Source of the DNA: Enterobacteria phage vB_EcoM_IME341
DNA: 64,000 nt
Reading direction: 5' to 3' (one strand)
Sequence record: MH051917
In this document: positions 1 to 64,000 of the stretch, piece by piece
How positions within the stretch are numbered: the first letter of the stretch is position 1
Layout of the letters: the number at the start of each line of letters is the position of its first letter
Notes under the pieces: generated by a model
The model's database searches: none
Seen by the model: the letters and a program-made list of their open reading frames with translations, nothing else
What the model was told of the DNA's origin: nothing
Translations under genes and position numbers: made by a program

Positions 1-161
1 TTTACAGGAATCTCGTAATGGTAGAATTATTCACAGAACCGCTTTGGATGCTGGAATTATTTACGATTACGTTTATTAATAAAGGGCCTTGCGGCCCTTA
101 TTTAGTTTATGATATTTTAGGAGATTAAGTTATTGACGAATAATTTTTAATAGGTGAATAT

Positions 162-341
162 ATGAAATTTAACAAATATATATGGGTGTTGATTTTCTTT
201 ATAGTGCTATTTTTGTTTTCGTTAATTTCATTAACTAGTGTGATGTTTGCTTCTATATTGGCTCTTTTCACCTGCATTAGTTCCTTTTTTGGGATAATAG
301 CTACTATAGATAAAATTTTACGTACCAAAAAGGGCCCTTAG
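162..341 (+). CDS. small hydrophobic (2-TM) protein, hypothetical; below the 60-aa ORF-track cutoff
   Basis: ATG 162 after AGGTGA; 59 codons, strongly hydrophobic; stop overlaps hairpin 331-346. Confidence 0.3.
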   Translation: MKFNKYIWVLIFFIVLFLFSLISLTSVMFASILALFTCISSFFGIIATIDKILRTKKGP

Positions 342-440
342 GCCCTTCCCTAAAAGCTTGCTTTATAATTCACGCCCATAACTTTGAGAAGAACCCAGCA
401 TAGTGAGCCTAAGGTGCTACTTGTCCTACCATGAATCTCC

Positions 441-470
441 TGTTTACAAGTTAAAATTCTCATGTTACTA
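441..470 (+). promoter_or_regulatory. early sigma70-type promoter (GTTTAC -35, 17-bp spacer, TACTAT -10)
   Basis: GTTTACA 441-447; TACTAT 465-470; precedes ORF 500. Confidence 0.55.
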
Positions 471-499
471 TTGAATAGTCAAATCACAAGAGAATTGTT

Positions 500-712
500 A
501 TGGATAAGATTAAAGTACATTTTTTACATGAATCAGGTATGAATTTTATTGATATTGCTAAAAAGATTGGCGGAACTGCCAGAGATATGGCTAAAGCTTG
601 GGCCGAAGTTGAGAATGCTAAGGCCAAGTTTAAAGCAAGAGAGAAAGTCGTATATCGTAAAAGATTAAACAACAAAAAGGTCAGCGCAAAGCGCGTTTTT
701 GGTCCAAAGTAA
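500..712 (+). CDS. small basic protein, possible HTH
   Basis: ORF with upstream early promoter; basic C-terminus. Confidence 0.45.
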   Translation: MDKIKVHFLHESGMNFIDIAKKIGGTARDMAKAWAEVENAKAKFKAREKVVYRKRLNNKKVSAKRVFGPK

Positions 713-752
713 TATGCTTTAAATTTAGGTGTGTTATAATGGGTCTAGGTCC
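711..752 (+). promoter_or_regulatory. middle-type promoter cassette (MotA-box-like TGCTTTA, 13 bp, extended -10 TGtTATAAT, conserved GGGTCTAGGTCC downstream)
   Basis: TGCTTTA 715-721; TATAAT 735-740; cassette recurs at 11902 and 63541. Confidence 0.55.
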
Positions 753-826
753 TTCCGTTAAACCATTTGGCTTGGTGACAGAAGAATACTAGCTCTTCTA
801 TTTAATTATATTTATTATGGTGATTT

Positions 827-1195
827 ATGCCGCTTCTTAAAAAGAGAAATGGTGCCACCCGTCAGGTCTTCCTGACGAAACGATACGCCATCAAAATACC
901 CAGTTTCTATAGTTGGAAATTGTTTTTAACTGGATTATGTTGTAATATAACAGAACATGAGTTTACATCTTTGAATGACTCGTATTTGTGCCCTGTTATA
1001 TGGAAATCTTGGTTAGGACTCGTTATAGTTATGCCAAGAGCTAAAGAAGTTACTAATATCGGGTTGTGGAAAACAGAAATACACCATGCTAGGCACCACA
1101 CTCTGGTAGAAAGCCTGTATATGTCTGATTGCAAGCCTTCAAATTATGGTTACCTTAAAGGTAAATTGGTTAAAATTGATTATGGAAGCAAATAA
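827..1195 (+). CDS. hypothetical protein
   Basis: 122-aa ORF downstream of the middle promoter, ends immediately before rnlB. Confidence 0.4.
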
Positions 1196-1196
1196 T

Positions 1197-2204
1197 ATGT
1201 TCAAGAAATATAGCAGTCTCGAAAACCATTACAACAGTAAGTTTATCGAAAAACTCCGTACTAATGGTTTGACTGGTGGTGAATGGGTAGCACGTGAGAA
1301 GATTCATGGGACCAACTTTAGTTTAATCATAGAACGTGACGCAGTCACATGCGCCAAGCGCACTGGCCCTATCCTCCCTGCTGAAGATTTCTATGGCTAT
1401 GAAATTGTACTCAAGAACTATGCTGATTCTATTAAATCTGTTCAACATCTAATTGAATCGATTAATTACCAGTCGTACCAGATTTATGGTGAATTCGCTG
1501 GGCCAGGTATCCAGAAGAATGTGGACTACGGTGATAAAGACTTTTATGTGTTCGATATCCGAGTTACTAAGGAAGATGGTTCAGAATCTGTTCTAACCGA
1601 TACATTGATGGAAGCCTTCTGTATTATCCATAAGTTTAAGGTAGCTCCATGTCTGGCTACAGGTAGCTTTGAAGACCTTATTAAATTACCTAATGACTTT
1701 GATTCAGTTATTCCTGATTATAATTTTGCGGTGGATAACGCTGGCCTAACTATTGCAAACTCGACAGACTTTATTCCTAAGGTAGAAGGTAAAGTATTCA
1801 CGGCTGAAGGCTTTGTACTTAAACCTGATATTCCTACCTGGCTTCCAAACGGAAATCGTGTAGCGATTAAATGTAAGAACTCTAAATTCAGCGAGAAGAA
1901 AAAGTCTGATAAGCCTATTAAGGCTGCGGTAGTTTTATCCCAAGATGATATGGATTTGCTGTGGCAATTCACTGATTATGTGACAGTTAACCGTATCAAT
2001 AACGTTATTAGTAAGATTGGCGAAGTATCACCTAAAGATTTTGGAAAGGTAATGGGCTTGACGGTCCAAGATATCCTTGAAGAAGCTGCCCGTGAAGAAT
2101 TGGAATTAACTGACGCTGAAAATCCTGTTGAAGTTAAAAAGCAGCTCATTGAGTGCGTAAAAGAAACATTAAGACATGTTTGGATTGAACTAGTATCCAA
2201 ATAA
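1197..2204 (+). CDS. rnlB: RNA ligase 2 (Rnl2)
   Basis: N-terminus [12 protein letters not shown] and EKIHGTNFS nucleotidyltransferase motif I match recalled T4 Rnl2; about 335 aa. Confidence 0.85.
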
Positions 2205-2211
2205 ATGATAA

Positions 2212-2235
2212 AGGGACCGTAAGGTCCCTTTTTTT
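2212..2235. terminator. bidirectional intrinsic terminator between convergent rnlB and gp24 paralogue
   Basis: AGGGACC-GTAA-GGTCCCT hairpin flanked by A-run and T-run. Confidence 0.7.
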
Positions 2236-3517
2236 AGTTTTTATCCAATGGAGGAAGTTTAACACCAAGATAAGAACTCAATTGACTTTGATTAGCCATT
2301 TTGTCCATATCCGCACCGTCAATAATACGAGCTTCTTTGTCGTCTTTAGCGACGGTATAAGGATTCGCAGTCAATGCATACCGAGCCAATAAAGATATGG
2401 TAGGTTGCAATGAATCTGGGTCTACAATAACCTTGAATTCACCTACTGAAGTATCACCTTCATCATCAACTTCTTCGAGCCCTTCCGTATAAGGCGCATA
2501 ATACAAAGATGCGACCGTCTGCCCTTCACCCATCTGAGCATTTACACCGACAATAACATAATCACACGGACTATTCATATCAGCATAAAGTGGTAGACCG
2601 TTCTTTAATATGCCATAAGCTAATTCGTCTTGGTCTTCTTTTTTCTCAACCCAACCGGATGCAGCTAAAATAGCGGCGCAACGAGAAGAAGCTACTGCAT
2701 AAGTACCTGCAAACGAAGTCTGGCGTTGAACAGCAGAATTCATTTCACACATATAGTAATACAAGGTACGCGCTCGGTCTTGGGCGTTATCATATTGTGG
2801 GTCTGTTAAGTTCAAGACGCCTTTCTCGGAAACTCCTTGGACTTTAAAACGAGAACTTACCGTAATTAAGGACTGTAATACGTCTTTATTAATTTCTTCG
2901 GCCATTTGAATAGCCAAAATATTGTCTATAAAGTCTGGTGCATTAAACCCGTTGGATTCTAAATCCTGGGCCAGTTCTACAGTCAAAGAAGTTTTAAGTT
3001 TACGCGATTTAACTTCAGTCTGCCACTTATCAATACGGAATCCTGCTTCAGCAATCTCAGGATGGCCTTTTTCAAATTTATTGGTAAAGGCTGCATCAGA
3101 CATCATACGAATATGGCCTGCTGCAATAGCTTCTGAAATAACTTCACCCAAATCGGTTTCAGTTGTTCCTGCAAACGGAGAAGCTTCTAATACCTTGAAA
3201 ACCACACTTTCGAATTGGAACATATCACCAACAGCATATGCTTCGTCTTTATCGGTGAATTCAGGAATGTTTTTACGTTCGAACATACCAATTTCGCCTG
3301 CAAAAGTGGCTCCGCCGAGATAAGTCATTTTATCGTCTGGGTTTAAAACACGGACACCATATAATGCTGCAACAGGTTGAGTAGTTTTTTGTTCAGCAAC
3401 AAGGGCTTTAAAAATTCTTTTATTAGTTGCCTGGGTATATGAAAGAAGATTAGGACGGGCGACCTGGTTGGCCGCCGTCAAAGTTGATTCTTGTATTAAT
3501 GCATTAATCTTTTTCAT
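2234..3517 (-). CDS. second, diverged copy of capsid vertex protein gp24
   Basis: 427 aa, same length and alignable end to end with adjacent gp24 at clearly lower identity. Confidence 0.85.
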   Translation of the reverse strand: MKKINALIQESTLTAANQVARPNLLSYTQATNKRIFKALVAEQKTTQPVAALYGVRVLNPDDKMTYLGGATFAGEIGMFERKNIPEFTDKDEAYAVGDMFQFESVVFKVLEASPFAGTTETDLGEVISEAIAAGHIRMMSDAAFTNKFEKGHPEIAEAGFRIDKWQTEVKSRKLKTSLTVELAQDLESNGFNAPDFIDNILAIQMAEEINKDVLQSLITVSSRFKVQGVSEKGVLNLTDPQYDNAQDRARTLYYYMCEMNSAVQRQTSFAGTYAVASSRCAAILAASGWVEKKEDQDELAYGILKNGLPLYADMNSPCDYVIVGVNAQMGEGQTVASLYYAPYTEGLEEVDDEGDTSVGEFKVIVDPDSLQPTISLLARYALTANPYTVAKDDKEARIIDGADMDKMANQSQLSSYLGVKLPPLDKN

Positions 3518-4798
3518 TTATGCCTCGTAAATAATTGGAGGAAGTTTAACACCAAGCAGATAAGACATATTACTCTGCCCTGCCATTAAATCCATATTAG
3601 TTGCGTCTATAACACGAGCTTCTTTATCATCTTTAGCAACGGTATACGGGTTTGCTGAAAGTGCATAACGAACCATCAGAGAAATAGCCGGTTGCAAACT
3701 ATCAGGGTCTACAATAACTTTATAGGCACCAACATGTTCTTGGTCGTCTAAATCCAGACCTTCGGTATACGGAGCATAGAAAATAGAACCAACTACTTCA
3801 TTACCGCCGTAATCTTCTTTAACGCCTACGATAACATAATCTAAAGGACTATTAACATCACAGAATACAGGCAATCCATTAATCAAATAACCGTAAGCAG
3901 TTTCTGGGAGCCAAGCTTCATCTTCTGGTTTATGTTTCAACCAACCTGAACCTGCAAGCATTGCGGCTACACGACTAGATGCGACAACAAACGTACCTGA
4001 ATAAGAAGTGGTTTTCTGAATTTCAGAATTCATCTCACAAACCATTTCATATAATTTACGTGCACTTTCTGGAGCGGAATTATAGGACAAATCAATAATA
4101 CCGTTATCAGATACACCAGTTACTTTGTAACGTTTAGATACGGTAATCAAGGATTGTAATACGTCTTTATTGATTTCATCAGCCATTACAGTGGCTAAAA
4201 GGTCTTCTAAGAACGCAGGGGCGTCGAAGCCATTAGATTCCATGTCTTGGGCTAGTTCTACAGTCAAAGCGGTTTTAAGCTTACGGGACTTAACAGGGGC
4301 GTTCCATTTATTAACCTGGAATACTGCATTGCTAATTTCAACATCACCTGCTTCGAATTTTTCTGTGTGGGCCGCATCAGGAACAAGACGACAAGTTAAT
4401 GACACCAAACCTTCTTGAAGGGCATCAGCCAATTCTGTAGCGCTAGTGGATGCGAGTGGGCTTGCTTGAAGAGCCTTATAAACCACATTCTGATACTTGA
4501 AATATTCACCCTCGGCAATCGCCTGGGCCTTATCTGTGAGTTCCGGGATAGTTTCACGGTCTTTAGAACCAACTTCACCGCCATAAACGGCACCAGTTTG
4601 GAAGCTGAATTCATTATCAGGGGTAAGATATTTGACACCATACAATGCAGCAATAGGCTGGCTAGTACGTTGTTCAGCAATAATATCACGGTAAATCAAT
4701 TTGGTTGTAGCACGGGTCAAAGCAACAAGATTAGGGCGACCCAATGAGTTGCTAGAAGTAGTTGTTGACTCGCGCAGTAATTCGTTAATCTTTGCCAT
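3518..4798 (-). CDS. 24: capsid vertex protein gp24
   Basis: 426 aa; N-terminus MAKINELLRESTTTSSNS; position next to gp23 as in T4. Confidence 0.9.
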   Translation of the reverse strand: MAKINELLRESTTTSSNSLGRPNLVALTRATTKLIYRDIIAEQRTSQPIAALYGVKYLTPDNEFSFQTGAVYGGEVGSKDRETIPELTDKAQAIAEGEYFKYQNVVYKALQASPLASTSATELADALQEGLVSLTCRLVPDAAHTEKFEAGDVEISNAVFQVNKWNAPVKSRKLKTALTVELAQDMESNGFDAPAFLEDLLATVMADEINKDVLQSLITVSKRYKVTGVSDNGIIDLSYNSAPESARKLYEMVCEMNSEIQKTTSYSGTFVVASSRVAAMLAGSGWLKHKPEDEAWLPETAYGYLINGLPVFCDVNSPLDYVIVGVKEDYGGNEVVGSIFYAPYTEGLDLDDQEHVGAYKVIVDPDSLQPAISLMVRYALSANPYTVAKDDKEARVIDATNMDLMAGQSNMSYLLGVKLPPIIYEA

Positions 4799-4826
4799 TG
4801 CGCTTTCCTTATTGAGGGTATATGTT

Positions 4827-4834
4827 TATTTATA
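4827..4834 (-). promoter_or_regulatory. late promoter TATAAATA for gp24
   Basis: TATTTATA on plus strand about 29 nt upstream of gp24 start. Confidence 0.6.
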
Positions 4835-4840
4835 AAAGTT

Positions 4841-4880
4841 GTTTACAGCAAGGTTATCACATGTTACTATAGACCTATCA
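4841..4880 (+). promoter_or_regulatory. early promoter cassette (GTTTAC-17-TACTAT-AGACCTATCA)
   Basis: consensus cassette; precedes ORF 4900. Confidence 0.65.
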
Positions 4881-4899
4881 AAACATGAGGAGATTAAAA

Positions 4900-5166
4900 A
4901 TGAACAAGTTAAACTTTATTCGTACTACTCTTTCCGCTCTTGATAAAGACATCAAAGCCCTGGTAGAAAAATATGGTTCCAATCCTAACGGTAATGCAGT
5001 GAATGCACTAGTTAAGAAATACGAAGCCATGGCTTATGCTACCGACTTCTGGTGGAACGGTGAATACTCTACCCATACCAAAGACAAATCTGGTAACTGG
5101 CTGAAAATCCAAGAAAATCGTATTGACTTCCGTGATATCATCAACCGTCGTGTCAAAGCAGCGTAA
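4900..5166 (+). CDS. hypothetical protein, first gene of insert between gp24 and gp23
   Basis: ATG 4900 after GAGGAG; 88 aa. Confidence 0.5.
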   Translation: MNKLNFIRTTLSALDKDIKALVEKYGSNPNGNAVNALVKKYEAMAYATDFWWNGEYSTHTKDKSGNWLKIQENRIDFRDIINRRVKAA

Positions 5167-5169
5167 AAT

Positions 5170-5841
5170 ATGAATTATTTAATTTACAAAATAACCAATC
5201 TCATTAATAACAAGATTTATGTTGGAGCCCATGCCACTACAGATGTTAATGATTCTTATATGGGCTCCGGGGTTAACATAGTAAAATCCATAAAGAAATA
5301 CGGCTTAGAGAATTTTAAAAAGGAAATCCTTTTCAATTTCGAAACATCTGAAGAGATGTATGCTAAGGAAGCCGAACTAGTTGACGAGGCTTTTGTTATG
5401 AGAACAGATACTTATAATGCAGCTTTAGGTGGTAAGGGTAATCCTGTTATAGTAGCTTTACAGGAACCTGGGTATCGTGAGATGTTATCCGAAAAGACCA
5501 AGGCAGGTATGACCAAGGAAGTAAGGGCCAAAATGTCTAAATCGAAAACAGGTTCTAAAGAATCCAAAGAGCACCGAGAAAACAAATCTATAGCTAATAA
5601 AAAGTTTTATGAGAATAGGGATTCTCATCTTAAAGGTAGGAAACTATCGGAAGAACATAAAGCCAAAATTAGAGAGAACTCTAATAAAGGTAAGAAATTT
5701 GTATTTGTTGATATAATGATTAAAGGATATAGATTTGACAGATACGAAACCGCCGCCGAATTTTTTAATGTTACCGGAGCTACCATTCGTAATTGGATTA
5801 AAGAAACAAGGCCTCAATTTGACGATTGCTATAAGTTATAG
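5170..5841 (+). CDS. GIY-YIG homing endonuclease, SegD-like by position
   Basis: N-terminal IYKITNLINNKIYVGAH...YMGSG GIY-YIG motif; C-terminal NUMOD-like K/S-rich repeats; sits between genes 23 and 24. Confidence 0.8.
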   Translation: MNYLIYKITNLINNKIYVGAHATTDVNDSYMGSGVNIVKSIKKYGLENFKKEILFNFETSEEMYAKEAELVDEAFVMRTDTYNAALGGKGNPVIVALQEPGYREMLSEKTKAGMTKEVRAKMSKSKTGSKESKEHRENKSIANKKFYENRDSHLKGRKLSEEHKAKIRENSNKGKKFVFVDIMIKGYRFDRYETAAEFFNVTGATIRNWIKETRPQFDDCYKL

Positions 5842-5851
5842 AAACAAGAAT

Positions 5852-5869
5852 GGGAGACCGAAGTCTCCC
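5852..5869 (-). terminator. terminator hairpin downstream of gp23
   Basis: GGGAGAC-TTCG-GTCTCCC on minus strand, 30 nt after gp23 stop, followed by U-rich tract. Confidence 0.6.
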
Positions 5870-5899
5870 AAATAATTTAAGAATTAATAACTTATGTTA

Positions 5900-7459
5900 T
5901 CAAATTCCCTTAACGTAAACGCGACGGAAGTAACCATTCAGACCGAGGCTGTTAACGATGTCAGGCATACCATTCTGAATACGTTTGGTAGGCGCCTGAG
6001 CAGCTGGGTCAGCGAACGGGTTAATACCGATACCGTAACGAGTTTTGAAGCCCATTACCGGTTGGAAGTTCTTCGGATCGGAACCACGCAGCGGAGTCAG
6101 TGCAACGTACGGAGCATAGTAGATACCTGCGTCCATTTCGTTAGAACCTTTATAACCGATGGTGAAGTAATCGGAACGAGCATACTGGTCGATGTAAACA
6201 CGATATTTACCACCAAGAACACCGGCAAATACTGCTTTGGTTGTGTCAACGTTGAAACCCTGACCCAAACCTTGAGCTGCATAACTTACAGAAGTATCAA
6301 CTGCAGCCAGTACGTTAACTACGTTACGGGAAGCGATGATGAAGTTACCAGCACCACGACCGGTCTGACGAGCGATTTCGGCTGCTTCTTTATCAATCTG
6401 GAACAGAAGGGCTTTAAAGCTCTCACCGGCCCAACGAGCACCACGGATATCAATCGGGTCCTGGAAGTCAAACACACCAGCTTTAGCGCCAACGGTGTTG
6501 GTCATACCAGATTTACCAACCTGTGCAGAGTAGTTAATCCAATCGATAACTTCACGGTTGATTTCGAGCATAATTTCGGTAGCAAGGATACCGGACAGTT
6601 CAGCATCTGCATCCATACCGTGTACTGCACGAAGGTCCTGTGCCAGTTCGATAGAGTAGCTTGCTTTCAGCTGACGGGATTTAGCTTCGATAACTTGTTT
6701 GTCGATGCGGAAGCCCATTTCGTTCCACGGGTTATCGGTAGAACCGTTGAAACCTTCCTGAAGTTCAGCGATAGAAGTAGCCATACCTTCAGCGATTTCA
6801 GCCAGTTGACCAGCTTCAACCAGAGCGGTAACAGCAGCATCCAGTTTAGCGGCATCAGTAGCGCCTGCATCAACGGTCACAGCTTCAACAGCCTGGAAGT
6901 GTGCAGCACCGGTAGCTTCGAAGAAGTGAGAATAAATTTTACCAACTTCCAGAACTTTGCTTGCAGCCAGTGCTTCGAAAGTTTCAGCAGCACCCTGACC
7001 AGAGAACATAGCGTTCGGAGCATACATCGGATGGAAAGCTTCTTTAGCGCCTGCAGCGATAGGGTCTTTACCGTATACTGCACGCAGTGCAAATACCTGA
7101 CCAGTAGGGTTATTCAGAGGCTGAACACCACAAATATCAAAAGCAATCAGATGAGGAATAGCACGACGAACCATACCCATTACTGCCGGCCCAATCTGAG
7201 TTACAGCACCAGAGGTCTGGCCAGCTGCGATATTGGTAGCATCATAACCGTGGTCACCACCGATTTCAGCTTCAGTCAGGAAAGAACCAAATGCTTCGGA
7301 GATTTTTTCGTCACGATATTCTGGAGCAGTCAGGATGTCTTGTTCCTGGTTTTCGAAAATTTTAGCGATGATAGCTTGTTTAGAAGCACCAACGATTTCA
7401 GGAAGAGCTTCGTTTTCCAGCAGAGCGGACCATTTTTGAACTAATGCATTCTTTTTCAT
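5900..7459 (-). CDS. 23: major capsid protein gp23
   Basis: 519 aa; synteny 22-23-24; gp23/gp24 paralogy visible. Confidence 0.95.
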   Translation of the reverse strand: MKKNALVQKWSALLENEALPEIVGASKQAIIAKIFENQEQDILTAPEYRDEKISEAFGSFLTEAEIGGDHGYDATNIAAGQTSGAVTQIGPAVMGMVRRAIPHLIAFDICGVQPLNNPTGQVFALRAVYGKDPIAAGAKEAFHPMYAPNAMFSGQGAAETFEALAASKVLEVGKIYSHFFEATGAAHFQAVEAVTVDAGATDAAKLDAAVTALVEAGQLAEIAEGMATSIAELQEGFNGSTDNPWNEMGFRIDKQVIEAKSRQLKASYSIELAQDLRAVHGMDADAELSGILATEIMLEINREVIDWINYSAQVGKSGMTNTVGAKAGVFDFQDPIDIRGARWAGESFKALLFQIDKEAAEIARQTGRGAGNFIIASRNVVNVLAAVDTSVSYAAQGLGQGFNVDTTKAVFAGVLGGKYRVYIDQYARSDYFTIGYKGSNEMDAGIYYAPYVALTPLRGSDPKNFQPVMGFKTRYGIGINPFADPAAQAPTKRIQNGMPDIVNSLGLNGYFRRVYVKGI

Positions 7460-7480
7460 GTGTTGTATAACCTTATTAAA

Positions 7481-8296
7481 TTAAGAAATTCGTGATGCTG
7501 CGATTGCAGACAGGTCCGCGAAGGACAGGGTAGGCTTAGCGCCTTTTTCTTCAACTGCTTCCGAAATGTAATTCAGTGCTGCAGCATCGTCTTCAGTTTT
7601 ATTTATAGCGGCTTCGGTGATTGGTTTTTCAACGTCAGACTGACCTTTAACCATTTCAACGATAGCGCTAATTTTTTTACCAAATGCATCGGAATAATCC
7701 ATGCCTTCTACCAGAGAACTAACTTTTTCTTTCTGAGATTCGGTCAGGTCTTTGGTTGCTTCCGTAACAGCAACTTCACGCTGTACGTAATTGATATAAG
7801 AATCACGCTTACCAACTTCTTCGAACAGGCGAGCGGTTTCGGCTTTCTGTTCAGCCAATTCTTCTTCCATTTCAGCAACAACATCTACTGCTTCTTCTGG
7901 AACAACCACATTGTGTTCAACAAACAGTTCTTTCATACCCATCAACATGGATTCGAACAGTTCGGCTTTAATACCTTTATCAACAGCCAGCTGGTTTTCA
8001 GCCATCCATTCTTTAGCAACGTGGTCAAGGAAACGACCGGCAGCTTCTTGGATTTTCTTATCGGCTTTTTCTTCAGCTTCTTCTTTATTTTTCTCAACTT
8101 CTTCTTCCGCTTTTTCAGCGATTTTAGCGATGTGAGATTCAGCCAGTTTCACGGCGTGTTGCTTGACGGTAGCTTCGAATACAGTGCCGAAAGTTTCTTT
8201 TGCTTCCGGAGAAATATTAACTGATTCGAAAATACTATCAAGAGCAACGGAAGCATCAATATTCTGTGCTTCGGCAATCAGTTGTTCTTTAAGCAT
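7481..8296 (-). CDS. 22: prohead core scaffold protein gp22
   Basis: 271 aa, highly acidic coiled-coil; synteny. Confidence 0.85.
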   Translation of the reverse strand: MLKEQLIAEAQNIDASVALDSIFESVNISPEAKETFGTVFEATVKQHAVKLAESHIAKIAEKAEEEVEKNKEEAEEKADKKIQEAAGRFLDHVAKEWMAENQLAVDKGIKAELFESMLMGMKELFVEHNVVVPEEAVDVVAEMEEELAEQKAETARLFEEVGKRDSYINYVQREVAVTEATKDLTESQKEKVSSLVEGMDYSDAFGKKISAIVEMVKGQSDVEKPITEAAINKTEDDAAALNYISEAVEEKGAKPTLSFADLSAIAASRIS

Positions 8297-8323
8297 TTTG
8301 TAGTCCTGTTGTTTAGATAATAA

Positions 8324-8331
8324 TATTTATA
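8324..8331 (-). promoter_or_regulatory. late promoter TATAAATA for gp22
   Basis: TATTTATA on plus strand 28 nt upstream of gp22 ATG. Confidence 0.55.
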
Positions 8332-8962
8332 ACGCTTTTTTCATGGCCTCTGCGAGAGCCATAAAGGCGTCATCGGCACTGGTATCGGTTTCTACCGTTT
8401 GTGATTCTGTAATTTGCTTTGGAGTTACATAAGCATCAGGAGCAGATGGTCCCCATACTGCATCAACACCGACGGTTAATTTATAACCTTCGTTTACACG
8501 CTTATATCCTTTGTTGGTTTCGGTTAAAGAACCAAGACCACGAGAACTAACACCAGGAACCCAACCTGCTCGAATATTTGCAGCTAGTTTATCACCTGGA
8601 CCATGGTCACCTTCGATGATACGTGCACGTCCATAAACGTCATTACCTTTCCACCACATATCTTCTATAATAATAGCGGCTTGCATAGGGTCGACGTTAG
8701 CACGAGGCGGATGATTTAATTCTCCTAAAGCTTGTTTAGTAGCAACTTGTTCTGCCATATAATCGGCAACGGCTTTTTCCAAAATAGGTTTTGGGTAAAG
8801 ACGTTTATTACGGTTAACTACTTCGGCTTGCATGAAAATGCCTTCTATATAAAGGCCTGGGGCAAGTCCAGAATCTTTCCCATCATGAGATTCCAACATA
8901 GGAACCCCATCGATAATTTCACCTGGTTGTCCCCAATGTTCGATGAGCAATTCAGGTTTCAT
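8327..8962 (-). CDS. 21: prohead protease gp21
   Basis: 211 aa; synteny between gp68 and gp22. Confidence 0.85.
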   Translation of the reverse strand: MKPELLIEHWGQPGEIIDGVPMLESHDGKDSGLAPGLYIEGIFMQAEVVNRNKRLYPKPILEKAVADYMAEQVATKQALGELNHPPRANVDPMQAAIIIEDMWWKGNDVYGRARIIEGDHGPGDKLAANIRAGWVPGVSSRGLGSLTETNKGYKRVNEGYKLTVGVDAVWGPSAPDAYVTPKQITESQTVETDTSADDAFMALAEAMKKAL

Positions 8963-9390
8963 TAGTTAAGTCCAAAGGCTTTACGTTTAGAACGAGCTTT
9001 TTTACGCTTACGTTCAGCACGTACTTGAGTAGACGGATTAGCACGTTTGGTTTTAGATGCTTTGCGAGCAATCTGACGGCGTTTTGCTTTAGATAACCCA
9101 GTCGTTTGATAAGCATTGCGTTGACGGGTTTTAATATCTTTAGTACGAGTAAGCTCACCTTTAGAGGAGACATGCTTAACGATAAATTCGTTAAGAGCCA
9201 TATTTTCATTCAAAGAAGCAATGGCAATAGCTGTATCGATATCACCATCAGCAATCATGTTCTCTACAAGATTATTTATATCGCTTTTCTCGAGTGCTTC
9301 AGAAAGAATAGCAAAACGTCCCTGTGCTTCTAGAATTTTGGCCTCTACGCTTTCAAGAGTTAATTCGTAATCATCAGGGATAAGGAACAT
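8962..9390 (-). CDS. 68: prohead core protein gp68
   Basis: 142 aa, basic C-terminus; synteny. Confidence 0.7.
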
Positions 9391-9659
9391 TATTCATCGT
9401 CCTCGTCGTCATCGCCATCATCACCTTCATCCGCGTCGTCAGATTCTTTTTTGTCTTTCTTATCTGCTTTATCGGATTTTTTGTCATCTTCGTCTTCGTC
9501 ATCTTCGTCAGCTTCTTCGCCTTCAATCATAACGGAGCGAGCAATTTCTGCTTTACGGGCTTCAATCAAAGCGGCTACTCGAGATTCGATAAGCGGGGCT
9601 GCTGCTTTACGAACTGCTACGAGGTCGTTTGATTTAATAGCTTCGATTAAATCTTCCAT
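9390..9659 (-). CDS. 67: prohead core protein gp67
   Basis: 89 aa with acidic D/E tail; synteny after gp20. Confidence 0.7.
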
Positions 9660-11233
9660 TAGAAATCCTCTTCTTCTTCATCTGGGTTTTGGAAACGAGC
9701 CTCTTTAGACTCTTCTTCAATTTGCTTAGCTTCTTGATTAATTTCTTCGTCAGTCATCTGAAGGAAATCTTTCATAGCCGTTTGATGTGAAATGTACTTA
9801 CCAATAAATGGTTCAGCCATCGTTAGCATATTGATTCTGCGTTCCATGATTTCCGCATCTTTCATTTCACTGAAATAGCTATCACGATTGAACGTAACTT
9901 TAATATTATTTATTTCTCTTTCCCACTCATCTTCTGTAATAATCTTTTTAAGAATGAGGTTTGTTTTTAATGGGTCTAAGAAAATTTCTTCAAATTTATT
10001 TTGGAGCTGGCGAATCCATTTAGCAAATTTCAACTCGTCACGAGTTATAGCTGTACCGGCATCAAACATAACACCTGAATTAGATTCACTAGGGATACGT
10101 GATTCTGGAATACGCAGTGCACGGTAAAGTGCTGTGCGGAAATAAAGAACGTCATCCATATCACTCATACCAGTAGCACCTGGCATTGTATCAACTTCTG
10201 TAACCGCTTTACCGTCACGACGTTGCAACCAATAGTCTTCAGTCATGGACATATTGTGTTGTTGGTTTTTAATTTTACCTGTCGAAGCATCATACACTAC
10301 ACGGTTTTTCATCGTGTTCATGATATGTTGCATTTGTGCTGCAGCCTTACGTGAAGGCATATTACCTGTATCGATATAAAATACACGACGGTCAGGAGCA
10401 CGGGTAATACGGTAGATGACCATTGCGTCTTCCATCAATTTAAGCTGGTTTGCAGGCTTAATAGCACGTTGCAAATAGCCAATGATGTTTTTACCACAAC
10501 AATCTAATAATCCTGAATGGGCATAAACCACAGCAGCACGAGGAATTTTAACTTTAGTCCCGGCTGAATAAATGCGTCCATCTGCGCAATAGCTTTCATG
10601 ACCTGTATCATAAACGAAAAACTCACGGTATCCGTCTACAATTTTAACACCATCTTCCATACGTGTAACGATTTCACGAATATATTGGACTTGGCGCGGG
10701 TCTAAGCGACGAAGCTCTTGTACGCCATCTTTCATTTTTTTAGGGTTTATAATTTTATGAAAGAAAATTCTTGAGTCTACATACCAGCGTTGGAAATGGT
10801 CAGTGCCTTTACGTTGGAAATTTAAAAGGTTTAAAACTTCACTGAATTCGGCCAAGATTTTATCTTTAATTGCTTGACTAAATTCTGTCCCGTCTAAATT
10901 CAATGCAACTACTTCTTTATCATCCTCATAGACAATAGCGTCAGACACAATTTCCTGTACGGCGTTGTCGACTTCATAGTTGTTCATTAAATTACGGTAG
11001 GTATCAATAAGTTCCCTGGTATTTTTAACTTCAGGCTCATTACTACCAAACATCTGTTGCATAAGAGCATTATAAGGAATATTTTGCTCTTGTGTCTCAA
11101 TTTCGCGAGCGCCATCATCAAGCTTAGGTGCGGTGACAGACTCTAAATTGTTATTAATTTGTTGTTTATATTCTTTTTCGTCTTCATTAGCCCATGGCTT
11201 AAGAAAACTTAATATTGTATTAAAGTTTGCCAT
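9659..11233 (-). CDS. 20: portal vertex protein gp20
   Basis: 524 aa, same length as T4 gp20; synteny. Confidence 0.9.
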
Positions 11234-11290
11234 TAGAGTCTCCGATGAATGGGATAAGGAGCCGAAGCTCCTTGATAATTCTATTTATAC

Positions 11291-11782
11291 TCATTCCCAC
11301 CAATCGATAGCGAACGTACTTTCAAACGTTTCAACTTCGTTGTTCGAATCCCAATCCATCTGGACTTCACCAACGTTAGTAGGCCATAAGCCGTAAATTG
11401 TAACTTCTTTGGTCACAGTCTTGCCGTCACGATGGAACTGGCGAACTACTGCTTGTTTCTTATATTCTGCAGGTGCTGCACCCGTAATTTCATTGGTCAT
11501 ACCATGACAGAGATTCTGCCAATCAACAATTGCTTGACGAGTGTCATGTGCATCATCGTTATAAATGGTAATAGTCCAATCATCAAACGTACGGTCACCA
11601 GCTACGTTAATTTTACGGTTCATGTAGCCAACCGGTACTTTTTCTACAATGCCTGCCGGCATAGGTGCCGCTTTACATTTAAAGCTAAAGTTTTTACCAA
11701 GAAATGGAATTTCCACTTCGAAAAGGTTAGGGCGTGCAAAGTCACCTGACTCAAACGCACGAGTGATATCTGTCAACTCCAT
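11291..11782 (-). CDS. 19: tail tube protein gp19
   Basis: start moved to internal Met (MELTDITRAFESGDFARPNLFEVEI) giving 163 aa as in T4. Confidence 0.85.
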   Translation of the reverse strand: MELTDITRAFESGDFARPNLFEVEIPFLGKNFSFKCKAAPMPAGIVEKVPVGYMNRKINVAGDRTFDDWTITIYNDDAHDTRQAIVDWQNLCHGMTNEITGAAPAEYKKQAVVRQFHRDGKTVTKEVTIYGLWPTNVGEVQMDWDSNNEVETFESTFAIDWWE

Positions 11783-11800
11783 GGGATGCCTCTTAAGTCG

Positions 11801-11823
11801 GTTCCTGGACACACCAGGAACGT
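11801..11823 (-). promoter_or_regulatory. 5' leader stem-loop of gp19
   Basis: GTTCCTGG-ACACA-CCAGGAAC perfect 8-bp hairpin between late promoter and gp19 RBS. Confidence 0.5.
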
Positions 11824-11834
11824 TCTGATTAATT

Positions 11835-11842
11835 TATTTATA
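11835..11842 (-). promoter_or_regulatory. late promoter TATAAATA for gp19
   Basis: TATTTATA on plus strand in the 18-19 intergenic region. Confidence 0.55.
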
Positions 11843-11901
11843 ACAGTTGATAAATCATATTCTGAGAGAATAATCAATCCCAGGCGCAATTCTACGTGAT
11901 G

Positions 11902-11941
11902 TACGCTGTAACCAAACTCATGGTATAATGGTTTTAGGTTC
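11902..11941 (+). promoter_or_regulatory. middle-type promoter cassette, antisense to gp18
   Basis: CGCTGTA 11904-11910, 13 bp, TGGTATAAT, then GGTTTTAGGTTC; same cassette as 711 and 63541 but pointing into the 3' end of gp18. Confidence 0.4.
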
Positions 11942-11967
11942 TTTATATTACAACCTGGGATAATAGA

Positions 11968-13950
11968 TTATACTAACGGTCCAATCAATTCATCAAAATC
12001 AGCACCAGTGCTCGTTGCAACGAAGTTCAACGTGATGTAGTTAATAGAACGAGAAGGTTTAACGTAGATATTAGCAATAAACTCATTACGGTCGATAACC
12101 GCAGGGGTGTTCACTGTAGTATCACAAACCACACGTCCTTCATAAATCCCACCAAGTGCCTTAATACCATCTAAGTACTGAGAAACTTCCATACGGAAGC
12201 TTGAACGAGTGAAGTTGTCGTTCAATTCAAACAGTTTATATTTAGAGGCATCGCCGATATTTTTCTTAAGCATGTTGAACAGACGGCGAACGTTAATGTG
12301 GTCCATCGGAGATGGAACTTTAGTTGCAGTCTTATCACCAAACAATACGAAGCCATCACCGCCGGCAAAACCGACAACTGGGTTAATAGCTTCTTGGTAC
12401 ATGCGGTCACGTTGTGCTTGACGTGGTTCAATTGCCAATTTCAGAACGTTAAGAATCTGACCACGGTTATAACCAGCTGGAGACATCCAAGGCTGAGAAA
12501 CATCATCTGTACGCGCACACAAACCGGCCATATCGGCGGCCAGAGGCACCCAACGGTTTACGTCATTATATTTGTCATACTGATATTTATAGTTACCGTC
12601 AATAGCAGCATAAGTGGTGCTAATGTTCATATTGTTGCTTTCAAACAATCCTGAACCAGTACGCCAGTCGATAAGGTTATCTACTGCACGAGTCAGTGGA
12701 ACGTTAACCAAAAGACCTTTAGGAGGAGAAATAAATGCTAAGCAATCCTGACGTTCATCAGCAATACTAACAACGTGTTTCTGGACGGTAGAAGCAACTT
12801 CATCACCTTCACCAGCAACAGCACCAGCAATCAAAAGGTTAATATGGAGGGCTTCACGATCGGCAAACAAATCCCAACCCTGCATCAAATCGCCTGCGGT
12901 AACTTTATCGTTGGCAGAAACACCACCCATCAAATTAATGATACCACTGAAGCCTTTTGGCCAGTTCAGAGAAGTTGCATAGATGTAATTGGAAGTACCT
13001 TTAGCGAAATAGTCATCAAGATAAATGTTATTACCGTAAACGTCTTTTTCGCCTTCTTTGGTAGAAAGTACGACAGATTCTACGATAGCGCCATCACGAC
13101 GAACAATAATAGCGTATTGGTCTTCTGTTTGAGGACCGTAATTAAATACCGCCTTGGCAATAGAAGCACGAGAACCACCGCCTGGATAAATATCCAGCAT
13201 TTTAGTAGAACCGGCATCATAAGCTGCTTTAGAAACAATTTCTACTTCTAAGGTAGAACCAATTTCGCCTGGATAAAGAGCAACTACGCCTGGCATAGCA
13301 AATTTCTTAAGAGACGCTTGGAATTCAAGAGAAGTAATAGCTTCTTCACTATTCTCGGCTTCGGTCAAAAGAATACCGGAATCGGTAACAATTTTGCCTA
13401 CGGTAATAGTACCAGAAACACCAGAAGAAGCGGAAGTAACTTCAGCCGTCCAAGCCGGACCCAGGGTAGGATACTGGTTTAAAGAACGTGCATAAGTAAT
13501 AATTTTTGCCGATGGGATAAACACAGAAAGAATTTTACCGTCTGTATCTACAGAAGTAACACGGCCTTCAGATTCGATTACAGTTTGGTTATATTTAATA
13601 TTGATTTTATCGCCTACTGCATAGTTAGAACCGGCCGTAGTAATAGTGGTTTCGATATTACCGGCAATAGGAGATGCGTTTTTAGCAAACTCACGACTAA
13701 CAACACGAACTGTACGAAGGTCGTTACCATACTGGAGGAAGTTCATACCAGACATAAAATAATCTGCTACTTCGTTATTAGGACCTCCAAACAAATCCAC
13801 CAGTTCAACTTCGTTAGTAATTTGAGTTACCTGGAAAGCAGGGCCCCACTGGAATTTACCAACCAGCGCTGCACGACCCGTTGCGTTACGAACGACAGTA
13901 CTCTGTACGGACGTTTCTTTGAGCTCAATGCCCGGTGATAATAAAGCCAT
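11968..13950 (-). CDS. 18: tail sheath protein gp18
   Basis: 660 aa; synteny. Confidence 0.9.
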   Translation of the reverse strand: MALLSPGIELKETSVQSTVVRNATGRAALVGKFQWGPAFQVTQITNEVELVDLFGGPNNEVADYFMSGMNFLQYGNDLRTVRVVSREFAKNASPIAGNIETTITTAGSNYAVGDKINIKYNQTVIESEGRVTSVDTDGKILSVFIPSAKIITYARSLNQYPTLGPAWTAEVTSASSGVSGTITVGKIVTDSGILLTEAENSEEAITSLEFQASLKKFAMPGVVALYPGEIGSTLEVEIVSKAAYDAGSTKMLDIYPGGGSRASIAKAVFNYGPQTEDQYAIIVRRDGAIVESVVLSTKEGEKDVYGNNIYLDDYFAKGTSNYIYATSLNWPKGFSGIINLMGGVSANDKVTAGDLMQGWDLFADREALHINLLIAGAVAGEGDEVASTVQKHVVSIADERQDCLAFISPPKGLLVNVPLTRAVDNLIDWRTGSGLFESNNMNISTTYAAIDGNYKYQYDKYNDVNRWVPLAADMAGLCARTDDVSQPWMSPAGYNRGQILNVLKLAIEPRQAQRDRMYQEAINPVVGFAGGDGFVLFGDKTATKVPSPMDHINVRRLFNMLKKNIGDASKYKLFELNDNFTRSSFRMEVSQYLDGIKALGGIYEGRVVCDTTVNTPAVIDRNEFIANIYVKPSRSINYITLNFVATSTGADFDELIGPLV

Positions 13951-13979
13951 TTTGAATCCTCTTGGTTATGCTTTATTGT

Positions 13980-16289
<2,310 letters not shown>

Positions 16290-16293
<4 letters not shown>

Positions 16294-17156
16294 GGGTTTC
16301 TCCTTGGTGCTGGAGGCGCTGGCTCGACAGGCACTGGAATATCTTGTGAATATGTTTGAACGGAACTTCCATCCCATTCTGTTTGTTCTACACCTCTCGG
16401 AACCACTTCGCTATCAACCGATTCGAAATTACCTTCAGGAGCGAGTTCCTTTGAGTTAGCAAAGAAATCAAGATAAATGGTTTTAATTTCGCCTTCCATT
16501 TCTTTCACAGGAGGATATAACCACCCATTAACCTCAAACATCATAGACCATTCTAAACGACGACGTGAAGCGGTATCACCTTCAAGTTGTTCATCCATAG
16601 CAATAGACTGGAACACAATACGAATATCACGGTCAAATTTAATCTCGTTTGTATAGAGTTCAGTGATTGTTGTATTAAAGTGAGGTTGGAAATAAGGCAT
16701 AATCTGTTCCACAATTTGGAACATATCATCTTGGGTTCTAGTGTAAATACCCAGTTCGAAAATCATTTTAACCGGAGTAGGAGAATATTGGCTAACTCGT
16801 TTTCTTGGGTCACCATTCTCAAATTGAATTTGTGTTCTGTTCTGAAGAGCTGTTTTGTATTGTGAGTTATAAAGCATATCAACCATTTGAAGGTTCATAC
16901 GTGGGAGAACTGTTTCCACTTTAGCTTTTTGTTCAGCTCGTTCTTTAGGAGACATATTAGGGTTTGGAATATTTTGAACAGCAGTCCATTTACCCAAATT
17001 TGCCATAAATCTTTCTTTAGAAGCATACGTAATAGGAACCTTAATAAATTTAAGCCCTGTATCTTCTCTTTGACGTGCTACTTGAACATGGGAAAATAAA
17101 TCACCCATCAAAACAATATAGCGACGTAGCGAACTATTATACCAATGTCCAAACAT
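16290..17156 (-). CDS. 15: tail sheath stabiliser and completion protein gp15
   Basis: start moved to [13 protein letters not shown]; synteny. Confidence 0.8.
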
Positions 17157-17194
17157 CAAACCTCCTAAATGGCGCACCATGCGCCATGTATTAT

Positions 17195-17968
17195 TTAATC
17201 ATCTAAAAAAGCATCATCAAATGCTGTAGGAGGAGCATCCTCTCCTCGGCCATTAATTACAACATAAGGATGTACGAATTCTGCAGCTTCGGCATTAATC
17301 TCATTGACCTCTTCGTATTGAATGTCGGAGATATCAGCCAACCCGTCGATATTCTTAACAGGCATTAAATCAAGCTCACTGAATTCGGGAATATTAATAC
17401 CTTCATTTCTCTGTAATTCAGGACGAAGTTCTTCACCGTTGTAAATGAACTTGGTAGCAGTGATTCGACGCTGGACGTTAGCACCCACTTGATAGAATGG
17501 GTCATAAGGTTGAACCCAGTTAATTTCGAATAGGCTGTTGTCCATTGGGAAATAAATCAAGTCGCCTGAAACAGGTTCAGTGCCATTGCATTGATGTTTA
17601 AAAAGGTTAGGGTTAATTGTGATTGTTACCTCATCATTAACCATCATACCGAACTTACTGAAATAAGTATTGTCACCGGAATAACCTTCAAAGGAATCCA
17701 AATATCCTGCAAACTTCCAGGCTTTAGTAAATTTGTTCTGAAGGTCTTCGCCAAATAGCTGGTCAGGTTTAACGTATTCACGTGGTATATAATAAAGCTC
17801 AATACCACGCATTTGAATAGACTCAGCAACTAAAGCATCAGCCAATGTTTGGGTATTCTCATGCTTATAAAAGTTGACGAAAGGGTTCATTATTTCAGTT
17901 TCGTTCGTGTTAGCATAGCCAGTATTATCTTCTAGCTTAGCGAATAAACTCGAATCGAAAGTAGCCAT
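17195..17968 (-). CDS. 14: neck protein gp14
   Basis: 257 aa; synteny. Confidence 0.8.
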
Positions 17969-17970
17969 AA

Positions 17971-18903
17971 TTATCCAATTAAAATAGGTGTTGGTGGGTC
18001 GAGTAAATCTAATTCTTCACGAAGACGTTCTTTTTCTAAACGAGCCTCTTCAATCAATCGAATACCGTCTACGGTGGTTCCGCCTGCAAGTTGCATGCCT
18101 TGGTGTTTGGCCAAAATATTACCATTGACTTCTTTAACCAGTGCCGTAGCATAATCTTTAACCCAACGGTTATTATATGCACCATCTTGAAGACCAAGGT
18201 CCTCACCTACACGCATACCAGAAATACGACGTGACGGGTTATCCCAAACAGCACCCGGGCTCCATGCATCTTCACCACAAGCTGAAGCATAACCATATCC
18301 TACAGTATTTCCTACCATAGAATCCACTCCATTAAAAGAGCGAGTATAAACTTCAATTACAATAAAATCGCCTTTAACAAAGTTACCCATTACCTTCAAC
18401 TGTTCAGTGGCATCGTTATACCAATAATCAGGTAGTGGAACCAAAAGGTCCTGCATCATAGAACGATATTGCATTAATTGTGTAAAATAACCAAGGTCAG
18501 CACCAAAGGCATTAGGTCCGAAGCTATTACATGAAGACCCTAACCCACCATTAATTCCGGCTAGGCCTAATACAAAATCAGTAAACCACGGATAAGTTGC
18601 TTGCCCGTCCATAGATGTTAAAGAACCCACGTTGGTTCTCAAAATTTGTGTTACTGCAAATATATTACGTCCTTTAAGGTCAAACACTCCATTACGGAAT
18701 TTTTCTTCATCATCATGACCGATATAAAAAGCCTGATAACCTTTGTTATACCCATTATAATGATACTCGCCGTAGAGCTCTAGGGCGCGCTGGATGCAAT
18801 CGTATACTTGGTCTGTAGTTACTTCAATATTTGTAATCGGCGCACCCAGGCGGCGCAGAATAGCGTCCTTGAGTTGCTTAGGGTTAAATGATTCACTTGC
18901 CAT
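17971..18903 (-). CDS. 13: neck protein gp13
   Basis: 310 aa; synteny. Confidence 0.8.
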
Positions 18904-18924
18904 ATTTTATTCCTCTAATAACCG

Positions 18925-18932
18925 TATTTATA
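18925..18932 (-). promoter_or_regulatory. late promoter TATAAATA for gp13
   Basis: TATTTATA on plus strand 22 nt upstream of gp13 ATG. Confidence 0.6.
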
Positions 18933-18933
18933 G

Positions 18934-18953
18934 CAAAAAAAGGGCCGAAGCCC
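18934..18953 (-). terminator. intrinsic terminator after wac
   Basis: GGGC-TTCG-GCCC hairpin followed by 7-8 U on minus strand. Confidence 0.75.
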
Positions 18954-18958
18954 TTTTA

Positions 18959-21358
18959 TTATGGTGCTGAGTTTAAAGTCACAAAATCTGACAATAGAAC
19001 CCATGCATTATCAACCAGAACATACGGAAGTCCATCAGCTGCAGGAGCAACAGGAGGGCGTTTAGCCAACTCAGTTTCTAGTGCAGTGATTTTACCTTCA
19101 GCCGCAGTTAAACGGGTTCCTAAATCAGCAACTTTATCAGATTCAACTTTAACCGCCGCTAAACCTGTTTCAAGAGTACCAACTTTACCTTCTACCGTAC
19201 CTAAACGGGTATTGATTCCTGCAACTTTATCGGATTCAACTTTAACTGCTGCCAACCCGGTTTCAAGAGTACTAACTTCACCTTCAACAACGCCTAAACG
19301 GGTATTGATTCCAGCCACTTTACCAGATTCAACTTCAACAACACCTAAACGGGTATCGATCCCTGCAACTTTATCGGATTCAACTTTAACATCGTCCAAA
19401 CCGGTTTCTAAGGTGGTAATTTTACCTTCAGCTGTACCTAAACGGGTATTAATTCCTGCAACTTTATCAGATTCAACTTTAACAGCAGCTAAACCTGTTT
19501 CTAAGGTGACAATTTTACCTTCAGCAGTAGTGACTCTGGTGGTTAAAGGAGCTATTTTAGCGGTGTCCAATTTAATATCGGTAATTTCACCTTCATTAGC
19601 AGCTACTCGTCCGGTTAAAGTAACGATATCGCCTTTGTTCTTAGTTATATCAGCTTTAATAGGAGTTAATTGTGATTCTATAGAACTCACATCTAAGGCC
19701 AAAGCAGTAACATCAGAATCAGTGGTATCGGTTTTAGATTCAAGTGCCGTTATTTTTCCGTTAACGGTAACATCACTTTCTTCTAAAGCTGTGATACGAC
19801 TATCTTGCTCGGTGTCTTTAGATTTTAACAAAACGATATCGGCTTTAATTTCTCCTACTGAAGTGTTTAAAGCTCCGGTACGTGTATCAAGAGAAGAAAT
19901 TGAAGTGTCATTGGAATCGACTCTTGCCGTTAAAGCTGATACTTTACCGTCTGTAACCAATAAAGAAGCTTTGACTGCATCAATTTCTGCGGTGCCGTCA
20001 AGGATTTCCTCCCATGCAGCATCTTTACGTCCGTACAATTTACCGTCAGCAGGAGCTTCACCCAATTTAGTAGGCATTTGGGCTTCAAGGCCTTTAACAG
20101 AGTTTATTAACCCTCGTTCTTCTACAGTACTACCGTTAGGGTTGGTTCCTTCAATCTGGTTGGTAATTTTAAGAATAGAACCCTTAATACCGGTTTGGTT
20201 ATTACCAATCTCTGCCTGCAGGTCCTGAATAGTAGAGGCTGAAGTATTACCTTGAGTTGTAAGGTCATTCAAACGTTTATTAATTGTTCCTGCAGCCGGA
20301 CTTACATCGGCACCAATTTTACGGTCAATATCAGAAACCTGGAAACGAAGCCCTTCAGACGAACTATCACCAACTATATTTTTTAGCTCATTAACATCAG
20401 TACGTAAGCCACCTAATCTACCGTTAATAGAAGTAGGGGTATCCGCAGTACCGATAGTGGTCTCTACCGCAGTAACTCTAGGAACCAAACCATTATTAAC
20501 TGTGTTTTCCAAAGTGGAAGTTTTAGTTTCTAGTGTGGTTACTCTTGTATCAATAGAGCCTTTATCAAAACCTATACTGGTCTTGATGGAATCTATTGAT
20601 TCATTAAAGCTTTCAGCAGCAGTTTCAAGAGCAGAAATCCTGGTATACGCTGGTTGTTTACCTACGGTATCAATATGAGGACCTAGTTCTTCGCGAATTT
20701 CGTTAAGCTTAAGACCAAGTTGCCCTACATCAGAATCTTCGTAATTCTTTTCAAGGGTATCTATACGTTGTGAATGGTCGACAATAGCACTGGTATTATC
20801 CATAATGCGACGTTTCATGCCGGTGGCTTCAGAAGTTTCACCTGGAGGAAGCGGCTGGCTGTTTATGTCCTGGTTTGCATAGTGGCCAATTTCAGATTTG
20901 AGAAGATTTATATTTTCTCTGACGGTGAGATATGGGCCATCTAAAGACGGGTCATAATAACCTACATCTTCTTCTAAAAAATTAAAATTAACGGTTAAGT
21001 CACCTAATTCTTGTTTAGTTTCGGAAGCCTTTTCATCCACAGCCAGTATATCGACACGGTTCTTTTCAATTTGCTGAATAACCGCCGTATCAGTAGAAAT
21101 ATCTAGGGCTTCATTAATCAAATTAACGTTATCCACAAGCTCGTTAATTTTGTCTTTAGAAGCTATACTGTTTTCTTCTAATCTAACTACGTTGGTTTGT
21201 ACTCCTAAAGCAGGGGCGTTCAAATTACCGTCGTGACCGTATTTAGTCGTGGCTCCTTCAATACATTCTCCATTGCGTATCCAACGGATACGCTCTTGGG
21301 ATGCATCAGGTACACCATCGACAAACGGAAGTTCTTTAATACTCAGTTTGTCAATCAT
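18959..21358 (-). CDS. wac: fibritin (whisker/neck fibre), enlarged to about 799 aa with C-terminal repeat array and foldon-like end
   Basis: start moved to MIDKLSIKELPFVDG (T4 wac begins ...LPFVDG); coiled-coil; C-terminal ...DGLPYVLVDNAWVLLSDF. Confidence 0.8.
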   Translation of the reverse strand: MIDKLSIKELPFVDGVPDASQERIRWIRNGECIEGATTKYGHDGNLNAPALGVQTNVVRLEENSIASKDKINELVDNVNLINEALDISTDTAVIQQIEKNRVDILAVDEKASETKQELGDLTVNFNFLEEDVGYYDPSLDGPYLTVRENINLLKSEIGHYANQDINSQPLPPGETSEATGMKRRIMDNTSAIVDHSQRIDTLEKNYEDSDVGQLGLKLNEIREELGPHIDTVGKQPAYTRISALETAAESFNESIDSIKTSIGFDKGSIDTRVTTLETKTSTLENTVNNGLVPRVTAVETTIGTADTPTSINGRLGGLRTDVNELKNIVGDSSSEGLRFQVSDIDRKIGADVSPAAGTINKRLNDLTTQGNTSASTIQDLQAEIGNNQTGIKGSILKITNQIEGTNPNGSTVEERGLINSVKGLEAQMPTKLGEAPADGKLYGRKDAAWEEILDGTAEIDAVKASLLVTDGKVSALTARVDSNDTSISSLDTRTGALNTSVGEIKADIVLLKSKDTEQDSRITALEESDVTVNGKITALESKTDTTDSDVTALALDVSSIESQLTPIKADITKNKGDIVTLTGRVAANEGEITDIKLDTAKIAPLTTRVTTAEGKIVTLETGLAAVKVESDKVAGINTRLGTAEGKITTLETGLDDVKVESDKVAGIDTRLGVVEVESGKVAGINTRLGVVEGEVSTLETGLAAVKVESDKVAGINTRLGTVEGKVGTLETGLAAVKVESDKVADLGTRLTAAEGKITALETELAKRPPVAPAADGLPYVLVDNAWVLLSDFVTLNSAP
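18990..19560 (-). repeat. in-frame tandem repeats of about 93 bp (31 aa, VESDKVAGINTRLGTxEGKxxTLETGLAAVK) inside wac
   Basis: about 5 copies visible in DNA and protein, one truncated. Confidence 0.7.
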
Positions 21359-21368
21359 TTTTATTTCC

Positions 21369-22901
21369 TTAAGCAACTTTAATAATGAATAGGATGGACA
21401 TAGTCCAAGGACGGTTTTCGTTACCAATTAACCCTTCACTGTTTAGGGTAGTTCTTGAATCTCGTGAACCTGAACCATCAATTTCGTATCCTTCGTTTGT
21501 AAAGTAAGAACGGTTATCCCAGTCCAGTCCTTTACGAGTACCGGCAAAGTTAGAACGAACGGTATTACCAAATGCACCCGCATTGTCGTGTTCACCAAAG
21601 CCGCCAGCGTGTTTATGGAAACGAAGTTGCTGGGCTTGTACAGTACCATGGCCATATGAACCACAGCCTACGCCTAATCTTGGTTTACCTTTGGCATCAT
21701 TACCTTTGGCATCTCTAATTCTAACGTTGGCATCCCATTCTCTTAATCCGCCGTCATTAGTCTGGTTTGCTCCACGCGGATATAATCCTCGGAAGTCGGG
21801 ACGAGCACCAGTTGAACCCCATTTACTACCAACTACATTTCGGAATCCTTGTTCACCAGAGTTACCACCATCACAAACAGCCCAACCTGCAGGGATATTA
21901 TTAATCTGGCCTCCCCACATAACAATAGTACCGATAGGGACAGAATCTTTTAATTGGTCGATAGTAACAACATCACGCCCATTGCGACGCAAATTACCAT
22001 TAACGTTTAAAGTACCGTTAATGGTGCCGCCTGTGGTAGAAATAACGTTAGCATTATATGCCAATGCCGTATTCCCATCACCGGAACCAACCGTAGTCGA
22101 TAATTTAACAACACCCAACCTTCCAGTAGTACCAGTACGAGAAAGAAGAGTTGAAGGAGATAAAGCTATATTAGAATCGCTCCCAGCCGAAGCTTCTTGT
22201 GGAGTAGCCAATCTAATAATACCTGCTCGCCCTTGGGTAGAAGTTAAAGATTTTAACCCGGAAGGAGAAATTGCCACACCATTGGTCAATGTACCATTTG
22301 CCACTTCGGCATTTGTTGCGATTCTAACAATACCTTCAACAGTTTGGGTAGCGCTGGCATAAGTCGGTAATGCGGATGTAGCGGCACCAATTGCCTGGGC
22401 GGTTTTCAGAGGTGTCATTGCCGTCGTATCATCTGTACCTGCTAGAGCAGCCGGCAGGGTTGAAATCTTGAGTACGCCTGTAGTGTTCTCTGTGGCTAAA
22501 CGATTGGTGAATGTATAATCTATAGTAGCTTTCAAAGACGATGCTACGATTGCAGCCTGGGTTTCTGTTCCAGCAATGGCTTCATCATTAGTGGCATAAC
22601 GGGTGATGCCTACATAAGTTTCTGTTGCTTGAGTAGGAATATCTAAACGACCTTTTAAAGTGGCCGGAGTTACCGCAGAGAAAGTATCAGTACCATCAAT
22701 AACTTCTTGTTGGGTCGCTAATCTAATAATACCCTGTTCTGTTTCAGAAGCCGAAGGTATATTACCTGTAACACCTATAGCGGAAATAGACGCCAATGCG
22801 TCCTGGACATTAGTAATAGAGGGGTCAAAATTCGACCCGGTAGGGTCGAATGTTTTAAATTCTGATTTATCACTTATGTGTTTTAGTGTATTTGTAGACA
22901 T
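21369..22901 (-). CDS. 12: short tail fibre gp12
   Basis: N-terminus ...KFDPTGSNFDPSITNVQDA...LATQQEVIDGT matches recalled T4 gp12. Confidence 0.85.
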   Translation of the reverse strand: MSTNTLKHISDKSEFKTFDPTGSNFDPSITNVQDALASISAIGVTGNIPSASETEQGIIRLATQQEVIDGTDTFSAVTPATLKGRLDIPTQATETYVGITRYATNDEAIAGTETQAAIVASSLKATIDYTFTNRLATENTTGVLKISTLPAALAGTDDTTAMTPLKTAQAIGAATSALPTYASATQTVEGIVRIATNAEVANGTLTNGVAISPSGLKSLTSTQGRAGIIRLATPQEASAGSDSNIALSPSTLLSRTGTTGRLGVVKLSTTVGSGDGNTALAYNANVISTTGGTINGTLNVNGNLRRNGRDVVTIDQLKDSVPIGTIVMWGGQINNIPAGWAVCDGGNSGEQGFRNVVGSKWGSTGARPDFRGLYPRGANQTNDGGLREWDANVRIRDAKGNDAKGKPRLGVGCGSYGHGTVQAQQLRFHKHAGGFGEHDNAGAFGNTVRSNFAGTRKGLDWDNRSYFTNEGYEIDGSGSRDSRTTLNSEGLIGNENRPWTMSILFIIKVA

Positions 22902-23566
22902 TAACTTACTCGCTTATAGTGATATAAGGTTGTTGTTCCATTTACGGTTCCACCTGTCATAGATTCTGTAGTAGAACCCAAATATTCCCAGTATCCATAA
23001 CCTGCACGAGGCTCTTGAACTATAGTCTGAGAAATGGTGCATCCTGCTTGTTTAAATGGCTCAAAAATATGGTTTTGGTAGTCGTTATATTTAATGTTTA
23101 AAGTAGATTGGTCTAGAGGGTCAATAGACGTTTCTGCCAAAATATAACTATCGGCAATAGCGCTTATAAAAGCATCGTTAACTTTAGAAGCAACCAGGAC
23201 CGAAGAATCACCTACAATAACTTCAACAGGCAAACCGAATACCTTAATAATAACCGTATCGCCTAATTCACCACCAGAAGAAATGGAGCCAGAGAAAGTT
23301 AATTTATCCGATTGTTGAATAAAACCAGGCGCTCTGTTTTCAGTAGTAGTTACAACTGCATTAACAGGAAGTTCTGCACGGAAAGCAATATCATCAATAG
23401 CACTTTGGACCGTAGGATAATAAACGCCTTTTTGAGTTTGGTTTGCTGATGGACCACCAATAGGACGTTGACCTGCCACTGCGGCAGGTTGATTAGTTGT
23501 AAAAGAAAATTCTAAAAAGTCAGCAAGGCGGGATTTTAACCCGCTTTTCATTTCTGTTAAAGTCAT
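22901..23566 (-). CDS. 11: baseplate wedge protein gp11
   Basis: 221 aa; synteny. Confidence 0.8.
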   Translation of the reverse strand: MTLTEMKSGLKSRLADFLEFSFTTNQPAAVAGQRPIGGPSANQTQKGVYYPTVQSAIDDIAFRAELPVNAVVTTTENRAPGFIQQSDKLTFSGSISSGGELGDTVIIKVFGLPVEVIVGDSSVLVASKVNDAFISAIADSYILAETSIDPLDQSTLNIKYNDYQNHIFEPFKQAGCTISQTIVQEPRAGYGYWEYLGSTTESMTGGTVNGTTTLYHYKRVS

Positions 23567-25377
23567 TACGCAATCCTCACCCAGCGATAAACGGTTGTAT
23601 ATGGAGGCAAAGTATCAATAGGAATAGGCGTTGTAGATTGCTGCTTGTTTATCGTAGCTTTATCTTCACGATATTTTGTATAAGCAGGGCCTTGGGCATC
23701 CGGGTCTACCAAACATCCACCGATAACAATAGGACCGTTATCATCAGCAACTAATACCTTGTCATCTGTATTAAGTTCAGGAACGTTTTCATATTTAATG
23801 GAAATATTATGAGAACCACCTGTTCCACCGGCAGTAGATTTAGGAATACCTGAAGAATCTAAATCATTATTGTTTGCATTGAACAATGAATCAGCGTCCG
23901 GAGACCAACCTACAAGGAAACTATCAGACAGACGTTTCCAACTACCCATACCCATATAAGTTGCAGGGTTATTAGGGTTCACGGTGTTCTCATAAATCGT
24001 TCCGATAGGGTGGAACAAATCAAACATCACTGCGGCCGTATTAATAGAAACTTCAGATTCTGCTACAGGTTCAAAGTTAGGAGAAAACGGATTATCCACA
24101 TCAGTAATACGAACCTGGCCAGTCAAAGATACCGAAGGACCTTGAGAAATATAGATATCGTTTGTTGTATCTAAAATCTCGTCAATAGTCATAGTGGTAC
24201 CGATATCGTTATTATACCAAATCACAGTAAGGATATCGCCATGTTCCAGTTTACGTCCAAATTCAAATGACTCGATTTTGTCATCATCTGCTATATTCAA
24301 AATATAATCAGATTTGGATTGGGTCCATACACCACCCGAATCTGCACAAAGGCCTGCATCATCCGTATCAACACCTTCACAATAGAAAGCAGGGAATCCG
24401 GCAGTACCAGCTTGATGCAATAAAGTACTGTTAAGCATCACCTGGCAAGCATTAGGGTTAATAGGGCTTGTAGGAGAAACGTTTAATTCTGCCGATGTAA
24501 TAGTCTGTACGGTAGAAAGGTCTAATACTACTTTAGAACCATTAACTGTGGTTTCATGGGTCAGGGTTTTATCTAAAATGGTAATATCACGACGGTTATA
24601 AGAACTACGCCATTGGGCCAATCCATCGTTATACGATTTAATAATTACCGTATCGCCAGCTTCACAAGGATATTTCAAACGGATATCTTTACCGTTCAAT
24701 TCAACCAATTCGCCTGGGTTTGCACCTGGGCTACCAAACTCAGAAGTAGCTTCATCAAATATATCGTCTACACCATAAAACAAGGTGTTACCACGTTGGA
24801 TAACGCTAAGACTTGAAATATTATAGGTTAGACCTGGGAAAATATCCAAGAAATCAGTTTGGCCTTCAGTGGCAATAAACTGTTTAGTTGCTACAGTAGC
24901 GAGGTCGTTATTTGGGATACGGTTAACTTGTTTGTTCTCAACATATTCCCAACGTCCTGGAGCACAGTAAACAAGTTCAAGGTCAGCAAAGTTACGTGCT
25001 ATTTCAACCTGTACAGCAGAACCTTTAATTGTATCACCTGGAGCAGGTATAATCGTTACAGGGTTAGCTTGCCAAGAAGAATAAACGTCGCGTAAACGAA
25101 TTACAAAGTTATATTCTGATGGGGTGCCTTTAGGAAGTTGAACGTTAATCCTTCCACCTTGGGTATTCAATGTGTAGCTATGACCCATAACGGCATTAAG
25201 TAAAGGACCGTCTGCAGTAGAATATTGTTTCCAGGCACCAGCAGCGTGTGGATTATCTCCATCACCTAATTGATAATATAACTCATTAAAGTTATTATTG
25301 ATTTTTAGACCGCCTGCGCGCAGGTAATCTCCGGAGCCATCGTCAACGGCCTGGCCGATTTTTAATTCTTGTTTCAT
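23566..25377 (-). CDS. 10: baseplate wedge protein gp10
   Basis: 603 aa; synteny. Confidence 0.8.
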   Translation of the reverse strand: MKQELKIGQAVDDGSGDYLRAGGLKINNNFNELYYQLGDGDNPHAAGAWKQYSTADGPLLNAVMGHSYTLNTQGGRINVQLPKGTPSEYNFVIRLRDVYSSWQANPVTIIPAPGDTIKGSAVQVEIARNFADLELVYCAPGRWEYVENKQVNRIPNNDLATVATKQFIATEGQTDFLDIFPGLTYNISSLSVIQRGNTLFYGVDDIFDEATSEFGSPGANPGELVELNGKDIRLKYPCEAGDTVIIKSYNDGLAQWRSSYNRRDITILDKTLTHETTVNGSKVVLDLSTVQTITSAELNVSPTSPINPNACQVMLNSTLLHQAGTAGFPAFYCEGVDTDDAGLCADSGGVWTQSKSDYILNIADDDKIESFEFGRKLEHGDILTVIWYNNDIGTTMTIDEILDTTNDIYISQGPSVSLTGQVRITDVDNPFSPNFEPVAESEVSINTAAVMFDLFHPIGTIYENTVNPNNPATYMGMGSWKRLSDSFLVGWSPDADSLFNANNNDLDSSGIPKSTAGGTGGSHNISIKYENVPELNTDDKVLVADDNGPIVIGGCLVDPDAQGPAYTKYREDKATINKQQSTTPIPIDTLPPYTTVYRWVRIA

Positions 25378-26237
25378 TATACTGGGACTCCAATAGTTTG
25401 GGTATCTACGACTTTAATTGCCAATCTCATAGGGATTTCAGATGATGCCGTAGCCACTATATAGTTAGTTGCATCAAATTTAAAATCGAGTTTGTAAATT
25501 TCGTCTTCATCAGTGGCCTGACCACGACGGATAACAGCGTATTCCGTAGAATATATTTTTTTAGCTTGGTTATCCATAAACAAAAGATATTCAGAAGCTT
25601 TATAAATGGTTTCATTGGCATTTACTGCCGTAACTAAAAGCTTAACCAAAGAATATTGGCCTGAAAAAACCACTGGGATATCTCTAGGTACGTTAGAAAT
25701 ATTATATGTTCTATTTAATGGTACTCGCTTATCACCAAACATACTCTCAATAGAATAATCCCATACAGCTATACCGTTTATATCACTTACACACCACAAC
25801 AGAACTCGAGTATAAGGAGTTACTATTCTTAGGGTTGATGTAGGGTGATTTAAAAATGAATCCAATATACGGATTTCAAGATAGTTAGTAGCTGAAATGC
25901 TTCCGTTAGAGTTAATTATTTCAATACCTTCACCCACAGCTCCTTTTACAGTTGTCAAAACTATAGAACCTGTAGAGGCATCAATATCAACCAAAGAGCC
26001 AAGGTCAACAGAACCTGCTTGGTCGGTATCGCCAAATTTTTGATAGTATCCAGTGGCATGTAATTTCTGACCGGTAGTTTCGCCTGTAAGGGCTGCTTTA
26101 CGTTGGTCACCAAAAGTATTGTAGATGTTATTTAAGTCGGTGTTCAGTTTAACACCACCGTCATATAAGATGTCGCCGGTGCTAGCATTACCAATTTCAC
26201 CAACGTCAATTAGTAATTTACCAGTTTGCTTAATCAT
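25377..26237 (-). CDS. 9: baseplate wedge protein gp9
   Basis: 286 aa; synteny. Confidence 0.8.
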   Translation of the reverse strand: MIKQTGKLLIDVGEIGNASTGDILYDGGVKLNTDLNNIYNTFGDQRKAALTGETTGQKLHATGYYQKFGDTDQAGSVDLGSLVDIDASTGSIVLTTVKGAVGEGIEIINSNGSISATNYLEIRILDSFLNHPTSTLRIVTPYTRVLLWCVSDINGIAVWDYSIESMFGDKRVPLNRTYNISNVPRDIPVVFSGQYSLVKLLVTAVNANETIYKASEYLLFMDNQAKKIYSTEYAVIRRGQATDEDEIYKLDFKFDATNYIVATASSEIPMRLAIKVVDTQTIGVPV

Positions 26238-26263
26238 AGGTATGCCTCATTATTGATATAATG

Positions 26264-26271
26264 TATTTATA
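26264..26271 (-). promoter_or_regulatory. late promoter TATAAATA for gp9
   Basis: TATTTATA on plus strand 27 nt upstream of gp9 start. Confidence 0.55.
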
Positions 26272-26280
26272 CCCCCGAAA

Positions 26281-26299
26281 GGGCCTTGCGGCCCTTTTT
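26281..26299. other. intergenic GC hairpin between gp8 and gp9
   Basis: GGGCC-TTGC-GGCCC followed by TTTTT on plus strand; orientation ambiguous. Confidence 0.45.
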
Positions 26300-27305
26300 A
26301 GAATTCGAAGACAATGTTAATTTCTTCGGTCTGGTCCATGGAACGAATAACCGGAGGTCGGTTTTCCATATAAATCATTTCACCGGAGTGGCGGGAGAGG
26401 TCTATAACATCATAGTACTCTTTTTCGGCTTTAATGATCGGATCGGATGGGTGGGCTTTAGCTTCCAAAGGGTTGGAAATTATTGAAAGTTGTCTAAACC
26501 CTTTGTTACCAGGCAGACTAAATTCAGGGAAGTAAACTGAATCTAAGAATGCTTTAAAACGAATAGTATTGGCTTTAATACGATAAATTAAACCATAATC
26601 GTCTTGTTGCCAAGTAAGGTTATTCTCGTATCCCCAACGTTCAGGGTCTTCAGCAATTTCTTCTGGCCATGGTACTACAATATATTCGTTGGTGCAACGG
26701 TTGATACTTACATCAGGTGGAATCTCATAAAGGTATTCCCAAAGATATCCATCACCAGTATCAACCATACCTTCTGTATCGCCTTGTCCTGCCGGGGCTT
26801 TAACTGAAGGAACGTTAGCAGTCCATTTACCACCAAGTTTAATACACTCGGTTTTGTTATCAAGAGATAAAATGGAACATGCTCCGGATTCCGGTACGTC
26901 TACACAACGATAAACCATCCAACCTGCACCTACATCAGTACGGTTTTGTGGTTGGCTATTCGCCACTACAATTTCACCGATTTGGAAAGTGAAAGGGTTA
27001 GGATAAGAGGTATCGCCCCAGTCTTTGCGAGGAACAACACAATCTAGCATACTCTTATAAACCTTAACACAACCCATCATGTTTGTCCAGACGTCTTCTA
27101 CGCCCTCAGAATCATCTACAGGATAAGGTGGAGCAAAGCCTGGGTCGTTTTCGTTAGGAGCCCATGGTTGGGCTCTTCCGAAAGATACATACATCGTGTT
27201 CTGGTCTTCGCCGTCACCGATTGTTCTGTAAAAGTTGTACATTTTTTCCGTTCTAAATTTAGAAGTAACAATAGAACGGTATATTACTGTTGAATTAATC
27301 ATCAA
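26298..27305 (-). CDS. 8: baseplate wedge protein gp8
   Basis: 335 aa; synteny. Confidence 0.8.
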   Translation of the reverse strand: MMINSTVIYRSIVTSKFRTEKMYNFYRTIGDGEDQNTMYVSFGRAQPWAPNENDPGFAPPYPVDDSEGVEDVWTNMMGCVKVYKSMLDCVVPRKDWGDTSYPNPFTFQIGEIVVANSQPQNRTDVGAGWMVYRCVDVPESGACSILSLDNKTECIKLGGKWTANVPSVKAPAGQGDTEGMVDTGDGYLWEYLYEIPPDVSINRCTNEYIVVPWPEEIAEDPERWGYENNLTWQQDDYGLIYRIKANTIRFKAFLDSVYFPEFSLPGNKGFRQLSIISNPLEAKAHPSDPIIKAEKEYYDVIDLSRHSGEMIYMENRPPVIRSMDQTEEINIVFEF

Positions 27306-30300
27306 TTTTTACCTGAGTTGGGTCTTGCGGGTCTCTAGGGTTTCCTATATCAGCTTTAAGTCTGTCATCAACTAAAGCACGCCATTTTGAAAATGTTACT
27401 GCACTTTGGTCAAATAAAGGACTATGCTTTTTAATACGTTCATGAGGTAATTGACCTTGGAATACAGAGAAATCATTTTCTGCATCATAGTCATCAGGAA
27501 TAGGGAACGGTTCGCCTGCTTTAGGTCCAACGTTATAAACCGGAAGTCCTGTTCTAGGGTCTCTTTCTATATTACCATCAAATCCGATTACAGCAACTCT
27601 ATCGTACCACTCGGATGGAAGTCCTGAGTCCCACTTATAGTTCTTAAGTATATTAATAATGGTTTCCGTGTGCTTTAATGTCAATCCGACGTTAACAAAC
27701 ATAGAAAGCAACGTAATCCCTATAAAGCCAAATCCTACAGGGTGGACAAATCTCAACACGTCATTACGATATCGAGAAGTAGGGAGGTTGGATTTAATAG
27801 TCATAACATAATAAGAACGGTTACGGTTAATATAATCGATATTGTTACTTAACAATTCTTTACCGCGTACACCCTGCACTATCATACCTTTAAATGAGGT
27901 GCGTTCAGATTTAATCTCTTGTCCGACTATAAAACGGCCTAAAAGATTGTGGATGGTTAAACGCCATTGCAATTTACCATCTTTGTAATTTCGTTCTATA
28001 TAAGTAACATTACTTCTTCCTGTAGGGGTATAAATCGTTTGGCCTACGATATCTTCACTGATATTGTCGGATTCTACAATGATATCATATTCAATCGAGT
28101 TCTTGGACTCGATGTCAATTTCAACATCTTCGTTATAAAGCAATTTAAACAGGAATTTATATGAAGCTTCGGTACCTTTTGTAGACCAGAAATCCGATTG
28201 TCTTGCTTGGAAGAAACGAACTACTTCGTCGCGTTTTTCTTTAGACAAATAGATATTGCGTTTATAGATTTCAGACCATAAGTATTCCCATGCATCTTCT
28301 TCTCTAGGATATTGGTTACGAATAAGATTTAATAGATTATTATAATGGGTGCCGGAGCCATCACTAATAAACTGAAGATAGTATTCGCAGAATTTTTCAA
28401 AGTTAGAATCTTGAAGCAAATAACTATCAGGAACCATTTTAACCAATAAAGGACGCAAATCTGGGTCTTGTTCGCCGGTTTCTTCTTTAGGCGTCCATGG
28501 AATTTCATGCTCTTGGTTTTGAAGCTCAGCCGTAAACATTATTTCTTTAGGCTTCCAAATTATTCTAACTTCATCTCGAACTCGGTAGTCGAACTCGAAA
28601 TATCCAACCAATTCACCCGATGATTTGTGAATCATTATACCTGAAGAATATTTTTTAAATCCATTGAATTCAATGTTCGGGCATGTTACGGTACAAAAGC
28701 CTTTATCCCAAATTTCGCGAATAATACGTTCAGGAGAAGAACCACTGTTTAAATCAATAATTTTCTGGTATAAGGCATCATTATAAACAACCATTGCATG
28801 ATTACTTGTGGTAATCCAAGAACGGGTCCCGTCGCGTCTAGACCAACTAAAGAATGGTTCAGCATAATAAGCCATTCGACCAGGTTTGAATTCTTTAAAA
28901 TCTGACTTACTGTTAGCTCTAAAGCTCATCATCAGATAATGTTTATCATGAATCCACTGTTCGTCCTTAACATATTTTACCGCTGAGGCCACAATAGGGG
29001 TTTCTAAAGGTAATTCGTTATCAACTTCTATTTCGTATTTGAAGTTACTGGAGCTAAAGAATATTTCTTCGCCATCAGTAGACATGCTAGTATAACCGTG
29101 CTCAATACGACGTCTCTCTTCTTCAGTATTACCAAATACTCGGGTCCACGTATCGGTTTCGACATCCAGCCAATAAACACCTTTAGATTCAGAATCAACC
29201 ACGTTTTCTTCTTTAGTAGGGTCCATTCTTTCTTCTTTAACTTCACCCGTAATTAAGGCAAAGGTATTTCCTTGGATTGAATCTAACTTATAACAAACTG
29301 CTTTAGGGTTACCGGTTATAGTCGAATATCCGCTTTCAAATATTTTTTCACCATAAGTAGGAGAACCCGGGTCGGTATCAATAGGGGCATCAGTAGTTTT
29401 TGCTTTATAAACTCGGTCACGGGCCGCAACGTAAATAAAATCGTCCGAAGCACACATAGCTTCTGTGATAGTAGAAATAGCTAATGGTAAACGGGCATAA
29501 GAACCGAAAATTTCGATTTCGAAGTCCAGGTCGATATCACTACCAATTTTGGCAAATGTCACGTCTTGTGAGCTAAAACGTACATCATCAGCAGACCAAC
29601 GAATATCACTCGATTTACGTCCGTAAAATATACGGTCATAACCTAGAACATAAGTTGTTGTGTCTGTTTGATAATGAGCCGTACGTGAAACCGGATTACC
29701 TACCCTATCATTAAACAAACGGATATAATGCCAGTTCTGGGCCTTATCATTAGATACCTTAGCGGTGTTTTGGAATCTTTCTAAAAGGTAAAGTACACCA
29801 CCAAGCTCCATTAAAATAGAACGATTAGGGTCTTTACAAACGGCTTGGATACTTCCTTGAATCTCATGGAAGCGGTCAGCCTTTAATACGTAATTAGAAA
29901 TTGAAGAAAGGTGTGAATATGCCGGAGTCCAAGTAAAATCTTCGGTCATCATAGAGGCCATAATGGCGTCACTATTAAAATCTACGTAACTCTGGTTATT
30001 TTTAGTAAATTTTTCTTCAATGAATTTATTAGATAAAGTGAATTCGCGCATATGCTCGAAGGTATATGCGTTAGTAGAAAATGTCTCGAATTCTTCTGTA
30101 TAAACCCAGTCGGATTGTTCAAATCCTTGAGCCGCTACAGCGACACGCATTTTATAAAACGAATCAGGAGAAATAAATCTTTCTTCGAACCAGTTATTGT
30201 TCGGGGTGTAACCTAAATTTCTCCAAAATAACTTATCATCGGGTATAGATTCACCCGCATCCTTGGTTTGGGCCAGTTCTACGAAATAATAGAAATTGGC

Positions 30301-30387
30301 GCCTACGTCATCCCAAAGAATACTTACATGGTTAGCCGAGAGTTTATCAATTCTCAAACTAGTAACGGAAGGCGCTTGCACAGACAT
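27295..30387 (-). CDS. 7: baseplate wedge protein gp7
   Basis: 1030 aa; synteny. Confidence 0.8.
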   Translation of the reverse strand: MSVQAPSVTSLRIDKLSANHVSILWDDVGANFYYFVELAQTKDAGESIPDDKLFWRNLGYTPNNNWFEERFISPDSFYKMRVAVAAQGFEQSDWVYTEEFETFSTNAYTFEHMREFTLSNKFIEEKFTKNNQSYVDFNSDAIMASMMTEDFTWTPAYSHLSSISNYVLKADRFHEIQGSIQAVCKDPNRSILMELGGVLYLLERFQNTAKVSNDKAQNWHYIRLFNDRVGNPVSRTAHYQTDTTTYVLGYDRIFYGRKSSDIRWSADDVRFSSQDVTFAKIGSDIDLDFEIEIFGSYARLPLAISTITEAMCASDDFIYVAARDRVYKAKTTDAPIDTDPGSPTYGEKIFESGYSTITGNPKAVCYKLDSIQGNTFALITGEVKEERMDPTKEENVVDSESKGVYWLDVETDTWTRVFGNTEEERRRIEHGYTSMSTDGEEIFFSSSNFKYEIEVDNELPLETPIVASAVKYVKDEQWIHDKHYLMMSFRANSKSDFKEFKPGRMAYYAEPFFSWSRRDGTRSWITTSNHAMVVYNDALYQKIIDLNSGSSPERIIREIWDKGFCTVTCPNIEFNGFKKYSSGIMIHKSSGELVGYFEFDYRVRDEVRIIWKPKEIMFTAELQNQEHEIPWTPKEETGEQDPDLRPLLVKMVPDSYLLQDSNFEKFCEYYLQFISDGSGTHYNNLLNLIRNQYPREEDAWEYLWSEIYKRNIYLSKEKRDEVVRFFQARQSDFWSTKGTEASYKFLFKLLYNEDVEIDIESKNSIEYDIIVESDNISEDIVGQTIYTPTGRSNVTYIERNYKDGKLQWRLTIHNLLGRFIVGQEIKSERTSFKGMIVQGVRGKELLSNNIDYINRNRSYYVMTIKSNLPTSRYRNDVLRFVHPVGFGFIGITLLSMFVNVGLTLKHTETIINILKNYKWDSGLPSEWYDRVAVIGFDGNIERDPRTGLPVYNVGPKAGEPFPIPDDYDAENDFSVFQGQLPHERIKKHSPLFDQSAVTFSKWRALVDDRLKADIGNPRDPQDPTQVKIDD

Positions 30388-30415
30388 TAAATCTCCTCAA
30401 AGCCTCCTAAGAGGC

Positions 30416-32374
30416 TTATATTGTAATAGGTTCTAATTCAATGGTCGTGTATTGAGGGCGGAGGTCATCTTCAAATACGATTAACGAACCGTCTTTTGTA
30501 AAGATGTTGTCTTGGTCAGGCCCCGCATAAAGTTCTATAGATTGAACTTCAAAACGATCGGACGTTAAACCGATAGCCGCAATGTCCCAGAAAATGAAAT
30601 CTGAATAATAATCAATTTCACCTATAACGTAATAAACGGATTGGTCTGCAGGAGCAGGCATTTTATCAAAGTCGTTTCCTGTATATGGTTTAATATATTG
30701 GTTTTCAATTACATCTCCTGGACGGAAAGGCCCAATAACAATTTTACCATCACCACGTTCGTCTTTATCTGTAGCGGCAATTCTGACATTATATGCCGGA
30801 TTGTCTTCAGAAACGGTAGTAGGGACAAACTCAAATTCACTAGAAACCACAGAACGGTTAGTGTATTGATTATAGTATTTAATACCTGATTCAGGGGTTT
30901 TGAAAAAGTTCAATACCTCACGAACCATTGTTATGGTAGCAGAGGAGCCTAAAATACTATGGTCTGCATTATCAATATAAGTCAGCATTTTTGACTTAGC
31001 GAATCCATGGTTAAAAATTTCTACTTCGTTAATATAATAACGGTCTATCTGAGAAAGAATTTGAGCCGATAACCACTGTTCAGATTCCTGTAATTTATTC
31101 AAGGCATACGAAACCTTAATTTTATGCTTTAAGAACAAATAATCGGGAGAAATAACAGAAGCGGTAATAGGGGCCAAGTTAAATTCTTTTAGGTAGTCTT
31201 GGATATCTTCACGCTGGACTGCGGTCAAATATAGCCCTGATTTAGGTTTAATGGTGACAAAAGCATAACCTGGCTTATTTGGGTCTGTAAAGGTTTGTAC
31301 TGCTTGTACAATAGAACCAAAACGTTCGGACACGAATGTATCGTAGTCGGTTCCTGTTACAGCACGCATCTGGGCTTCGCGCTTAACTACAGCCAATTCA
31401 CGAATACGTTCAATATCTTCAGGGTCACCACCGCCATCGGCACCTACATAATCAGGGTCGTCGTTATAGTTTTCAGTAATTTTTTCTACAGTAATATAAG
31501 CCAAGGAGTCAGCATAACTGAAGTCAACCGCACCGTTTGCAACTTCACCGTCTGTACGAAGGTATTCTATAACAATGGTAGAATCTTTAACAGGTTTTAG
31601 ACCACCAATATAATTAGCTTCTAATACTCCACCTGCAACAGATTTCTCGGCTTCACCCTCACCAAAGAAGAATTCAGTATTACCATCTACGGTTTCGCGC
31701 ATATAGTAAATGGTAGAGGTGCTACCAGCATGAACCATCGATTTATTGGTCCAGTTAATCCATTCTGCGCCATCAACATAAAGTTTAACTTCTTGTCTAT
31801 CGATATCCGGGTCGCGAATAAGAATAGGAGTTTTAGGGTCGTATTTAAGTTCGGTACGAATAATACGTCCTTGAGCCAGAGAAACAATAGGCCAATATTG
31901 GTTATTAACATCACGCACGGCAATAACGTTATCTGTTGTCACAAAAGAATATGGATCGGCGGATGTATCACGGGCATACGCTAAGAATTTAGTACCTCTT
32001 GGAATACGAATATTCTTTTCATTAAGGGCCTGAGTACACGTAAGCATTACGGTAGTTTTTGCCGCTGATTTAGAACTAGGAAGATATCCGTTATCCTGTG
32101 CAGCCTGGACAACCGAAGAACGAAGGTTTGCAGTTCCTATAAAAGATTCGTATAAAGCTGTGTTAGCAAATTGTTGCATATAAAGGGTATTATAAGCAAG
32201 CATATCAATAAGGATATTCATTCGAGAACCAACGAAATCATAATCCTTAAATTCGTCCTGGCTAGAAAGCCAGTCTATAATATTCTTTTTAATTTCTTCA
32301 AACGTAGCTCCCACAAATACTTTTGGGATAGCGTTAACGGTTCTTGTTAATTGGTAATTCGTAGGAGTAGCCAT
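30416..32374 (-). CDS. 6: baseplate wedge protein gp6
   Basis: start moved to MATPTNYQLTRT; synteny. Confidence 0.8.
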   Translation of the reverse strand: MATPTNYQLTRTVNAIPKVFVGATFEEIKKNIIDWLSSQDEFKDYDFVGSRMNILIDMLAYNTLYMQQFANTALYESFIGTANLRSSVVQAAQDNGYLPSSKSAAKTTVMLTCTQALNEKNIRIPRGTKFLAYARDTSADPYSFVTTDNVIAVRDVNNQYWPIVSLAQGRIIRTELKYDPKTPILIRDPDIDRQEVKLYVDGAEWINWTNKSMVHAGSTSTIYYMRETVDGNTEFFFGEGEAEKSVAGGVLEANYIGGLKPVKDSTIVIEYLRTDGEVANGAVDFSYADSLAYITVEKITENYNDDPDYVGADGGGDPEDIERIRELAVVKREAQMRAVTGTDYDTFVSERFGSIVQAVQTFTDPNKPGYAFVTIKPKSGLYLTAVQREDIQDYLKEFNLAPITASVISPDYLFLKHKIKVSYALNKLQESEQWLSAQILSQIDRYYINEVEIFNHGFAKSKMLTYIDNADHSILGSSATITMVREVLNFFKTPESGIKYYNQYTNRSVVSSEFEFVPTTVSEDNPAYNVRIAATDKDERGDGKIVIGPFRPGDVIENQYIKPYTGNDFDKMPAPADQSVYYVIGEIDYYSDFIFWDIAAIGLTSDRFEVQSIELYAGPDQDNIFTKDGSLIVFEDDLRPQYTTIELEPITI

Positions 32375-32382
32375 TTTAATTC

Positions 32383-32676
32383 CTATTTTATGAATACTTT
32401 GGATGAGGCTTGTGCGACTGTATCTCCGCATGAAATAGGGTCCGCCATCTGGACAGCCTTTTTGCCTGTAACATATACCTTTGATGTTCTAGGTTGGGTT
32501 ACCCCACCGTGGGTTTCATATGGTTTTTTAATTTCTGTGTGTTCTGTAATAGGGTCCCCTGCAACTAATACAGGAATACCACCCGTAAATACTTTACCTT
32601 GGGTGGCATTTATTACTGTAGGAGGCCACGCTTCATGACCTGCCGTTACGCATTGGTTGTAACTTAAGCCTGACAT
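32383..32676 (-). CDS. 5.4: PAAR-repeat spike tip protein gp5.4
   Basis: 97 aa, position between gp5.1 and gp6. Confidence 0.7.
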
Positions 32677-33237
32677 TTACGGCCTCGCATATACGTATTC
32701 TCTTAATTGGTGAGCCCATTTGCTCCAATTACCCACTATAACCTTGGTATAAACCTTAGTAAGGGTTTTTCTTACTGGTGCTGGAGGAGGGTCTGTTTCG
32801 TTACCAGCTCTAGAATTACTCCCTCCTGAGCTCCCTGTATCACCTCCTGACGTCTCTTCCTGAAAGTCATAGATTAATGTGACAGTATAAGAAAAAGTCT
32901 TCTGGAGATTGCTAGGGGCTTTCCAGAGGTATAATTGAGTGCTCTCGTCCTCTGGTAAATCTTTCCATGAACCAGCAGTTTTAAATTCATCGTTTAATCG
33001 GTATTTTAATGCATCCTCGGAGAATCCAAATACTGATTCGTAGGTTCCATATAAACGGGCCCCATCGACAATAATGCCTTCTGTAGGCTCATATTCTGTT
33101 ATATTTATTTCAACTAATGTTTCGTTTGTTTCTAATTGAGCAGTAAACGTAACATCGATTGAGGCTCCTTCCATGGAGTCTCCTAAATCTGTGCTCATAG
33201 GTAAAATATTAGCCAATGTCAATCCTCGAACCATCAA
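32677..33237 (-). CDS. 5.1: gp5.1-like protein
   Basis: position; true start possibly internal (MSTDLGD), the 5' end overlaps gp5. Confidence 0.55.
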   Translation of the reverse strand: MMVRGLTLANILPMSTDLGDSMEGASIDVTFTAQLETNETLVEINITEYEPTEGIIVDGARLYGTYESVFGFSEDALKYRLNDEFKTAGSWKDLPEDESTQLYLWKAPSNLQKTFSYTVTLIYDFQEETSGGDTGSSGGSNSRAGNETDPPPAPVRKTLTKVYTKVIVGNWSKWAHQLREYVYARP

Positions 33238-34951
33238 TAGTGTATTGACCTGATGCTATAGAACTCATGGTCGACATAGTTTCAGACCAATTACCGGCAA
33301 CAGTCATATCAACGTTTCCGTTTACAGACCATTTAACGTTTCCATTTACTGTGTAATCATGGTTGCCTTCAACTAATGTTTTTGCATCACCTTTAACAGT
33401 TATATCGGCATTGCCTTCAACAATAACCGTAACGTTCCCTTTAACAATAAGGGTCCCATCACCTTCTACAGTTTTGGTTTCATTACCGCGAATATGGATG
33501 CTTTCGGACCCATCAGTTTGACGGCGCACGTTTGCCATATTATAATAGGTTTCATCACCACCTATATTGACTTTATTATTACCACCAACATAAGTATTTG
33601 AATCACCTTGGGTCATATAATACCCATCAGCTACAGTCTTAGAAGTTTTACGTCCGTCGGGAGCAACTTCTTCATAACTACCAGTTGGGTGGATTAAACG
33701 ATAACGTTCTTGCCCTGGGGTGTTATCGAATTCTTGAATATGTCCACCTTCAGTTTGCATGGTTTGGACATATGGGTATTCGCCTTTATAACTAGAATCA
33801 GGCTCTTTAAAAAGAATCCTTGTGTCTTCTGGAGTCCACGGATCGGCCGGGTCTGAATTTGTAGGAGCAGCAAAAGTTTGAATCATCCTATACGAACGCC
33901 CTTTAAATTCTCGTTCTTTAGGAGCCATTATGCCGTATGATTCCATATTACCGGTAAGGATAATCATTGATACCCTTGATGCACGCCCTTTAGTTTGGTT
34001 AAACCATACCGAATTTCTAGCTTCTTCAAATGCCTTTTTATAATCGCCTACTAACATTGCACCGAGCATACCACGGAATTTAGCCAACCCACCTAATCCC
34101 ATTTGGAAAGCCATGTTTTCAAGGGCCATTTGTCTTGAACGGTTTTCTTTATTGTAAACAGGACCTACAACACTGTGCCTACCTATATCATTTTGAACTT
34201 TTTTAAGGTCCTCTTGGAATAATTTAGAAGCCTCGTCCATTGATATTGCACCAGGGTTACCTTTAACTTCACGGCCTATTTGATTAGATAATATTTTGTT
34301 TATCTGATTCATATCTCTAATAGGTTGTGGTGTAATAAGGTGGCCTATACCTATAGTAGGATACCCTTCGGTGTCCCAATATACTTTAAGACGAAGACCC
34401 TCATCACGATGAAGCATGTTTTCTATTGTGAAATTAGGATTATCGTCAGGCTTGACTTGACTTAAATCTAAACCATCAGGATTAATACCTACATCAGTGT
34501 TTGCATCTTGTATTACGTTAGAAGTCGCATCATATCCAACTTCACCACCTCGGTTTAGTGCAGCAGCATCATTACCTAAATAAAGTGGGTATTGGCCTGT
34601 TGGGTCACTAAAACCTTCATTAGGGTTTGCTTTTTGTTTTGAAGCGGAACCGTATGTACCAAGGACAAGCCCGTTTAATTTCCACTTATCAAGAAAGTGG
34701 CCATAAACTTGTGTACCCGGGACCATACCTGTCATAGCGGTTTGGATACCAGAAACAGAGGCTGAAGATGTAGGCATTAATACTGACATCCATGGTAAAT
34801 CTTCTGTACGAAGGCCTTTTACAGGGCCCTGTACCTTTTCATAGGGATGCATACCCCATACGCGTACACGCACGCGACCTTGTTTGAGAGGGTCCATTCG
34901 GTCTTCAACCACACCGACGAACCAACTTACATTATCAGACATGTTAATCAT
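33209..34951 (-). CDS. 5: baseplate hub/spike with lysozyme domain gp5
   Basis: 580 aa; internal YWDTEGYPTIGIGHLI lysozyme motif; C-terminal VxGN beta-helix repeats. Confidence 0.9.
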   Translation of the reverse strand: MINMSDNVSWFVGVVEDRMDPLKQGRVRVRVWGMHPYEKVQGPVKGLRTEDLPWMSVLMPTSSASVSGIQTAMTGMVPGTQVYGHFLDKWKLNGLVLGTYGSASKQKANPNEGFSDPTGQYPLYLGNDAAALNRGGEVGYDATSNVIQDANTDVGINPDGLDLSQVKPDDNPNFTIENMLHRDEGLRLKVYWDTEGYPTIGIGHLITPQPIRDMNQINKILSNQIGREVKGNPGAISMDEASKLFQEDLKKVQNDIGRHSVVGPVYNKENRSRQMALENMAFQMGLGGLAKFRGMLGAMLVGDYKKAFEEARNSVWFNQTKGRASRVSMIILTGNMESYGIMAPKEREFKGRSYRMIQTFAAPTNSDPADPWTPEDTRILFKEPDSSYKGEYPYVQTMQTEGGHIQEFDNTPGQERYRLIHPTGSYEEVAPDGRKTSKTVADGYYMTQGDSNTYVGGNNKVNIGGDETYYNMANVRRQTDGSESIHIRGNETKTVEGDGTLIVKGNVTVIVEGNADITVKGDAKTLVEGNHDYTVNGNVKWSVNGNVDMTVAGNWSETMSTMSSIASGQYTIDGSRIDIG

Positions 34952-35553
34952 TAGAGGGCTTTCTCCATTTCGCGAATAAGGGCAGAAATAAAGGACTCAA
35001 TATCATTAGGGTCTACAATCTTTATTTCGCGCTTATATTCATTTTTACGAATAGCATCCTCGTAAATATCTACTGCGGCCAAAGGGCCCTCATATTGAGG
35101 ATAACGTTTTTCTGTATCGCCTTTATCATACCAAGTGTACGGGTTTTCTGGAGTGTTAACAAGATTCCAGAATTTCTCACCCTTTTCATTAACATGATAA
35201 AGAACTTGATTACCACCTGCAGTAGAATATCTTTGGATAGCTGCTTGATAGGCCGCTTCTTGACCTGTAATCCAGCCGTAATAGGGGTCGTATATATTAT
35301 TGCACATCAATAAAACCCAGTATAATTGAACATTGCCATAAAGTTGATGGGCCAATTCTTCCGGACGAGGAGCCCCATTGATATAATAAGTTTTTAGTGT
35401 ATAATTTTTAGCCACTTTATCAAAATATTCTTTATAATTTCTAAATATATCAGTCATCGGCACGCTCAATACATCGGCATTGGTTAATGAGCCCGAATCC
35501 GGCTTGACTGTTTTTGATTCGTAATCGATAGGATCGAAAAATGAGAAGAGCAT
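34951..35553 (-). CDS. 53: baseplate wedge protein gp53
   Basis: 200 aa; synteny, divergent from gene 4. Confidence 0.75.
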   Translation of the reverse strand: MLFSFFDPIDYESKTVKPDSGSLTNADVLSVPMTDIFRNYKEYFDKVAKNYTLKTYYINGAPRPEELAHQLYGNVQLYWVLLMCNNIYDPYYGWITGQEAAYQAAIQRYSTAGGNQVLYHVNEKGEKFWNLVNTPENPYTWYDKGDTEKRYPQYEGPLAAVDIYEDAIRKNEYKREIKIVDPNDIESFISALIREMEKAL

Positions 35554-35565
35554 AGGGCCTCCGAG

Positions 35566-35573
35566 TATAAATA
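35566..35573 (+). promoter_or_regulatory. late promoter TATAAATA for gene 4 operon
   Basis: TATAAATA 27 nt upstream of gp4 ATG. Confidence 0.6.
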
Positions 35574-35580
35574 ATATTAA

Positions 35581-35588
35581 TATTTATA
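35581..35588 (-). promoter_or_regulatory. late promoter TATAAATA for gp53
   Basis: TATTTATA on plus strand 28 nt upstream of gp53 ATG; divergent partner of 35566. Confidence 0.6.
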
Positions 35589-35599
35589 AGGAGGCGACT

Positions 35600-36049
35600 A
35601 TGGCTTACTCAGGGAAATTTAAACCTACAAACTTACAAAAATATAAAGGTGACTGGAAGAAAATCCAATATCGTTCCTCTTGGGAAGCATGGTTTATGCG
35701 TTGGCTTGACAACCATCCTAATGTAGTCCAGTGGAATTCAGAAGAGGTGGTTATCCCATACTTTTGCAATGCTGAAGGAAAGAAAAGACGTTATTTTATG
35801 GACTTCTGGGTTAAATTTGATACAGGTCAACAATTCTTTTTTGAAGTCAAACCTTTTAAAGAAACCCATGCTCCTGCGGTGCCTGTTAAAATGACTACGG
35901 CCGCTAAAAAGAGATATATCAACGAACACTATACTTGGTCTGTTAATACCGATAAGTGGAAAGCAGCTAAAGCTACAGCAGATAAAATGGGTATCACCTT
36001 TAGATTGATTACCGAACATTCACTGAAAAAATTAGGATGGAAAGGATGA
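35600..36049 (+). CDS. 4: head completion protein gp4
   Basis: 149 aa; synteny; PD-(D/E)xK-like YFMDF...FEVK. Confidence 0.75.
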
Positions 36050-36873
36050 GTATATTTTCCTACATCAATGAGGCTACTGAAACCACAAAAGGTTCTAAGC
36101 CTACCCGTTCAGAACAACAATGGATAGCTTTAGGTGTTGAATATGCCAAAGCTAAGGCTAAAGGTGTCTCGGCTAAGAAATTCGCTGAAGATAAAGGCAT
36201 TAAGTATTCTAGCTTTACATCTGCGATGTCTCGATACTCGAGTCGAATTAAAACCGCTGTACAGGTTGAAAAGCTTCAGAAGAAACCTGGCAATAAATTA
36301 ACCAAAGCCGAACGTCAATTAATTTTGGTAAACAGTTTTAGAAAGAGTATTCGTGATAAGATTGCTAACGAAGGCGCTGCTGTAAACAATAAATCCGCTA
36401 AATGGTTTACAGAAACATTAAAGAAAGGAATTCGTGGACACCAGGTATCTAAACCACAACCTGGAAAGCTTTATGCTTATATCTATGACGCTAAACACAA
36501 GGATACCCTACCGTACTGGGACAAATATCCTTTAATCATTTATCTTGGGTTAGGTAAGCATAATTTAATGTATGGTCTGAACTTACACTATATCCCACCT
36601 AAAGCACGCCAACAATTTCTAGAAGAATTGCTGAAGCAATACGCGAGTACGCCTACCATTACCAACTCGACTAAATTAAAAATCGATTGGAGTAAGGTAA
36701 AAGGATTCGCTGGTGCAGACGTTATGATTAAGGCTTATATCCCTGGAAATATTAAAGGACCTTTAGTAGAGATAAAACCATCTGATTGGGCTAATGTGGT
36801 CATGATGCCTCTCCAACAGTTCATGTCTAAAGGCAAGCGTTATTCAGCTCAGAAAGTATGGAAGAACTCATAA
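36037..36873 (+). CDS. 2: DNA end protector protein gp2
   Basis: 278 aa; synteny. Confidence 0.75.
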
Positions 36874-36958
36874 TAATCTATTATCCCAGCCAGTTATTGA
36901 ATGGAACAGACCTAGGACCATTATACACTGTCTGGGACTTAAGCAATATAGGAACCCT

Positions 36959-37549
36959 ATGAACGGTTTATTTAACCAAACTAACACCACCAACTTTATC
37001 TTAGAGGTTAGTGACTCAGGAATGACCCAGTCATTCAAATTGAACGTACAAGATGTAACACTACCTGGTATCCATATTCCGATCTCAGACGTCCCAGGAT
37101 CGACCCAGGGTATACATCGTGCTAAGCTGCCAGGTTCTACAGTAGAATTCGACCCATTGGTCGTGAACTTTCTTGTAGACCGTGAATTGAAATCATGGCT
37201 TGATGTTTATAAGTGGATGTTGTCATTAAACAACTACGTAACCCACGAATCCGAAGCTTGGCATCCTAAAGGCTTACCTGAAGCAATTACGCTCCATATT
37301 CTTGATAATAACAAACAGAAAATCGTAATGAGCATTCATTACTACGGTGGTTGGCCATCCGACCTATCCGAAATCCAGTACTCATATAAAGAGGATTCCG
37401 ACCCTGCGATAATCGCTACAGCAACATTCAACTTCAAATCGTTTGCTGTAGAAATAGATGGTACAATAGTTACAGGTCGTCCACAAATTGATTCGTATGC
37501 CGAACAACGTGTGGCTCGTATGTCTATGCATCCATCTATGAGAAAATAA
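36959..37549 (+). CDS. 3: tail completion and sheath stabiliser gp3
   Basis: synteny; AGGAA RBS. Confidence 0.7.
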   Translation: MNGLFNQTNTTNFILEVSDSGMTQSFKLNVQDVTLPGIHIPISDVPGSTQGIHRAKLPGSTVEFDPLVVNFLVDRELKSWLDVYKWMLSLNNYVTHESEAWHPKGLPEAITLHILDNNKQKIVMSIHYYGGWPSDLSEIQYSYKEDSDPAIIATATFNFKSFAVEIDGTIVTGRPQIDSYAEQRVARMSMHPSMRK

Positions 37550-38302
37550 TGAAACTAATATCAATTGTAGGAATCAAACGTAGCGGTAAGGATACCGTTG
37601 CTAACTATGTAATCGAAAATATGGATTCGGTAAAATTTCAGCTCGCGGGTCCTATTAAAAAGTATCTGGCTGAAGCCTATGAATACATCTCTGATGACCC
37701 TGTATTCGACCGTAGTTATATGCCTAAACTCGATTTTAACTGTTTTGAAGGTATCGGTTACGACCGCGAAGAAATCCTTCCTTTAAAACCATATGATGTG
37801 ATTGATATCTTTGAAAATGCTATTGTCAAACTGAATAATATCCTTCCTATTCCGGGAATTGATGTTCTTACCGCATATCATTATGGTCTTACCCCAGTCC
37901 AGTATCTGTCTGAAGAAACAAAAGACCAACTGTTTGAAGTAATAAATAAAAATAACAATTGGTCAGTACGTCGTCTCATGCAGACCCTTGGGACCGATAT
38001 TATTGTTAACCAATTTGATAAGATGTATTGGGTTAAGTTGTTCGCTTTAGACTATTTTGATAAAATATACTCTGATGCGAAATACTATGTCGTACCTGAT
38101 GTTCGTCAAACACACGAAATTGATTCGCTCAGAGCGATGGGTGCTACGATTATTCATGTAGTTCGCGCTGAAACCGGTCAAGTACAAGACTCGCACATCA
38201 CTGAAGCGGGTCTACCAATTTTACCTGGTGACGTTGTTGTTGAAAATAACGGCACTCTTTCTGAACTATACACTACTATTGATAAATTATTAGGAAATAA
38301 AA

Positions 38303-38310
<8 letters not shown>
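37549..38310 (+). CDS. 1: deoxynucleoside monophosphate kinase
   Basis: N-terminal P-loop IVGIKRSGKDT; synteny. Confidence 0.85.
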
Positions 38311-39194
<884 letters not shown>

Positions 39195-39206
39195 TTTAAA
39201 AAAGGT

Positions 39207-39246
39207 GTTTACAAGGTCTATAGGCATGATACTATAGACCTATCAA
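39207..39246 (+). promoter_or_regulatory. early promoter cassette with 10-bp inverted repeat flanking the -10
   Basis: GTTTAC 39207-12; TACTAT 39230-35; AGGTCTATAG 39214-23 pairs CTATAGACCT 39232-41. Confidence 0.7.
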
Positions 39247-39272
39247 AACAAACTAACCAAACGGAAATCAAA

Positions 39273-39497
39273 ATGAAAACTTATCAAGAATTTATTACCG
39301 AAGCTAAAAAACACGAAGACCAACTGCCGGTTGTTACAAAAACCTTTGACGGTTCATTGGCTGATTTTAAAAAAGTCCCTAGTGATAAGCTCGCTAAATT
39401 GACCGGGAGCATCGGCGAAAAAGACGGCAAGGTCACATTTTCTGCTCAAGGCACCGCTAATCTTAAAAAACTTTTGAAAGCCGCTGGCGCTGAATAA
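39273..39497 (+). CDS. internal-protein-like small protein with leader MKTYQEFITEAK
   Basis: capsid-targeting leader. Confidence 0.65.
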   Translation: MKTYQEFITEAKKHEDQLPVVTKTFDGSLADFKKVPSDKLAKLTGSIGEKDGKVTFSAQGTANLKKLLKAAGAE

Positions 39498-39499
39498 AA

Positions 39500-39772
39500 A
39501 TGAAAACATATCAAGAATTTATCGCTGAATCTATTCTTAATGAAGAAGTAAAAATTAACAAATCTGTTAAGACTATGATTGATAATATAAATCATCTCTA
39601 TAACATCGATTTGACTAATCATGTAACTTTAGGCAATAAGCGAAACTTTTTTGTATTTGATACTTCAGAACTCGACCAGAATCAAATTAACAATATTGAA
39701 CGTTTTGCTAATGAAAAAGGGCTGCGTCACGAAACGGCTGGTTATAAAAAGTATGCAATTTATTTAAAATAA
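39500..39772 (+). CDS. internal-protein-like small protein with leader MKTYQEFIAESI
   Basis: capsid-targeting leader. Confidence 0.65.
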   Translation: MKTYQEFIAESILNEEVKINKSVKTMIDNINHLYNIDLTNHVTLGNKRNFFVFDTSELDQNQINNIERFANEKGLRHETAGYKKYAIYLK

Positions 39773-39774
39773 TT

Positions 39775-39816
39775 GTTTACAACGGGCTCTAGTGATGGTA
39801 CTATAGCCCTATCAAA
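39775..39816 (+). promoter_or_regulatory. early promoter cassette with compensated inverted repeat
   Basis: GTTTAC 39775-80; TACTAT 39799-804; GGGCTCTAG vs CTATAGCCC. Confidence 0.65.
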
Positions 39817-39840
39817 ACAAATGAGTGATTGGAGAATAAA

Positions 39841-40026
39841 ATGAAACGTTGTGAATTAATTAGAAATGTTACTGCACTGGCAGCCGTTACTGCTTTTGGC
39901 TTTAGTATGTTTGCAGGATTCATGCTCGATATGCTTTCAACTTCCGAGAATATAATCTCTTTAGTAGTGGCATTTTTAATTGGTTCAATCTCTTTCGTAA
40001 TGGATAAAATCTCTAAAGGTGAATAA
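39841..40026 (+). CDS. small membrane protein
   Basis: ATG 39841 after GGAGA; two hydrophobic segments. Confidence 0.45.
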   Translation: MKRCELIRNVTALAAVTAFGFSMFAGFMLDMLSTSENIISLVVAFLIGSISFVMDKISKGE

Positions 40027-40427
40027 TGAACGTTGAATATTATGTATATGCGGATTATGAAAATAACCCGTCTAAAGATGAAGATAACCGTTTAGGTGTT
40101 GATGCTTTTGACTCTCCTGCTGCAGCTTGGCAATGGGTTGAAAGTACTGATATCCCTTATCGTTATATTGAAGTGGTAGACCATGCAGGAAACAAGTATC
40201 CTAAGGAAGCATATATTCCTTCTGGAAAGGTAAATTTCCTTTTGTTCGCCGGTGACAACTATTATCCACGTGGTGGATACACTGACTTAATCGCAAAAGC
40301 TGCTACTGAAGATGAACTACGTAATATCATTAAAGATAACGAGAATAAGCCTTGTTACGGTTCTAATCGTTTTGACTGGTGGCAGATTGTTAATGCCAAT
40401 ACCCACACAATTGTAGACGAGGGTTAA
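40026..40427 (+). CDS. hypothetical protein
   Basis: 133-aa ORF, translationally coupled. Confidence 0.5.
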   Translation: MNVEYYVYADYENNPSKDEDNRLGVDAFDSPAAAWQWVESTDIPYRYIEVVDHAGNKYPKEAYIPSGKVNFLLFAGDNYYPRGGYTDLIAKAATEDELRNIIKDNENKPCYGSNRFDWWQIVNANTHTIVDEG

Positions 40428-40712
40428 ATGCTATACGTTAAGGTTACTAATCCAGAGAATGGCTATAAATCCGATCAGGTTGCAGCTGAGTTGTTGATTC
40501 GCAATTATGGCAAAGATGCTGTTCTTGATGTTCAACAGGTTAATATAGGACGTAGTTCAAGCGATGTTAAGCTCAAAGTTAACAGCCATCGTTATAATTC
40601 TGTTAACTTTACTTTTTATACCGCAACTGAAAATGGATTGGTCGAATACGACATCTTTAAAAATCCTTTGAAGATTGCTTCTATTAAACTTGATTACATT
40701 AATATGCTTTAA
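40428..40712 (+). CDS. hypothetical protein
   Basis: 94-aa ORF. Confidence 0.45.
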   Translation: MLYVKVTNPENGYKSDQVAAELLIRNYGKDAVLDVQQVNIGRSSSDVKLKVNSHRYNSVNFTFYTATENGLVEYDIFKNPLKIASIKLDYINML

Positions 40713-40815
40713 GAATTATGTGATATTATTACTCTATCATTAATACCCTCTATTACCAAAGGTTCTTCCCTCAAAGAATCTTTCATAATAGAATTAATCA
40801 ACTAATGAGGAAAAT

Positions 40816-41235
40816 ATGATTACTCCAATTCTTATCGATTTTAACAGCGAAACCTGGGAAAATCCAGAAATCGCTACAGAAGTATTTTATAACTGCCAAC
40901 CATCTGAAATTAACTATAATTGTTTTGACGGGAATTTAATCCGTATTTGGTTAAAATCTAAAGAACACTCGGCCCATATTGTGGCTACAGTCTGTGATGA
41001 CGAGTTATATGAAATGTGTTCCGGCGTAACAGAATTTGATGCCGATTTAATTGCTGGATGGTTATTCACTGTTTTATTTGAAGATGTTTGGTCACCAGGC
41101 GGTGAACAATTCTGTTTCAGCGAGTTTGGTAAAAAGTTAGGTGTTTTTTCTTCGGATGACACCAATTTTAATATTTCGCCTGATATTTGTGTACACTATG
41201 ATGGCCCTTCCGAAGGTTGGAATTGGTCTAGTTAA
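40816..41235 (+). CDS. hypothetical acidic protein
   Basis: 139-aa ORF with AGGAAAA RBS. Confidence 0.5.
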   Translation: MITPILIDFNSETWENPEIATEVFYNCQPSEINYNCFDGNLIRIWLKSKEHSAHIVATVCDDELYEMCSGVTEFDADLIAGWLFTVLFEDVWSPGGEQFCFSEFGKKLGVFSSDDTNFNISPDICVHYDGPSEGWNWSS

Positions 41236-41242
41236 GAATTAA

Positions 41243-41319
41243 GGCCCTGTAGCTCAATGGTTAGCAGCAGTCCCCTCATAAGGGAAAGGTTACCAGTTCA
41301 AATCTGGTCTGGGTCACCA
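41243..41319 (+). tRNA. tRNA with CAT anticodon (Met, or Ile2 if lysidine-modified)
   Basis: cloverleaf folded by hand: T-arm ACCAG-TTCAAAT-CTGGT, anticodon loop CTCATAA, 3' CCA encoded; one acceptor mismatch. Confidence 0.65.
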
Positions 41320-41387
41320 ACTTTGATTAGGTAGAGCAGTCAACTTCTCCATGAATAAATATCTATATAAAATTCATGGAGAAAATT

Positions 41388-42047
41388 ATGCTTTGCCAAT
41401 ATTGTTCTAAAGAATGTAAAAACTTAAATTCACTAAAGCAACATGAAAAACGGTGCAAATCTAACCCAAATGGATTAGATATGAGCGGCCCTAATAACCC
41501 TCGTTTCGGTCTTAAAGGTGTCAATCAATTTACAAAAGCCAAAGAACTAGGTAAAGAAATAAAGGTTTCTGATAAAACCAGAGAAAAACTTAGAAAAGCC
41601 AATACAGGATATGTATGGTCTAATGAACGCAAAGAAGCACATTCTAAAAGAATGCGGCAAGCTGTTCTTGATAATCCTGATTCATATTCTGCTTCTAATG
41701 TTTCTGGTCGAGTAAAAACATATGAGTTTGACGGATTTAAATTTAAAGGGACTTGGGAATTAAAAGTTGCTAAGTTTTTAAAAGAACACAATATCAAATA
41801 TACTAATGAAATAAAGCCAATTCCTTACGAATGGGAAGGTTCAGAACATCTCTATTTTCCTGATTTTTATTTACCCACTTATGATTTTTATATAGAAGTC
41901 AAAGGATATAAAAGAGATAGAGACCTTTGTAAATGGAAAGCTTTAGAAAATTTGATAGTTTTAGAAAAAGATGAGATTTCCGATTTGTCTTGTCTTTTAA
42001 ATAAATTACGTCCCGCTGGTGTAATGGATAGCATACGATCCTTCTAA
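41388..42047 (+). CDS. free-standing homing-endonuclease-like protein: CxxC...HxxxxC zinc finger, NUMOD-like linker, PD-(D/E)xK domain related to gp4
   Basis: ATG 41388 after GGAGA; C-terminal YFPDFYLPTYDFYIEVKG parallels gp4 YFMDF...FEVK; lies in tRNA cluster like T4 segB. Confidence 0.55.
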   Translation: MLCQYCSKECKNLNSLKQHEKRCKSNPNGLDMSGPNNPRFGLKGVNQFTKAKELGKEIKVSDKTREKLRKANTGYVWSNERKEAHSKRMRQAVLDNPDSYSASNVSGRVKTYEFDGFKFKGTWELKVAKFLKEHNIKYTNEIKPIPYEWEGSEHLYFPDFYLPTYDFYIEVKGYKRDRDLCKWKALENLIVLEKDEISDLSCLLNKLRPAGVMDSIRSF

Positions 42048-42084
42048 GTTTGCGGTCCTGGTTCGATCCCAGGGCGGGATACCA
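42010..42084 (+). tRNA. tRNA-Arg (TCT anticodon)
   Basis: acceptor GTCCCGC/GCGGGAT, T-arm CCTGG-TTCGATC-CCAGG, anticodon loop CTTCTAA, CCA encoded; overlaps 3' end of the preceding ORF. Confidence 0.7.
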
Positions 42085-42314
42085 AATGAAGACTATTATA
42101 TAGTCAAGCCGTCGTATGAAGACTGATTGCCAGCATTCACCGGCGCAACAAACAAGAAACCGGGTCGCTACCGGTAAGTCGTCGGACTGAAGTTCTCTGG
42201 AGTATAGTTCCTCCCACAGTTGTACTGTGTTCTGGTTCTTTACTATCACAGCTGAAACGGCGCACCGAACACTTGCCTAGCAGGTGGAACCCCGACAAGG
42301 TTGCCGCAAGGCAT
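42085..42314 (+). ncRNA. GC-rich non-coding segment downstream of tRNA-Arg; candidate stable RNA (cf. T4 species 1 and 2 RNAs)
   Basis: no ORF, GC clearly above the window background, ends at an intrinsic terminator; inference only. Confidence 0.3.
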
Positions 42315-42342
42315 AGCCCCTTCCGAAAGGTTGGGGCTTTTT
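42315..42342 (+). terminator. intrinsic terminator (AGCCCCTTCC-GAAA-GGTTGGGGCT + T5)
   Basis: GNRA-loop hairpin and U-run; near-identical copy at 42963. Confidence 0.7.
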
Positions 42343-42383
42343 GGCATAATAAATAGATAAGTTAATTAACTTAGGAAATAATA

Positions 42384-42848
42384 ATGAAAACTTACAATGA
42401 ATTTTTGACTGAACAATCTAGTTCAGATGTAAAAGCCGCTGCGATTGCAGCAATTCAAGCAGGTAAATATTCTTACAAAGACGCCTCTGATGAAGAACGT
42501 TTCCGTTTTATTAAAGATTTTAAAGCCGAAGGTTTTACTAATGCTAATACTGTTAGCCGAGTTTTTAAAAGCCTAGCTGCATCAGGTGAATTGTTCCAGA
42601 AAGCTACAGGTAAAGCACCTGCGCCAAAAGCGGACCCTAAAGCCGCTCAAGAAAAAAATATCGCCAAAGGAATTATTTCTAAGTATGAAGCAATTCTTAA
42701 AGAGCTTTTAGTAATCAAAACAGAAGGCCAGAAACTGGCACGGGCACATAGCTTCAAAGATAATCCGCATGCTCACGACTTAGAGTATGTTGAAGATATT
42801 CAGAAAATCATCAAAGACCGTATCTGGTCTGCTAAACAAATCAAATAA
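42384..42848 (+). CDS. internal-protein-like protein with leader [11 protein letters not shown]
   Basis: capsid-targeting leader; 154 aa; position corresponds to ipI in T4. Confidence 0.65.
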   Translation: MKTYNEFLTEQSSSDVKAAAIAAIQAGKYSYKDASDEERFRFIKDFKAEGFTNANTVSRVFKSLAASGELFQKATGKAPAPKADPKAAQEKNIAKGIISKYEAILKELLVIKTEGQKLARAHSFKDNPHAHDLEYVEDIQKIIKDRIWSAKQIK

Positions 42849-42853
42849 CGAAA

Positions 42854-42872
42854 GCCCCGTCTGGGGTTTTTT
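42854..42872 (+). terminator. intrinsic terminator
   Basis: GCCCC-GTCT-GGGGT followed by TTTTTT. Confidence 0.7.
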
Positions 42873-42962
42873 GGTTAACTTAGAGAAATATATGAAACTT
42901 TTAAAATAAAGCTATGTTAGCCTTCCACATAAACCCATTCCGGTTCTACAAGAACTGATTCT

Positions 42963-42992
42963 AGGCCCTTCCGAAAGGTTGGGCCTTTTTTG
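42963..42992 (+). terminator. intrinsic terminator, direct repeat of 42315
   Basis: AGGCCCTTCC-GAAA-GGTTGGGCCT + T6. Confidence 0.7.
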
Positions 42993-43014
42993 TTTCTAAA
43001 AGTTTAAAAAAGTT

Positions 43015-43053
43015 GTTTACACCTCCTTTAAACATGATACTATAGACCTATCA
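43015..43053 (+). promoter_or_regulatory. early promoter cassette; spacer CCTCCTT complementary to downstream SD
   Basis: GTTTAC 43015-20; TACTAT 43038-43; SD AAGGAGA 43067-73. Confidence 0.65.
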
Positions 43054-43078
43054 AAACAACAGAGTGAAGGAGAGTAAA

Positions 43079-43342
43079 ATGGATAATTATGGTGAATTGT
43101 TTAATTTCTTTATGAAATGCGTTCCTGAAGAATTTGGTGCTACTGTTAACGATATTAAGGTTATAGGTGACGACCATCCTATATTTGAAACGTATGCAGT
43201 AATGGGTAATGATGATGGCCAGTGGTATACCGTAAAGGTTGTGGTTAATATGTTTGCCGCCGAAGGTTATGTTAAATTGTCTACCAAAGTTTATCATGAT
43301 AACGATTTTGATGCGGAAGAGTATTTCAATAATATGAAATAA
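43079..43342 (+). CDS. hypothetical protein
   Basis: ATG 43079 after AAGGAGAG. Confidence 0.5.
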   Translation: MDNYGELFNFFMKCVPEEFGATVNDIKVIGDDHPIFETYAVMGNDDGQWYTVKVVVNMFAAEGYVKLSTKVYHDNDFDAEEYFNNMK

Positions 43343-43344
43343 TT

Positions 43345-43381
43345 GTTTACATGGGCTCATGATTAAGATATTATGAGCCCA
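43345..43381 (+). promoter_or_regulatory. early promoter cassette with 9-bp inverted repeat across the -10
   Basis: GTTTAC 43345-50; TATTAT 43369-74; TGGGCTCAT 43352-60 vs ATGAGCCCA 43373-81. Confidence 0.65.
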
Positions 43382-43399
43382 TAATTTGAGGAGAACATA

Positions 43400-43798
43400 A
43401 TGAATATCGAAGATAAAGAAATGCAAGAGTTGTACAATTCATTAACGCCTGAACAACAAAAAGCTGCCAAAGAATTAGAGAAAGCTCTTACTTTCAACTT
43501 GGCAAAAACTGATTGGGCTGCCATGTATGAAGAAAAAACTAGATTAGAACTTGAAGCGGTCGAGAGAAATGAATGGATTGTCGAAACCAAGATTTCTGAT
43601 GGTGGTTGCTCTGTTGAGGTGTCAGCTGTAGTTAAAGGTACCCATGGCGAAAAATCATGGGGCTGGCATAATGAGACAAACAAATATATTGTTCTCTCAA
43701 CGTCAAAAACTTATGGCCAAAGGGCTCCTGTATCCAAAGCTATTATTAAGCAAGCTCAATGGGAAGCCAATGAAATCTGCCTCGCAAAAATGAAATAA
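43400..43798 (+). CDS. hypothetical protein
   Basis: 132-aa ORF after GAGGAG. Confidence 0.5.
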   Translation: MNIEDKEMQELYNSLTPEQQKAAKELEKALTFNLAKTDWAAMYEEKTRLELEAVERNEWIVETKISDGGCSVEVSAVVKGTHGEKSWGWHNETNKYIVLSTSKTYGQRAPVSKAIIKQAQWEANEICLAKMK

Positions 43799-43801
43799 AA
43801 T

Positions 43802-43838
43802 GTTTACATCCCTCAGAGGACAGGGTATAATGTCCTCA
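43802..43838 (+). promoter_or_regulatory. early promoter cassette with 7-bp inverted repeat across the -10
   Basis: GTTTAC 43802-07; TATAAT 43826-31; GAGGACA vs TGTCCTC. Confidence 0.65.
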
Positions 43839-43873
43839 TGGATTATAAATCTTAACCAACTGAAGGAAATACT

Positions 43874-44467
43874 ATGAACACTTTAAAGAAAATCGTTGAA
43901 TTCATCCGTTCTAAACTGGGTACTGCAATGGCTCAGAACCTGTCAATCGAAGACCAGTATACTAAAGCTGCTTCTACCCTGATTGATAAAATCACTGAAC
44001 TCCAGACTGCTCATGTTAAGTCTGTGAATGAAGAAAAACGTATTCGGGCGTTGGCTAATGAAAAAGACCAGCTTGCTGCTTCTAAAGAACGTGAAATTCG
44101 TAAACTGATTGCCGAAGGCGCTGATGTCCAGGTACATGCTAAACTCGGCCTCCTTTATCGTCGTACGGCTACTCAGCTTCGTAAGAAAGCCGATGATTAT
44201 ATCGAAATGCGTAATGAAATTAAACTGAAGGTCAAGGAACTTGATGACTCTCGTCAGGAACTGGCTGTTAAGCTCGAGTACATCCGTGAAACTCGTAATA
44301 TGGCTGCCCTTGGTATTGCTACTGCCGATGATGTTGTTGAAATCGCTGCACTGACTAAGATTGATATTGAAGATACCCTGCTGCGTGTAGAAACGTTTAA
44401 AGGCCCACAGGTTGGAATGGATACGACTTCTGCTGATATCGACGACTACATTAATTCACTTAAGTAA
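43874..44467 (+). CDS. coiled-coil protein, PspA/IM30-like by composition
   Basis: 197 aa, heptad-rich; similarity judged by eye only. Confidence 0.45.
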
Positions 44468-44474
44468 TGTTACC

Positions 44475-44497
44475 GGGAGACTTCGGTCTCCCTATTT
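44475..44497 (+). terminator. hairpin, weak terminator
   Basis: GGGAGAC-TTCG-GTCTCCC then TATTT; inverted copy of the hairpin at 5852. Confidence 0.5.
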
Positions 44498-44515
44498 GGA
44501 GGAGAGGAGAATATT

Positions 44516-45058
44516 ATGAGTTTATATGATGACCTGATATCAAATATTGATTGGTTTAAACATAGCGGTCTTTCCCATGAAACTAATGCAGTTCTTTATA
44601 GAATTCGCCAAGACCTAGGTTATTCCAATGATTTCTTAAGTCGAACAAGTAGCCATGGACACACTACCAAATTGCCCTTTATCTTCGCTTTAGCTGAAGA
44701 CCTTTCTTTTGCAGAAGCTTTAGAAATTATTGACGTAAATCTGGGTATTCAACGAGTGGAATTCGCTGGATTATGCTATTCAGTATACGCTTTAAATGAA
44801 CCAAGTGATTGTAAACAGCTTGTTGATGCTGACGATGATTACCATTTAGTATGCTATTTGATGTTAGAAAATGGTGACCACTTTGGTATGGTCGACCGCC
44901 GCCCGAGTTATTCGGATATTAAAAATTACGATAAAGATGAGCTTATTATTTTGGCTAATGAGTATACATCAGAGATTCGAAAACAACAACGGAAGCTTAA
45001 TCGTTTTATTGCTGAATGTCGCGAATACGCTAAAGAGGTTCAAAATGGAACGGCCTAG
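44516..45058 (+). CDS. hypothetical protein, C-terminal ...NRFIAECRE
   Basis: 180-aa ORF after GGAGGAGAGGAG. Confidence 0.5.
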   Translation: MSLYDDLISNIDWFKHSGLSHETNAVLYRIRQDLGYSNDFLSRTSSHGHTTKLPFIFALAEDLSFAEALEIIDVNLGIQRVEFAGLCYSVYALNEPSDCKQLVDADDDYHLVCYLMLENGDHFGMVDRRPSYSDIKNYDKDELIILANEYTSEIRKQQRKLNRFIAECREYAKEVQNGTA

Positions 45059-45398
45059 TCTTTCATCACATGTTTATCAATTGGCTGAATATGATATTGC
45101 TATTTCCTTATTTATGGGAATTGTCACCGGTATGCTAGGAGGTTTGGTTGGTCTGGTAATGACCACGGTTATGGCGGCAATCGAAGGAGTCACGCCTATT
45201 GAGATGGGTTTTTATATGATAATCGCTCCGGCTGTCGTGGCTTATTTTATCCCTGTTGTGTATGATATTTGCCATACAAACGCTTTGAATGCTCCCATCC
45301 GTAAGAGATATGCTTTAGAGATGGCTAATTATAATGAGCATGTAAAACAAACTAAACGTAATGACCTTGAAATCTTTATTAAGGAATGTAAATCATGA
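45045..45398 (+). CDS. small membrane protein, C-terminal ...EIFIKECKS
   Basis: two TM segments; coupled to next gene. Confidence 0.5.
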   Translation: MERPSLSSHVYQLAEYDIAISLFMGIVTGMLGGLVGLVMTTVMAAIEGVTPIEMGFYMIIAPAVVAYFIPVVYDICHTNALNAPIRKRYALEMANYNEHVKQTKRNDLEIFIKECKS

Positions 45399-45685
45399 AT
45401 AAAATTGAAATCGAAATCCCAGAACACAACGATGAGAAATCTGCAGAAAAGGCTATCTATGCTCTTCTGAATAAAGTGAATACCATCGAACATGAATGTG
45501 AAGCTATTGCCGATAAGTATGGTATCCAATTCGGTACCGGTGATTATGGTTCAGGCCGTACATATTATCCTGTCGGTTATGAATGCTCCCAGTGGTTTAA
45601 AGATGAAATTGAAAACAACGGCGGTGAAGTTGAAAACGGCGTCGTTACAGTTGGTGCTTGGGTCTCCTCTTCAGCAATGTGCTAA
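45395..45685 (+). CDS. tandem-family member A (C-terminus GAWVSSSAMC)
   Basis: TAAGGA RBS; shared C-terminal motif. Confidence 0.6.
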   Translation: MNKIEIEIPEHNDEKSAEKAIYALLNKVNTIEHECEAIADKYGIQFGTGDYGSGRTYYPVGYECSQWFKDEIENNGGEVENGVVTVGAWVSSSAMC

Positions 45686-45694
45686 GGAAACGCT

Positions 45695-45976
45695 ATGATG
45701 AATGATAACCATAACAACCCGGAGCTTCTGGCCGCAGTAAAAGAAATCCATGAAGCTATTCGTCGTGCTGAGGAAATTGCAGACAAATATGAGACTCATT
45801 TTAATATATACCCTGCTCGCGGTATGGGCGGTGACTATTATTCTCCTGGCGCCCTGAAAGCTGACCTGGCCCACTGGGAAGAAGATGGTCATCCTGAATG
45901 GGCTATTGTTAATACTCATGACTATACAACTGACCTGGAAAATGGTGGTTGGGTGTCCTCTTCTTCTGAATGTTAA
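45695..45976 (+). CDS. tandem-family member B (C-terminus GGWVSSSSEC)
   Basis: TAAGGA RBS overlapping upstream stop; shared motif. Confidence 0.6.
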   Translation: MMNDNHNNPELLAAVKEIHEAIRRAEEIADKYETHFNIYPARGMGGDYYSPGALKADLAHWEEDGHPEWAIVNTHDYTTDLENGGWVSSSSEC

Positions 45977-45985
45977 GGAATTATT

Positions 45986-46183
45986 ATGTCTCGTGAATTA
46001 GATTGTGCAATCCGTACTGCAGCCGCAGCTATTGAAAACGTTATCCAGATTTGTAAAGAAGAACGCGAAGAAGCCGATATCTATATCGATGGTGTTCGTG
46101 ACCTAGAACGACATATCACGCTTTATAACGGTTGTATTACTATTAGTGGTACCTCTTGGGTGTCCTCCTCTTACGAATGCTAA
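45986..46183 (+). CDS. tandem-family member C (C-terminus TSWVSSSYEC)
   Basis: as above. Confidence 0.6.
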   Translation: MSRELDCAIRTAAAAIENVIQICKEEREEADIYIDGVRDLERHITLYNGCITISGTSWVSSSYEC

Positions 46184-46192
46184 GGAAATAAA

Positions 46193-46402
46193 ATGACTAT
46201 TGATGAAATTGAAAAACAAATCCGTGAATTAGTACGTAAAGGCCAGTCTGTGGCTGACGAAACAGGTCAGCACTTCCACGCTGGTGGCGAAGAATATATT
46301 CCAGCTTCTAGTCCGGAATATGATGATTACGAATGGGTCCGTGATGACTACGGTATTCCTGAAGGTGAAGGTTTCTGGTTTAGCTCCTCTATGTCTTGCT
46401 AA
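46193..46402 (+). CDS. tandem-family member D (C-terminus GFWFSSSMSC)
   Basis: as above. Confidence 0.6.
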   Translation: MTIDEIEKQIRELVRKGQSVADETGQHFHAGGEEYIPASSPEYDDYEWVRDDYGIPEGEGFWFSSSMSC

Positions 46403-46412
46403 GGTGATAAAA

Positions 46413-46637
46413 ATGACTGATATTAATGAATTAGAAAAAGCGGCACTTGAACTGGCTGCACTGTATAAGAAAGTAAAAGATATGGCTTCTGCTCAGGATT
46501 TTGGTGTTGAGCTCGATGATTATGACGGTGAAGTTCGTCTCGAAGATTGGCTGAATAGCTCTTGTTATGGTGAAGAAGCTGGTCGCACCTTCGTTGCTCG
46601 GTCCGATGGTAAAATCTGGTACCCAAGCTCATGCTAA
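46413..46637 (+). CDS. tandem-family member E (C-terminus KIWYPSSC)
   Basis: as above; degenerate motif. Confidence 0.55.
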   Translation: MTDINELEKAALELAALYKKVKDMASAQDFGVELDDYDGEVRLEDWLNSSCYGEEAGRTFVARSDGKIWYPSSC

Positions 46638-46858
46638 AATTGAAAAAACGATACATTCGTAAAATAAACGGTCTTCGCGATTATGCCAAAGGTTGGCCAC
46701 TAAGTATTATTATGGCTGATAGACACCCACGTTATAATACCGAGATGACTTATTACAAAAAGTATGATTCGTATTGTCGGTCTAAAGCAGGCCGTTTAGA
46801 TGGTTCTTACGAAGACTATTTTGGTAAAAAACCTACTCGTGTTTCGTTAGGAAAATAA
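46631..46858 (+). CDS. hypothetical basic protein
   Basis: 75-aa ORF, weak RBS. Confidence 0.35.
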   Translation: MLKLKKRYIRKINGLRDYAKGWPLSIIMADRHPRYNTEMTYYKKYDSYCRSKAGRLDGSYEDYFGKKPTRVSLGK

Positions 46859-46888
46859 TTTAACCACATGGATGTGGTAGGAGGACTT

Positions 46889-47218
46889 ATGCATAAAGAT
46901 TCAGTATTCAAATATCTTTTGAAAACAGATAAAGAATTCTATATGAATGGGCAAGCCTTCTTGTTCGTTCGTGGTAAACGTGAGATGTTTTACAAATGCG
47001 ACCTCTCAATGCACCATCATATGTATCACACCCATGGCGAGCCTATACTGGGGTTCTCTGGTGACGAAACTAGACGTATAGCTATGTACTACGACCATTT
47101 TAAGCTCAATGATTGTGGTGACAACGCTCTGGTCTGGAATCCATCTTGGCGTCGTTGGGATACGGTAGACAACGATAAATTATTTTTAGAATATTGCAGA
47201 AGTGATGTACAACTCTAA
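46889..47218 (+). CDS. hypothetical His-rich protein
   Basis: ATG 46889 after AGGAGGA. Confidence 0.45.
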   Translation: MHKDSVFKYLLKTDKEFYMNGQAFLFVRGKREMFYKCDLSMHHHMYHTHGEPILGFSGDETRRIAMYYDHFKLNDCGDNALVWNPSWRRWDTVDNDKLFLEYCRSDVQL

Positions 47219-47234
47219 AAATACGTGTTACTAT
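47207..47234 (+). promoter_or_regulatory. early promoter variant (TGTACA -35, TACTAT -10)
   Basis: leader ACACAAACATGAGGAGAAC shared with the denV leader. Confidence 0.45.
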
Positions 47235-47261
47235 TACCCTACACAAACATGAGGAGAACAT

Positions 47262-47501
47262 ATGTGGTATTACGCTCCGATGTCCGATAAGTCTAATGAA
47301 CCGGTACGCATTACTCGTGCCAAGTTTAAAAAGATTTATGGCTTTGCTTATAAGAAGTCTGATTACGGTGTTCGTTTTGAAGATGCTCACTGTATCAATG
47401 ACCCTTATGCAGAAGAAATTTCTAATGAGATAATTCCTATCGTTGAGAGTAATTCCAATGATATGTGGGAATTGCATAACACTTACGTTGCCGAAATTTA
47501 A
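47262..47501 (+). CDS. hypothetical protein
   Basis: 79-aa ORF after GAGGAG. Confidence 0.5.
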   Translation: MWYYAPMSDKSNEPVRITRAKFKKIYGFAYKKSDYGVRFEDAHCINDPYAEEISNEIIPIVESNSNDMWELHNTYVAEI

Positions 47502-47520
47502 GTTTACTGAGGAAAATATT

Positions 47521-48480
47521 ATGATGCTAGTTATTGGTTCTCGCGCACTGCACCACGCTGGTCTGATTGAAAATAAGTATATCGAAAATTCTGATTGGGA
47601 TTTCATTGCCGACCAAGGCTCATGGAACCACTTTAAAGCTCGGATGTTCGGCGCCCATGTACACGTTGACAATCCTGATGTTCAGGCTTTCAAATGTATG
47701 CATAATGGTAAAGAAACCTATTTCGAAGCTTATATCGTCCGTGCTCTGACTAACGTACGTGAAATCACTGGTGAGCTCCAAGACGAAGATTTCACCTCAA
47801 GTTATCGTCTCCTGAAATATGCTGAAAATCGTATTAAAAAGGACCGTCTTACAGGTTTCTATTGGGCTACGCCTGATATCTGTCTGGCTATCAAAACCTC
47901 TCATCGTTTCCTGAAGAATAATCCTTTCTTCTTGAAAACTATGTCCCACATCAAATACCTTCGTAATAAAGGTATCACCCTGAATGAAGAACTCCAGGAA
48001 ATTATGCTGCAGCGTCAAAAAGAAACGTTGAGCTATTCCCACCCTAAATTGGATGTAAACAAATCATCGTTCTTTAACGATACCATTTATACGCTAGACC
48101 ACGACTCTATCCATGAAGCCGTGGCATTGGCAGGGCGCCCGGCATATACCTTTTATATGAAGGAAGGTTCTGAAGTCATGACCTCTCGTGAGAAGTTCGA
48201 GGCTTTGCCTGAAGCTATTAAACTGGCTGGTGTATATGAAGAAACTTGTGTCCTGGCACTAGAACGTTCACAGGTTCCTAATGACTTCAATATTTCACCA
48301 TCATTAAGTTTCTATATGGCTCTTGAGAAAGTGTGTACCTCAATCACTTCAGGTTGGTTCCGTGAGTACGCCTGGGAAAACTACCAAGCTGTGGTTAATA
48401 TGTACAAGACTTTAGGTGAAAACGACTACATCAAACGATTCCAAGATAACCATCATTTAATTCGTCCTTTCGAAAAATAA
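47521..48480 (+). CDS. hypothetical protein with possible G-S...D-x-D nucleotidyltransferase-like N-terminus
   Basis: ATG 47521 after GAGGAAAA; IGSRALHHAG...SDWDF; weak. Confidence 0.5.
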   Translation: MMLVIGSRALHHAGLIENKYIENSDWDFIADQGSWNHFKARMFGAHVHVDNPDVQAFKCMHNGKETYFEAYIVRALTNVREITGELQDEDFTSSYRLLKYAENRIKKDRLTGFYWATPDICLAIKTSHRFLKNNPFFLKTMSHIKYLRNKGITLNEELQEIMLQRQKETLSYSHPKLDVNKSSFFNDTIYTLDHDSIHEAVALAGRPAYTFYMKEGSEVMTSREKFEALPEAIKLAGVYEETCVLALERSQVPNDFNISPSLSFYMALEKVCTSITSGWFREYAWENYQAVVNMYKTLGENDYIKRFQDNHHLIRPFEK

Positions 48481-48492
48481 TTGCATAAAATT

Positions 48493-48532
48493 GTTTACAA
48501 GGTCTATAGGCATGATACTATAGACCTATCAA
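48493..48532 (+). promoter_or_regulatory. early promoter cassette, 45-bp identical copy of 39207
   Basis: identical GTTTACAAGGTCTATAGGCATGATACTATAGACCTATCAAAACAA. Confidence 0.7.
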
Positions 48533-48558
48533 AACAACAGAGTGAAATGGAGAATAAA

Positions 48559-48771
48559 ATGAAACTTTCTAACCAAGCAATCAACATGTTAAACGAAGTT
48601 CGTGCAGCTGGTGCTAAATGCCTGATGGTTAACACTCGTGACGGTGACCTTCGTCAAGCATTCGGTGAATTGAAATCTGCTGACCTGGTTAAATGTTCAG
48701 TTGGTATCGGTAACGCACTTCGTGTATCCTTATCCCCTAAAGGTAAAATGTACTTTTTCAACAAAAAGTAA
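48559..48771 (+). CDS. hypothetical protein
   Basis: ATG 48559 after GGAGA; 70 aa. Confidence 0.5.
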   Translation: MKLSNQAINMLNEVRAAGAKCLMVNTRDGDLRQAFGELKSADLVKCSVGIGNALRVSLSPKGKMYFFNKK

Positions 48772-48785
48772 GTGAGGAAAATATT

Positions 48786-49472
48786 ATGAACGGTCCAAAA
48801 ACTTTTAATTCTAAAGCTCGTGCAGTAGGTGGTTTCGCTGGTAAAATTTCTAATGATAAAATCAAAAACGAACCTATGTTCTTCAACAGCTCGTTGGCCT
48901 TCGCTTTTGATAATGGTGGCCCTATTACTCGCAGCTTCATCATGAACCTACCGGATGATTGGAACACTGACCGGGTTGTATTTGATTCTCGTGTTCATAT
49001 GCTGATGCCTGGCTGGTACCCTGCTATCCCAGGTTATCACCATGATGATGTACCACGTCCGGATATTCCGGTTGGCCAACACTTTATTACCGCAGGGCAG
49101 CCTGATTATGATAATCCTCGTTACCATTCTGAACATATTCTTGGTCTTGTTAACGCTGATGTGTGTCCTACCCATTTTGCAACCGGAACTGCGCAATTTA
49201 GCCAGATTCCTGAAGGCGAACTTATCTATCGCCAGTGGCATAAAGAAGTTCTGGAAAAAATTGAGTCCAATGAATTAACCAAGTGGGATGCTCCTGACCG
49301 CACGTTGCTCCAATTTGATTGGCAGACATGGCATACAGGTTCTCGTGCAGTAAGTAACGGTTGGCGCTGGTTTGGTCGTGTCTCTCGTAATACCGACCGT
49401 GTTAAAAAGATTACTAATGAAATCCGTGTTAATGCTCAAGTTTATCTGGAATTCCCTATGGAGGGCTGGTAA
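48786..49472 (+). CDS. hypothetical protein with H-H-D-D...H metal-binding-like motif
   Basis: 228-aa ORF after GAGGAAAA; motif-level only. Confidence 0.5.
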   Translation: MNGPKTFNSKARAVGGFAGKISNDKIKNEPMFFNSSLAFAFDNGGPITRSFIMNLPDDWNTDRVVFDSRVHMLMPGWYPAIPGYHHDDVPRPDIPVGQHFITAGQPDYDNPRYHSEHILGLVNADVCPTHFATGTAQFSQIPEGELIYRQWHKEVLEKIESNELTKWDAPDRTLLQFDWQTWHTGSRAVSNGWRWFGRVSRNTDRVKKITNEIRVNAQVYLEFPMEGW

Positions 49473-50059
49473 TGGCCCTTTATGAACCCGGGTGTATGGG
49501 CATTGATGTAAACTTCATCCGTCGGTCGGAAAATGCCGGAATTATTATCCCAAGAGGTGAGAATATGATTATTAAAAAGTCCTGGCGAAATCTCGATGAC
49601 GGTGATGAAGGAATTTCAGCCAGTACAATAGATTGGTCAGGTTGTACTGCTGAAATGAAACAGCTTTTAATTGAGGAATATAAAATGGGTTATATCGTAA
49701 ACGGTTGGCAACCTGAACCACATAAAGAGCAGACTCCGGACCCGTTGATTTGTTATAGTAAAAAATACGGCTTTCGCGCATGGAGTGACGAATATGACAA
49801 ATTAGTGAGTTCTAGGTTCTATGTTTGGATGGGAATATTATTTTTTCCACTCCTTTGGTTTTTCCTGACAACAGATAATGACCTGCCTATTTGTGTATTC
49901 GCTTCAGCGATGTCTGCGGCTATCTCGGGTCTTATTGCGTCATTTTTATGGACCTCGGTTATCGAAGTACCTTTTCGTATTTCTAAAGTTAAAAAGGTAT
50001 ATGATGATATCTCCAAGAAAAATACATTAAACTCTTTTATTGAGGAATGCCGTAAATGA
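49472..50059 (+). CDS. membrane protein, C-terminal ...NSFIEECRK
   Basis: 195 aa, C-terminal TM segments. Confidence 0.5.
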   Translation: MALYEPGCMGIDVNFIRRSENAGIIIPRGENMIIKKSWRNLDDGDEGISASTIDWSGCTAEMKQLLIEEYKMGYIVNGWQPEPHKEQTPDPLICYSKKYGFRAWSDEYDKLVSSRFYVWMGILFFPLLWFFLTTDNDLPICVFASAMSAAISGLIASFLWTSVIEVPFRISKVKKVYDDISKKNTLNSFIEECRK

Positions 50060-50292
50060 GTATTGCAATTTATATTAAATCTGAGTCATGTGATTCTTAT
50101 CTGTATTCCTATGATACCGGAACGTCAGAAGAAAAAATCAAAGAAGATTTAGAAAGCGACTTGGATATGTTCCGACCTATTTCTGATTATATGGTCCAAA
50201 TATCTGATAGTGAAAGTCCGTCAACAGAAACGTGTGTTGAAATTATTATACGAGATATCTTTAAACAATCATGGGACCGAGACAATGAGTAA
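50056..50292 (+). CDS. small acidic protein
   Basis: 78-aa ORF, coupled. Confidence 0.4.
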   Translation: MSIAIYIKSESCDSYLYSYDTGTSEEKIKEDLESDLDMFRPISDYMVQISDSESPSTETCVEIIIRDIFKQSWDRDNE

Positions 50293-50734
50293 GAAAGCTA
50301 AGGAATTATCGGCAGGTATTTTGTTCATGACTGTTGATAAAGAACTGGTCATGGGGCGTGTAACAGGCTCTCGTAATCCAGAGAATATGCGTCATAAATG
50401 GGACATTCCTAAAGGTCATGTCGAACCAGGCGAAGAGCCTATTCAAGCGGCAATGCGTGAAACCGAAGAAGAGATTGGATTCACAGCATACGATCCTGCG
50501 TTCCTGAAAGACCTAGGTGAGTTCAAATATTCAAGCAATAAGAATCTACATCTGTTCTTATATACGGTGCCTGTGGAACACGAGCAGTTCAAGAATTGCA
50601 AATGTACGGCTTACCATACGTTCCCTGACGGTCGCACGATTCCTGAATTCGATGCGTTTGCCTTGATTAAACGTCCACAATGGGAATATGTCATGGGTAA
50701 GTCGATGTTTAAGGTTTTAGATTCGCTCTTTTGA
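50285..50734 (+). CDS. nudE: Nudix hydrolase
   Basis: Nudix box GHVEPGEEPIQAAMRETEEEIG; start at MSKKAKEL; directly upstream of e. Confidence 0.8.
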   Translation: MSKKAKELSAGILFMTVDKELVMGRVTGSRNPENMRHKWDIPKGHVEPGEEPIQAAMRETEEEIGFTAYDPAFLKDLGEFKYSSNKNLHLFLYTVPVEHEQFKNCKCTAYHTFPDGRTIPEFDAFALIKRPQWEYVMGKSMFKVLDSLF

Positions 50735-50761
50735 TATAAATACCTCCTATACTCAGGAGGT
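50735..50761 (+). promoter_or_regulatory. late promoter TATAAATA embedded in an SD-sequestering hairpin upstream of e
   Basis: TATAAATA 50735-42; ACCTCCT 50742-48 pairs AGGAGGT 50755-61 (the e RBS). Confidence 0.7.
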
Positions 50762-50764
50762 ATT

Positions 50765-51259
50765 ATGGATATTTTTGATATGTTACGTCAAGACGAAGGT
50801 CTTGATTTAAATCTTTATAAAGACACCGAAGGTTATTGGACTATTGGGATTGGCCAGTTGATTACCAAAAACCCTTCAAAAGATGTTGCTCGTGCCGAAC
50901 TTGATAAGCTTATGGGCCGGGTTTGCAACGGTCGTATTACTATGGCTGAAGCTGAACAACTCTTTAACCGATCGGTTGAAAATGCTCGTAGAGCTATTCT
51001 GCGTAATCCTAAATTGAAACCTGTTTATGATGTACTGGACGAAGTTCGTCGTTGTGCTTTAATTAACATGGTCTTCCAGATGGGTGAAGCAGGTGTAGCT
51101 GGGTTCACTAACTCTTTACGTATGCTCCAACAGAAACGTTGGGACGATGCGGCAGTTAACCTGGCTCAATCCCGTTGGTATAAACAAACTCCTAATCGTG
51201 CTAAGCGCGTGATTTCAACATTTAAAACAGGTACTTGGAAAGCATATGAAAACTTATAA
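50765..51259 (+). CDS. e: endolysin (T4 lysozyme)
   Basis: 164 aa, near-collinear with recalled T4 lysozyme ([21 protein letters not shown]...[31 protein letters not shown]). Confidence 0.95.
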
Positions 51260-51548
51260 TGAATTTATCACTGAAGCCCGCGTAACCGCAGGTAAATTAG
51301 AAGCCGCTGTAAATAAAAAGGCCCATTCATTTCATGATTTGCCAGATAAAGACCGTAAGAAACTTGTAAGCCTTTATATTGACAAAGAGCGTATTCTCGC
51401 TCTCCCGGGCGCTAATGAAGGTAAACAGGCCAAGCCTTTGAATTCTGTCGAAAAGAAAATTGATAACTTTGCTTCTAAGTTTGGTATGTCTATGGATGAC
51501 CTTCAGCAAGCGGCTACCGAAGCAGCTAAAGCAATTAAAGGTAAATAA
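51246..51548 (+). CDS. internal-protein-like protein with leader [12 protein letters not shown]
   Basis: capsid-targeting leader; position matches ipIII/ipII in T4. Confidence 0.65.
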
Positions 51549-51550
51549 CA

Positions 51551-51580
51551 GTTTACTTTTACAATAGCTGTGATATAGTG
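51551..51580 (+). promoter_or_regulatory. early promoter (GTTTAC, 17 bp, TATAGT)
   Basis: upstream of denV. Confidence 0.5.
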
Positions 51581-51608
51581 TTCTCACACAAACATGGAGA
51601 ACACTAAA

Positions 51609-52025
51609 ATGACTCGTATTAACCTTACCTTAGTATCTGAATTGGCCGACCAACACTTAATGGCTGAATATCGCGAATTACCACGTGTTTTCGGTGCAGT
51701 TCGTAAGCATGTTGCTAATGGTAAACGTGTTCGTGATTTTAAAATTAGCTCTACTTTTATCCTTGGTACCGGCCATGTTACTTTCTTTTATGATAAGCTT
51801 GAATTTTTACGTAAACGTCAAATCGAGCTTATAGCCGAATGTTTAAAACGTGGTTTTAATATCAAGGACACTACGGTCCAAGACATTAGTGATATTCCTC
51901 AGGAATTCCGTGGTGACTATACTCCACACGAAGCTTCTATTGCTATATCTCAGGCCCGTTTGGACGAAAAAATTGCACAGCGTCCTACCTGGTACAAACA
52001 TTATGGCAAGGCTATTTACGCTTAA
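51609..52025 (+). CDS. denV: endonuclease V (pyrimidine-dimer DNA glycosylase)
   Basis: 138 aa, near-identical to recalled T4 DenV ([47 protein letters not shown]...). Confidence 0.95.
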
Positions 52026-52067
52026 TTAAATCCGTGATAGAATACTTCTATCAACTTAAGGAATAAT

Positions 52068-52367
52068 ATGAAAACTTATCAAGAATTTATTACAGAAGCC
52101 AAAGCTCCTAAAGCATTTCAAATTGGAGTTCAAGGCAATTTAGACCAAGAATATGTTGATGCTATTGTAGCAAGCCTCGGTAAACAGGGTGTACAAGTGG
52201 ATTTTGTTGATTTTACCAAAGGTAATACTTTTAATATTGTTACATCTAAAGGTTCTTTAGCTAAAGTTAAAAAGGCCTTTGGCGTAGCACAAGCATATGA
52301 AATCGACCACTCCGAATTGGAAAATAAAGGTCGCCAGAACACAATTAAAGGTTCTGGTTCTTTCTAA
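52068..52367 (+). CDS. internal-protein-like protein with leader MKTYQEFITEAK
   Basis: capsid-targeting leader. Confidence 0.65.
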   Translation: MKTYQEFITEAKAPKAFQIGVQGNLDQEYVDAIVASLGKQGVQVDFVDFTKGNTFNIVTSKGSLAKVKKAFGVAQAYEIDHSELENKGRQNTIKGSGSF

Positions 52368-52527
52368 TAAAGGCAAGCCGGCCCTCTCCTCATGAACGTC
52401 GCGTCCTCTGAGTGATGGACCTTTCCCTACCTGTAATAAGGTCGAGCCCAAGTGCGGTAAAGGGTTTACATACGGATACATGGACGAATTATGTGCCAAG
52501 GAACGGCCCCACCACTAAGAGACTACT

Positions 52528-53055
52528 ATGAAATTTTTAACTCCCATTTATCTAACCTTAATGCACGCCTTCGCTGAACGCGCCATTGAACGTTTAGACT
52601 CAGACCAATATACCTGGTATGAACCTGCTTCAAGAATGCAAGAGTTTGGTACTCTTCGACTTGATGGCGGACGCCAAACAGGTAAAACAAGTGCCCTTGC
52701 TCAGTTCGCAGCTGATTGGGTTTCCAAGGGTAATGATGTGATTGTTATGTCAAGTTCTTCGCATCGCTCGCGGGAAATCTGTAATATAATAAAGCGGGTT
52801 TCTAAGGCACAACCGCATCTTAATGTTGACCAACCCGGTTTTATCGTCTACGATACTGTTCGTTCATTTTTAGATGAAGATCATTTCCATAAGTACCGTG
52901 GGCTATCTGTTACCCGATTATTGATTATTATTGAAGAGCCGATGCGCCTTCCGGCAATGGATAAGTTCTATGAAGCTTATCAGGTAATGATTAATAAATT
53001 TATGTGCCAAGGCGACAAACCTTTACCTCTGTTCTTTGTGATAGGAATGCAATGA
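52528..53055 (+). CDS. small P-loop protein
   Basis: Walker A-like GGRQTGKTS; 175 aa. Confidence 0.5.
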   Translation: MKFLTPIYLTLMHAFAERAIERLDSDQYTWYEPASRMQEFGTLRLDGGRQTGKTSALAQFAADWVSKGNDVIVMSSSSHRSREICNIIKRVSKAQPHLNVDQPGFIVYDTVRSFLDEDHFHKYRGLSVTRLLIIIEEPMRLPAMDKFYEAYQVMINKFMCQGDKPLPLFFVIGMQ

Positions 53056-53348
53056 TGACTGATGAAGAACTTTTTGAGTTCTGTTATTTCTCACGTAAGG
53101 TTCGAAGAGAGGACCTTACCGCGAATTTTGAATATGCTTATTTTTACCCACTAGAATACGTGTTCATGACAGGGCCCTTTAAGGGCTCTCGTTTTAGATG
53201 TCATGCCCCAAGCATCCGATTAATGAAACAGGTTCCTTACTTTACCCTCGAGTTCATCTCAGGGCCTTGTAAGGGTATTATTACTCGCAGTCTCTTAACT
53301 TATGACCAAGAGATTCATATGATTTCTGACTGGAAGAAATATGTCTAA
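53052..53348 (+). CDS. hypothetical protein
   Basis: ATGA-coupled ORF. Confidence 0.45.
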   Translation: MMTDEELFEFCYFSRKVRREDLTANFEYAYFYPLEYVFMTGPFKGSRFRCHAPSIRLMKQVPYFTLEFISGPCKGIITRSLLTYDQEIHMISDWKKYV

Positions 53349-53559
53349 ATTGACAATTGAAGGCTCTGATGAAGCTCTGAAGATGTTTGTTGACTGGTTC
53401 CACGGACAGGGCGAACAAGGCTTTTTGGAATGTTGGGATGGCGGACGCTGGAATGGTAAAGAAACCGTTTATCCTAGCACATATATCTCTGTTCGTGGTG
53501 GATATGACGGGATTCATTTAGTTGAATACGATATTGCATCTGATGAGGAAGTGAAATGA
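53341..53559 (+). CDS. hypothetical protein
   Basis: 72-aa ORF. Confidence 0.45.
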   Translation: MSKLTIEGSDEALKMFVDWFHGQGEQGFLECWDGGRWNGKETVYPSTYISVRGGYDGIHLVEYDIASDEEVK

Positions 53560-53834
53560 TTGAAGATATTAAGGGTTACAAACCACATACCGACGACAAA
53601 ATCAGTAAAGTGAACGCGATTAAAGATGCTGAAGTTCGATTAGGGTTAATCTTTAAAGCCTTGGAAGAAGAATATGTTGAAGCCTTTACATGCTCGGGTG
53701 TTGACAAAATGAGTGATGAAGAATTCAACCTCACCCATGAACGCCTAGCCCAGATTCGTACGGCAATCGAACGCTTGAAAGAAGCAAGCATGTGGGCGTG
53801 TCGTTCCGTTTTCCAGCCCGAGGAAAAATACTGA
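53556..53834 (+). CDS. hypothetical protein
   Basis: 92-aa ORF after GAGGAAG. Confidence 0.45.
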   Translation: MIEDIKGYKPHTDDKISKVNAIKDAEVRLGLIFKALEEEYVEAFTCSGVDKMSDEEFNLTHERLAQIRTAIERLKEASMWACRSVFQPEEKY

Positions 53835-54043
53835 TGAAAATTGAAAGTTTACAAGATTTCCAGCGTATCATTGGTGAAGCCTGTACCGGCTACCACAAAT
53901 ACTTGCTTGACGACCAAATGGCTTGTCTCGAAGAAGGTGAAGTACAGTATGCAGCCCAACGCCTTGAACAAGTGAAAGAGTTTTATCCTGTATTGGTAGA
54001 AATTTGTTCAGCTGCTGGAAAACTTACCCCATTCCAAGAATAA
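53834..54043 (+). CDS. hypothetical protein
   Basis: ATG 53834 after GAGGAAAAA. Confidence 0.45.
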   Translation: MKIESLQDFQRIIGEACTGYHKYLLDDQMACLEEGEVQYAAQRLEQVKEFYPVLVEICSAAGKLTPFQE

Positions 54044-54047
54044 AGCA

Positions 54048-54096
54048 GTTTACATCTCCTGTAGACATGATACTATAAACCTATCAACTACAGGAG
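54048..54096 (+). promoter_or_regulatory. early promoter cassette; spacer CTCCTGTAG pairs with SD-containing CTACAGGAG
   Basis: GTTTAC 54048-53; TACTAT 54071-76; arms 54056-64 and 54088-96. Confidence 0.7.
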
Positions 54097-54104
54097 ATTA
54101 CAAA

Positions 54105-54563
54105 ATGTCAGAAATTAATTCAGAAGTATTCATCCGCCGCAACAAATTACGTCGTCAGTTCGAAACCGAATTCCGTGAACTGAATGCGTCCATCAAAAAA
54201 GCCGCCATTAAGAGCGGTGTCCCAGCCTTCTTTATTAAGTACTCTAATCACTTGTTGGACCGTGCTATCCAACGTGAAATCGACGAAAAATACGTTTTTG
54301 CTTTATTCAAGCAACTCCATAACCATGTTAAAGAAATCCACGAATTCTTAATCCAGGAACCTCTGCCTGATGTAGAATCCGAAATTGTCCCTGGTAAAGT
54401 GTATCGTCCATTGCGTCTCGAAATTACCGATAAAACCTTATGGCTAGGTATGACAGTAGACCGTAAACATCCTGATAAAGGATATTCCCTTAAATGTCGT
54501 ATGGCATTTGTTAACTCTAAACGTTTAGAAGGTAAAACCAGCACTAAAGTAATCTATCTTTAA
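54105..54563 (+). CDS. hypothetical protein
   Basis: 152-aa ORF. Confidence 0.5.
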   Translation: MSEINSEVFIRRNKLRRQFETEFRELNASIKKAAIKSGVPAFFIKYSNHLLDRAIQREIDEKYVFALFKQLHNHVKEIHEFLIQEPLPDVESEIVPGKVYRPLRLEITDKTLWLGMTVDRKHPDKGYSLKCRMAFVNSKRLEGKTSTKVIYL

Positions 54564-54575
54564 TAATGAGGTCTC

Positions 54576-55115
54576 ATGAAAAAAGTATTAGCCACTTTAC
54601 TATTGACAGTTAGTATGTCTGCCCATAGCGTAGAGCCTACTTTCAGTAATGAACAACTCGATAATTTACATTACGCGTATGCTTTCGGTGAACAATACCA
54701 AAAGTCGGGAAAGTTCAAAGAAAACCCTAATCAAAAAGGATTAGGATATATCATGGCCGGATTACTATGGCAGGAATCATCCGCCGGAATTAATCAAGGT
54801 TTAAATAAAGATAAGCACCATGCTTATGGCATGTTCCAAAATTACTTGCCTACGTTAAGAAGTCGTGTTCAACAGGTAGGTTGGAAGATGTCAGACAAAG
54901 AAATAATTCGTATGGTCCAAAAACGACAGAACAGTGCCTCTTGGGCCTACATTGAGCTGTCTTATTGGATTGATGTTCACAAAGGTGACCTGAGAAAAGC
55001 GATTGCTTCTTATAATGCGGGCTGGAACGTCAAAGCAGGCAGTAAGTATGCTTCTGAAGTTCTAGAAAAGGCCAATTACCTAAAATCTAAAAAGATGTTT
55101 GAGGCGGTATATTAA
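54576..55115 (+). CDS. secreted lytic-transglycosylase-like protein (SLT motifs)
   Basis: signal peptide MKKVLATLLLTVSMSAHS; catalytic-type WQESSAG...GMFQ and AYNAG-like ASYNAGWN. Confidence 0.55.
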   Translation: MKKVLATLLLTVSMSAHSVEPTFSNEQLDNLHYAYAFGEQYQKSGKFKENPNQKGLGYIMAGLLWQESSAGINQGLNKDKHHAYGMFQNYLPTLRSRVQQVGWKMSDKEIIRMVQKRQNSASWAYIELSYWIDVHKGDLRKAIASYNAGWNVKAGSKYASEVLEKANYLKSKKMFEAVY

Positions 55116-55472
55116 ATGATTAAGCAGATGACTATAGCGCTTATGTTGATCGCTCCGGGAGTATTAGCGTCACAAGTTGATGATAGCAATAATTCAATTG
55201 TTGAGTATGCTACCCGCACAGCAAAAGATTATTGTCATCCAAGTAATACTGAATGCGTTATCGAATTCAGTTCAAAAATCACAGCGGCTTTTAAAGATGG
55301 ACAGAACGACGTAGAGCATCGCAGAATGAAAGAGAAAACTCTTTCTAAAAGGTACGAGCAACGTCTAAACGTTACTGAATGTGTTCCATCTGATAAAAAG
55401 TACAAAGAAATGTGTGCGTCTATGGTAGACAGACTCGTTGACTCATACAACCGAGGATTAAACTCTAAATGA
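55116..55472 (+). CDS. secreted Cys-containing small protein
   Basis: signal peptide MIKQMTIALMLIAPGVLAS. Confidence 0.5.
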   Translation: MIKQMTIALMLIAPGVLASQVDDSNNSIVEYATRTAKDYCHPSNTECVIEFSSKITAAFKDGQNDVEHRRMKEKTLSKRYEQRLNVTECVPSDKKYKEMCASMVDRLVDSYNRGLNSK

Positions 55473-55936
55473 TTATTGATTATATTAAGGGCGATATAGT
55501 CGCCCTGTTTCTTCAAGGTAATAATGTTGCACACGGGTGCAATTGTTTCCATACAATGGGTTCAGGTGTAGCCGGACAATTGGCTAAGGCTTATCCGCCT
55601 ATTCTCGCTATCGATAAAACCACTTATTTAGGTGGGGTAGAAAAACTTGGCACGTTTACCCAAGCCACAGGTAATAATGGCCAAATTTGCTATAATCTTT
55701 ATACGCAATACGAACCTGGCCCTAATCTTGATTATGGTGCTTTAGTAAACTGTATGATAGAATTAAACCGTACCGCAAAGGGTCTTTTGTTTAAACCCAG
55801 AATTTATATTCCTCGCATCGGTTGTGGTATTGCTGGTGGTGATTGGGACAAGGTTTATCAATTGATTAATTTGTTTACTCCTGATATTAATTTAGTGGTG
55901 GTAGATTATGAAAGCCCATTACCCACATCCGTTTGA
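55469..55936 (+). CDS. macro-domain (ADP-ribose binding/hydrolase-like) protein
   Basis: GDIVAL...NNVAHGCNCFHTMGSGVAGQL resembles the macro-domain signature. Confidence 0.6.
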   Translation: MIIDYIKGDIVALFLQGNNVAHGCNCFHTMGSGVAGQLAKAYPPILAIDKTTYLGGVEKLGTFTQATGNNGQICYNLYTQYEPGPNLDYGALVNCMIELNRTAKGLLFKPRIYIPRIGCGIAGGDWDKVYQLINLFTPDINLVVVDYESPLPTSV

Positions 55937-56120
55937 CCCTAAAAACAAAGCGGAAATTATTCGACGCTGGACCGAAACCCGAGTAACCAAATGTCCTATA
56001 AAAAGTCAACACAACACCGATAAATGGTATATCGGTGAATACGTTGAATATACTTTTATAGATAAAAATAAACGTAAACATCATGTAGAAGAATATTGCT
56101 TAAAGGTGCAATGGCTATGA
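55908..56120 (+). CDS. hypothetical protein
   Basis: 70-aa ORF. Confidence 0.4.
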   Translation: MKAHYPHPFDPKNKAEIIRRWTETRVTKCPIKSQHNTDKWYIGEYVEYTFIDKNKRKHHVEEYCLKVQWL

Positions 56121-56302
56121 GTCTGAGTAAAGAACAGAAAGATAAATTGTTTGAGCTTATCCATGAGCTTTTGGATGAGCATACAGAAGCAAACGCCTTT
56201 TATGATGAATACGGTCCAATAGATGCCGAACATCAGGAAGAATTTGCCAATCGATTTGATGAGAAAGAAAATGAATTAATAGCTTATGTAAATAGTCTTT
56301 AA
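56111..56302 (+). CDS. small acidic protein
   Basis: ATG 56111 after AAGGTG. Confidence 0.4.
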   Translation: MAMSLSKEQKDKLFELIHELLDEHTEANAFYDEYGPIDAEHQEEFANRFDEKENELIAYVNSL

Positions 56303-56311
56303 GAAGGTAAT

Positions 56312-56884
56312 ATGGCCCAACTTTATTTTCACTACGCAGCAATGAATTCCGGGAAGACCGCTTCATTGCTAACAGCCGCTCATAACTACAAAGAACGTGG
56401 TATGGGCGTACTTCTTTTAAAGCCTGCGATAGACAATAGAGAATCAAGCCATAGCATTTCGTCTCGTATAGGGATTAGCCAAGAGGCTAATGCAGTGACT
56501 CCAGATATGGACCTATACGAGTTCTATCGTTGGGCTGAATCTCAAAAAGATATCCACTGCGTGTTTGTGGATGAAGCACAGTTCTTAGAACCAATACAGA
56601 TAAAACAACTGGCAAAGATAGTAGACAATTATAATGTTCCAGTTATGTGCTATGGGCTAAGAACTGATTTTCAGGGTAAACTGTTTCCTGGTTCTGCTGA
56701 ATTACTCGCTACAGCAGATAAACTCGTTGAGTACAAAGGTGTGTGCCATTGTGGACGTAAAGCTACTATGACGGCTCGTATCCAAGATGGTATCGCAATT
56801 AAGGACGGTGACCAAGTTTCTATAGGTGGCAACGATTCTTACGTGTCATTGTGCAGGAAGCACTGGATAGAAATAACGAGTTGA
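56312..56884 (+). CDS. tk: thymidine kinase
   Basis: N-terminal P-loop YFHYAAMNSGKT; 190 aa. Confidence 0.9.
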   Translation: MAQLYFHYAAMNSGKTASLLTAAHNYKERGMGVLLLKPAIDNRESSHSISSRIGISQEANAVTPDMDLYEFYRWAESQKDIHCVFVDEAQFLEPIQIKQLAKIVDNYNVPVMCYGLRTDFQGKLFPGSAELLATADKLVEYKGVCHCGRKATMTARIQDGIAIKDGDQVSIGGNDSYVSLCRKHWIEITS

Positions 56885-56891
56885 GGGTACT

Positions 56892-57170
56892 ATGGACCTA
56901 AATTCAAAGATTTTAATTCTAGCGTTCGCTGTGGCTATTTCTTATATTGTTCTTTCGCCTATCATGGATGATGTGGCTTACAAAAGAGAGATAGAGGTTG
57001 TAGCAGCGACGTATAATGCTAATAATAAAGAATGCCCTAATAAAAATGGGATGGATTTAATTAAAGCGCATTATATGCTTTCCATTACCTCGCCTATACA
57101 GAGGAATTGGGTTGAATATAATTTTAACGACGTGTTCTATTCTTATTGTCGTAAGCTTAAAAAGCTATAA
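56892..57170 (+). CDS. N-terminally membrane-anchored small protein (rI-like by position after tk)
   Basis: N-terminal TM, Cys-containing periplasmic part. Confidence 0.45.
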   Translation: MDLNSKILILAFAVAISYIVLSPIMDDVAYKREIEVVAATYNANNKECPNKNGMDLIKAHYMLSITSPIQRNWVEYNFNDVFYSYCRKLKKL

Positions 57171-57262
57171 ATAATAATACTAACCGTAGAGCTTTAGCTT
57201 TTGGTAATCGCTATCGGTTAAGGCCGAAAGGCAAATAGTATAAAACAACAAAGGACATTTGT

Positions 57263-57556
57263 ATGGATATTTTCCGTACAGCGGCTTGTATCCTTATGGC
57301 GGGATGTTTAGGCCCTTCAGTTTCACTAGCAAATGATACCAATGATAAATTGATGGACGCGTTTGCTAGTAGTGCGATGCCTGTTTATGCGCAAATGAGT
57401 AGACCCAGCGTAAAAGCCTCCGAAGATTATTGGGCCTATGTTACGGCTTCCTGGAAGAATTCAAGTTGTCGGACTATAGAAGCGTGCTCAATTGAAGGTC
57501 GTGCCATCGGAGAGCGTTATGCAAAACTAATGAAGGTAGAAGATGAAATTCAATGA
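57263..57556 (+). CDS. putative lipoprotein
   Basis: signal peptide with lipobox-like LMAGC. Confidence 0.45.
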   Translation: MDIFRTAACILMAGCLGPSVSLANDTNDKLMDAFASSAMPVYAQMSRPSVKASEDYWAYVTASWKNSSCRTIEACSIEGRAIGERYAKLMKVEDEIQ

Positions 57557-57926
57557 TTTCGTACCCGGTCGAGGGTCTGAAGTGGATTCTTATATTGGTT
57601 GGCTACTGGTTTCTTTAGCCTATTTTAAGTCAGCCCATTTAGAAACCAAAAGCTATGCAAGACACAAAGCGTATGACTTCTATTATGTAGAAGTTCAAGG
57701 ACCTCTGGACCAATTTAGTGAGCAATATCTTGGATTCAGTGGCAAAGAATATAAAGCATCATTACCGTCTGCTTCAGACTTGCCTAAGGACCCTGTAGAT
57801 TTCCTTGATGAGCTTCTTAAAGCAACTGATAAAATCTATGGCACTCTTCCTAAGGCCATCCAGTCGACTTTGGACGATATCACTGGCGTCTTTTACCAGA
57901 CTAAGTATTTGCTGACGTTAGAATAA
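57543..57926 (+). CDS. hypothetical protein
   Basis: 127-aa ORF. Confidence 0.5.
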   Translation: MKFNDFVPGRGSEVDSYIGWLLVSLAYFKSAHLETKSYARHKAYDFYYVEVQGPLDQFSEQYLGFSGKEYKASLPSASDLPKDPVDFLDELLKATDKIYGTLPKAIQSTLDDITGVFYQTKYLLTLE

Positions 57927-57931
57927 TCAAA

Positions 57932-57957
57932 GGTCTCACTTCGGTGGGACCTTTTTT
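57932..57957 (+). terminator. intrinsic terminator
   Basis: GGTCTCAC-TTCG-GTGGGACC + T6. Confidence 0.75.
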
Positions 57958-57966
57958 CGTTTAGGT

Positions 57967-58016
57967 GTTTACATCCTCTAGGAACATGATACTATAGACC
58001 TATCAACTAATGAGGA
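57967..58016 (+). promoter_or_regulatory. early promoter cassette
   Basis: GTTTAC 57967-72; TACTAT 57990-95; spacer TCCTC vs SD GAGGA. Confidence 0.65.
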
Positions 58017-58023
58017 AAACAGT

Positions 58024-58260
58024 ATGAAACTTACAAGTACTACGGTTTCATTAGAATATGAAATCAACGGTCGTATCCTTGAGATTAAGATATTCGACGA
58101 CCGAAGTATCTTTGCCGATTATCGAGGATACAGAATTCGTCTGGAAAAGGACGAGCTCAAGGAACCGTGGCTCCTTAAAGACACATTAAAGGGTTGTGGG
58201 TGTAAACTGAAAACCACCCAAGCCCAAGAATTAATTTCTACTATCAACAAATACTGGTGA
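58024..58260 (+). CDS. hypothetical protein
   Basis: 78-aa ORF. Confidence 0.5.
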   Translation: MKLTSTTVSLEYEINGRILEIKIFDDRSIFADYRGYRIRLEKDELKEPWLLKDTLKGCGCKLKTTQAQELISTINKYW

Positions 58261-58264
58261 TATT

Positions 58265-58447
58265 ATGTTAACTACTGAACAGTGTGCAAAAATTCTTAAA
58301 TTGGCTATTGAAATTGAAAGAGATTCTAACGACCTTGCGGTTGAGATGTGTGAAGGTTATTCATATTCCGGAATAGAACGGTGTAAACGAGATTTGGCTA
58401 AATCAAAACAGGCTTTGGTTGATTATTTAGAAGAATTGAAAGCATAA
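58265..58447 (+). CDS. hypothetical protein
   Basis: 60-aa ORF. Confidence 0.4.
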   Translation: MLTTEQCAKILKLAIEIERDSNDLAVEMCEGYSYSGIERCKRDLAKSKQALVDYLEELKA

Positions 58448-58566
58448 TGGCTGGTGGCATAGGAGCATGATATGATTTACTATCTTGAACCTTGGGCTTG
58501 GCTAACAATGGCTGTAGGGCCTGTTTTAATTGGTTTATTCTTTTCATGGTTAGCGAGGAAACTGTA

Positions 58567-58764
58567 ATGTTATACGATCCGAGTGGTTGTTCTGAAGATG
58601 GTATTATTGTTCTTTTGGCAGATGTTGAAGAATCTGACGATGATATCTTTGTTAAAGATTGGGAAGAAAAAGGTGGAATTACGCTCCAACAAGAAAATGA
58701 TATGATTTGTCTGAACGCAAGCCAAGTCGAAGAGCTTTATAGTATTTTAAAACACAACCGGTGA
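58567..58764 (+). CDS. small acidic protein
   Basis: ATG 58567 after GAGGAAA. Confidence 0.4.
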   Translation: MLYDPSGCSEDGIIVLLADVEESDDDIFVKDWEEKGGITLQQENDMICLNASQVEELYSILKHNR

Positions 58765-58767
58765 TTT

Positions 58768-58950
58768 ATGAAAACCGAAGAAAAGCACTTAAAGCTTGAA
58801 GAGCTTATCGAGATATATTCTGGAGCAGTGGCCAGATTTGAAACTGCGTTTTGCAACGATTACCCAGCTAGTGAATGCAGCAGGCTTTCTAAAGAAGAAG
58901 ATGAAGCTCTTAAAGAGTTGTTAAATTTTATTAAACAAAATGTGAAATGA
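58768..58950 (+). CDS. hypothetical protein
   Basis: 60-aa ORF. Confidence 0.4.
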   Translation: MKTEEKHLKLEELIEIYSGAVARFETAFCNDYPASECSRLSKEEDEALKELLNFIKQNVK

Positions 58951-58960
58951 GGAACGGAAA

Positions 58961-59521
58961 ATGATTATTGAAACATCTGGGTTGTTTGGTGACCTGACCG
59001 CTGAAGTAGTTGATAATGCAATTGTGCTTTCACAAGAAGACGATAAAATCGTACTGACTATCCAAGATATCAAACCACTTTACGATTTAAAGGTTTTGGA
59101 CAAACACCAATATCTTAATGGTAGTTTTAGAGGTGTATTTAATATTAACGATGATATGTGGGCCCAGATTTATAACCATGACAACGGGTTTAATTTGGAA
59201 ACGGATAGGGAATGTCTAAGCATTAGTGATTCTGCTAATTTCTTTAAATGTATTTTTAAACTGTTCCAGGAAGAATGTAAGCCAGAAGTCGAATGGAAAG
59301 TCCCTGGCCAAGATGCGGTGATTCGTTCTAGTGAAACCTTTGAGGGTGACGAAGAAGAACTGGATTATGACACCGAATTGTCCGTGTATCAACACCAGGG
59401 TCGTGATTTGCTATCCTTGACCCAAAGACATGACGGTGAAAATGAAGTGGTATTTACTAAGGACGAGCTCAAGGCTTTAGTCTCTTATCTGAACTCTGTT
59501 ATCCCAACTATGAACTCTTAA
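58961..59521 (+). CDS. hypothetical acidic protein
   Basis: 186-aa ORF after GAGGAA. Confidence 0.5.
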   Translation: MIIETSGLFGDLTAEVVDNAIVLSQEDDKIVLTIQDIKPLYDLKVLDKHQYLNGSFRGVFNINDDMWAQIYNHDNGFNLETDRECLSISDSANFFKCIFKLFQEECKPEVEWKVPGQDAVIRSSETFEGDEEELDYDTELSVYQHQGRDLLSLTQRHDGENEVVFTKDELKALVSYLNSVIPTMNS

Positions 59522-59530
59522 GGAAATATT

Positions 59531-59983
59531 ATGATTATCAATACAAACTCTTGGCACGTTAAATTACACGACCGTTTTTATGACCGTCATTCTCGACCGC
59601 ACTCTTTATGTGCTTACTTCTGGAAAATGGTTTGGGCCTGTTTTGCTTGTGCTGTTGTTGCAGGTAGTACGCTTTTTGGATTAACTGTTGCAGGCGCTGG
59701 TGTATTAGAGCATTTCTTTGTATTAAGTACCCCTGTTCTGTTGAGTCTAGGGTTTGTTTTAGGGTTGATTACGATAGCTCTTATTATTGCGCTATCCATT
59801 GGTTTGGCATTCGGTGCGATGAATTTACACGCATGGTATGATGCCCGTAGAGAAGAAAAGGAATGGCAACGTATTCAAGCTGAGCGTGAAGGCCGAGAAA
59901 CTAAAGAAAACGTTGTCATCCAATATATTAAAGCTCGTAAATCTAAGGTCTGCCCTGTAATCCACTTCGAGAACAAAGAATGA
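59531..59983 (+). CDS. multi-pass membrane protein
   Basis: 2-3 TM segments; TAAGGA RBS; overlaps start of next gene. Confidence 0.5.
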   Translation: MIINTNSWHVKLHDRFYDRHSRPHSLCAYFWKMVWACFACAVVAGSTLFGLTVAGAGVLEHFFVLSTPVLLSLGFVLGLITIALIIALSIGLAFGAMNLHAWYDARREEKEWQRIQAEREGRETKENVVIQYIKARKSKVCPVIHFENKE

Positions 59984-60990
59984 GAACAGTTATGAAAGGC
60001 TACTTCGGTAGCCACCTTTATGGAACAAGTACTCCGGAATCTGATGTCGATTTTAAAGAAATCTTTGTTCCACATCCGCGTGATATTCTGTTAGGTACGG
60101 CTATGAACCATACCAACCTGAATACGAATAACACCGCTTCCAAAAACACTAAAGATGATGTTGACCACGAGCTTTATAGCCTGAAATATTTCTTTAAACT
60201 AGCGGCTGAAGGCGAAACCGTTGCTCTGGACATGATTCATACTCCACCTGAACTGGTGGTTAAATCTGATTTACCTGATGTATGGAAATTTATCCAGGAT
60301 AACCGTTCACGGTTCTATACAACCAACATGAAAGCCTATTTAGGGTACGTCCGTAAGCAAGCTTCTAAATATGGTGTTAAAGGTTCTCGTCTGGCTGCTC
60401 TGCGTGGTGTACTGGCTATTGTTAACCAGATTCCTGAACAGTGGGTCGATTATCAAGAAGATGGTTCGACTAAGCAACGTCGCTCTAAGGTGGAAGATAT
60501 CAAACATCGGCTCCCTGAAAACGAATTCTGTGAATGGGTATTCCATAACCATGAGAAAACAGGTCCTCAAACGTTTTATACTGTTCTCGGACGTAAATAC
60601 CAAACCACTCTGTCATTAATCGAGCTCAAGCAATCTCTGAATAAGCTCGATGCGGAATATGGTGAACGTGCTCGTAAGGCTGAAGCCAATGAAGGTATTG
60701 ACTGGAAAGCTCTGAGCCATGCTTATCGTGCTGGTTATCAGTTGAAGGAAATCTATCAAACAGGTGACCTGGTTTATCCGCTTAAAAATGCTTCTATTAT
60801 TAAAGCAATAAAAGCAGGTGATATGCCTTTTAAAGTGGTCCAAGGGCTGTTGGAAAATATTGTTGATGAAGTCGAAGTCCTGGCTATCCAGGCTCATAAG
60901 AACGGTATGCCTGAGAAGGTAGATATGAAGTTCTGGGACAAGTTCGTTGAAGAGGTGTACCTTGACAACCACAACGCTTATTACCGCTAA
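59980..60990 (+). CDS. Pol-beta-superfamily nucleotidyltransferase-like protein
   Basis: N-terminal YFGSHLYGTSTPESDVDF (GS...DxD) and downstream LDMIH acidic residue. Confidence 0.55.
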   Translation: MRTVMKGYFGSHLYGTSTPESDVDFKEIFVPHPRDILLGTAMNHTNLNTNNTASKNTKDDVDHELYSLKYFFKLAAEGETVALDMIHTPPELVVKSDLPDVWKFIQDNRSRFYTTNMKAYLGYVRKQASKYGVKGSRLAALRGVLAIVNQIPEQWVDYQEDGSTKQRRSKVEDIKHRLPENEFCEWVFHNHEKTGPQTFYTVLGRKYQTTLSLIELKQSLNKLDAEYGERARKAEANEGIDWKALSHAYRAGYQLKEIYQTGDLVYPLKNASIIKAIKAGDMPFKVVQGLLENIVDEVEVLAIQAHKNGMPEKVDMKFWDKFVEEVYLDNHNAYYR

Positions 60991-61186
60991 AGAAGAAATT
61001 AACGTCTTTCTATCGTATGGAAGACCTCATAAAACTCGACGTTGGTATCTTGAAGCCGTCTGTAAAGAAACCGGACGTCGAGTCAATATCAAGTACGCAT
61101 GCAAACCTACGCCTAAACAGACAAGACGATTTGTTAACTGGGCTATAAATGATATCCGCTTCTATAATTTTTGGAGCGCAATTTAG
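60947..61186 (+). CDS. possible small basic protein; start uncertain
   Basis: ORF overlaps the 3' end of the preceding gene by 44 nt, no internal ATG. Confidence 0.25.
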   Translation: MKRCTLTTTTLITAKEEINVFLSYGRPHKTRRWYLEAVCKETGRRVNIKYACKPTPKQTRRFVNWAINDIRFYNFWSAI

Positions 61187-61207
61187 GAACCTTCGGGTTC
61201 CTTTTTT
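61186..61207 (+). terminator. intrinsic terminator
   Basis: GGAACC-TTCG-GGTTCC + T6. Confidence 0.75.
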
Positions 61208-61226
61208 GGGTTTAGTGCAAAAAGGT

Positions 61227-61266
61227 GTTTACAACCTCGTAGAGCATGATACTATAGACCTATCAA
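61227..61266 (+). promoter_or_regulatory. early promoter cassette
   Basis: GTTTAC 61227-32; TACTAT 61250-55; TAGACCTATCAA. Confidence 0.65.
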
Positions 61267-61303
61267 ATAAATGAACTGAAACAACTTAAAACGGAGATAC
61301 AAA

Positions 61304-61558
61304 ATGAATATTAAAGCACCTTTCGCCGGTAATGTTATTCGTGAAGATTCAATCGAAATCAACGGTGTGGTAGTTAAAGCGGTTTTAACTGATATCAAAA
61401 CCCTGGTTAAAGTTGATTACTTAACCTTTAATTTCGAAAACATTGAAGGTTATATTAATTTCCCACCAAGCATTAAAATGCATGTACGCCATGAAACTTG
61501 GTCTAAAGCAGATCAGCAAAAAGCAGTAGATTTTATTATTGAGTTCTTCTCAAAATAA
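61304..61558 (+). CDS. hypothetical protein
   Basis: 84-aa ORF. Confidence 0.5.
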   Translation: MNIKAPFAGNVIREDSIEINGVVVKAVLTDIKTLVKVDYLTFNFENIEGYINFPPSIKMHVRHETWSKADQQKAVDFIIEFFSK

Positions 61559-61560
61559 GT

Positions 61561-61600
61561 GTGTACATATGCTTTAAACGTGTTATTATAGACCTATCAA
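61561..61600 (+). promoter_or_regulatory. early promoter variant (GTGTACA -35, TATTAT -10, TAGACCTATCAA)
   Basis: cassette variant upstream of the ATPase gene. Confidence 0.5.
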
Positions 61601-61626
61601 ATCTACTGAGTGAAATGGAGAATATA

Positions 61627-62607
61627 ATGTTAACTATCAAAATCAACAAAGGTATCTATCGCGGTAATGAAATCTCTGGTACGTTCATGAGTTCAGGTAA
61701 AACCTGGTTCCCTAATAAAATTCATGAATCCGAAGCTCACCTCGGTGATGGCAAGGTATTCGTACAGATTGATGGTGTTGAACGTGGTGTATGGGTGTTC
61801 AAATGTGACGTTGAAATGGAAGGTGCTGAAGCTCCTGTAGTGGTTACTGAATCCGCTGAAGAAATGAAACATCGCATCAACAAACGTTTTAAAGTAATGA
61901 ACATGATGACTAACGGAATCATCGATGGTAAAATTCGTTCCCTTATCATCTCTGGTGCCGCAGGTATTGGTAAAACGTATTCTTTGGATAAAGCATTACA
62001 GAATGCCCATGAAAATGAAACTATCGAATATAAATCAATCAACGGAAAGATTAGTGGAATCGGTCTTTACGAGCAGCTTTGGAATAACCGCGGCCCTAAT
62101 AGTGTTCTTCTTATCGATGATGTTGATGTATTCTCTGATATGGATATCCTGAACCTGTTAAAAGCAGCATTGGATACCGGTGAAAAACGTAAGGTGTGCT
62201 GGAGCACTTCAAGTTCTTACCTCGATGATAAAAATATCGATAAAGAATTCGAATACGAAGGCACCATCGTGTTCATCACCAACGTTGATATTGACCGTGA
62301 ATTAGAACGTGGAACTAAACTTGCTCCACACCTCCAGGCTTTAGTATCTCGTTCAGTTTACTTAGACCTCGGAGTTCACTCTAACGAAGAGATTATGGTT
62401 CGTGTTGAAGACGTTATCCTGTCCACTGATATGATGCAAAACCGAGGTCTGTCTGATGCTGAGACCTATCAAGCTTTAGCATGGATGAAGGCTAATGTAT
62501 CTCGTCTTCGTAACGTATCATTACGTACAGCTCTTTATCTAGCGGACTTCATTGCCACCGATAAAAATGACTGGAACGAAATCGCTGAAGTTACCCTTCT
62601 GAAATAA
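61627..62607 (+). CDS. P-loop ATPase (Walker A GAAGIGKT, Walker B LLIDDVD) with distinct N-terminal domain
   Basis: ATG 61627 after GGAGAATATA; motifs read from translation. Confidence 0.6.
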   Translation: MLTIKINKGIYRGNEISGTFMSSGKTWFPNKIHESEAHLGDGKVFVQIDGVERGVWVFKCDVEMEGAEAPVVVTESAEEMKHRINKRFKVMNMMTNGIIDGKIRSLIISGAAGIGKTYSLDKALQNAHENETIEYKSINGKISGIGLYEQLWNNRGPNSVLLIDDVDVFSDMDILNLLKAALDTGEKRKVCWSTSSSYLDDKNIDKEFEYEGTIVFITNVDIDRELERGTKLAPHLQALVSRSVYLDLGVHSNEEIMVRVEDVILSTDMMQNRGLSDAETYQALAWMKANVSRLRNVSLRTALYLADFIATDKNDWNEIAEVTLLK

Positions 62608-62617
62608 AGGTGAAATT

Positions 62618-62959
62618 ATGTTCGAACAATTTAGTTACGACCTTATAAAAGCAGAGTTGAAGTACTCTAATGCCATGAAACAGTCCGTCGAGGACTACGA
62701 TAATGAATTTAAATACAAATTCGCCGAAAAGGTTTATAAAACCGATTGTGAAGAAGGAGACTACAAGAGACTGGCCTTGGCCGCTAAGACTCAGGCCTTA
62801 ATAAATCTAGACCGTAAGCAGGTAAAGTTGGCAGGCGACTTCCGAGGTGAACTCTGCGCCATCAGGAATGAATACCTTATTCGTATTAAACACCAACGGA
62901 AAGAGAACAACCAATCCGCTTGGTTTAGTGGTCAATCAGGTGAAAAAAGTTTCTATTAG
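62618..62959 (+). CDS. hypothetical protein
   Basis: 113-aa ORF after AAGGTGA. Confidence 0.5.
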   Translation: MFEQFSYDLIKAELKYSNAMKQSVEDYDNEFKYKFAEKVYKTDCEEGDYKRLALAAKTQALINLDRKQVKLAGDFRGELCAIRNEYLIRIKHQRKENNQSAWFSGQSGEKSFY

Positions 62960-62961
62960 TT

Positions 62962-63010
62962 GTTTACATCTCCAGTAGAAATGATACTATAGACCTATCA
63001 ACTACTGGAG
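62962..63010 (+). promoter_or_regulatory. early promoter cassette; spacer CTCCAGTAG pairs with SD-containing CTACTGGAG
   Basis: GTTTAC 62962-67; TACTAT 62985-90; arms 62970-78 and 63002-10. Confidence 0.7.
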
Positions 63011-63016
63011 GTTATC

Positions 63017-63541
63017 ATGAACGCTAAAGATATTTTTTCACTGATTAATTTCAACAACGGTAATTTCAAATCTGAAAAACAAAGCAAGTTCTTTAACGAC
63101 GTTGCTTGTGGTAATGAGATTACCGTATCTGGAGGAGAGATTTACAAAAGCCGTTGGAACTGGATTGCTATCATCGATTCAGTTGGTATTGTAGAGCTCT
63201 ATAAAAACACTAACAAAAAACGTATTCTTTACTGGAGTCGTGAAAACAATCAAGCTTATCAAGCTGAACGTAACAAACGTTTAATGCCTACTGAATCTGA
63301 CCTGGCAAACGTTAAATCTGATATCGCTTATTTCGATAATCTGATTGCCGAACAACAAGCAGTTATTGATAAGTTTGACGAAATCAAAGCTTGTAAAGAG
63401 ATTCCTGAATTCATGCGGGAATCAGTAAACGAACAGTACGCCCTCACTTCAGGTCGTATCGAGCAGTACAAATCACAACGAGCTGAACGCCAAGCTCTGC
63501 TTCAGAAATTTGAAGAGCGTTTAAAGACGGTTCTCGCATAA
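63017..63541 (+). CDS. hypothetical coiled-coil protein
   Basis: 174-aa ORF after GGAGG. Confidence 0.5.
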   Translation: MNAKDIFSLINFNNGNFKSEKQSKFFNDVACGNEITVSGGEIYKSRWNWIAIIDSVGIVELYKNTNKKRILYWSRENNQAYQAERNKRLMPTESDLANVKSDIAYFDNLIAEQQAVIDKFDEIKACKEIPEFMRESVNEQYALTSGRIEQYKSQRAERQALLQKFEERLKTVLA

Positions 63542-63579
63542 ACGCTTTATACCAAGGATGGTATAATGGTTCTAGGTTC
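63541..63579 (+). promoter_or_regulatory. middle-type promoter cassette
   Basis: CGCTTTA 63543-49, 12 bp, TGGTATAAT, then GGTTCTAGGTTC. Confidence 0.55.
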
Positions 63580-63604
63580 TTAATTACTTACTGAGGAAAT
63601 TATT

Positions 63605-64000
63605 ATGTCACAGGCAATTAATCAAATTCGTTCTGAAGTTAAAAAAGTTATTAAATTTGGTCGTATTCCACTGAATAAAGAAGTGGTTGAAAAGGTTTTG
63701 GCCATGATGTGGGAAAAGTTTGAAGTTTGTATTTCTGTAGATGAATTCACTAAAATCTTTGACAAGACTAAAGGTTTGTTTACGTTAGAAGACAGAGTCA
63801 TGAAATCTCTTCACAGGGCCGGTATGTTGACTCGTGCTAACGCCAGAATTATTCTTAGAAATTATAACAAAGGCTACGACCTCTATGGTCGTTTAATCCC
63901 GGCGATGTCATTTGATGAAGTTGTTAAAGATCTTCGTACTAACCAACGTCGTTTACTAGCACTGGGTGCTCGTCTGGCTTTAGGTAAAGATAAGCAAATG
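63605..64000 (+). CDS. hypothetical protein, 3' end beyond window
   Basis: ORF after GAGGAAA runs to the window edge. Confidence 0.5.
   Translation, partial: MSQAINQIRSEVKKVIKFGRIPLNKEVVEKVLAMMWEKFEVCISVDEFTKIFDKTKGLFTLEDRVMKSLHRAGMLTRANARIILRNYNKGYDLYGRLIPAMSFDEVVKDLRTNQRRLLALGARLALGKDKQM

Follow-up and report, generated by a model that had tools for sequence, protein, structure and literature searches.

Three proteins encoded in the e.6 to nudE accessory-gene cluster of this phage share a short C-terminal tail, and comparison of codons and gene junctions across T-even phages shows that selection acts on its amino acids F/W, I/V, C and R rather than on the nucleotides. The ribosome binding site (RBS) of the next gene is, on the same comparisons, shown to be written into whichever degenerate positions of the tail lie at the right distance. 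The tail is a short protein-level module that probably marks an interaction common to its carriers.

Tail-bearing genes of the e.6 to nudE cluster

In the window (the whole 64 kb stretch of DNA analysed) the pattern F-I-x-E-C-[KR] has three matches in six frames, each near the C-terminus of an open reading frame (NRFIAECRE in orf125; EIFIKECKS and NSFIEECRK, each followed directly by the stop codon, in orf124 and e.2), against an expectation of ~0.006 from the amino acid composition of the window (probability of three or more, ~3e-8). A sequence-only reading had named these three ORFs and correctly described two of them as membrane proteins; both have two transmembrane (TM) segments by hydropathy, with which the AF2 model of e.2 agrees. 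It had also placed the motif at the very C-terminus, which holds for orf124 and e.2 but not for orf125, where 11 further residues follow (ending ECREYAKEVQNGTA). Gene numbers (gp) follow Escherichia phage IME08 (Dhakavirus), and the relevant features are listed here.

43803..43831, + strand: closest match to a sigma-70 / T4-early-type promoter (TTTACA-17-TATAAT), lying upstream of e.6; a consensus match only
44516..45058, + strand: orf125 (IME08_gp125), 180 aa, no predicted TM segment; first carrier, directly after e.6; phrog_8788
45005..45022, + strand: orf125 tail F-I-A-E-C-R, 11 residues before the stop; no overlap with a Shine-Dalgarno (SD) sequence or start codon
45035..45047, + strand: SD (GAGGT, 45035-45039) and ATG (45045) of orf124, 13-25 nt downstream of the orf125 motif
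45045..45398, + strand: orf124 (gp124), 117 aa; 2-TM hairpin joined to the tail by a basic linker of ~35 aa; phrog_2330
45375..45392, + strand: orf124 tail F-I-K-E-C-K; its K-E codons AAGGAA (45381-45386) serve as SD for the gene that follows
46868..47218, + strand: orf118, 116 aa, no predicted TM segment; ends DKLFLEYCRSDVQL and a stop, with F-L-E-Y-C-R at 47183-47200
48494-48521: second promoter match, upstream of orf115 to e.2; a consensus match only
49565..50059, + strand: e.2 (gp113), 164 aa, or 195 aa if the start is at 49472
50036..50053, + strand: e.2 tail F-I-E-E-C-R; its E-E codons GAGGAA (50042-50047) serve as SD for the gene that follows

Genes of the e.6 to e.2 cluster are called early because of the two promoter consensus matches, the overall number of promoter-like sites not being above shuffle expectation.

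Each of the three IME08 proteins is a full-length member of its own family: e.2 of phrog_2203 (E = 6e-72) and PF26896, orf124 of phrog_2330 (1.8e-45), and orf125 of phrog_8788 (5e-118). These families are separately defined and carry no functional assignment, and the cross-family tail is unrecorded in the entries examined; weak cross-matches of orf124 to phrog_2203 (E = 0.015) and of orf125 to phrog_2607 are both driven by the tail. A Pfam search with e.2 gave no match, though PF26896 is precomputed for P0001, a 100%-identical protein. No link for the tail was found in Pfam, the PDB or the literature, and a limited literature search found no earlier description of its sharing.

The N-terminal domain of e.2 is conserved (W..DD...G......DW.GC), and after it come a 2-TM hairpin and a helix that continues to the tail (AF2 helices 74-102 and 109-163), an arrangement that matches the T4 e.2 family layout of a W..DD..G...DW.GC domain, TM hairpin and tail. 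The phrog_2203 match begins at residue 32 of the long form of the ORF (residues 32-195). By position, directly after e.6, orf125 corresponds to T4 e.5, and hhalign matches it to the T4-type e.5 family at 95% over 168 columns, or 33% over 124 columns with the tail removed; on these alignments orf125 is a remote homologue of T4 e.5, with weak similarity outside the tail. Full-length orf124 and T4 e.3 have the same architecture and fall in one BLAST single-linkage cluster, but they separate (clusters 23 and 33) once the last 25 aa are removed, so their relationship is remote. The sequence record annotates the orf124 start at 44871, and MX01 annotates the equivalent of 45045. A relaxed-pattern scan additionally found orf118, which has an hhalign match (58% over 49 columns) to the carrier family designated c3 and is a probable, diverged fourth carrier in the window, absent from the earlier reading.

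Distribution of the tail among T-even phages

The pattern first noted is real but too narrow, the E being merely the commonest residue at a variable position (~38% of families only). The conserved unit is [LIF]-E-x-[FW]-[IV]-x-x-C-R, followed by 0-15 more residues, with K, R or E commonly next after the Arg. Position -3 is L, I or F in 80% of cases and position -2 is E in 55%, neither having been used for sequence selection. The carriers used for codon and geometry statistics were picked by a regular expression fixing F, [IV], C and [RK], so conservation of these positions within those statistics is by construction; independent support for them comes from tail-removed clustering, from alignments A2 and A3, and from an e.2 profile search.

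When ORFs are clustered without their last 25 aa, 13 clusters are ~100% motif-positive and the rest are at zero. These 13 core-defined clusters make up the tail-bearing set, with 3-6 carriers per genome in ~10 T-even lineages; beyond the IME08 trio and T4 e.2-e.5, the tail is present on at least a dozen small protein families of related phages. In many Tevenvirinae the carriers sit in tandem in the hyperplastic accessory cluster that runs from e.5 to e.2 and is flanked by e.6 and nudE, and across 33 viral loci there are 97 tail matches on the coding strand downstream of e.6 compared with three on the opposite strand. In the whole T4 genome the tail unit is confined to e.5, e.4, e.3 and e.2: three of the four six-frame matches to F[IV]xxC[RK] are the tails of e.5, e.3 and e.2, and e.4 ranked third in a PSSM scan.

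The e.2 profile, searched against 1.84 billion representatives, matched 18 proteins, and all 14 of the sequences retrieved end in [FW]-I-x-x-C-R; an e.4/e.2 chimera also exists. The tail contributes 4 of 12 invariant columns in alignment A2 (e.2) and 3 of 5 in A3, and conservation in the e.2 and e.5 superfamilies is highest at the F, I/V, C and R columns. Without the tail, the carriers form at least four groups between which no similarity is detectable. No TM segment is predicted for the e.5 type or for a ~95-aa family; proteins of the e.2 and e.3/e.4 types combine a 2-TM hairpin with a basic cytoplasmic helix. Between-group hhalign matches span 14-21 columns and are gone once the tail is removed, and relatedness can be demonstrated for some of the groups (orf125 to e.5, e.3 to c8, c3 to c7). 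The Cys position is occupied by V, I, M or S in related clusters (FIRNVRRK, FVMEMRK, FLKEMRK, FIQGIR), and in T4 e.4 the Cys has moved by two residues (FVKESRC).

Peptide conservation and the RBS of the next gene

Among the regex-selected carriers, two codons are in use for Phe, seven for Ile/Val, two for Cys (TGT 55, TGC 50) and 6-8 for Arg. The start of the next gene lies from +19 to ~+100 nt from the Phe codon, and its SD falls at nt 5-11, 15-21 or 23-86. For a next start at +19 to +22, the x-x codons are SD-like in 29 of 30 cases and always encode KE, EE or KG (AAGGAA, GAGGAA, AAAGG); at +25 to +29 the SD is in the Arg codon (AGG or AGA) and the codon after it (33 of 34). In the remaining distance class the motif is SD-like in 0-2 of 41 cases and the SD is outside it. 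Carrier genes are packed end to end, so the SD must lie in or near the tail, and GAGGAA and AAGGAA occur in the window because the variable residues there lie at SD distance.

The two ATGA junctions of the window illustrate this arrangement. The orf124 to gp123 junction has AAGGAA, a spacing of 8, ATG at 45395 and an ATGA overlap (45395-45398); the e.2 to gp112 junction has GAGGAA, again a spacing of 8, ATG at 50056 and an ATGA overlap (50056-50059). Overlap of the motif codons with the RBS of the next gene, previously described for all three proteins, is thus found in orf124 and e.2 but not in orf125, whose codons (GCT GAA TGT CGC) contain no SD; orf124 starts 40 nt downstream of the orf125 Phe codon with its own SD at a spacing of 5, and shares 14 nt with the end of orf125 (45045-45058). 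With stop/start overlaps and SD-like purine tracts 4-13 nt upstream, inside the upstream coding sequence, the window junctions are predicted from their layout to be translationally coupled. ATGA stop/start coupling with an SD inside the upstream ORF is found generally in bacteria and phages and is common in T4, and the junctions at 45395 and 50056 are textbook cases, but it accounts only for the two variable residues and the choice of Arg codon, not for F-I..C-R.

An origin of the motif as a by-product of coupling, with TTTATT-RAGGAA-TGY kept as the downstream RBS plus spacer and the peptide incidental, has very little to commend it. The x-E codons do provide the SD with an ATGA overlap at two of the three IME08 motifs, the six orf124 motif codons are nucleotide-invariant across 10 Dhakavirus orthologues, and in e.2 the sole amino acid variant among orthologues (E to K, GAG to AAG) keeps RAGGAA. 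However, the invariant F, I/V, C and R are not SD and use many synonymous codons (in 10 Dhakavirus orthologues of orf125 the Cys is TGT in 5 and TGC in 5, and the Arg CGC in 6 and CGT in 4), whereas the SD-forming positions are the variable ones. In T4 e.2 and e.3 the SD comes after the Cys, in the Arg-Lys codons, and in orf125, T4 e.5, Kanagawavirus e.5 and the c7 families the peptide is kept 40-95 nt from the next start. No conserved RNA structure was found at the motif (fold z-scores of +0.55, +1.04 and -2.16), and conservation is lacking for the sole hairpin (1 of 17 pairs covarying; consensus -5.4 kcal/mol). The by-product origin is contradicted by the codon variation, junction geometry and structure data, and because codons and next-start distances vary freely and there is no conserved RNA structure, the peptide is not an RBS by-product.

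Both explanations offered in the sequence-only reading therefore retain a part: the protein tail has strong support where the core residues F, I/V, C and R are concerned, and the coupling element, which fails as the origin of the motif, holds for the two variable residues that are SD-like at +19 to +22. The comparison of homologues, set beforehand as the test against that reading, gave the opposite of coupling without the motif: the motif is kept and the coupling geometry changes.

Possible roles of the tail

The tail sits at the end of a predicted alpha-helix. On the favoured reading of the module as a whole, to which we give somewhat better than even chances, it would be a cytoplasmic, membrane-proximal docking or assembly helix through which the carriers attach to a single shared partner or to one another; an e.5-type protein might, for example, be recruited by its tail to the membrane carriers. 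AF2 puts the motif within helices 109-163 of e.2 and 154-176 of orf125, in models of moderate to low confidence built on shallow alignments (mean pLDDT 66.5 and 48). The hydrophobic moment of the tail (median 0.34) does not differ significantly from shuffles (0.28), with p<0.05 in 1 of 21 families. The linker after the last TM segment is net basic and so is predicted to be cytoplasmic, and it varies from 16 to 72 residues between families. Replacement of the Cys by V, I, M or S in some families suggests that it serves mainly as a small hydrophobic residue.

A docking role is not the sole way to account for a conserved last helix. The carriers could descend from one ancestor by tandem duplication, with the helix kept because each protein needs it for its own folding, stability or packing at the membrane interface, and with no common partner or hetero-assembly. 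This is unlikely, with some points in its favour: the carriers are in tandem within one cluster, the related groups and the e.4/e.2 chimera are as expected of it, and the Cys is replaceable. Against it, the same tail is on TM-hairpin and non-TM proteins whose cores have no detectable similarity, for which a single intramolecular packing role is hard to picture, and the tail is the best-conserved segment where cores have diverged to 13-21% identity.

In most families the Cys is nearly invariant, which could point to chemistry (metal, thiol) instead of packing. That the Cys-Arg pair is a metal-binding, redox or covalently modified site, such as a Zn or Fe site shared between subunits and formed by several tails, is improbable. 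The Cys is invariant in the 13 clusters and in all the retrieved e.2 representatives, e.2 has a second invariant Cys (position 27, in DW.GC of the N-terminal domain) with which the tail Cys could pair, and the thiol would be reduced because the tail is predicted to be cytoplasmic. Nevertheless, the substitutions in related clusters and the shift in T4 e.4 speak against an essential thiol, and each tail has a single Cys with no His/Cys partner pattern.

SecM-secA, MifM-yidC2 and VemP-secDF2 are systems in which a ribosome arrest peptide regulates the downstream cistron. By analogy, the tail might pause elongation or termination in the exit tunnel beside the next start and so tune coupled translation, a pause that TM insertion might relieve in the membrane carriers. 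The likeness lies in a C-terminal peptide conserved as amino acids just upstream of the stop and the next start, on small proteins that often have TM segments upstream, and its aromatic-aliphatic pair and essential-looking Arg recall W-I...R of SecM/MifM, which we take as a lead. It is nonetheless highly improbable that the tail acts in this way. No conserved hairpin sequesters the downstream SD, the variable linker leaves no tunnel-length ruler, and an export or insertion signal is found in carriers of the e.2 and e.3 types and is lacking in the e.5-type, c3 and c7 families. In addition, the downstream genes are functionally heterogeneous, and in the e.5-type and c7 families the next start is 40-95 nt away.

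Least credible is that the gene ends are DNA shuffling sites, similar to PeSL cassettes or to the part of internal-protein genes that codes for the capsid-targeting sequence (CTS), or that the peptide is itself a C-terminal CTS or gp21 cleavage site (I-x-E). The cluster is hyperplastic and has yielded one chimera, and the CTS MKTYQEFIAEAR superficially resembles ..FIAECR, but this reading is contradicted at the sequence level: there is no DNA-level repeat (flanks in register are 28-42% identical, the longest shared strings are 7-9 nt and codons differ freely), on the tail PSSM CTSs reach -12 to +4.9 bits and strict-motif carriers 17.8-27.7, the E of I-x-E is not conserved, and integral membrane proteins are among the carriers. 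PeSLs, outlined as promoter/stem-loop cassettes behind modular shuffling in T4-like hyperplastic regions (PMC4122927), are likewise recurrent short conserved elements at the boundaries of variable ORFs. They differ in being intergenic nucleotide motifs (a promoter and a terminator-like hairpin), whereas the tail is coding and conserved as amino acids only.

As a more speculative extension of the docking role, the tail may tentatively be regarded as a C-terminal 'address tag', an early-gene counterpart of the N-terminal CTS. The CTS of the T4 internal proteins (IpI, IpII, IpIII and polymorphic IP-locus ORFs) is a MKTYQEFIAE-like peptide with a conserved (L/I)-x-E site that is cleaved by gp21, and it directs packaging into the head. 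CTS-bearing genes lie in a hyperplastic T-even region adjoining the e.5-e.2 cluster, and both peptides are short, conserved and terminal on otherwise unrelated, fast-turnover accessory proteins. The tail differs from a CTS in position, PSSM score and the residue at its second variable position, being C-terminal and present on early-type membrane and non-TM proteins. An address tag would direct the 3-6 accessory carriers of each genome, unrelated in other respects (e.5-type and c3-type proteins without predicted TM segments and several 2-TM proteins with different N-terminal domains), to one cytoplasmic, membrane-proximal partner or, alternatively, would assemble them as one hetero-oligomeric complex. 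If so, the N-terminal 'payload' domains of these accessory proteins would be exchangeable in host-phage arms races, with the tag retained.

Carrier genes and their setting

The 5.8-kb stretch with the three tail-bearing genes (carriers) is 100% identical to that of Escherichia phage IME08 (Straboviridae, Tevenvirinae, Dhakavirus), reversed relative to the record. The accessory cluster is ordered tRNAs - e.8 - e.6 - ... - e.2 - nudE - e (lysozyme), and the carriers are as follows.

Carriers of the window
44516-45058, + strand: orf125 (gp125), the first carrier of the window
45045 (most likely start, as in the phage MX01 annotation, against the annotated 44871), + strand: orf124 (gp124)
49472 or 49565 to 50059, + strand: e.2 (gp113), with an ambiguous start

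The long e.2 reading frame starts at 49472 with a TAATG overlap with gp114 and a GGAGGG Shine-Dalgarno (SD) site. The start equivalent to 49565 (GAGGTGA SD), possibly the correct one, is shared by the e.2 profile and by e.2 in T4, RB69 and the Kanagawaviruses. The carrier genes are presumably early, because e.6 (match at 43803-43831) and orf115 (48494-48521) are preceded by the best matches to sigma-70 or T4-early-type promoters. In the 48 nt that separate e.6 from orf125 there is a GC-rich hairpin with a UUCG tetraloop (GGGAGAC-TTCG-GTCTCCC; 44475-44492), immediately 5' of the orf125 SD (GGAGGAGAGGAG); it was missed by the terminator scan because no T-run follows it.

The pattern F-I-x-E-C-[KR], which the sequence-only reading assigned to three ORFs, has exactly three matches among the six translated frames of the 64 kb, at 45005, 45375 and 50036, with ~0.006 occurrences expected from the amino-acid composition of the window (P(>=3) ~3e-8). 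The motif is real and far beyond chance, but as first described it is too narrow and partly wrong for orf125. It is C-terminal in orf124 and e.2, but 11 more residues follow it in orf125 (...FIAECREYAKEVQNGTA). Similarly, the codons were said to overlap the next ribosome-binding site and start in each case; this holds for orf124 and e.2, where the x-E codons (AAGGAA and GAGGAA) precede an ATGA stop/start overlap by 8 nt, but not for orf125, whose motif codons (GCT GAA TGT CGC) overlap neither, the following gene starting 40 nt past the Phe codon with its own SD (GAGGT). Two of the carriers are membrane proteins as proposed, orf124 and e.2 each having two predicted transmembrane (TM) helices and orf125 none. 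The tail is better written as [LIF]-E-x-[FW]-[IV]-x-x-C-R near the C-terminus.

Distribution of the tail and relationships among carriers

T4 is the best-studied lytic phage, and four of its proteins in this cluster have such tails. The complete T4 genome contains four matches to F[IV]xxC[RK] in six frames, three of which are the tails of e.5, e.3 and e.2; e.4 ranks third genome-wide on a position-specific matrix (PSSM) built from carriers.

C-terminal tails of T4 proteins
e.5: ...EKFVKECREYVKAITIPSK, strict
e.3: ...KEFVIDCRKIK, strict
e.2: ...NNFITECRKLK, strict
e.4: ...MKFVKESRCKSQS, variant

The T4 reference e.2 (AF158101; locus L002, 6001-6480) carries two in-frame stops, and its annotated length is 102 aa; its downstream part is in frame and retains the FITECRKLK tail and an ATGA overlap with nudE. 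The gene is intact, at 162 aa, in three other Tequatroviruses (L015, L016 and L018).

Thirty-three loci were collected from viral contigs, anchored on the neighbouring e.6 (100% to 51% identity). The relaxed motif is present in 97 ORF tails on the coding strand downstream of e.6 and in three on the opposite strand; of seven nominally upstream of e.6, six come from short contigs and belong to this cluster. Strict carriers number 2-5 per genome and degenerate ones 1-3, with the e.5-type always first and the e.2-type usually last. The lineages include Tequatrovirus, Mosigvirus (RB69, with five carriers), Dhakavirus, Kanagawavirus, Karamvirus-like Enterobacter phages, Moonvirus, Jiaodavirus, Klebsiella phage Marfa, Escherichia phage EcS1 and Pectobacterium PM2. 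Neither Tegunavirus TG1 nor Slopekvirus phiKp_3 has a convincing carrier at up to 9 kb from nudE, and both lack the e.6/e.5 cluster as well. The best coding-strand PSSM score outside the cluster in the window (11.7 bits) is that of a 60-aa ORF at 58768 ending ...KELLNFIKQNVK, with neither Cys nor Arg; its likeness to the tail is probably due to chance.

The original carrier set had been picked by regular expression, and the analysis was therefore redone without it by clustering the 710 ORFs of the e.6-nudE intervals with their last 25 residues deleted. Thirteen core clusters are essentially 100% motif-positive, and the motif-negative members are truncated or frameshifted copies.

Motif-positive ORFs in the core clusters
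e.2: 19/20
Broad e.5: 19/21
T4-type e.5: 7/8
orf125: 9/9
orf124: 9/9
T4-type e.3: 6/6
Seven other clusters: 100%

Seven more clusters have degenerate tails (FIRNVRRK, FVKE[SI]RC, FVMEMRK, FLKEMRK, W[IV]KGCRK and F[IA]xx[IVL]R), and the tail is absent from the remaining clusters of these intervals, including nudE, e, denV and the W-S-S-S-x-x-C family. A search of 1.84 billion representative proteins with a profile of the whole e.2 family, including its conserved N-terminal domain and TM hairpin, gave only 18 matches, and all 14 of the sequences retrieved end in [FW]-I-x-x-C-R. The e.2 alignment (down to 30% identity) has 12 invariant columns, four of which correspond to tail residues F, I, C and R; in the e.5-superfamily alignment (down to 13-21% identity) there are only five, three of them F, C and R.

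Profile-profile comparison of orf125 with T4-type e.5 (95% over 168 columns) identifies orf125 as a remote homologue. The same approach links e.3/orf124 with one additional family and the c3 family (~95 aa, no predicted TM segment) with a different one. Comparisons across the e.2, e.3, e.5 and c3 groups align only 14-21 tail columns, and these matches disappear once the tail is deleted. A 116-aa ORF, orf118 (46868-47218; ending ...FLEYCRSDVQL), aligns to the c3 family with 58% probability over 49 columns and is on this basis a probable, diverged fourth carrier of the window. The 106-aa database protein P0074 joins a T4-type e.4 N-terminus (MSKPSLYLPS...) to the C-terminal TM/tail half of e.2, with e.3 deleted, and thereby shows that carriers have recombined. 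The carrier groups may be extremely diverged paralogues or secondary acquirers of the tail; on either history it is under a shared constraint.

Another conserved C-terminal tail, distinct from the first, is present in the cluster. At 45395-46637, five small paralogous ORFs stand in tandem (phrog_899; gp123-gp120 region), and all of them terminate in W-[VFY]-[SP]-S-S-x-x-C, the Cys being the final residue; TAAGG followed by A or T serves as the next SD after four of the five. Related families are present in 28-29 of 37 loci.

Peptide selection and embedded Shine-Dalgarno sites

Conservation of the F-I..C-R core reflects selection on the peptide, since synonymous codons are used freely, junction geometry varies, and there is neither a conserved RNA structure nor a DNA repeat. 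Cys is encoded by TGT (55) or TGC (50), Phe by TTT (72) or TTC (33), Arg by six codons and Ile/Val by seven; even the ten close orf125 orthologues from Dhakavirus differ in their Cys and Arg codons and agree in the residues. Measured from the Phe codon, the next start is anywhere between +19 and about +100 nt, with the SD at nt 5-11, 15-21 or 23-86. This codon diversity and variable geometry, together with carriers located away from junctions, rule out a by-product of the ribosome-binding site as the cause of the motif. Of the two explanations initially offered, a protein tail is thus correct for the core, and a coupling element accounts for the variable positions and the choice of Arg codon but not for the core peptide.

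The orf124 and e.2 junctions are unstructured (RNA fold z of +0.55 and +1.04). The orf125/orf124 junction has a predicted hairpin (44991-45064; -23 kcal/mol, z = -2.2) in which the Phe-Ile codons pair with the orf124 AUG, and which would give classical structure-mediated coupling at this single junction. It is retained in the closest relatives only; across relatives it is not conserved (consensus -5.4 kcal/mol, a different 3' arm, no covariation). Conserved RNA structure is accordingly rejected, two of the three junctions being unstructured and the third hairpin IME08-specific. Recent duplication or gene conversion of the three IME08 tails is likewise excluded, as their flanks are 28-42% identical and share strings of no more than 9 nt.

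The variable positions follow the distance to the next start. Where the start is at +19 to +22 (n = 30), the x-x pair consists of KE, EE or KG, with an SD-like sequence in 29/30. Starts at +25 to +29 (n = 34) go with diverse x-x residues, SD-like in just 1/34, and it is Arg plus the next codon that is SD-like, in 33/34; the Arg codon is AGG in 14/16 junctions with a start at +26. At +32 or beyond (n = 41), x-x and Arg plus the next codon are SD-like in 0 and 2 of 41, and Arg is CGN in 31/41. The sole amino-acid change in the motif of e.2 orthologues is E to K at the first x (GAG to AAG), with RAGGAA retained. Because the variable positions track start distance and this substitution keeps RAGGAA, the x-E of orf124 and e.2 is shaped at least partly by the SD. 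The SD takes whichever degenerate tail positions sit at the right distance from the next start, and the arrangement is genuine dual coding, with a movable SD over a fixed peptide in a shared 18-24 nt.

Anatomy and possible role of the tail

Membrane carriers consist of a TM hairpin, a net-basic segment and then the tail, which is predicted to be cytoplasmic by the positive-inside rule because the segment after the hairpin is net basic. An AlphaFold2 model of e.2 (shallow alignment, moderate confidence, mean pLDDT 66.5) has the second hairpin helix unbroken to the motif (109-163), and that of orf125 (shallow alignment, poor model, mean pLDDT 48) places the motif inside a C-terminal helix (154-176). 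Positions -3 (L/I/F, 80%) and -2 (Glu, 55%) relative to the tail Phe are conserved though unused in selection. Residues -3, F(0), I(+1) and C(+4) make up a hydrophobic stripe (i, i+3, i+4, i+7) with Glu(-2) and Arg(+5) on its flanks, but the hydrophobic-moment test does not reach significance (median 0.34 vs 0.28; p<0.05 in only 1/21 families). Several related clusters have V, I, M or S in place of Cys, which favours a role in packing over obligatory thiol chemistry.

Our best inference is that the tail serves as a docking or assembly helix in the cytoplasm, which would link carriers to a common partner or to one another. One candidate partner, on co-occurrence grounds only, is e.6 (43874-44467; 197 aa), as both e.6 and carriers are absent near nudE in TG1 and phiKp_3. 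It is the best-conserved protein of the cluster (51-100% identity across all carrier-bearing lineages) and is apparently largely helical or coiled-coil. A Pfam search gave it no assignment, the sole weak match being a coiled-coil region, and the idea of a PspA-like partner was dropped for want of Pfam support.

A force-sensing arrest peptide is a very improbable reading of the tail: there is no linker ruler, some carriers lack TM segments, and an SD-sequestering hairpin is not conserved. An initial crude estimate of 31-42 aa between TM hairpin and motif had suggested such a fixed distance, but a stricter scan of all families gives 16 to 72 residues. T4 capsid-targeting sequences, with their gp21 cleavage site, score -12 to +4.9 bits on the PSSM vs 17.8-27.7 for strict-motif carriers; the resemblance of the tail to them or to a gp21 site is thus not significant, and its Glu varies. 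A boundary cassette of the promoter/stem-loop (PeSL) type is also rejected, the tail differing from it in lying within coding sequence and in not being kept as DNA.

Pfam and PDB searches with e.2, the e.5 superfamily, e.6 and the T4 proteins e.3, e.4 and e.5 returned nothing significant. In limited literature searches, which are weak evidence since names such as 'e.5' make poor queries, no paper on the tail or on e.2-e.5 function and no prior description of the tail as a cross-family feature were found.

To our knowledge, no function has been assigned to e.2, e.3, e.4 or e.5, nor to the dozens of ORFan families that related phages carry in this hyperplastic cluster. A strictly conserved peptide on otherwise unrelated families offers a concrete experimental handle, with the tail as a single pull-down bait, one set of point mutants (F, C and R) and one prediction, a common partner or hetero-complex. 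The tail also aids annotation by identifying carriers that profile searches split into separate families, and it speaks for the short start of orf124 (45045) and possibly that of e.2 (49565). The combination of a fixed peptide with a movable SD provides a clean, naturally occurring case of dual coding, relevant to phage recoding and genome refactoring. For these T-even phages the tail is a directly testable lead.

Follow-up and report, generated by a model that had tools for sequence, protein, structure and literature searches.

A tandem array of small acidic Cys-tailed proteins in phage vB_EcoM_IME341 is an expanded component of a conserved two-gene phage module

Introduction

In the HepT-MntA system, a nucleotidyltransferase (NTase) of the pol-beta type covalently poly-adenylylates its small partner on a hydroxyl residue (Tyr), the partner HepT being a HEPN RNase with an R-x4-6-H motif. 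Multi-copy precursors of RiPPs and scaffold peptides (of the lanthipeptide, mycofactocin and PQQ types) are encoded by tandem small genes beside a single enzyme gene, and they consist of a helical N-terminal part followed by a C-terminal Ser/Cys motif, with the last residues as the conserved reactive part. In MenAT1 of M. tuberculosis, MenA1, a 68-aa helical protein whose gene adjoins that of MenT1, blocks the MenT1 active site (PMC10435456), its C-terminus being dispensable (PMC10435456, PMC11375011), and a protein hydroxyl, that of T39, is the phosphate acceptor in the NTase active site of MenT1 (PMC11375011).

The phage locus described here, like MenAT1, pairs the gene of a very short helical protein with that of a pol-beta NTase (DUF1814 in the case of MenT1); the phage enzyme also has the G-S, the D-x-D and the third carboxylate, and the small partner also has a long N-terminal helix and is encoded near an NTase of MenT fold. 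In contrast to MenT1, the phage enzyme carries an additional helical DUF7275 domain of ~180 aa and has no DUF1814 match in Pfam, and the phage partners are multi-copy and acidic and end in an invariant C-terminal W-x-S-S-x-x-Cys. The phage module lies in lytic phage genomes, whereas MenAT1 lies on bacterial chromosomes. With HepT-MntA the locus shares the pairing of an NTase with a small partner, which offers a precedent for reading the tail as an acceptor; however, the phage enzyme is far larger than MNT, and neither a HEPN motif nor a HEPN fold was seen in the phage small proteins. The tandem small genes beside a single enzyme gene, the helical N-terminal part and the conserved final Ser/Cys residues recall RiPP precursors, but neighbour clustering returned the NTase alone, with no conserved dehydratase, cyclase, radical-SAM, YcaO or protease neighbour, and the small proteins, which carry no export signal, are predicted to form small folded domains.

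Results and Discussion

Five packed genes with a common C-terminus

In the window (the whole 64,000-nt stretch of DNA that was analysed), positions 45395-46637 of the plus strand hold five tightly packed ORFs of 65-96 aa with a pI of 4.2-4.6, all ending in a common C-terminal W-x-[S/P]-S-(S-x-x)-Cys followed directly by the stop codon (Table 1). The intergenic gaps within the array are 9-10 nt, and at each gap a TAAGGA or TAAGGT Shine-Dalgarno sequence overlaps the preceding stop codon. The start of copy A overlaps the stop of the upstream gene (ATGA), the 3' end of copy E is overlapped by the start of the following gene, and all five ORFs are predicted to be expressed genes. The first-pass annotation had described five diverged paralogues here; its coordinates, C-termini and quoted serine codons are all correct, and the copies are indeed real diverged paralogues.

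The sharing of this tail by five genes is far beyond chance. When the whole window is divided into stop-to-stop segments and those with 30 aa or more are kept, just 31 of 957 end in Cys, and no ORF in the 64 kb matches the terminal pattern W..SS..C other than the five array copies. Copies B and D each have a single Cys, which is the final residue. Copy E carries two tail motifs, an internal DWLNSSC and the terminal KIWYPSSC, which is a shortened W-x-P-S-S-C form, and an internal duplication of the tail motif is also seen in some other family members. The net charge of the five proteins is -6 to -12, with a family mean of -7.8.

Our reading corrects the reference annotation in RefSeq NC_014260 (Escherichia phage IME08, Dhakavirus), from which one copy (D) is missing and in which another (E, as orf120) is over-extended upstream across copy D. 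The promoter-like site listed in Table 1 likely serves as an early promoter for the co-directional gene string that includes the array, and no TATAAATA late-promoter box was found on the plus strand between 35.6 and 50.7 kb. The three small ORFs that lie between the array and the enzyme fall outside the conserved module in other clades, as judged by neighbour clustering.

Table 1. Coordinates of the array, its partner enzyme and associated features in the window.
Feature	Position	Strand	Product	C-terminus	PHROG match	Remarks
Promoter-like site, sigma-70-type	43803-43831	+				TTTACA-17-TATAAT, 11/12; upstream of e.6
Copy A	45395-45685	+	96 aa	GAWVSSSAMC	phrog_899, E 1.4e-23	
Copy B	45695-45976	+	93 aa	GGWVSSSSEC	phrog_899, E 3.4e-19	
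Copy C	45986-46183	+	65 aa	TSWVSSSYEC	phrog_4882, E 2.4e-36	
Copy D	46193-46402	+	69 aa	GFWFSSSMSC	phrog_899, E 2.2e-13	
Copy E	46413-46637	+	74 aa	KIWYPSSC	phrog_899, E 4.9e-10	
Three small ORFs between array and enzyme	46631-46858, 46868-47218, 47262-47501	+			phrog_7065, 9796, 3723	All 'unknown function'
Partner enzyme, DUF7277+DUF7275	47521-48480	+	319 aa from ATG			0.9 kb downstream of copy E

Constraint on the tail

The tail is the most conserved element of the family. Position -7 is W in 130 of 132 members, positions -4 and -3 are each S in 131 of 132, and Cys is the last residue in 134 of 146 new family representatives. In a set of 94 distinct tails taken from other phages, the two invariant serines are encoded by every one of the six Ser codons (TCN and AGY), which places the constraint on the tail at the level of the protein; the Cys is TGC in 64 of these tails and TGT in 30. 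The stop codon is TAA in 88 of the 94, a preference that arises because TAAGGA overlaps the stop.

The codon usage upholds the first-pass view that the motif is held at the protein level. The accompanying statement that it is not a DNA repeat needs to be qualified: the A/B, B/C and C/D junctions have in common a 48-nt stretch of 65-79% identity that spans the tail, stop, Shine-Dalgarno sequence and start, so that within the window the copies are also recognisably homologous at the DNA level. Nevertheless, a DNA repeat was rejected as the explanation of the tail, since this junction is the sole repeat and the codon usage across phages is that of a protein-level constraint. An RNA element was also considered and rejected, with no Rfam match between 43 and 49.5 kb. 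A Shine-Dalgarno constraint as the cause of the Cys was rejected because the residue is encoded by both TGC and TGT and is also present in single-copy modules with other spacing.

A large undescribed family with a conserved body

The five copies belong, in diverged form, to a large and undescribed family, for which a profile search recovered 365 clusters at 50% identity. Neither the five copies nor canonical family members scored above noise in Pfam, NCBIfam or PADLOC, and PHROG divides what is one family into two groups (phrog_899 for A, B, D and E, phrog_4882 for C) that are both labelled 'unknown function' and are silent on the tail and the enzyme linkage; the first-pass remark that the family was not recognisable is thus confirmed. 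Profiles of the small family and of the enzyme retrieved no real match among PDB sequences, Foldseek searches against BFVD matched uncharacterised phage proteins alone, and a literature search for DUF7275, DUF7277, PF23940, YGMGG, WVSSS and RB69 ORF134c-137c returned nothing relevant.

The family consensus consists of an N-terminal helix of ~25 residues that ends in IADExG-x-F, a YGMGG sequence within a beta-hairpin, a variable acidic linker and a last strand (G-W-x) that leads into the terminal G-W-x-S-S-S-x-x-C. In the AF2 model of copy B (pLDDT 77), helices span residues 9-32 and 51-64 and strands span 35-38, 46-49 and 84-88. The first-pass annotation had noticed an IAD element in three copies, and an element of the type IAD-x-x-G/E-x-x-F is found in A, B and D. 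Copy A keeps both body elements (IADKYG-x-F and a YGSGRTYYP hairpin), copy B has IADKY and RGMGG, with Arg in place of Tyr, and copy D has VADETG without YGxGG. Copies C and E keep the helix and have lost the YGxGG hairpin; the tail is thus retained in C, D and E despite the loss of the YGMGG hairpin.

Orthologues of copy A occur in Marfa, Moon, 92A1, HX01 and ASO2A, of copy C in Marfa, HX01 and ST0, of copy D in P0008-P0017, and of the E type in Marfa, Moon, 92A1 and ASO2A. Far from being absent from related phage copies, the tail is conserved in related and in very distant phages. Nor is the array peculiar to a hyperplastic T4-like region: large lytic phages of many groups carry the module, including T4-like phages of enterobacteria, Aeromonas, Acinetobacter and Yersinia, jumbo phages of ~350-380 kb, Otagovirus, Phapecoctavirus and Stenotrophomonas phages. 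In T4, neither the array nor the enzyme is found in the syntenic e.2-e.3 interval.

Genomic linkage to a nucleotidyltransferase gene

The first-pass annotation omitted the enzyme gene that follows the array (Table 1). In three of three distant contigs, a small gene lies directly upstream of the DUF7277/7275 gene. Among 80 enzyme loci from IMG/VR, 68 have 1-6 HMM-detected small copies, all on the same strand and nearly all upstream, and 7 further loci have divergent small copies. When the search was reversed, with small-gene loci found by a degenerate DNA pattern, the enzyme was present in all 17-18 loci having downstream DNA. In unbiased neighbour clustering, 20 of the 22 enzyme clades (81 of 89 loci) had a small-family neighbour, and the runner-up neighbour family was found in only 4 of the 22. 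Small gene and enzyme gene thus form a conserved phage module, in which the small gene elsewhere has 1-6 copies, and the array is a lineage-specific expansion of this one component. Matches to the enzyme occur in 733 phage records versus 279 records with tblastn matches to copy B, from which an enzyme independent of the array had been considered; a model of the small family as a whole led to the rejection of this idea.

One enzyme clade (L078, L081, L083 and L091) has the enzyme residue Cys272 and no partner within 5 kb. A sister clade lacks both Cys272 and Cys-tailed partners and adjoins an unrelated small acidic protein with a hydroxyl-rich W-S-Y-Y-S-Y motif. The co-variation of Cys272 with the Cys tail rests on essentially one phylogenetic split.

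The linkage bears on the idea that the small proteins act unaided on host targets, for example by mimicking nucleic acids through their acidity or by inhibiting a host enzyme whose metal the terminal Cys thiol and carboxylate would ligate, the nucleotidyltransferase being a co-traveller in an early accessory island. Small size, strong negative charge, diverging bodies and variable copy number would all suit such effectors, as would the early-type transcription unit among accessory genes and the three unrelated ORFs that intervene in the window. Nevertheless, the adjacency holds in the 20 clades from unrelated phage groups while all other neighbours differ, and every small-family locus of the sample for which flanking DNA exists also has the enzyme, so we regard independent action as improbable.

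The partner enzyme

Pfam finds DUF7277 and DUF7275 in the partner enzyme and no other domain; an in-frame TTG at 47443 would extend the product to 345 aa. The enzyme is a pol-beta nucleotidyltransferase of bi-lobed, MenT-like fold. Its nearest structural relatives are toxins of the MenT/AbiEii group, which are tRNA nucleotidyltransferases, and O-nucleotidylyltransferases, ANT(2'') and LnuA among them. The NTase motifs I (hG[GS]), II ([DE]h[DE]h) and III (h[DE]h) correspond to G6-S7, D25-x-D27 and E69, which are invariant in 48 sequences; the other invariant residues are K125, H128, D193, H194, D195, H198 and C272. Motif IV of DUF1814 (K-L-x-a-x-x-x-R) is unmatched, the nearest stretch being K125-M-S-H-R129, in which the spacing differs.

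A MenT-like fold raises the possibility that the small proteins are antitoxin-like regulators, which would use the N-terminal helix to neutralise or time a MenT-like tRNA-modifying toxin or a host-shutoff factor, with the tail as a degradation or stability signal and no tail chemistry. The tight spacing of a small gene before the enzyme gene, the long N-terminal helix in the AF2 model and the acidity of the partner agree with this, and the unrelated partner family of the sister clade would represent the partner swapping that is typical of toxin-antitoxin evolution. However, as many as six antitoxin copies per toxin would be unusual, the invariant part is the tail and not the helix, and a degron would need to be recognised in Escherichia, Acinetobacter, Pseudomonas and Stenotrophomonas alike. 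Additionally, the small proteins match MenA1 neither in sequence nor, to a significant degree, in fold, and no clear similarity to other antitoxins, the Phd/YefM fold included, was seen. We therefore consider an antitoxin role unlikely.

A possible partnership between tail and enzyme

We propose, with about even confidence, that the small proteins are direct partners of the nucleotidyltransferase whose tail would sit in the catalytic cleft as an acceptor or a pseudosubstrate. The proposal draws on the genomic linkage, the conservation of the tail, the intact NTase triad (G-S, D-x-D and E) within a MenT-like fold, the MenT1 and MenA1 precedents, the acidity of the small proteins and the sister clade that has neither Cys272 nor Cys-tailed partners. 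The body, a helix with a small sheet, may dock on the enzyme by analogy with the docking of the helix of the short antitoxin MenA1 on MenT1, and the exposed tail, S-S-(S)-x-x-Cys-COOH, would be inserted into the catalytic cleft. There the Trp could stack in the manner of a base, the Ser hydroxyls could stand in for the acceptor hydroxyl, and both the thiolate and the carboxylate of the last residue, Cys, could lie near the metal site or near Cys272. Covalent nucleotidylylation or phosphorylation of the tail would be our first choice of outcome; alternatively, the tail may be a non-reactive pseudosubstrate that gates the enzyme. The window paralogues, with a constant tail and diverging bodies, might provide one enzyme with several differently behaving partners. 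The first-pass suggestion of a C-terminal recognition, modification or targeting signal is partly supported, in that it fits the tie to a nucleotidyltransferase; the modification itself is something we infer. The host-takeover or anti-defence role that was also suggested gains no support from these results.

Several observations speak against a direct partnership, among them the three unrelated ORFs between array and enzyme in the window and the L078/L081/L083/L091 clade, which lacks a nearby partner despite its Cys272. The nearest structural relatives of the enzyme target tRNA and not proteins, the C-terminus of MenA1 is dispensable where the tail here is invariant, and the co-variation with Cys272 amounts to essentially that single split.

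A further reading is that of targeting adaptors, in which the tail would dock on the helical DUF7275 domain while variable bodies bring host proteins or RNAs to the enzyme, the number of paralogues being the number of targets. A single conserved enzyme facing 1-6 variable partners, the co-occurrence of Cys272 with Cys-tailed partners, and bodies that diverge in the window while the tail stays would all be expected of adaptors. We find this very improbable nonetheless, given that most family members have a well-conserved body (helix, IADExG and YGMGG hairpin) and vary in the linker alone, and that 65-96 aa leave scant space for a separate target-binding surface.

Returning to the partnership of tail and enzyme, it can be extended, as a doubtful and more speculative possibility, to a phage protein-modification system, in which the MenT-like enzyme would nucleotidylylate or phosphorylate the W-x-S-S-x-x-Cys tag of acidic carriers, or prime from the tag, and the variable bodies (five here) would steer the nucleotide-protein conjugates to host or defence targets. 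Modification of the tag would amount to a novel form of post-translational chemistry in viruses; should the enzyme instead share the tRNA activity of its MenT relatives, the module would bear on the manipulation or protection of the translation apparatus by phages. Together, the tail and the enzyme linkage point to an unstudied two-part phage system, and an invariant C-terminal Cys tag tied to one enzyme is an unusually sharp experimental handle.

We would like to note as a separate observation on gene context that the module adjoins phage tRNA genes in the window and likewise in Gordonia phage Abscondus.

The tandem array and its layout

The region matches Escherichia phage IME08 (Dhakavirus, NC_014260, reverse strand) at 100% identity; there, a tRNA cluster, e.8 and e.6 lie to one side of it and e.2, nudE and e to the other. 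The five ORFs found in the window (copies A to E) agree exactly in position with the first-pass annotation, whose claim of real genes with an invariant C-terminal tail is borne out. The intergenic gaps are 9-10 nt, and the Shine-Dalgarno sequence (TAAGGA/TAAGGT) overlaps each stop; likewise, the start of copy A overlaps the stop of the preceding gene, and the end of copy E overlaps the ATG of the following gene. Of the 957 stop-to-stop segments in the whole window, only 31 have Cys as their last residue, and W..SS..C at an ORF end occurs in copies A-E only. All five products are strongly acidic (pI 4.2-4.6, net charge -6 to -12), and the single Cys of B and of D is the last residue.

Copy D has no CDS in RefSeq NC_014260, and copy E is annotated there as part of a 129-aa ORF, orf120, with a start upstream inside the D coordinates; homologues place the true start of E at the ATG at 46413. 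Upstream of the array, two ORFs overlap by ~190 nt. Because the PHROG match of the second begins at its residue 59, this ORF, a predicted membrane protein in a position similar to T4 e.3 and e.4, probably starts near 45045. A sigma-70-like promoter with 11/12 matches is present and no late-promoter box was found on the array strand between 35.6 and 50.7 kb, and array expression is therefore likely early or middle. No Rfam family was matched in the array region.

Coordinates of features in the window and in retrieved enzyme loci (L-numbers)
Feature	Location	Length	Remark
Sigma-70-like promoter	43803-43831		
Upstream ORF	44516-45058	180 aa	
Upstream ORF	44871-45398	175 aa	predicted membrane protein
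Copy A	45395-45685 (+)	96 aa	tail GAWVSSSAMC
Copy B	45695-45976 (+)	93 aa	tail GGWVSSSSEC
Copy C	45986-46183 (+)	65 aa	tail TSWVSSSYEC
Copy D	46193-46402 (+)	69 aa	tail GFWFSSSMSC
Copy E	46413-46637 (+)	74 aa	tail KIWYPSSC, internal DWLNSSC
Region of RefSeq orf120 (length is that of the ORF)	46193-46637	129 aa	
orf117	47262-47501		
Enzyme, as listed	47443-48480 (+)	345 aa	TTG start
Enzyme, likely start	47521-48480 (+)	319 aa	ATG start, MMLVIGSRAL...
Second-family ORF	L138 4094-4393		
Second-family ORF	L139 4100-4393		
Second-family ORF	L140 3256-3552		
Second-family ORF	L141 4114-4479		
Second-family ORF	L142 4105-4485		
Clade with upstream 178-aa ORF	L078 4209-5714		also L081, L083, L091
Six-copy expansion	L092 3362-6367		
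Six-copy expansion	L097 3552-6537		
Acb1 (PF23474)	L010 7304-7765		
Module neighbors, Vibrio phage K408	L141 1-2663		

A large family defined by its tail

The five proteins matched nothing in Pfam, NCBIfam or PADLOC. A, B, D and E were assigned to phrog_899 and C to phrog_4882, neither with a known function. A profile built from the five copies and their close relatives (A2) retrieved, out of 1.84 billion representatives, 365 clusters (50% identity) at E 1e-3 or better, nearly all of 64-144 aa and with the alignment reaching the last residue, which was Cys in 134 of the 146 new representatives listed. Among 132 Cys-ending sequences of 120 aa or less (out of 134), Trp stands at -7 in 130 and Ser at -4 and at -3 in 131 each; 80 have only one Cys, 10 carry extra internal W-x-S-S-x-C motifs, and 107 have a Y/W-G-x-G-G motif. 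The mean net charge of the analysed members is -7.8. Relative to the consensus, M...EAExIADExGxxFxFxxAYGMGGTYxP...W...GGWxSSSxxC, the IME08 copies are diverged, the hairpin motif being gone from C, D and E with the tail retained. The homologues that carry a name are all hypothetical phage proteins, canonical members have no Pfam match, and no sequence relatives were found in the PDB; this is a very large family without annotation. One 436-aa protein (P0080) with four tandem ~100-aa repeats and no tail matched the profile (E 3.8e-9) at positions 23-67 only, and is probably an unrelated, compositional match.

The IME08 copies are visibly homologous at the DNA level, since the A/B, B/C and C/D junctions have in common a 48-nt stretch (65-79% identity) spanning tail, stop, Shine-Dalgarno and start. 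Nevertheless, the constraint on the tail acts on the protein, as had been proposed from the array itself: in 94 distinct tails from other phages, all six Ser codons, of both codon boxes, occur at Ser -4 and Ser -3, and the terminal Cys is TGC in 64 and TGT in 30. The stop is TAA in 88 of these tails, a preference explained by the overlapping Shine-Dalgarno sequence, which does not account for the Cys codon. Absence of the motif from related phages, named at the outset as evidence against it, is the opposite of what is seen: orthologous arrays in Klebsiella phage Marfa (five copies), Serratia phage 92A1 and Citrobacter phage Moon (three each), and Mosigvirus HX01 and ST0 (three each) differ in sequence and keep the terminal Cys.

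Linkage to a nucleotidyltransferase gene

Three distant members were traced to contigs of 378 kb (a jumbo phage), 136 kb (a phage) and 44 kb (T4-like), and on each a DUF7277+DUF7275 enzyme of ~310-347 aa lies directly downstream of the small gene (3/3). In IME08, the enzyme gene (Pfam E 2e-77 and 3.5e-27) follows copy E at a distance of 0.9 kb; since the PHROG and homologue alignments start only at residue 27 of the listed product, the ATG is likely its start, and orf117 then ends just before it.

This linkage holds in both directions. Small ORFs were sought within 5 kb of the enzyme in 80 IMG/VR loci retrieved by enzyme alignment, and 68 had one to six HMM-detected family members, all on the enzyme strand and almost all upstream; 7 of the remaining 12 had divergent Cys-tailed ORFs. 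Conversely, a degenerate DNA pattern for AYGMGGTY retrieved 22 loci with small-family ORFs, and the enzyme was downstream in all 17-18 having downstream DNA. In an unbiased clustering of every ORF up to 3.5 kb from 89 enzyme genes in 22 clades, the small family occurred in 20 clades and 81 loci, with 170 of 174 members upstream; E-type members form a separate cluster, which adds 36 loci, and the next best neighbor family reached 4 clades. GenBank examples include Pseudomonas phage phiPsa347 (four copies), Phapecoctavirus ASO2A (three), Acinetobacter phage Lazarus (two), jumbo phage Munch (one) and Stenotrophomonas phage Bhz51 (copies downstream of the enzyme). The small gene and the enzyme thus form a module of two components, and no third gene is conserved with them. 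The syntenic interval of T4 has neither array nor enzyme. The largest expansion seen, in two ~168-kb IMG/VR phage contigs (L092 and L097), has six copies per enzyme, five upstream and one downstream, with unusual tails (W-x-x-S-S-C, W-x-G-S-S-C, W-Q-P-S-A-x-x-C).

A second partner family

No Cys-tailed ORF was found near the distant DUF7275 enzymes of Streptomyces phage Wakanda, Gordonia phage Abscondus, Vibrio phages V09 and K408 and Pseudoalteromonas phage PH357, and these enzymes lack the conserved Cys272 (KVCTSITSGW becoming KT[V/I]TS...). They adjoin an acidic protein of ~97-125 aa with the motif W-S-Y-Y-S-Y-x-G (pattern ..GEGEGEYCYGII..WSYYSYNG..EVKPV.K.ITVYE), which has no Pfam match and is unrelated to the Cys-tail family (hhalign probability 0.1). 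Cys272 is present in 11 of 11 examined enzymes having Cys-tailed partners; because this co-occurrence comes down essentially to a single phylogenetic split, it is a lead rather than proof. One clade (L078, L081, L083 and L091) keeps Cys272 with no Cys-tailed ORF within 5 kb, and has a 178-aa ORF upstream of the enzyme instead; its partner may lie elsewhere in the genome or have been lost.

Enzyme fold and possible roles of the tail

Searches of PDB, NCBIfam and PADLOC with the enzyme sequence gave no match. Among 48 aligned homologues, the pol-beta nucleotidyltransferase triad (G6-S7, D25-x-D27, E69) is invariant, as are K125, H128, H174-P175, D193-H194-D195, H198, E240-E241, E248-R249, C272 and R281. 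Comparison of the enzyme gave MenT1 toxin (10.1), ANT(2'')-Ia (8.7), TglT/MenT3 (8.5), MenT4 (7.7), TM1012 (7.6) and LnuA (7.1), with no good match for the helical DUF7275 half. The small family is tightly linked to a nucleotidyltransferase with a MenT-like fold. MenT toxins modify tRNAs by adding nucleotides to their 3' ends. The closest system in working architecture is MenAT1, which pairs a short helical protein with a MenT nucleotidyltransferase; the phage module falls outside it, however, as its small proteins have no homology to the MenAT1 small protein and its enzyme lacks the DUF1814 signature. MenA1, a 68-aa helical protein, blocks MenT1 (PMC10435456), and its N-terminal helix induces auto-phosphorylation of the MenT1 active-site Thr39 (PMC11375011).

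We infer that the small proteins bind the enzyme, and that the tail, with its Trp, two or three Ser hydroxyls, terminal thiol and carboxylate, would be aimed at the catalytic cleft. We favor a covalent transfer to the tail, by nucleotidylylation or phosphorylation, because the chemically reactive residues are the most conserved, the motif can occur twice in one protein, several tag-bearing proteins accompany a single enzyme, the alternative partner family is likewise defined by a hydroxyl-rich motif, and modification of a protein hydroxyl is already known from active sites of the MenT type. Nearly as likely is a non-reactive pseudosubstrate or antitoxin-like role, to which the gene order, the acidity of the small proteins and the exchange of one unrelated partner for another between enzyme clades all point. 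That the small proteins are independent effectors or targeting adaptors is less likely. A bolder reading, that the module represents a new tag-directed protein modification, is rather doubtful. In its tandem array of small genes and its reactive C-terminus the phage module also recalls RiPP gene clusters, but it has no maturation enzyme other than the nucleotidyltransferase. We found no literature on the small family or the enzyme; a small partner with a pol-beta nucleotidyltransferase is a pairing already known in kind.

In distant phages, the module lies among genes of RNA-repair and anti-defence type. In L010, Acb1 is directly downstream of the enzyme and an RNA ligase is 3 kb further; NAMPT, NUDIX and PRPP-synthetase genes are near the module in L012 and Vibrio phage K408, and tRNA genes are near it in IME08 and Gordonia phage Abscondus.

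Follow-up and report, generated by a model that had tools for sequence, protein, structure and literature searches.

We analysed a 64-kb stretch of phage DNA (hereafter the window), in which the lysozyme gene e lies on the + strand (50765..51259; Pfam Phage_lysozyme PF00959, E 1e-12) and encodes a T4-type lysozyme of 164 aa. Directly upstream on the same strand is nudE, which encodes a Nudix hydrolase (50285..50734; Pfam NUDIX, E 1e-14), and downstream is an ipII-like internal virion protein gene (51246..51548, +; PHROG internal virion protein, E 5e-54), whose first 14 nt overlap the end of e and which is itself followed by denV. The + strand ORFs from 43079 to 52025 are all packed or overlapping. 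The e product is 75% identical to T4 e across all 164 residues (E 4e-94), with E11, D20 and T26 present in the alignment, and on this comparison the gene at 50765–51259 is the T4 e orthologue. NudE is 60% identical to T4 NudE in an alignment that reaches the last residue, and nudE is annotated at this place in Escherichia phage IME08.

Two start codons in this region deserve comment. The IME08 RefSeq record (NC_014260, 60743) begins the e CDS one codon earlier, at an ATT (window 50762–50764; 498 nt), whereas the alignment with T4 (MNIFEML vs MDIFDML) and the spacing from the Shine-Dalgarno (SD) sequence favour ATG 50765. For nudE, whose ORF is open from GTG 50210, the annotated start (window 50165) is probably too far upstream; the probable start, ATG 50285, gives a protein of 149 aa, against 151 in T4.

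The window comes from a Dhakavirus, that is, a JS98/IME08-like T-even phage of the Tevenvirinae. Its e locus (50200–51300) is 100% identical to that of IME08, and k-mer mapping of the whole window gave approximately 97–98% identity to this phage, with indels and with segment 38451–42151 replaced. Since this segment shares no 25-mers with IME08, the window represents a mosaic relative and not IME08 itself, and coordinates carried over from the IME08 annotation are valid around 43–52.5 kb only. Small ORFs starting MKTY(N/Q)EF(I/L)(T/A)E were seen at 38985, 39273 and 39500, with similar ones at 42384, 51246 and 52068. Those at 51246 and 52068 match PHROG internal virion/head protein families and the others were judged by their N-termini only; as a set, they suggest a variable array of internal head-protein genes.

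The nudE–e intergenic region together with the start codon reads ...ctcttttgaTATAAATACCTCCTATACTCAGGAGGTATTATGgat... on the + strand. The nudE stop codon TGA (50732–50734) directly adjoins the octamer TATAAATA (50735–50742), an exact match to the core of a T4-type (gp55) late promoter and the sole late promoter for e. The octamer is followed by the anti-SD stretch ACCTCCT (50742–50748), the SD stretch AGGAGGT (50755–50761) and the e start codon ATG (50765–50767). Because TGA abuts the promoter, the 30-nt intergenic space consists of promoter, 5′ arm, loop, SD and spacer, and nothing else.

In RNA that reads through from nudE, this leader is predicted to fold into a hairpin with a perfect 10-bp stem, in which 50739–50748 pairs with 50755–50764. 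The 5′ arm, AAUACCUCCU, contains the anti-SD CCUCCU and is present on read-through RNA only; the 3′ arm, AGGAGGUAUU, corresponds to the Shine-Dalgarno sequence AGGAGG plus the spacer. Between them lies the 6-nt loop AUACUC (50749–50754), placed both by the folds and by alignment with the T4 leader, and the promoter overlaps the stem by 4 nt. The stem appeared in MFE and centroid folds in 36-, 101- and 141-nt contexts. A previous sequence-only reading of this DNA had given positions for TATAAATA, ACCTCCT and AGGAGGT that all proved exact, and had proposed that the latter two pair; they do so in the predicted folds, although the predicted stem is longer than the seven bases named.

Taken alone, the hairpin has a predicted dG of −14.1 kcal/mol (z −4.26), a stability not matched in any of 200 dinucleotide shuffles. 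It ranks in the top 0.29% of the 127,930 36-nt windows on both strands of the 64-kb window, where 47 strand-specific loci, the e hairpin among them, are equally stable. The pattern CCTCC-N3-20-GGAGG occurs twice in the 64 kb, compared with 0.29 occurrences expected. The 101- and 141-nt contexts around the e leader showed no unusual structure overall (z −1.6 and −1.7, respectively), the local hairpin alone standing out. An Rfam search returned no family match, its sole hit being Phe_leader at chance level (E 0.84). The stem is also unlike an intrinsic terminator, having no U tract and being followed by AUGGAUAUUUUUGAU with the start codon, and a terminator scan revealed no terminator-like site between nudE and e. 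A sigma-70 scan of 46000–53000 yielded 20 sites, against 18.9 ± 4.1 in shuffles; being at chance level, it does not locate the source of early read-through RNA. One MotA-box-like site was seen, at 45311.

At T4-type late promoters, TATAAATA occupies positions −13 to −6, of which −13 is poorly conserved (Nolan et al. 2006, PMC1524935). Applied to the octamer upstream of e, this spacing predicts the late +1 at 50748 (plausible range 50747–50750), 6 nt past the last A of TATAAATA and at the last base of the 5′ arm, so that the predicted late RNA cannot form the stem. RNA started at 50748 or 50749 showed no significant structure when folded (z +0.16 and +0.19, respectively).

The window holds 15 copies of TATAAATA against 7.5 ± 2.7 expected, an approximately 2-fold excess; 3 of 100 shuffles matched this count. 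For eight of these copies, a same-strand ORF start with SD and ATG follows at 21–29 nt (last A to ATG), and the starts so preceded include those of genes 4, 53 and 9 and of late-strand structural genes. With 22 nt to the ATG, the e site, one of the eight, has a spacing typical of the window's other late promoters. CCTCC is absent after these other promoters, which argues that the anti-SD is not a generic late-promoter feature. The late transcription proteins gp55, gp33 and gp45 are expected in a Dhakavirus; judging by T4 gene order, their genes presumably lie outside the 64-kb window.

Downstream of the e promoter, from 50743 to 57165, the + strand carries no further copy of [A/T/G]ATAAATA. 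The ipII-like gene (51246–51548) and the Ip gene (52068–52367) may therefore need the e promoter, and the ipII-like gene is probably co-transcribed from it. The sole other perfect copy of TATAAATA on the early-region + strand is at 57166–57173. It lies 89 nt 5′ of an ORF at 57263 (97 aa) that maps to an IME08 ORF annotated 'lysis inhibition' (rI-like), and thus both early-region + strand late promoters, at 50735 and 57166, precede lysis-related genes.

To compare the e leader with its T4 counterpart, we computed in the same way for both the energy required to open the region from SD to AUG. On read-through RNA, the predicted cost was 13.8–14.8 kcal/mol here and 15.0–15.4 kcal/mol in T4. On late RNA, it was 3.6–4.4 kcal/mol here (start 50747–50750), compared with 4.0 kcal/mol (P1) and 1.2 kcal/mol (P2) in T4; opening the late RNA is still predicted to cost about 4 kcal/mol. 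The matching energies suggest that the e element is quantitatively equivalent to the experimentally characterised T4 element. Ranked by RBS opening energy, the e start (13.85 kcal/mol) is 7th among 72 candidate gene starts, for which the median is 5.4 kcal/mol. Since six other candidate starts have an equal or higher opening energy, the e hairpin is strong but not unique in the genome.

In T4, early, longer transcripts run into e and form an inhibitory structure, which has been demonstrated and cuts lysozyme synthesis about 100-fold (Uzan & Miller 2010, PMC3014915). The late T4 e transcripts arise from two promoters and are made without the 5′ portion of this structure, and close T4-type relatives have similar leaders, with a late promoter in the region coding for the 5′ strand (PMC3014915). 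The T4 leader, TATAAATACCTTCT...AGGAGGTATTATG, is nearly identical to the one described here (T4 TATAAATACCTTCTATAAATACTTAGGAGGTATTATG vs window TATAAATACCTCCTATAC----TCAGGAGGTATTATG): the upstream promoter, 5′ arm, SD, spacer and start codon align base for base. Both leaders have TATAAATAC followed at once by the anti-SD arm, and the 3′ arm AGGAGGTATT and the spacer are identical. The predicted stem energies are likewise close (−14.1 kcal/mol here, −13.3 kcal/mol in T4). The differences are few. T4 has a second TATAAATA (P2) in a loop of 8–10 nt, whereas the window has the upstream promoter only and the 6-nt loop ATACTC; one stem pair is C-G here and U-G in T4; the nudE–e distance is 30 nt here and 37 nt in T4; and the gene after e is an overlapping ipII here but a separate ipIII in T4.

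From the bare sequence it had also been proposed that the T4 gene e arrangement is conserved at this locus, with the RBS hidden on nudE read-through RNA and late RNA lacking the 5′ arm. The conservation is borne out by the orthologous gene, the upstream nudE and the near-identical leader. In the folding models, the predicted opening cost of about 14 kcal/mol supports a hidden RBS on read-through RNA, and the predicted +1 at 50748, together with the absence of structure in the modelled late RNA, is consistent with loss of the 5′ arm.

We then compared e loci from IMG/VR and from named GenBank phages, which gave 16 distinct leaders. The named representatives cover six genera (Tequatrovirus, Dhakavirus, Kanagawavirus, Winklervirus, Karamvirus and Jiaodavirus), and the rest are IMG/VR contigs. 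ATAAATAC is invariant in all 16 Tevenvirinae leaders, preceded by T, A or G as the first promoter base, in keeping with the weak conservation of −13 described by Nolan et al., and followed directly by the anti-SD arm. Every leader folds into an SD-sequestering hairpin of 7–13 bp (dG −8.7 to −16.6 kcal/mol), with z between −2.1 and −6.3 for the 13 that were folded against shuffles. RNA started 6 nt past the promoter keeps only 0–4 nt of the 5′ arm across the 16.

The helix occurs in two registers: it is extended outward by AAUAC/GUAUU in T4, IME08 and leaders L007 and L010, and inward by UAUC/GAUA in the other genera, and loop length among the relatives ranges from 4 to 8 nt. In the Kanagawavirus, Winklervirus, Karamvirus and Jiaodavirus leaders, CUCCUAU comes next after ATAAATAC and forms base pairs with the SD; the promoter starts with A or G, not T, and the helix is of the inward-extended form. 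Many leaders of these four genera add a small GUCC/GGAC hairpin around the AUG. The second T4 promoter, P2, is confined to T4-type leaders among those examined and is mutated in KIT03. What is conserved across the six T-even genera is the upstream late promoter with the anti-SD arm, not the second promoter of T4.

A covariance model spanning promoter, hairpin and ATG matched every Tevenvirinae e locus. In the window, it gave one + strand match (50735–50770, E ~1e-10), the only other match being weak (E 0.27) and reflecting the same palindrome on the reverse strand. The model found no match at non-Tevenvirinae lysozyme loci, and the arrangement is absent in the three non-Tevenvirinae phages checked, FKP3 and PD06 (both Justusliebigvirus) and AsFcp_2 (Angelvirus), in agreement with the published list of phages without the structure (PMC3014915). 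In the model-fitted alignment, 86.6% of cells pair, compared with 30–57% when the partners are slid. The covariation test on this alignment revealed no double-sided pair changes and a score equal to that of every shuffle, as expected for a helix whose 3′ arm, being the SD, is not free to drift. Compensatory changes that appeared when leaders were anchored on their MFE folds (U-A to C-G in L007, C-G to A-U in X20) depend on the alignment register and were not counted. What supports the helix is the complementarity conserved within a non-coding spacer, together with the experiments in T4, and not compensatory change.

Lysozyme leaders with related features were also seen beyond the Tevenvirinae. 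Cronobacter phage S13 (NC_028773, ~126310–126370; L022, 1440–1495), a member of the Straboviridae outside the Tevenvirinae, has a lysozyme of 65% aa identity, the leader of which forms an 18-bp SD-sequestering stem (dG −24, z −5.5) with CTAAATA in the 5′ arm. CTAAATA is the late-promoter core reported for Aeh1, and the S13 leader may represent this switch built on another promoter motif. Three IMG/VR contigs of 17–35 kb (L036–L038) encode more distant lysozymes (40–46% aa). About 60 nt 5′ of the lysozyme ATG, they carry an anti-SD CCUC just upstream of a CATAAATA motif, and this CCUC pairs with the SD (e.g. CCTCATAAATAT...ATATTTAATGAGG; z −1.9 to −3.8). Contigs L034–L038 show weak tail-fibre similarity to Aeromonas T4-like phages.

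We consider it very likely, with a probability of about 0.88, that the e leader is the orthologue of the early/late translational switch of T4 gene e. The observations that we bring to this reading are the sequence elements, their predicted thermodynamics, orthology, synteny and conservation. By analogy with T4, early and middle transcripts of the co-directional, packed array would read through nudE into e, and on this read-through RNA the CCUCCU arm (50739–50748) would pair with the SD and spacer (50755–50764). The resulting 10-bp hairpin is proposed to prevent binding of 30S subunits, so that no lysozyme would be made; the read-through RNA and its translational silence, like the transcript 5′ ends, are modelled on T4. 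Once DNA replication starts, gp55-RNA polymerase would initiate from TATAAATA (50735–50742) at about 50748. The late RNA, without the 5′ arm, would have an open RBS, and lysozyme would be translated late; the overlapping ipII would probably be translated from the same late RNA. A switch of this kind prevents endolysin synthesis before progeny assembly and is a classic case of promoter choice deciding mRNA translatability.

Several other explanations of the same sequence were weighed. If e were under transcriptional control only, the hairpin would be incidental, or would act as a nudE 3′ stability element, a weak terminator or an exonuclease barrier. Its location directly 3′ of the nudE stop, the hairpins of similar energy that bring the number of such strand-specific loci to 47, several of them terminators, and the absence of formal covariation would all fit such a role. 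However, the stem lacks a following U run and was not called terminator-like, and in 16/16 leaders the 3′ arm coincides exactly with the e SD, even though the upstream gene differs in some (Shinkou). Moreover, T4 early mRNA does extend into e, where the structure blocks translation (PMC3014915), and we regard control by transcription alone as improbable. Early silencing might instead depend mainly on the RegB endoribonuclease, with the hairpin in a minor role, as RegB cuts GGAG in SD sequences of T4-type phages (PMC3014915), the e SD contains GGAG, and regB is annotated in the collinear region of IME08, the nearest relative, some 6 kb past e. This GGAG, though, is buried in a perfect 10-bp stem on exactly those RNAs that RegB would have to cut; repression of T4 e has been attributed to structure (PMC3014915), and the T4-type phage literature examined yielded no action of RegB at e. 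A leading part for RegB therefore seems to us less probable still.

The palindrome ACCTCCT...AGGAGGT overlaps the promoter and could in principle be a DNA operator for a dimeric protein, placing e under a transcriptional control like the autorepression of I-TevI, whose operator overlaps its late promoter (PMC2988022). Against this, the relatives retain pairing while the stem register and loop length (4–8 nt) vary, a pattern more readily explained by an RNA helix than by a fixed binding site for a protein. The SD itself makes up one half of the palindrome, and no candidate binding protein is known; we judge an operator to be very improbable. As for a chance meeting of a promoter-like octamer with an inverted repeat, TATAAATA is indeed only about 2-fold enriched in an AT-rich window, a count matched by the 3 shuffles in 100 mentioned above. 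Yet six genera share the combination at the orthologous position, the hairpin has a z of −4.26 and the characterised T4 element is identical in layout. Coincidence, the least probable of these explanations, is effectively refuted by the conservation.

The translational switch that we favour for the e leader is an arrangement already known, its mechanism in T4 dating from 1986 and its conservation among T4-type phages having been noted in a 2010 review. The T4 e leader hairpin mechanism was reportedly shown by McPheeters et al. in 1986 (Nucleic Acids Res 14:5813). Our additions are modest: across genera, conservation extends to the upstream promoter only; the genera are not uniform in helix register; and, in the present lineage, internal-protein genes downstream may be served by the e promoter too. 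The analysis also corrects the annotation, with the e start at ATG 50765, the late promoter at 50735 and the regulatory stem at 50739–50764, which is useful for engineering lysis timing in JS98/IME08-like therapeutic phages.

A wider interpretation is offered tentatively, and we are inclined to doubt it as a whole. In Dhakavirus, the remaining e promoter may be the sole late promoter of a small operon (e, ipII and possibly the head gene at 52068), with the hairpin gating lysozyme while the same late RNA supplies head proteins. Across the Tevenvirinae, the switch might have been kept by a change of register and not by point covariation. The S13 leader might hint that the design is older than the Tevenvirinae or has had multiple origins.

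The design of hairpin plus late promoter has been described for I-TevI, I-TevII, I-TevIII, segB and Aeh1 mobE, with e and soc listed too (Edgell et al. 2010, PMC2988022). The T-even homing endonuclease genes follow a like logic, in which the RBS is sequestered on early/middle RNA and late RNA is made without the 5′ arm (PMC2988022), but they are other genes with other sequences, and their leaders are not homologous to that of e. The window itself contains another, independent example of the e-type design, at 41345–41390 (+), before an ORF at 41388–42047. Here, UUCUCCAUGAAU (41345–41356) forms a perfect 12-bp stem with AUUCAUGGAGAA (41372–41383; dG −14.7, z −6.0). The 5′ arm and loop include a late-promoter-like AATAAATA (41354–41361), the 3′ arm includes the SD GGAG (41379–41382), and RNA from ~41367 is unstructured. 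The ORF encodes an endonuclease-like protein of 219 aa (PHROG endonuclease, E 5e-39; Pfam Phage_endo_I below cutoff) and is located between tRNA-Met and tRNA-Arg, overlapping the start of the latter. T6 and PST carry an unrelated segB at this site, and the ORF is complete in only 3 phage records.

Further hairpins and promoters in the window were also noted. The signal of TATAAATA plus hairpin at 26271 (−) was rejected as a switch: it consists of a terminator and, after it, the late promoter of gene 9, and the only stem near the SD is a weak A-U one. The strongest hairpins of the window are at 42315–42340 (+), 43351–43382 (+) and 26275–26295 (−). The first is a terminator-like GCCCC...GGGGCTTTTT after tRNA-Arg, and the last is a GGGCCGCAAGGCCC terminator directly before the gene 9 late promoter. 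That at 43351–43382 has a 13-bp perfect stem just 5′ of an SD, GAGGAG, near 43386, which it leaves uncovered. The late promoters of genes 4 (+) and 53 (−) are divergent and together make up the palindrome TATAAATAatattaaTATTTATA at 35566–35588 (both strands), so that each read-through RNA could fold an A-U hairpin beside its SD; the predicted opening energies for these two genes are 16–19 kcal/mol (−150 context).

Follow-up and report, generated by a model that had tools for sequence, protein, structure and literature searches.

A predicted structured RNA domain upstream of vs.8 in a T4-like phage, with a core shared by unrelated enterobacterial phages

A GC-rich gap between two phage genes

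What accounts for a short, markedly GC-rich gap between two genes of Enterobacteria phage vB_EcoM_IME341 (MH051917)? In the window, i.e. the whole 64,000-nt stretch of DNA analysed here, the gap separates an internal-protein (IP)-like gene from an ORF for a P-loop protein, and the bordering stop and start codons (Table 1) lie where a preliminary description of the sequence had placed them. The GC-richness reported there was borne out, with a GC fraction of 0.519 across 52368-52527 against a window mean of 0.397 (160-nt windows, sd 0.044); equally GC-rich 160-nt windows make up only 0.4% of the total, and the fraction reaches 0.547 in the element proper (52372-52510). The downstream gene is a homologue of T4 vs.8 (39% identity), which a recent report describes as a terminase-ATPase homologue with toxicity in the presence of the Avs2 sensor (bioRxiv 10.64898/2026.04.30.721860). 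Our comparative analysis revealed that the GC-rich composition stems from a ~140-nt structured non-coding RNA on the + strand. The island is non-coding, in line with the preliminary description, and its composition reflects a functional element with a conserved structure and compensatory changes. The alignments show a structured RNA domain that would be co-transcribed with the flanking early/middle genes.

Table 1. Coordinates of the element, its predicted helices and the flanking genes in the window
Feature	Position	Strand	Remarks
Internal-protein-like gene	52068..52367	+	TAA at 52365-52367; outside the element; upstream neighbour in this phage only
Whole structured RNA, T4-like 'long form'	52372..52510	+	~139 nt; conserved block in alignment A2
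P0, 5' strand CCG	52378..52380	+	long-range closing helix; pairs with 52473-52475
Pb, 5' strand CC	52382..52383	+	pairs with GG 52417-52418
Pa hairpin	52389..52412	+	outer CUCA/UGAG, 52389-92 with 52409-12; inner 52396-98 with 52402-04
Pb, 3' strand GG	52417..52418	+	A2 counts, RNAalifold
P1, 5' strand CCU	52426..52428	+	helix closing the conserved core
Conserved core	52429..52460	+	A + CCUGUAAUAAGGUCGAGCCCAAGUGCGGUAA; small three-way junction
P2	52429-32 with 52439-42	+	hexaloop GUAAUA 52433-38
Junction CGA	52443-45	+	
P3	52446-47 with 52454-55	+	
Junction GGUAA	52456-60	+	
P1, 3' strand (A, bulged G52462, GG)	52461..52464	+	
GTTTAC	52464..52469	+	part of P1 3' strand and linker to P0
P0, 3' strand CGG	52473..52475	+	A2 pair counts, RNAalifold
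3' hairpin GCCA-AGGAA-CGGC	52495..52507	+	GGA in loop; specific to T4-like phages
vs.8 (terminase-ATPase-like P-loop protein)	52528..53055	+	ATG at 52528; named vs.8 in the JS10 annotation

The gap had also been said to lack an ORF. This holds in that no conserved forward ORF is present, but frames of 39 and 80 aa exist mechanically, namely a forward GTG ORF at 52412-52531 (+) and a minus-strand ORF at 52257-52499, the latter interrupted in 5 of 19 relatives. A conserved coding region would have offered a different explanation of the composition, and no conserved ORF covers the element. We considered whether the region might code for protein all the same, either as an N-terminal extension of vs.8 (as in T4 AAD42678, 219 aa) or as a small upstream ORF coupled to vs.8. 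The T4 vs.8 annotation does include it, the TGA of the 39-aa ORF overlaps the vs.8 ATG (ATGA) in the manner of translational coupling, and 39 of 69 distinct copies keep the core frame open behind an upstream start. However, a covering ORF is missing in the other 30 copies, and the frame in question, the sole one ever open over the core, ends 14 to 608 nt beyond it depending on the phage, being fused to vs.8 in T4 only and ending 14 to 113 nt past the core elsewhere. Phage CIP9 carries a stop codon within the core, the core frame lacks a start codon in rV5, Pylas and Ivi, and close relatives are separated by 1-nt indels in the region. Furthermore, residues 1-41 of T4 vs.8 have no counterpart in the window's vs.8, whose similarity to the T4 protein begins at T4 residue 44, and the substitutions are compensatory across helices, not codon-patterned. 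A protein-coding gene was rejected on the varying ORF ends, the uncovered copies, the CIP9 stop and the indels, and we regard a coding role as scarcely credible.

A GTTTAC hexamer at about 52463, proposed earlier as a promoter for the next gene, is indeed present (starting at 52464) and resembles the T4 early -35 hexamer, but the promoter role did not hold up, as the hexamer lies inside the fold and is followed by no conserved -10. A consensus scan returned TTTACA-16-AATTAT with 9 of 12 matches at 52465-52492, which would favour the explanation that the GC-rich stretch is merely an early vs.8 promoter (GTTTAC...AATTAT) or else an intrinsic terminator of the upstream gene. Against it, comparable promoter-like sites occur at chance density (9 in a 3-kb region vs 6.5 +/- 2.8 in shuffles), T4 has GGGTAAATAC at this position and lacks the hexamer, and the would-be -10 varies freely among relatives (AATTAT, ACTACC, TAAACA, CCTAAC). 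A sigma-70/T4 early promoter was rejected on these three counts. No terminator-like site was found in 52368-52527, the three within 51000-54000 all lying elsewhere. Such signals would also leave unexplained both the 140-nt conservation with its compensatory changes and the recurrence of the same core in unrelated phages, and we judge this explanation very improbable.

The preliminary description had further likened the gap to a GC-rich island at 42085 that also abuts an IP-like gene, and suggested a shared origin or function. This suggestion was not sustained: the alignment of the two islands scores 16 vs 17.7 +/- 2.1 for shuffles, and a covariance model of the core, which scores 69.4 bits (E about 2e-22) at 52421-52469, reaches only 10 bits at its next best site and detects no second copy of the element in the 64-kb window. 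The 42085 island is an rnaC-type region beside tRNA-Arg, and an rnaC-annotated homologue matches it and not the element; identity with RNA C or RNA D was rejected on the same evidence. Adjacency to an IP-like gene proved incidental: T4 has denV on the upstream side, unrelated genes take this place in rV5, Ivi and Pylas, and CIP9, WFL6982 and X20 also have other upstream neighbours.

A scan against Rfam 15 (4,227 covariance models), proposed earlier as a check, placed no known family on the island. At gathering thresholds the whole window gave two tRNAs only, at 41243 and 42010; at E up to 10, the region 52200-52700 gave one miRNA chance match, outside the island; and at E up to 1, nothing was found over the element at the T4, rV5, Ivi, Pylas, L046, L042 and L035 loci. 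A tRNA or tRNA-like gene was rejected, as ARAGORN gives only tRNA-Met and tRNA-Arg in the window and RF00005 has no match on the island; read directly from the sequence, the hexaloop and 4-bp stem of P2 are incompatible with a 7-nt anticodon loop. The motifs CUGUAAA and CGAGC..CAAAG presumably resemble tRNA-Tyr loops, which we take as a lead only. The literature on vs.8/denV, on small RNAs of T4 and on structured RNAs of phages, searched also for the core as a text string, contained no description of this RNA; the 10,006 csRNA candidates catalogued in PMC10690425, outside this text-based search, may already include it.

Pairing in the core and in the T4-like scaffold

The 31-nt core (CCUGUAAUAAGGUCGAGCCCAAGUGCGGUAA, 52430-52460) is part of a small three-way junction closed by P1, and the pairing of P1 was tabulated for 55 distinct variants drawn from all clades. 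Pair (-2,+1) is canonical in all 55 (AU 28, UA 11, UG 7, CG 6, GC 3), as is (-3,+3) (CG 37, GC 11, UA 5, AU 1, GU 1), and pair (-4,+4) is canonical in 54 (CG 42, GC 12). Thus, all four Watson-Crick types occur at two pairs, (-2,+1) and (-3,+3), and as many as five pair types are seen at a single position. At +2, 53 variants have G, one has C and one has A, and this near-invariant nucleotide behaves as an unpaired bulge. The strand is indicated by the G-U pairs, namely GU at (-5,+5) in 15 variants together with the seven UG pairs at (-2,+1), for which the opposite strand would give C.A.

Inside P1, variation is sparse. The three inner pairs of P2 are invariant, and at its outermost pair (52429 with 52442) AU, found in 53 variants, gives way to GC only in L130 and in the second copy of L036. 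P3 varies to GCC/GGC in L042 and in the second copy of L044/L090, to GUC/GAC in the second copy of L036, to GCG-CAA-CGC in CIP9 and to GCG-CAA-UGC in L105, L142 and L137. Since the three inner pairs of P2 and the two constant pairs of P3 scarcely vary, the support for them comes from a few rare variants, and since most sequences were gathered with patterns that fix much of the core, its invariance is exaggerated. Inspection by eye of 49 variants revealed no covariation between the loops of P2 and P3.

In the T4-like phages, the core sits within a longer fold, which we examined in alignment A2 of 19 distinct sequences. There, compensatory changes occur in four further helices, three of which RNAalifold recovers independently. 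P0 has only canonical pairs at columns (10,105), with CG 13, AU 3 and GC 3, and (11,104), with GC 13 and CG 6; RNAalifold predicts it independently, and CUG/CAG or CCUG/CAGG, as read by eye, take its place in other T4-like subgroups. Pb shows CG 13 and AU 5 at (13,49), with one sequence unpaired, and CG throughout at (14,48); RNAalifold recovers this helix too and lengthens it by 52385-86/52414-15. The outer stem of Pa does not vary in A2, and in L014, L142, L146 and L151 both a C of CUCA and a G of UGAG are lost, a compensated loss of one pair; the inner pair (29,33) is GC in 8, AU in 4 and GU in 3. T4 proper has, as the equivalent of Pa, GGGAA/UUCCC around CCUCAU/AUGAGG, with the variants GGGAG/CUCCC (L020) and CCUUAU/AUAAGG (L076). 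The 3' hairpin is likewise predicted by RNAalifold, and its pairs (128,140), (129,139) and (130,138) are canonical in 17-19 of 19 sequences and barely vary, while pair (131,137) has A-U in 14 of the 19, the window's own copy showing A.C. This hairpin is therefore backed by conservation, not by covariation.

Statistical comparisons further supported the pairing. The covariation score of alignment A1 was 0.310 vs 0.086 for shuffles (0/500 as high), with slid controls at most 0.08 and 42 cells changed on both sides vs 16.4; that of A2 was 0.153 vs 0.051 (0/500 as high), with slid controls at most 0.034, 87% of cells paired and five covarying pairs in four helices, the kinship of the sequences inflating all such shuffle tests. 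Compensatory change thus exceeds that in column shuffles and slid registers, as for a generic structured non-coding RNA. Single-sequence folding energy is like that of shuffles (z = -0.63, -0.75 and -0.03), and the minimum-free-energy fold of the window's sequence is a different, rod-like one that disagrees with the covariation model. An alternative helix of GAGCCC (52444-49) and GGGUUU (52462-67), also proposed by RNAalifold, is in competition with P1 and P3; it lacks covariation and cannot form in most other clades.

Distribution among phages and linkage to vs.8

The 160-nt island matches 1,020 phage records from several unrelated families of enterobacterial phages. The core is present in T4 itself (AF158101, about 64,790-64,915, minus strand), where an over-extended vs.8 annotation masks it, the true ATG of vs.8 lying at 64,792. 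Outside the T4-like phages, it was found in rV5-like phages, N4-like phages (Pylas) and 44-kb siphophages, always in intergenic DNA and on the sense strand, with differing neighbouring genes. T4-like copies precede vs.8; rV5-like copies lie between ORF75 and promoter P74, upstream of a tRNA cluster; those of Pylas and other Schitoviridae lie in a 1-kb ORF-free stretch adjoining tRNAs; those of the siphophages Ivi and EcoPhCCP1 follow the endolysin; and that of L046 precedes an HNH gene, the core occurring also in L042. Some Kanagawa/Karam-like phages carry two tandem copies of the element.

The clades also share a scaffold plan built from different sequences. By eye, a helix lies immediately 5' of P1, as GGGAA/UUCCC, GGGG/CCCC, GGAAC/GUUCC, GAGUG/CACUC or GAGGG/CCCUC, and T4-like and Pylas-type phages have an additional outer helix. 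That phage families share the 31-nt junction, with all four Watson-Crick types at two P1 positions, strongly suggests that it functions as RNA; the sharing also indicates that unrelated virulent phages with the same hosts have passed an RNA module among themselves horizontally.

The distribution of the element appears to be confined to phages. Searches with blastn did not find it in 5,426 E. coli genomes, and among 185,579 bacterial and archaeal species genomes only GC-rich chance matches of at most 22 bits were obtained. The single match to a 'plasmid' is rV5-sized. A mimic of a host rRNA or tRNA segment was rejected, as the core scores 17 vs 19.6 +/- 2.1 for shuffles against the rrnH operon, a comparison that covers 16S, 23S and 5S rRNA and three tRNAs (4.5S, RNase P RNA, tmRNA, 6S and CsrB lying outside it), and the sense or antisense words of at least 8 nt shared with this operon amount to one 8-mer. 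What we took to be resemblances to 23S rRNA 1093-1098 (the GUAAUA hexaloop, then GGUCGAG...GCGG), to GUAACAAGGU of the 16S 3' end and to GCGGUAAU of the 530 loop were dismissed as numerology; the 23S sequence was confirmed, and the alignment lies below the shuffle mean with that single 8-mer.

Within the T4-like phages, 37 of 39 vs.8 loci have the element at most about 520 nt upstream on the same strand. A role in cis, or mere synteny, could account for linkage this tight as well. The cis-acting explanation makes the RNA the 5' untranslated region of vs.8, where a bound protein or small ligand, or a switch between P1/P3 and GAGCCC:GGGUUU, would determine how well the vs.8 mRNA is translated or how stable it is. 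In its favour, the position is kept among vs.8 genes of 34-95% amino-acid identity, the element usually ends 55-120 nt before the vs.8 ATG, and A(N)GGA occurs two or three times in the T4-like 3' extension, shortly ahead of the ribosome-binding site, with one occurrence in a hairpin loop and the following one about 18 nt away, an arrangement that presumably resembles CsrA-type sites. The competing helix from RNAalifold would disrupt P1 and P3, and tandem copies, as in L044 and L036, are also seen in some riboswitches.

However, what follows the core in four other phage groups is an unrelated gene or a tRNA-like unit, and a strong sigma-70 promoter parts the element from the next gene in rV5 (11/12 matches) and Ivi (10/12). 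Salmonella phage STP4-a retains the full T4-like element, 3' hairpin included, with no vs.8 after it; conversely, L148 and L150 have vs.8 without the element, and about 450 nt separate the two in KPV15-type phages. A consistent 5' UTR position before related genes was not found, given the unrelated genes elsewhere, the intervening promoters and STP4-a. In addition, the stretch from the 3' hairpin to the ribosome-binding site is not conserved, no riboswitch family matches, and the competing helix that would serve as the switch has the shortcomings described above. Pairing of a CCUCUCC tract with the vs.8 ribosome-binding site was dropped because that site is not conserved. We consider the leader explanation unlikely, and a stand-alone or processed RNA more likely than a dedicated vs.8 leader.

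Possible roles and comparison with known systems

On balance, we lean towards reading the core of this structured + strand RNA domain as a self-contained module, recognised in trans and spread horizontally. In the predicted fold, long-range P0 together with Pb and Pa forms a scaffold presenting P1 with its bulged G, and P1 closes the near-invariant 31-nt three-way junction formed by P2 (hexaloop GURNNA), P3 and the single-stranded CGA and GGUAA. The core would act as RNA and bind a trans-acting partner, for which a protein or RNA supplied by the Enterobacterales host or by the infection machinery is the likeliest candidate; this partner is our best guess, taken only from how the core is distributed. 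Different phage families would have gained the module horizontally, each providing its own scaffold, and in T4-like phages it would travel with vs.8.

More speculatively, the core may be a mobile RNA 'cartridge' captured by unrelated virulent phages as a trans decoy or inhibitor of a host protein, such as an Enterobacterales factor of immunity or RNA metabolism. We hold this only tentatively, and rank as a close second to it the idea that the core represents a new class of self-cleaving ribozyme. The ribozyme idea belongs to a broader explanation, in which the element would be an RNA-processing site, either a new small self-cleaving ribozyme or the target of a dedicated endonuclease, cutting the polycistronic transcript between genes or freeing neighbouring small RNAs. 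Hammerhead, twister, pistol and hatchet ribozymes are typically found in phage intergenic DNA or near tRNA clusters, and the element has the same kind of location, with a compact ~45-nt three-way junction, short helices and near-invariant junction nucleotides. Moreover, the repeats at the borders of the Pylas-type and rV5b-type units recur at the borders of adjacent tRNA-like units, as processing signals would be expected to do. On the other hand, no Rfam 15 ribozyme model matches, even at E up to 10 over 501 nt, so that membership in the known self-cleaving classes was rejected; nothing marks a cleavage site; and the elaborate clade-specific scaffolds would be superfluous for a mere cleavage site. 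We know of no sequence likeness to the hammerhead, twister, pistol or hatchet cores, and the processing explanation appears improbable.

Few genomes are annotated as thoroughly as that of T4, yet apart from its tRNAs only RNA C and RNA D have been recognised there as small RNAs. The element, masked by the over-long vs.8 annotation, would be a third, conserved and structured, and its recognition would amend the reference annotation for T4 and hundreds of its relatives. The genetic tractability of T4 opens the element to deletion, compensatory mutation and testing against defence systems, and its constant adjacency to vs.8 in T4-like phages offers a handle on that gene. Were the decoy idea true, the element would represent a new class of RNA-based host-takeover or counter-defence element, T4 included; were it only a gene-specific leader, its interest would be modest and local.

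Among known systems, the phi29 pRNA (about 120-170 nt) is likewise phage-encoded and built on a three-way junction, and in T4-like phages the element adjoins a terminase-ATPase-like gene. There is no sequence or family match and the other clades lack a terminase-like neighbour, so the likeness is an analogy only; to our knowledge, T4 packaging needs no RNA. With small phage ribozymes the element shares a ~45-nt core, a junction of short helices, conserved unpaired nucleotides, a location between genes or near tRNAs, and horizontal spread. It differs in giving no covariance-model match at any threshold tried, and its junctions CGA and GGUAA and hexaloop GURNNA are, as far as we know, those of no known ribozyme class. 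Riboswitches and protein-binding leaders, including the GGA hairpins bound by CsrA, resemble it in the T4-like position before a gene, the aptamer-like core, the GGA motifs near the ribosome-binding site, the alternative pairing and the occasional tandem copies. Unlike them, it has a downstream gene that varies by clade, promoters downstream in rV5 and Ivi, no match to a known class and a context that suggests no ligand.

The closest comparison within T4 is with RNA C and RNA D (species 1 and 2 stable RNAs, rnaC/rnaD), which in the window correspond to the island at 42085-42383 and whose function is yet unknown (PMC9697503). Both are small, GC-rich, non-coding, on the sense strand, conserved among relatives and without an Rfam match, as is the element. 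RNA C and D, however, end a tRNA cluster, are confined to T-even relatives and have no sequence similarity to the element, whereas the latter precedes vs.8 and has its core in common with rV5-like, N4-like and siphophage genomes.

Known decoy RNAs, namely RNA anti-CRISPRs, phage tRNAs and pseudo-ToxI, mimic an identifiable CRISPR repeat, tRNA or antitoxin repeat, and phage tRNAs offset tRNA-cleaving Septu/retron systems (PMC13096335). The element departs from this pattern in having no host counterpart in E. coli genomes or the rrnH operon. It resembles counter-defence and decoy RNAs in apparently being phage-only, horizontally exchanged and placed among the accessory early genes and tRNA clusters of virulent enterobacterial phages and, as might be expected of a decoy or binder, it presents a conserved module on variable scaffolds.

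The GC-rich gap upstream of vs.8

The phage is a T4-like Dhakavirus, and the 52000–53100 region of the window is 93–96% identical to phages C6, QL01, MX01 and JS10. Between the second IP-like gene of this locus and vs.8, the P-loop ORF of the preliminary description, which a 2026 preprint (bioRxiv 10.64898/2026.04.30.721860) reports as homologous to the terminase ATPase domain, the GC-rich gap without a conserved ORF was confirmed at 52368–52527. Its GC fraction of 0.519, against 0.397 for the window, is reached by only 0.4% of 160-nt windows, and the gap carries no annotation in the JS10, AnYang or FB records. The preliminary description that it lacks an ORF holds for conserved ORFs; mechanical ORFs are present on both strands. 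In T4 a frame is open across the core (a 31-nt near-invariant segment, 52430–52460), and in T4 alone it is fused to vs.8. This frame ends 14–113 nt past the core in other phages, has no start codon in rV5, Pylas or Ivi, contains a stop codon in the relative CIP9 and is shifted by 1-nt indels in close relatives, while the minus-strand frame over the island is interrupted in 5 of 19 relatives. A coding sequence was rejected on these grounds and is exceedingly improbable.

Residues 1–41 of T4 vs.8 do not align to the window's vs.8 and homology starts at T4 residue 44, so the annotated T4 start is probably mis-assigned, about 120 nt too far upstream. The 40 extra codons (1487–1606 of our T4 locus L004; AF158101 64793–64912) overlie the RNA element and correspond to nothing in other vs.8 proteins, and the true start is likely the ATG at L004 1607.

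A shared origin or function with the GC-rich island at 42085 had also been suggested, yet no similarity between the two islands was detectable, and the adjacency to IP-like genes is coincidental for each. The non-coding island at 42085–42383 lies directly 3' of tRNA-Arg (42010–42084) and ends in a terminator-like hairpin, and the IP-like gene follows at 42384. Rfam gave no match for the island; the homologous region of phage Kha5h is annotated as rnaC plus terminator, which identifies it as a T4 RNA C/D-type stable RNA region. Both islands are GC-rich in an AT-rich genome because both are RNA genes, though unrelated. Between tRNA-Met (41243–41319) and tRNA-Arg, a 223-aa ORF with a Cys-rich N-terminus (41376–42047, + strand) overlaps the tRNA-Arg gene by 38 nt; in position it corresponds to the SegB-type homing endonuclease that T-even phages have among their tRNA genes. 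The same MKTY(N/Q)EF(I/L)TE leader, presumably the signal that targets internal proteins to the capsid, opens the ORF at 42384–42848 and both IP-like genes of the vs.8 locus. Since the three ORFs are dissimilar outside it, they form a small IP-like gene family scattered over the early region.

A near-invariant junction held by a covarying helix

The island is a folded RNA domain, in which a near-invariant junction is held by a covarying helix. Among 55 distinct aligned variants, the nucleotides flanking the core change in compensatory fashion, which, together with the G at +2, defines a helix, P1, with a bulged G. The covariation score of the core alignment was 0.310, compared with 0.086 ± 0.015 for column shuffles (0 of 500 reached 0.310), a test inflated by kinship among the sequences, many of which were collected with patterns fixing much of the core; registers slid by 1–3 columns scored at most 0.08. 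Inside P1 the sequence is near-fixed, and two mini-hairpins are supported by rare variants. P2 (A-CCU/AGG-U, hexaloop GURNNA) has G-C in place of A-U as its outermost pair in two independent copies (L130/L153, and the second of the L036 copies), and P3 occurs as GC(C)...(U)GC, GCC-UUUU-GGC, GCC-CGC-GGC, GUC-CGC-GAC, GCG-CAA-CGC and GCG-CAA-UGC; the inner P2 pairs and two constant P3 pairs hardly vary. P1 and the two mini-hairpins thus make the core a small three-way junction, in which single-stranded CGA joins P2 to P3 and single-stranded GGUAA joins P3 to P1.

Features of the vs.8 locus, of helix P1 (numbered relative to the core; 55 variants) and of tandem core copies in compared contigs
Feature	Position	Strand	Description
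Nudix gene	50210–50734	+	
Lysozyme e	50765–51259	+	
First IP-like gene of locus	51246–51548	+	after lysozyme e
denV	51594–52025	+	between the two IP-like genes
Second IP-like gene of locus	52068–52367	+	directly 5' of gap
vs.8	52528–53055	+	then vs.7, onward to regB
P1 pair	−2,+1		55/55 canonical; AU28, UA11, UG7, CG6, GC3
P1 bulge	+2		unpaired; G53, C1, A1
P1 pair	−3,+3		55/55 canonical; CG37, GC11, UA5, AU1, GU1
P1 pair	−4,+4		54/55 canonical; CG42, GC12
Tandem copies, L044	9020–9068 and 9134–9180		
Tandem copies, L036	5203–5251 and 5092–5138	−	
Tandem copies, L090			

In 19 distinct T4-like long-form sequences, covariation extends to the whole element, which scored 0.153; shuffles gave 0.051 and none of 500 reached the observed value, a comparison again inflated by kinship. 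The long-range helix P0 (52378–80 with 52473–75; CG13/AU3/GC3 and GC13/CG6), Pb (52382–83 with 52417–18; CG13/AU5), the inner stem of the Pa hairpin (GC8/AU4/GU3) and P1 (UA8/UG5/AU3/CG3) all covary in this set, and one C and one G of the outer Pa stem CUCA/UGAG are lost together in several lineages. An independent RNAalifold run recovered P0, Pb, Pa, P2 and the 3' hairpin; its competing helix, GAGCCC with GGGUUU, showed no covariation. T4 proper has a shorter scaffold, GGGAA/UUCCC around CCUCAU/AUGAGG, with compensated variants (GGGAG/CUCCC, CCUUAU/AUAAGG, U-G). By eye and uncounted, other clades follow the same plan with different sequences: P1 is immediately preceded by a helix, to which T4-like and Pylas-type phages add an outer, long-range one. 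The G-U pairs fall on the + strand, that of all flanking genes, and the structure thus belongs to the sense transcript. Single-sequence folding energy was no better than for shuffles (z = −0.63, −0.75 and −0.03). Altogether, it is very probable that the island is a genuine structured RNA.

The GTTTAC hexamer proposed as a promoter (52464–52469) coincides with the 3' strand of P1 and the linker to P0, is missing from T4, and its presumed −10 is not conserved; a promoter is highly improbable.

Distribution across phage families

The 160 nt alone matched 1,020 phage records: over the full length in Dhakavirus, over positions 16–155 in Klebsiella, Salmonella, Enterobacter and Citrobacter T4-like phages, and over 59–142 in T4, within the annotated first 44 codons of vs.8. 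Vequintavirus genomes carry a 40-nt core (window 52426–52465) at 92%. In rV5 and isim the core falls within a 290-nt unannotated gap from ORF75 to promoter P74, immediately 5' of the tRNA cluster; in the N4-like phage Pylas it is in a 1-kb stretch without ORFs adjoining the tRNAs, and in the 44-kb siphophages Ivi and EcoPhCCP1 it lies 3' of the endolysin gene. Pattern scans revealed two further contexts (L046, L042) and about 30 genuine metagenome copies. No copy turned up outside phages: the core is absent from 5,426 E. coli genomes, and the seven pattern matches in 185,579 species genomes were all GC-rich coding DNA, none of which exceeded 22 bits with a covariance model built from the core; genuine copies score 31–71 bits, and the window holds exactly one (52421–52469, 69.4 bits). 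In some Kanagawa/Karam-like T4 relatives the core is duplicated in tandem, with the copies about 65 nt apart and the second one 2 nt shorter (31–46 bits); these second copies differ from one another by compensatory changes in P2 and P3.

The single 'plasmid' match is an rV5-sized record (PLSDB CP057073.1, 100816–100858), a 137.5-kb 'non-mobilizable E. coli plasmid'. Like several 'Campylobacter phage' records (e.g. A116, MG065676 16704–16931), it carries an rV5-type element at 93–97% identity, and all are probably mislabelled or contaminating rV5-like coliphage DNA. In rV5-related contigs (L035 540–700, L065, L074) an imperfect direct repeat, YAGAGGG(A)CUUGAWAGUGC, flanks the element on both sides. 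In rV5 and Ivi-type siphophages a related UUGAUAG is present some 55 nt 5' of the core. Such sequences might serve as processing signals or weak promoters, or might be scars of insertion. The Pylas locus (L029 1250–2300, MH899585 66747–67797; also L032, L034, L037, L038) comprises about 1 kb without ORFs, with units bounded by the repeat pair GUAAGAGCAUUG ... GCAGUGCUCUU(U/A)(C/U)CGUUGUG, whose two halves can form an acceptor-stem-like helix enclosing variable tRNA-like inserts. A sub-threshold permuted-tmRNA match falls at L029 1917–2004 (33.7 bits; gathering score 47).

Relation to vs.8 and to known RNAs

Of 39 vs.8 loci in T4-like phages, 37 have the core 5' of the gene, where a leader would lie. 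However, four other phage groups have it before unrelated genes or tRNA-like units, a strong promoter separates it from the next gene in rV5 and Ivi, STP4-a has the element without vs.8, and two 167-kb T4-like IMG/VR contigs (L148, L150) have vs.8 (34–37% identity) without the element. Together with the tandem copies, these contexts fit a trans-recognised module better than a single-gene leader, and a vs.8 leader is unlikely. Somewhat favoured, on a judgement that already includes the chance of a genuine structured RNA, is a module acting as RNA and largely independent of its neighbour. From its distribution, the core would be a self-contained unit, recognised in trans by a factor that these infections share, in the simplest case perhaps a host component. 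At 960–1000 in L148 and L150, only about 40 nt (…cccgaaataagcaaacccttatgaggca…) precede vs.8 in place of the element, making these contigs natural 'deletion' controls for any vs.8-linked function; in KPV15-type Klebsiella phages (L125–L128, about 540–1000) some 450 nt separate element and gene.

No Rfam 15 family matched the element in any clade, and our literature search found the core sequence and an RNA between denV and vs.8 undescribed, although it may be listed among the large catalogues of unnamed viral structured RNAs (PMC10690425). T4 transcriptome work lists RNA C and RNA D as the only small RNAs of unknown function (PMC9697503). The element apparently represents a structured RNA family not described before, which is widespread, has been exchanged between phage families and occurs even in T4; the finding is real, of more interest than first suggested, and its function is directly testable. 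Orphan structured RNAs of phages, small ribozymes of phage intergenic regions and the RNA decoys of counter-defence are its closest analogues, by kind only: the features of each class that we tested for were not found. A processing element or ribozyme is quite improbable.
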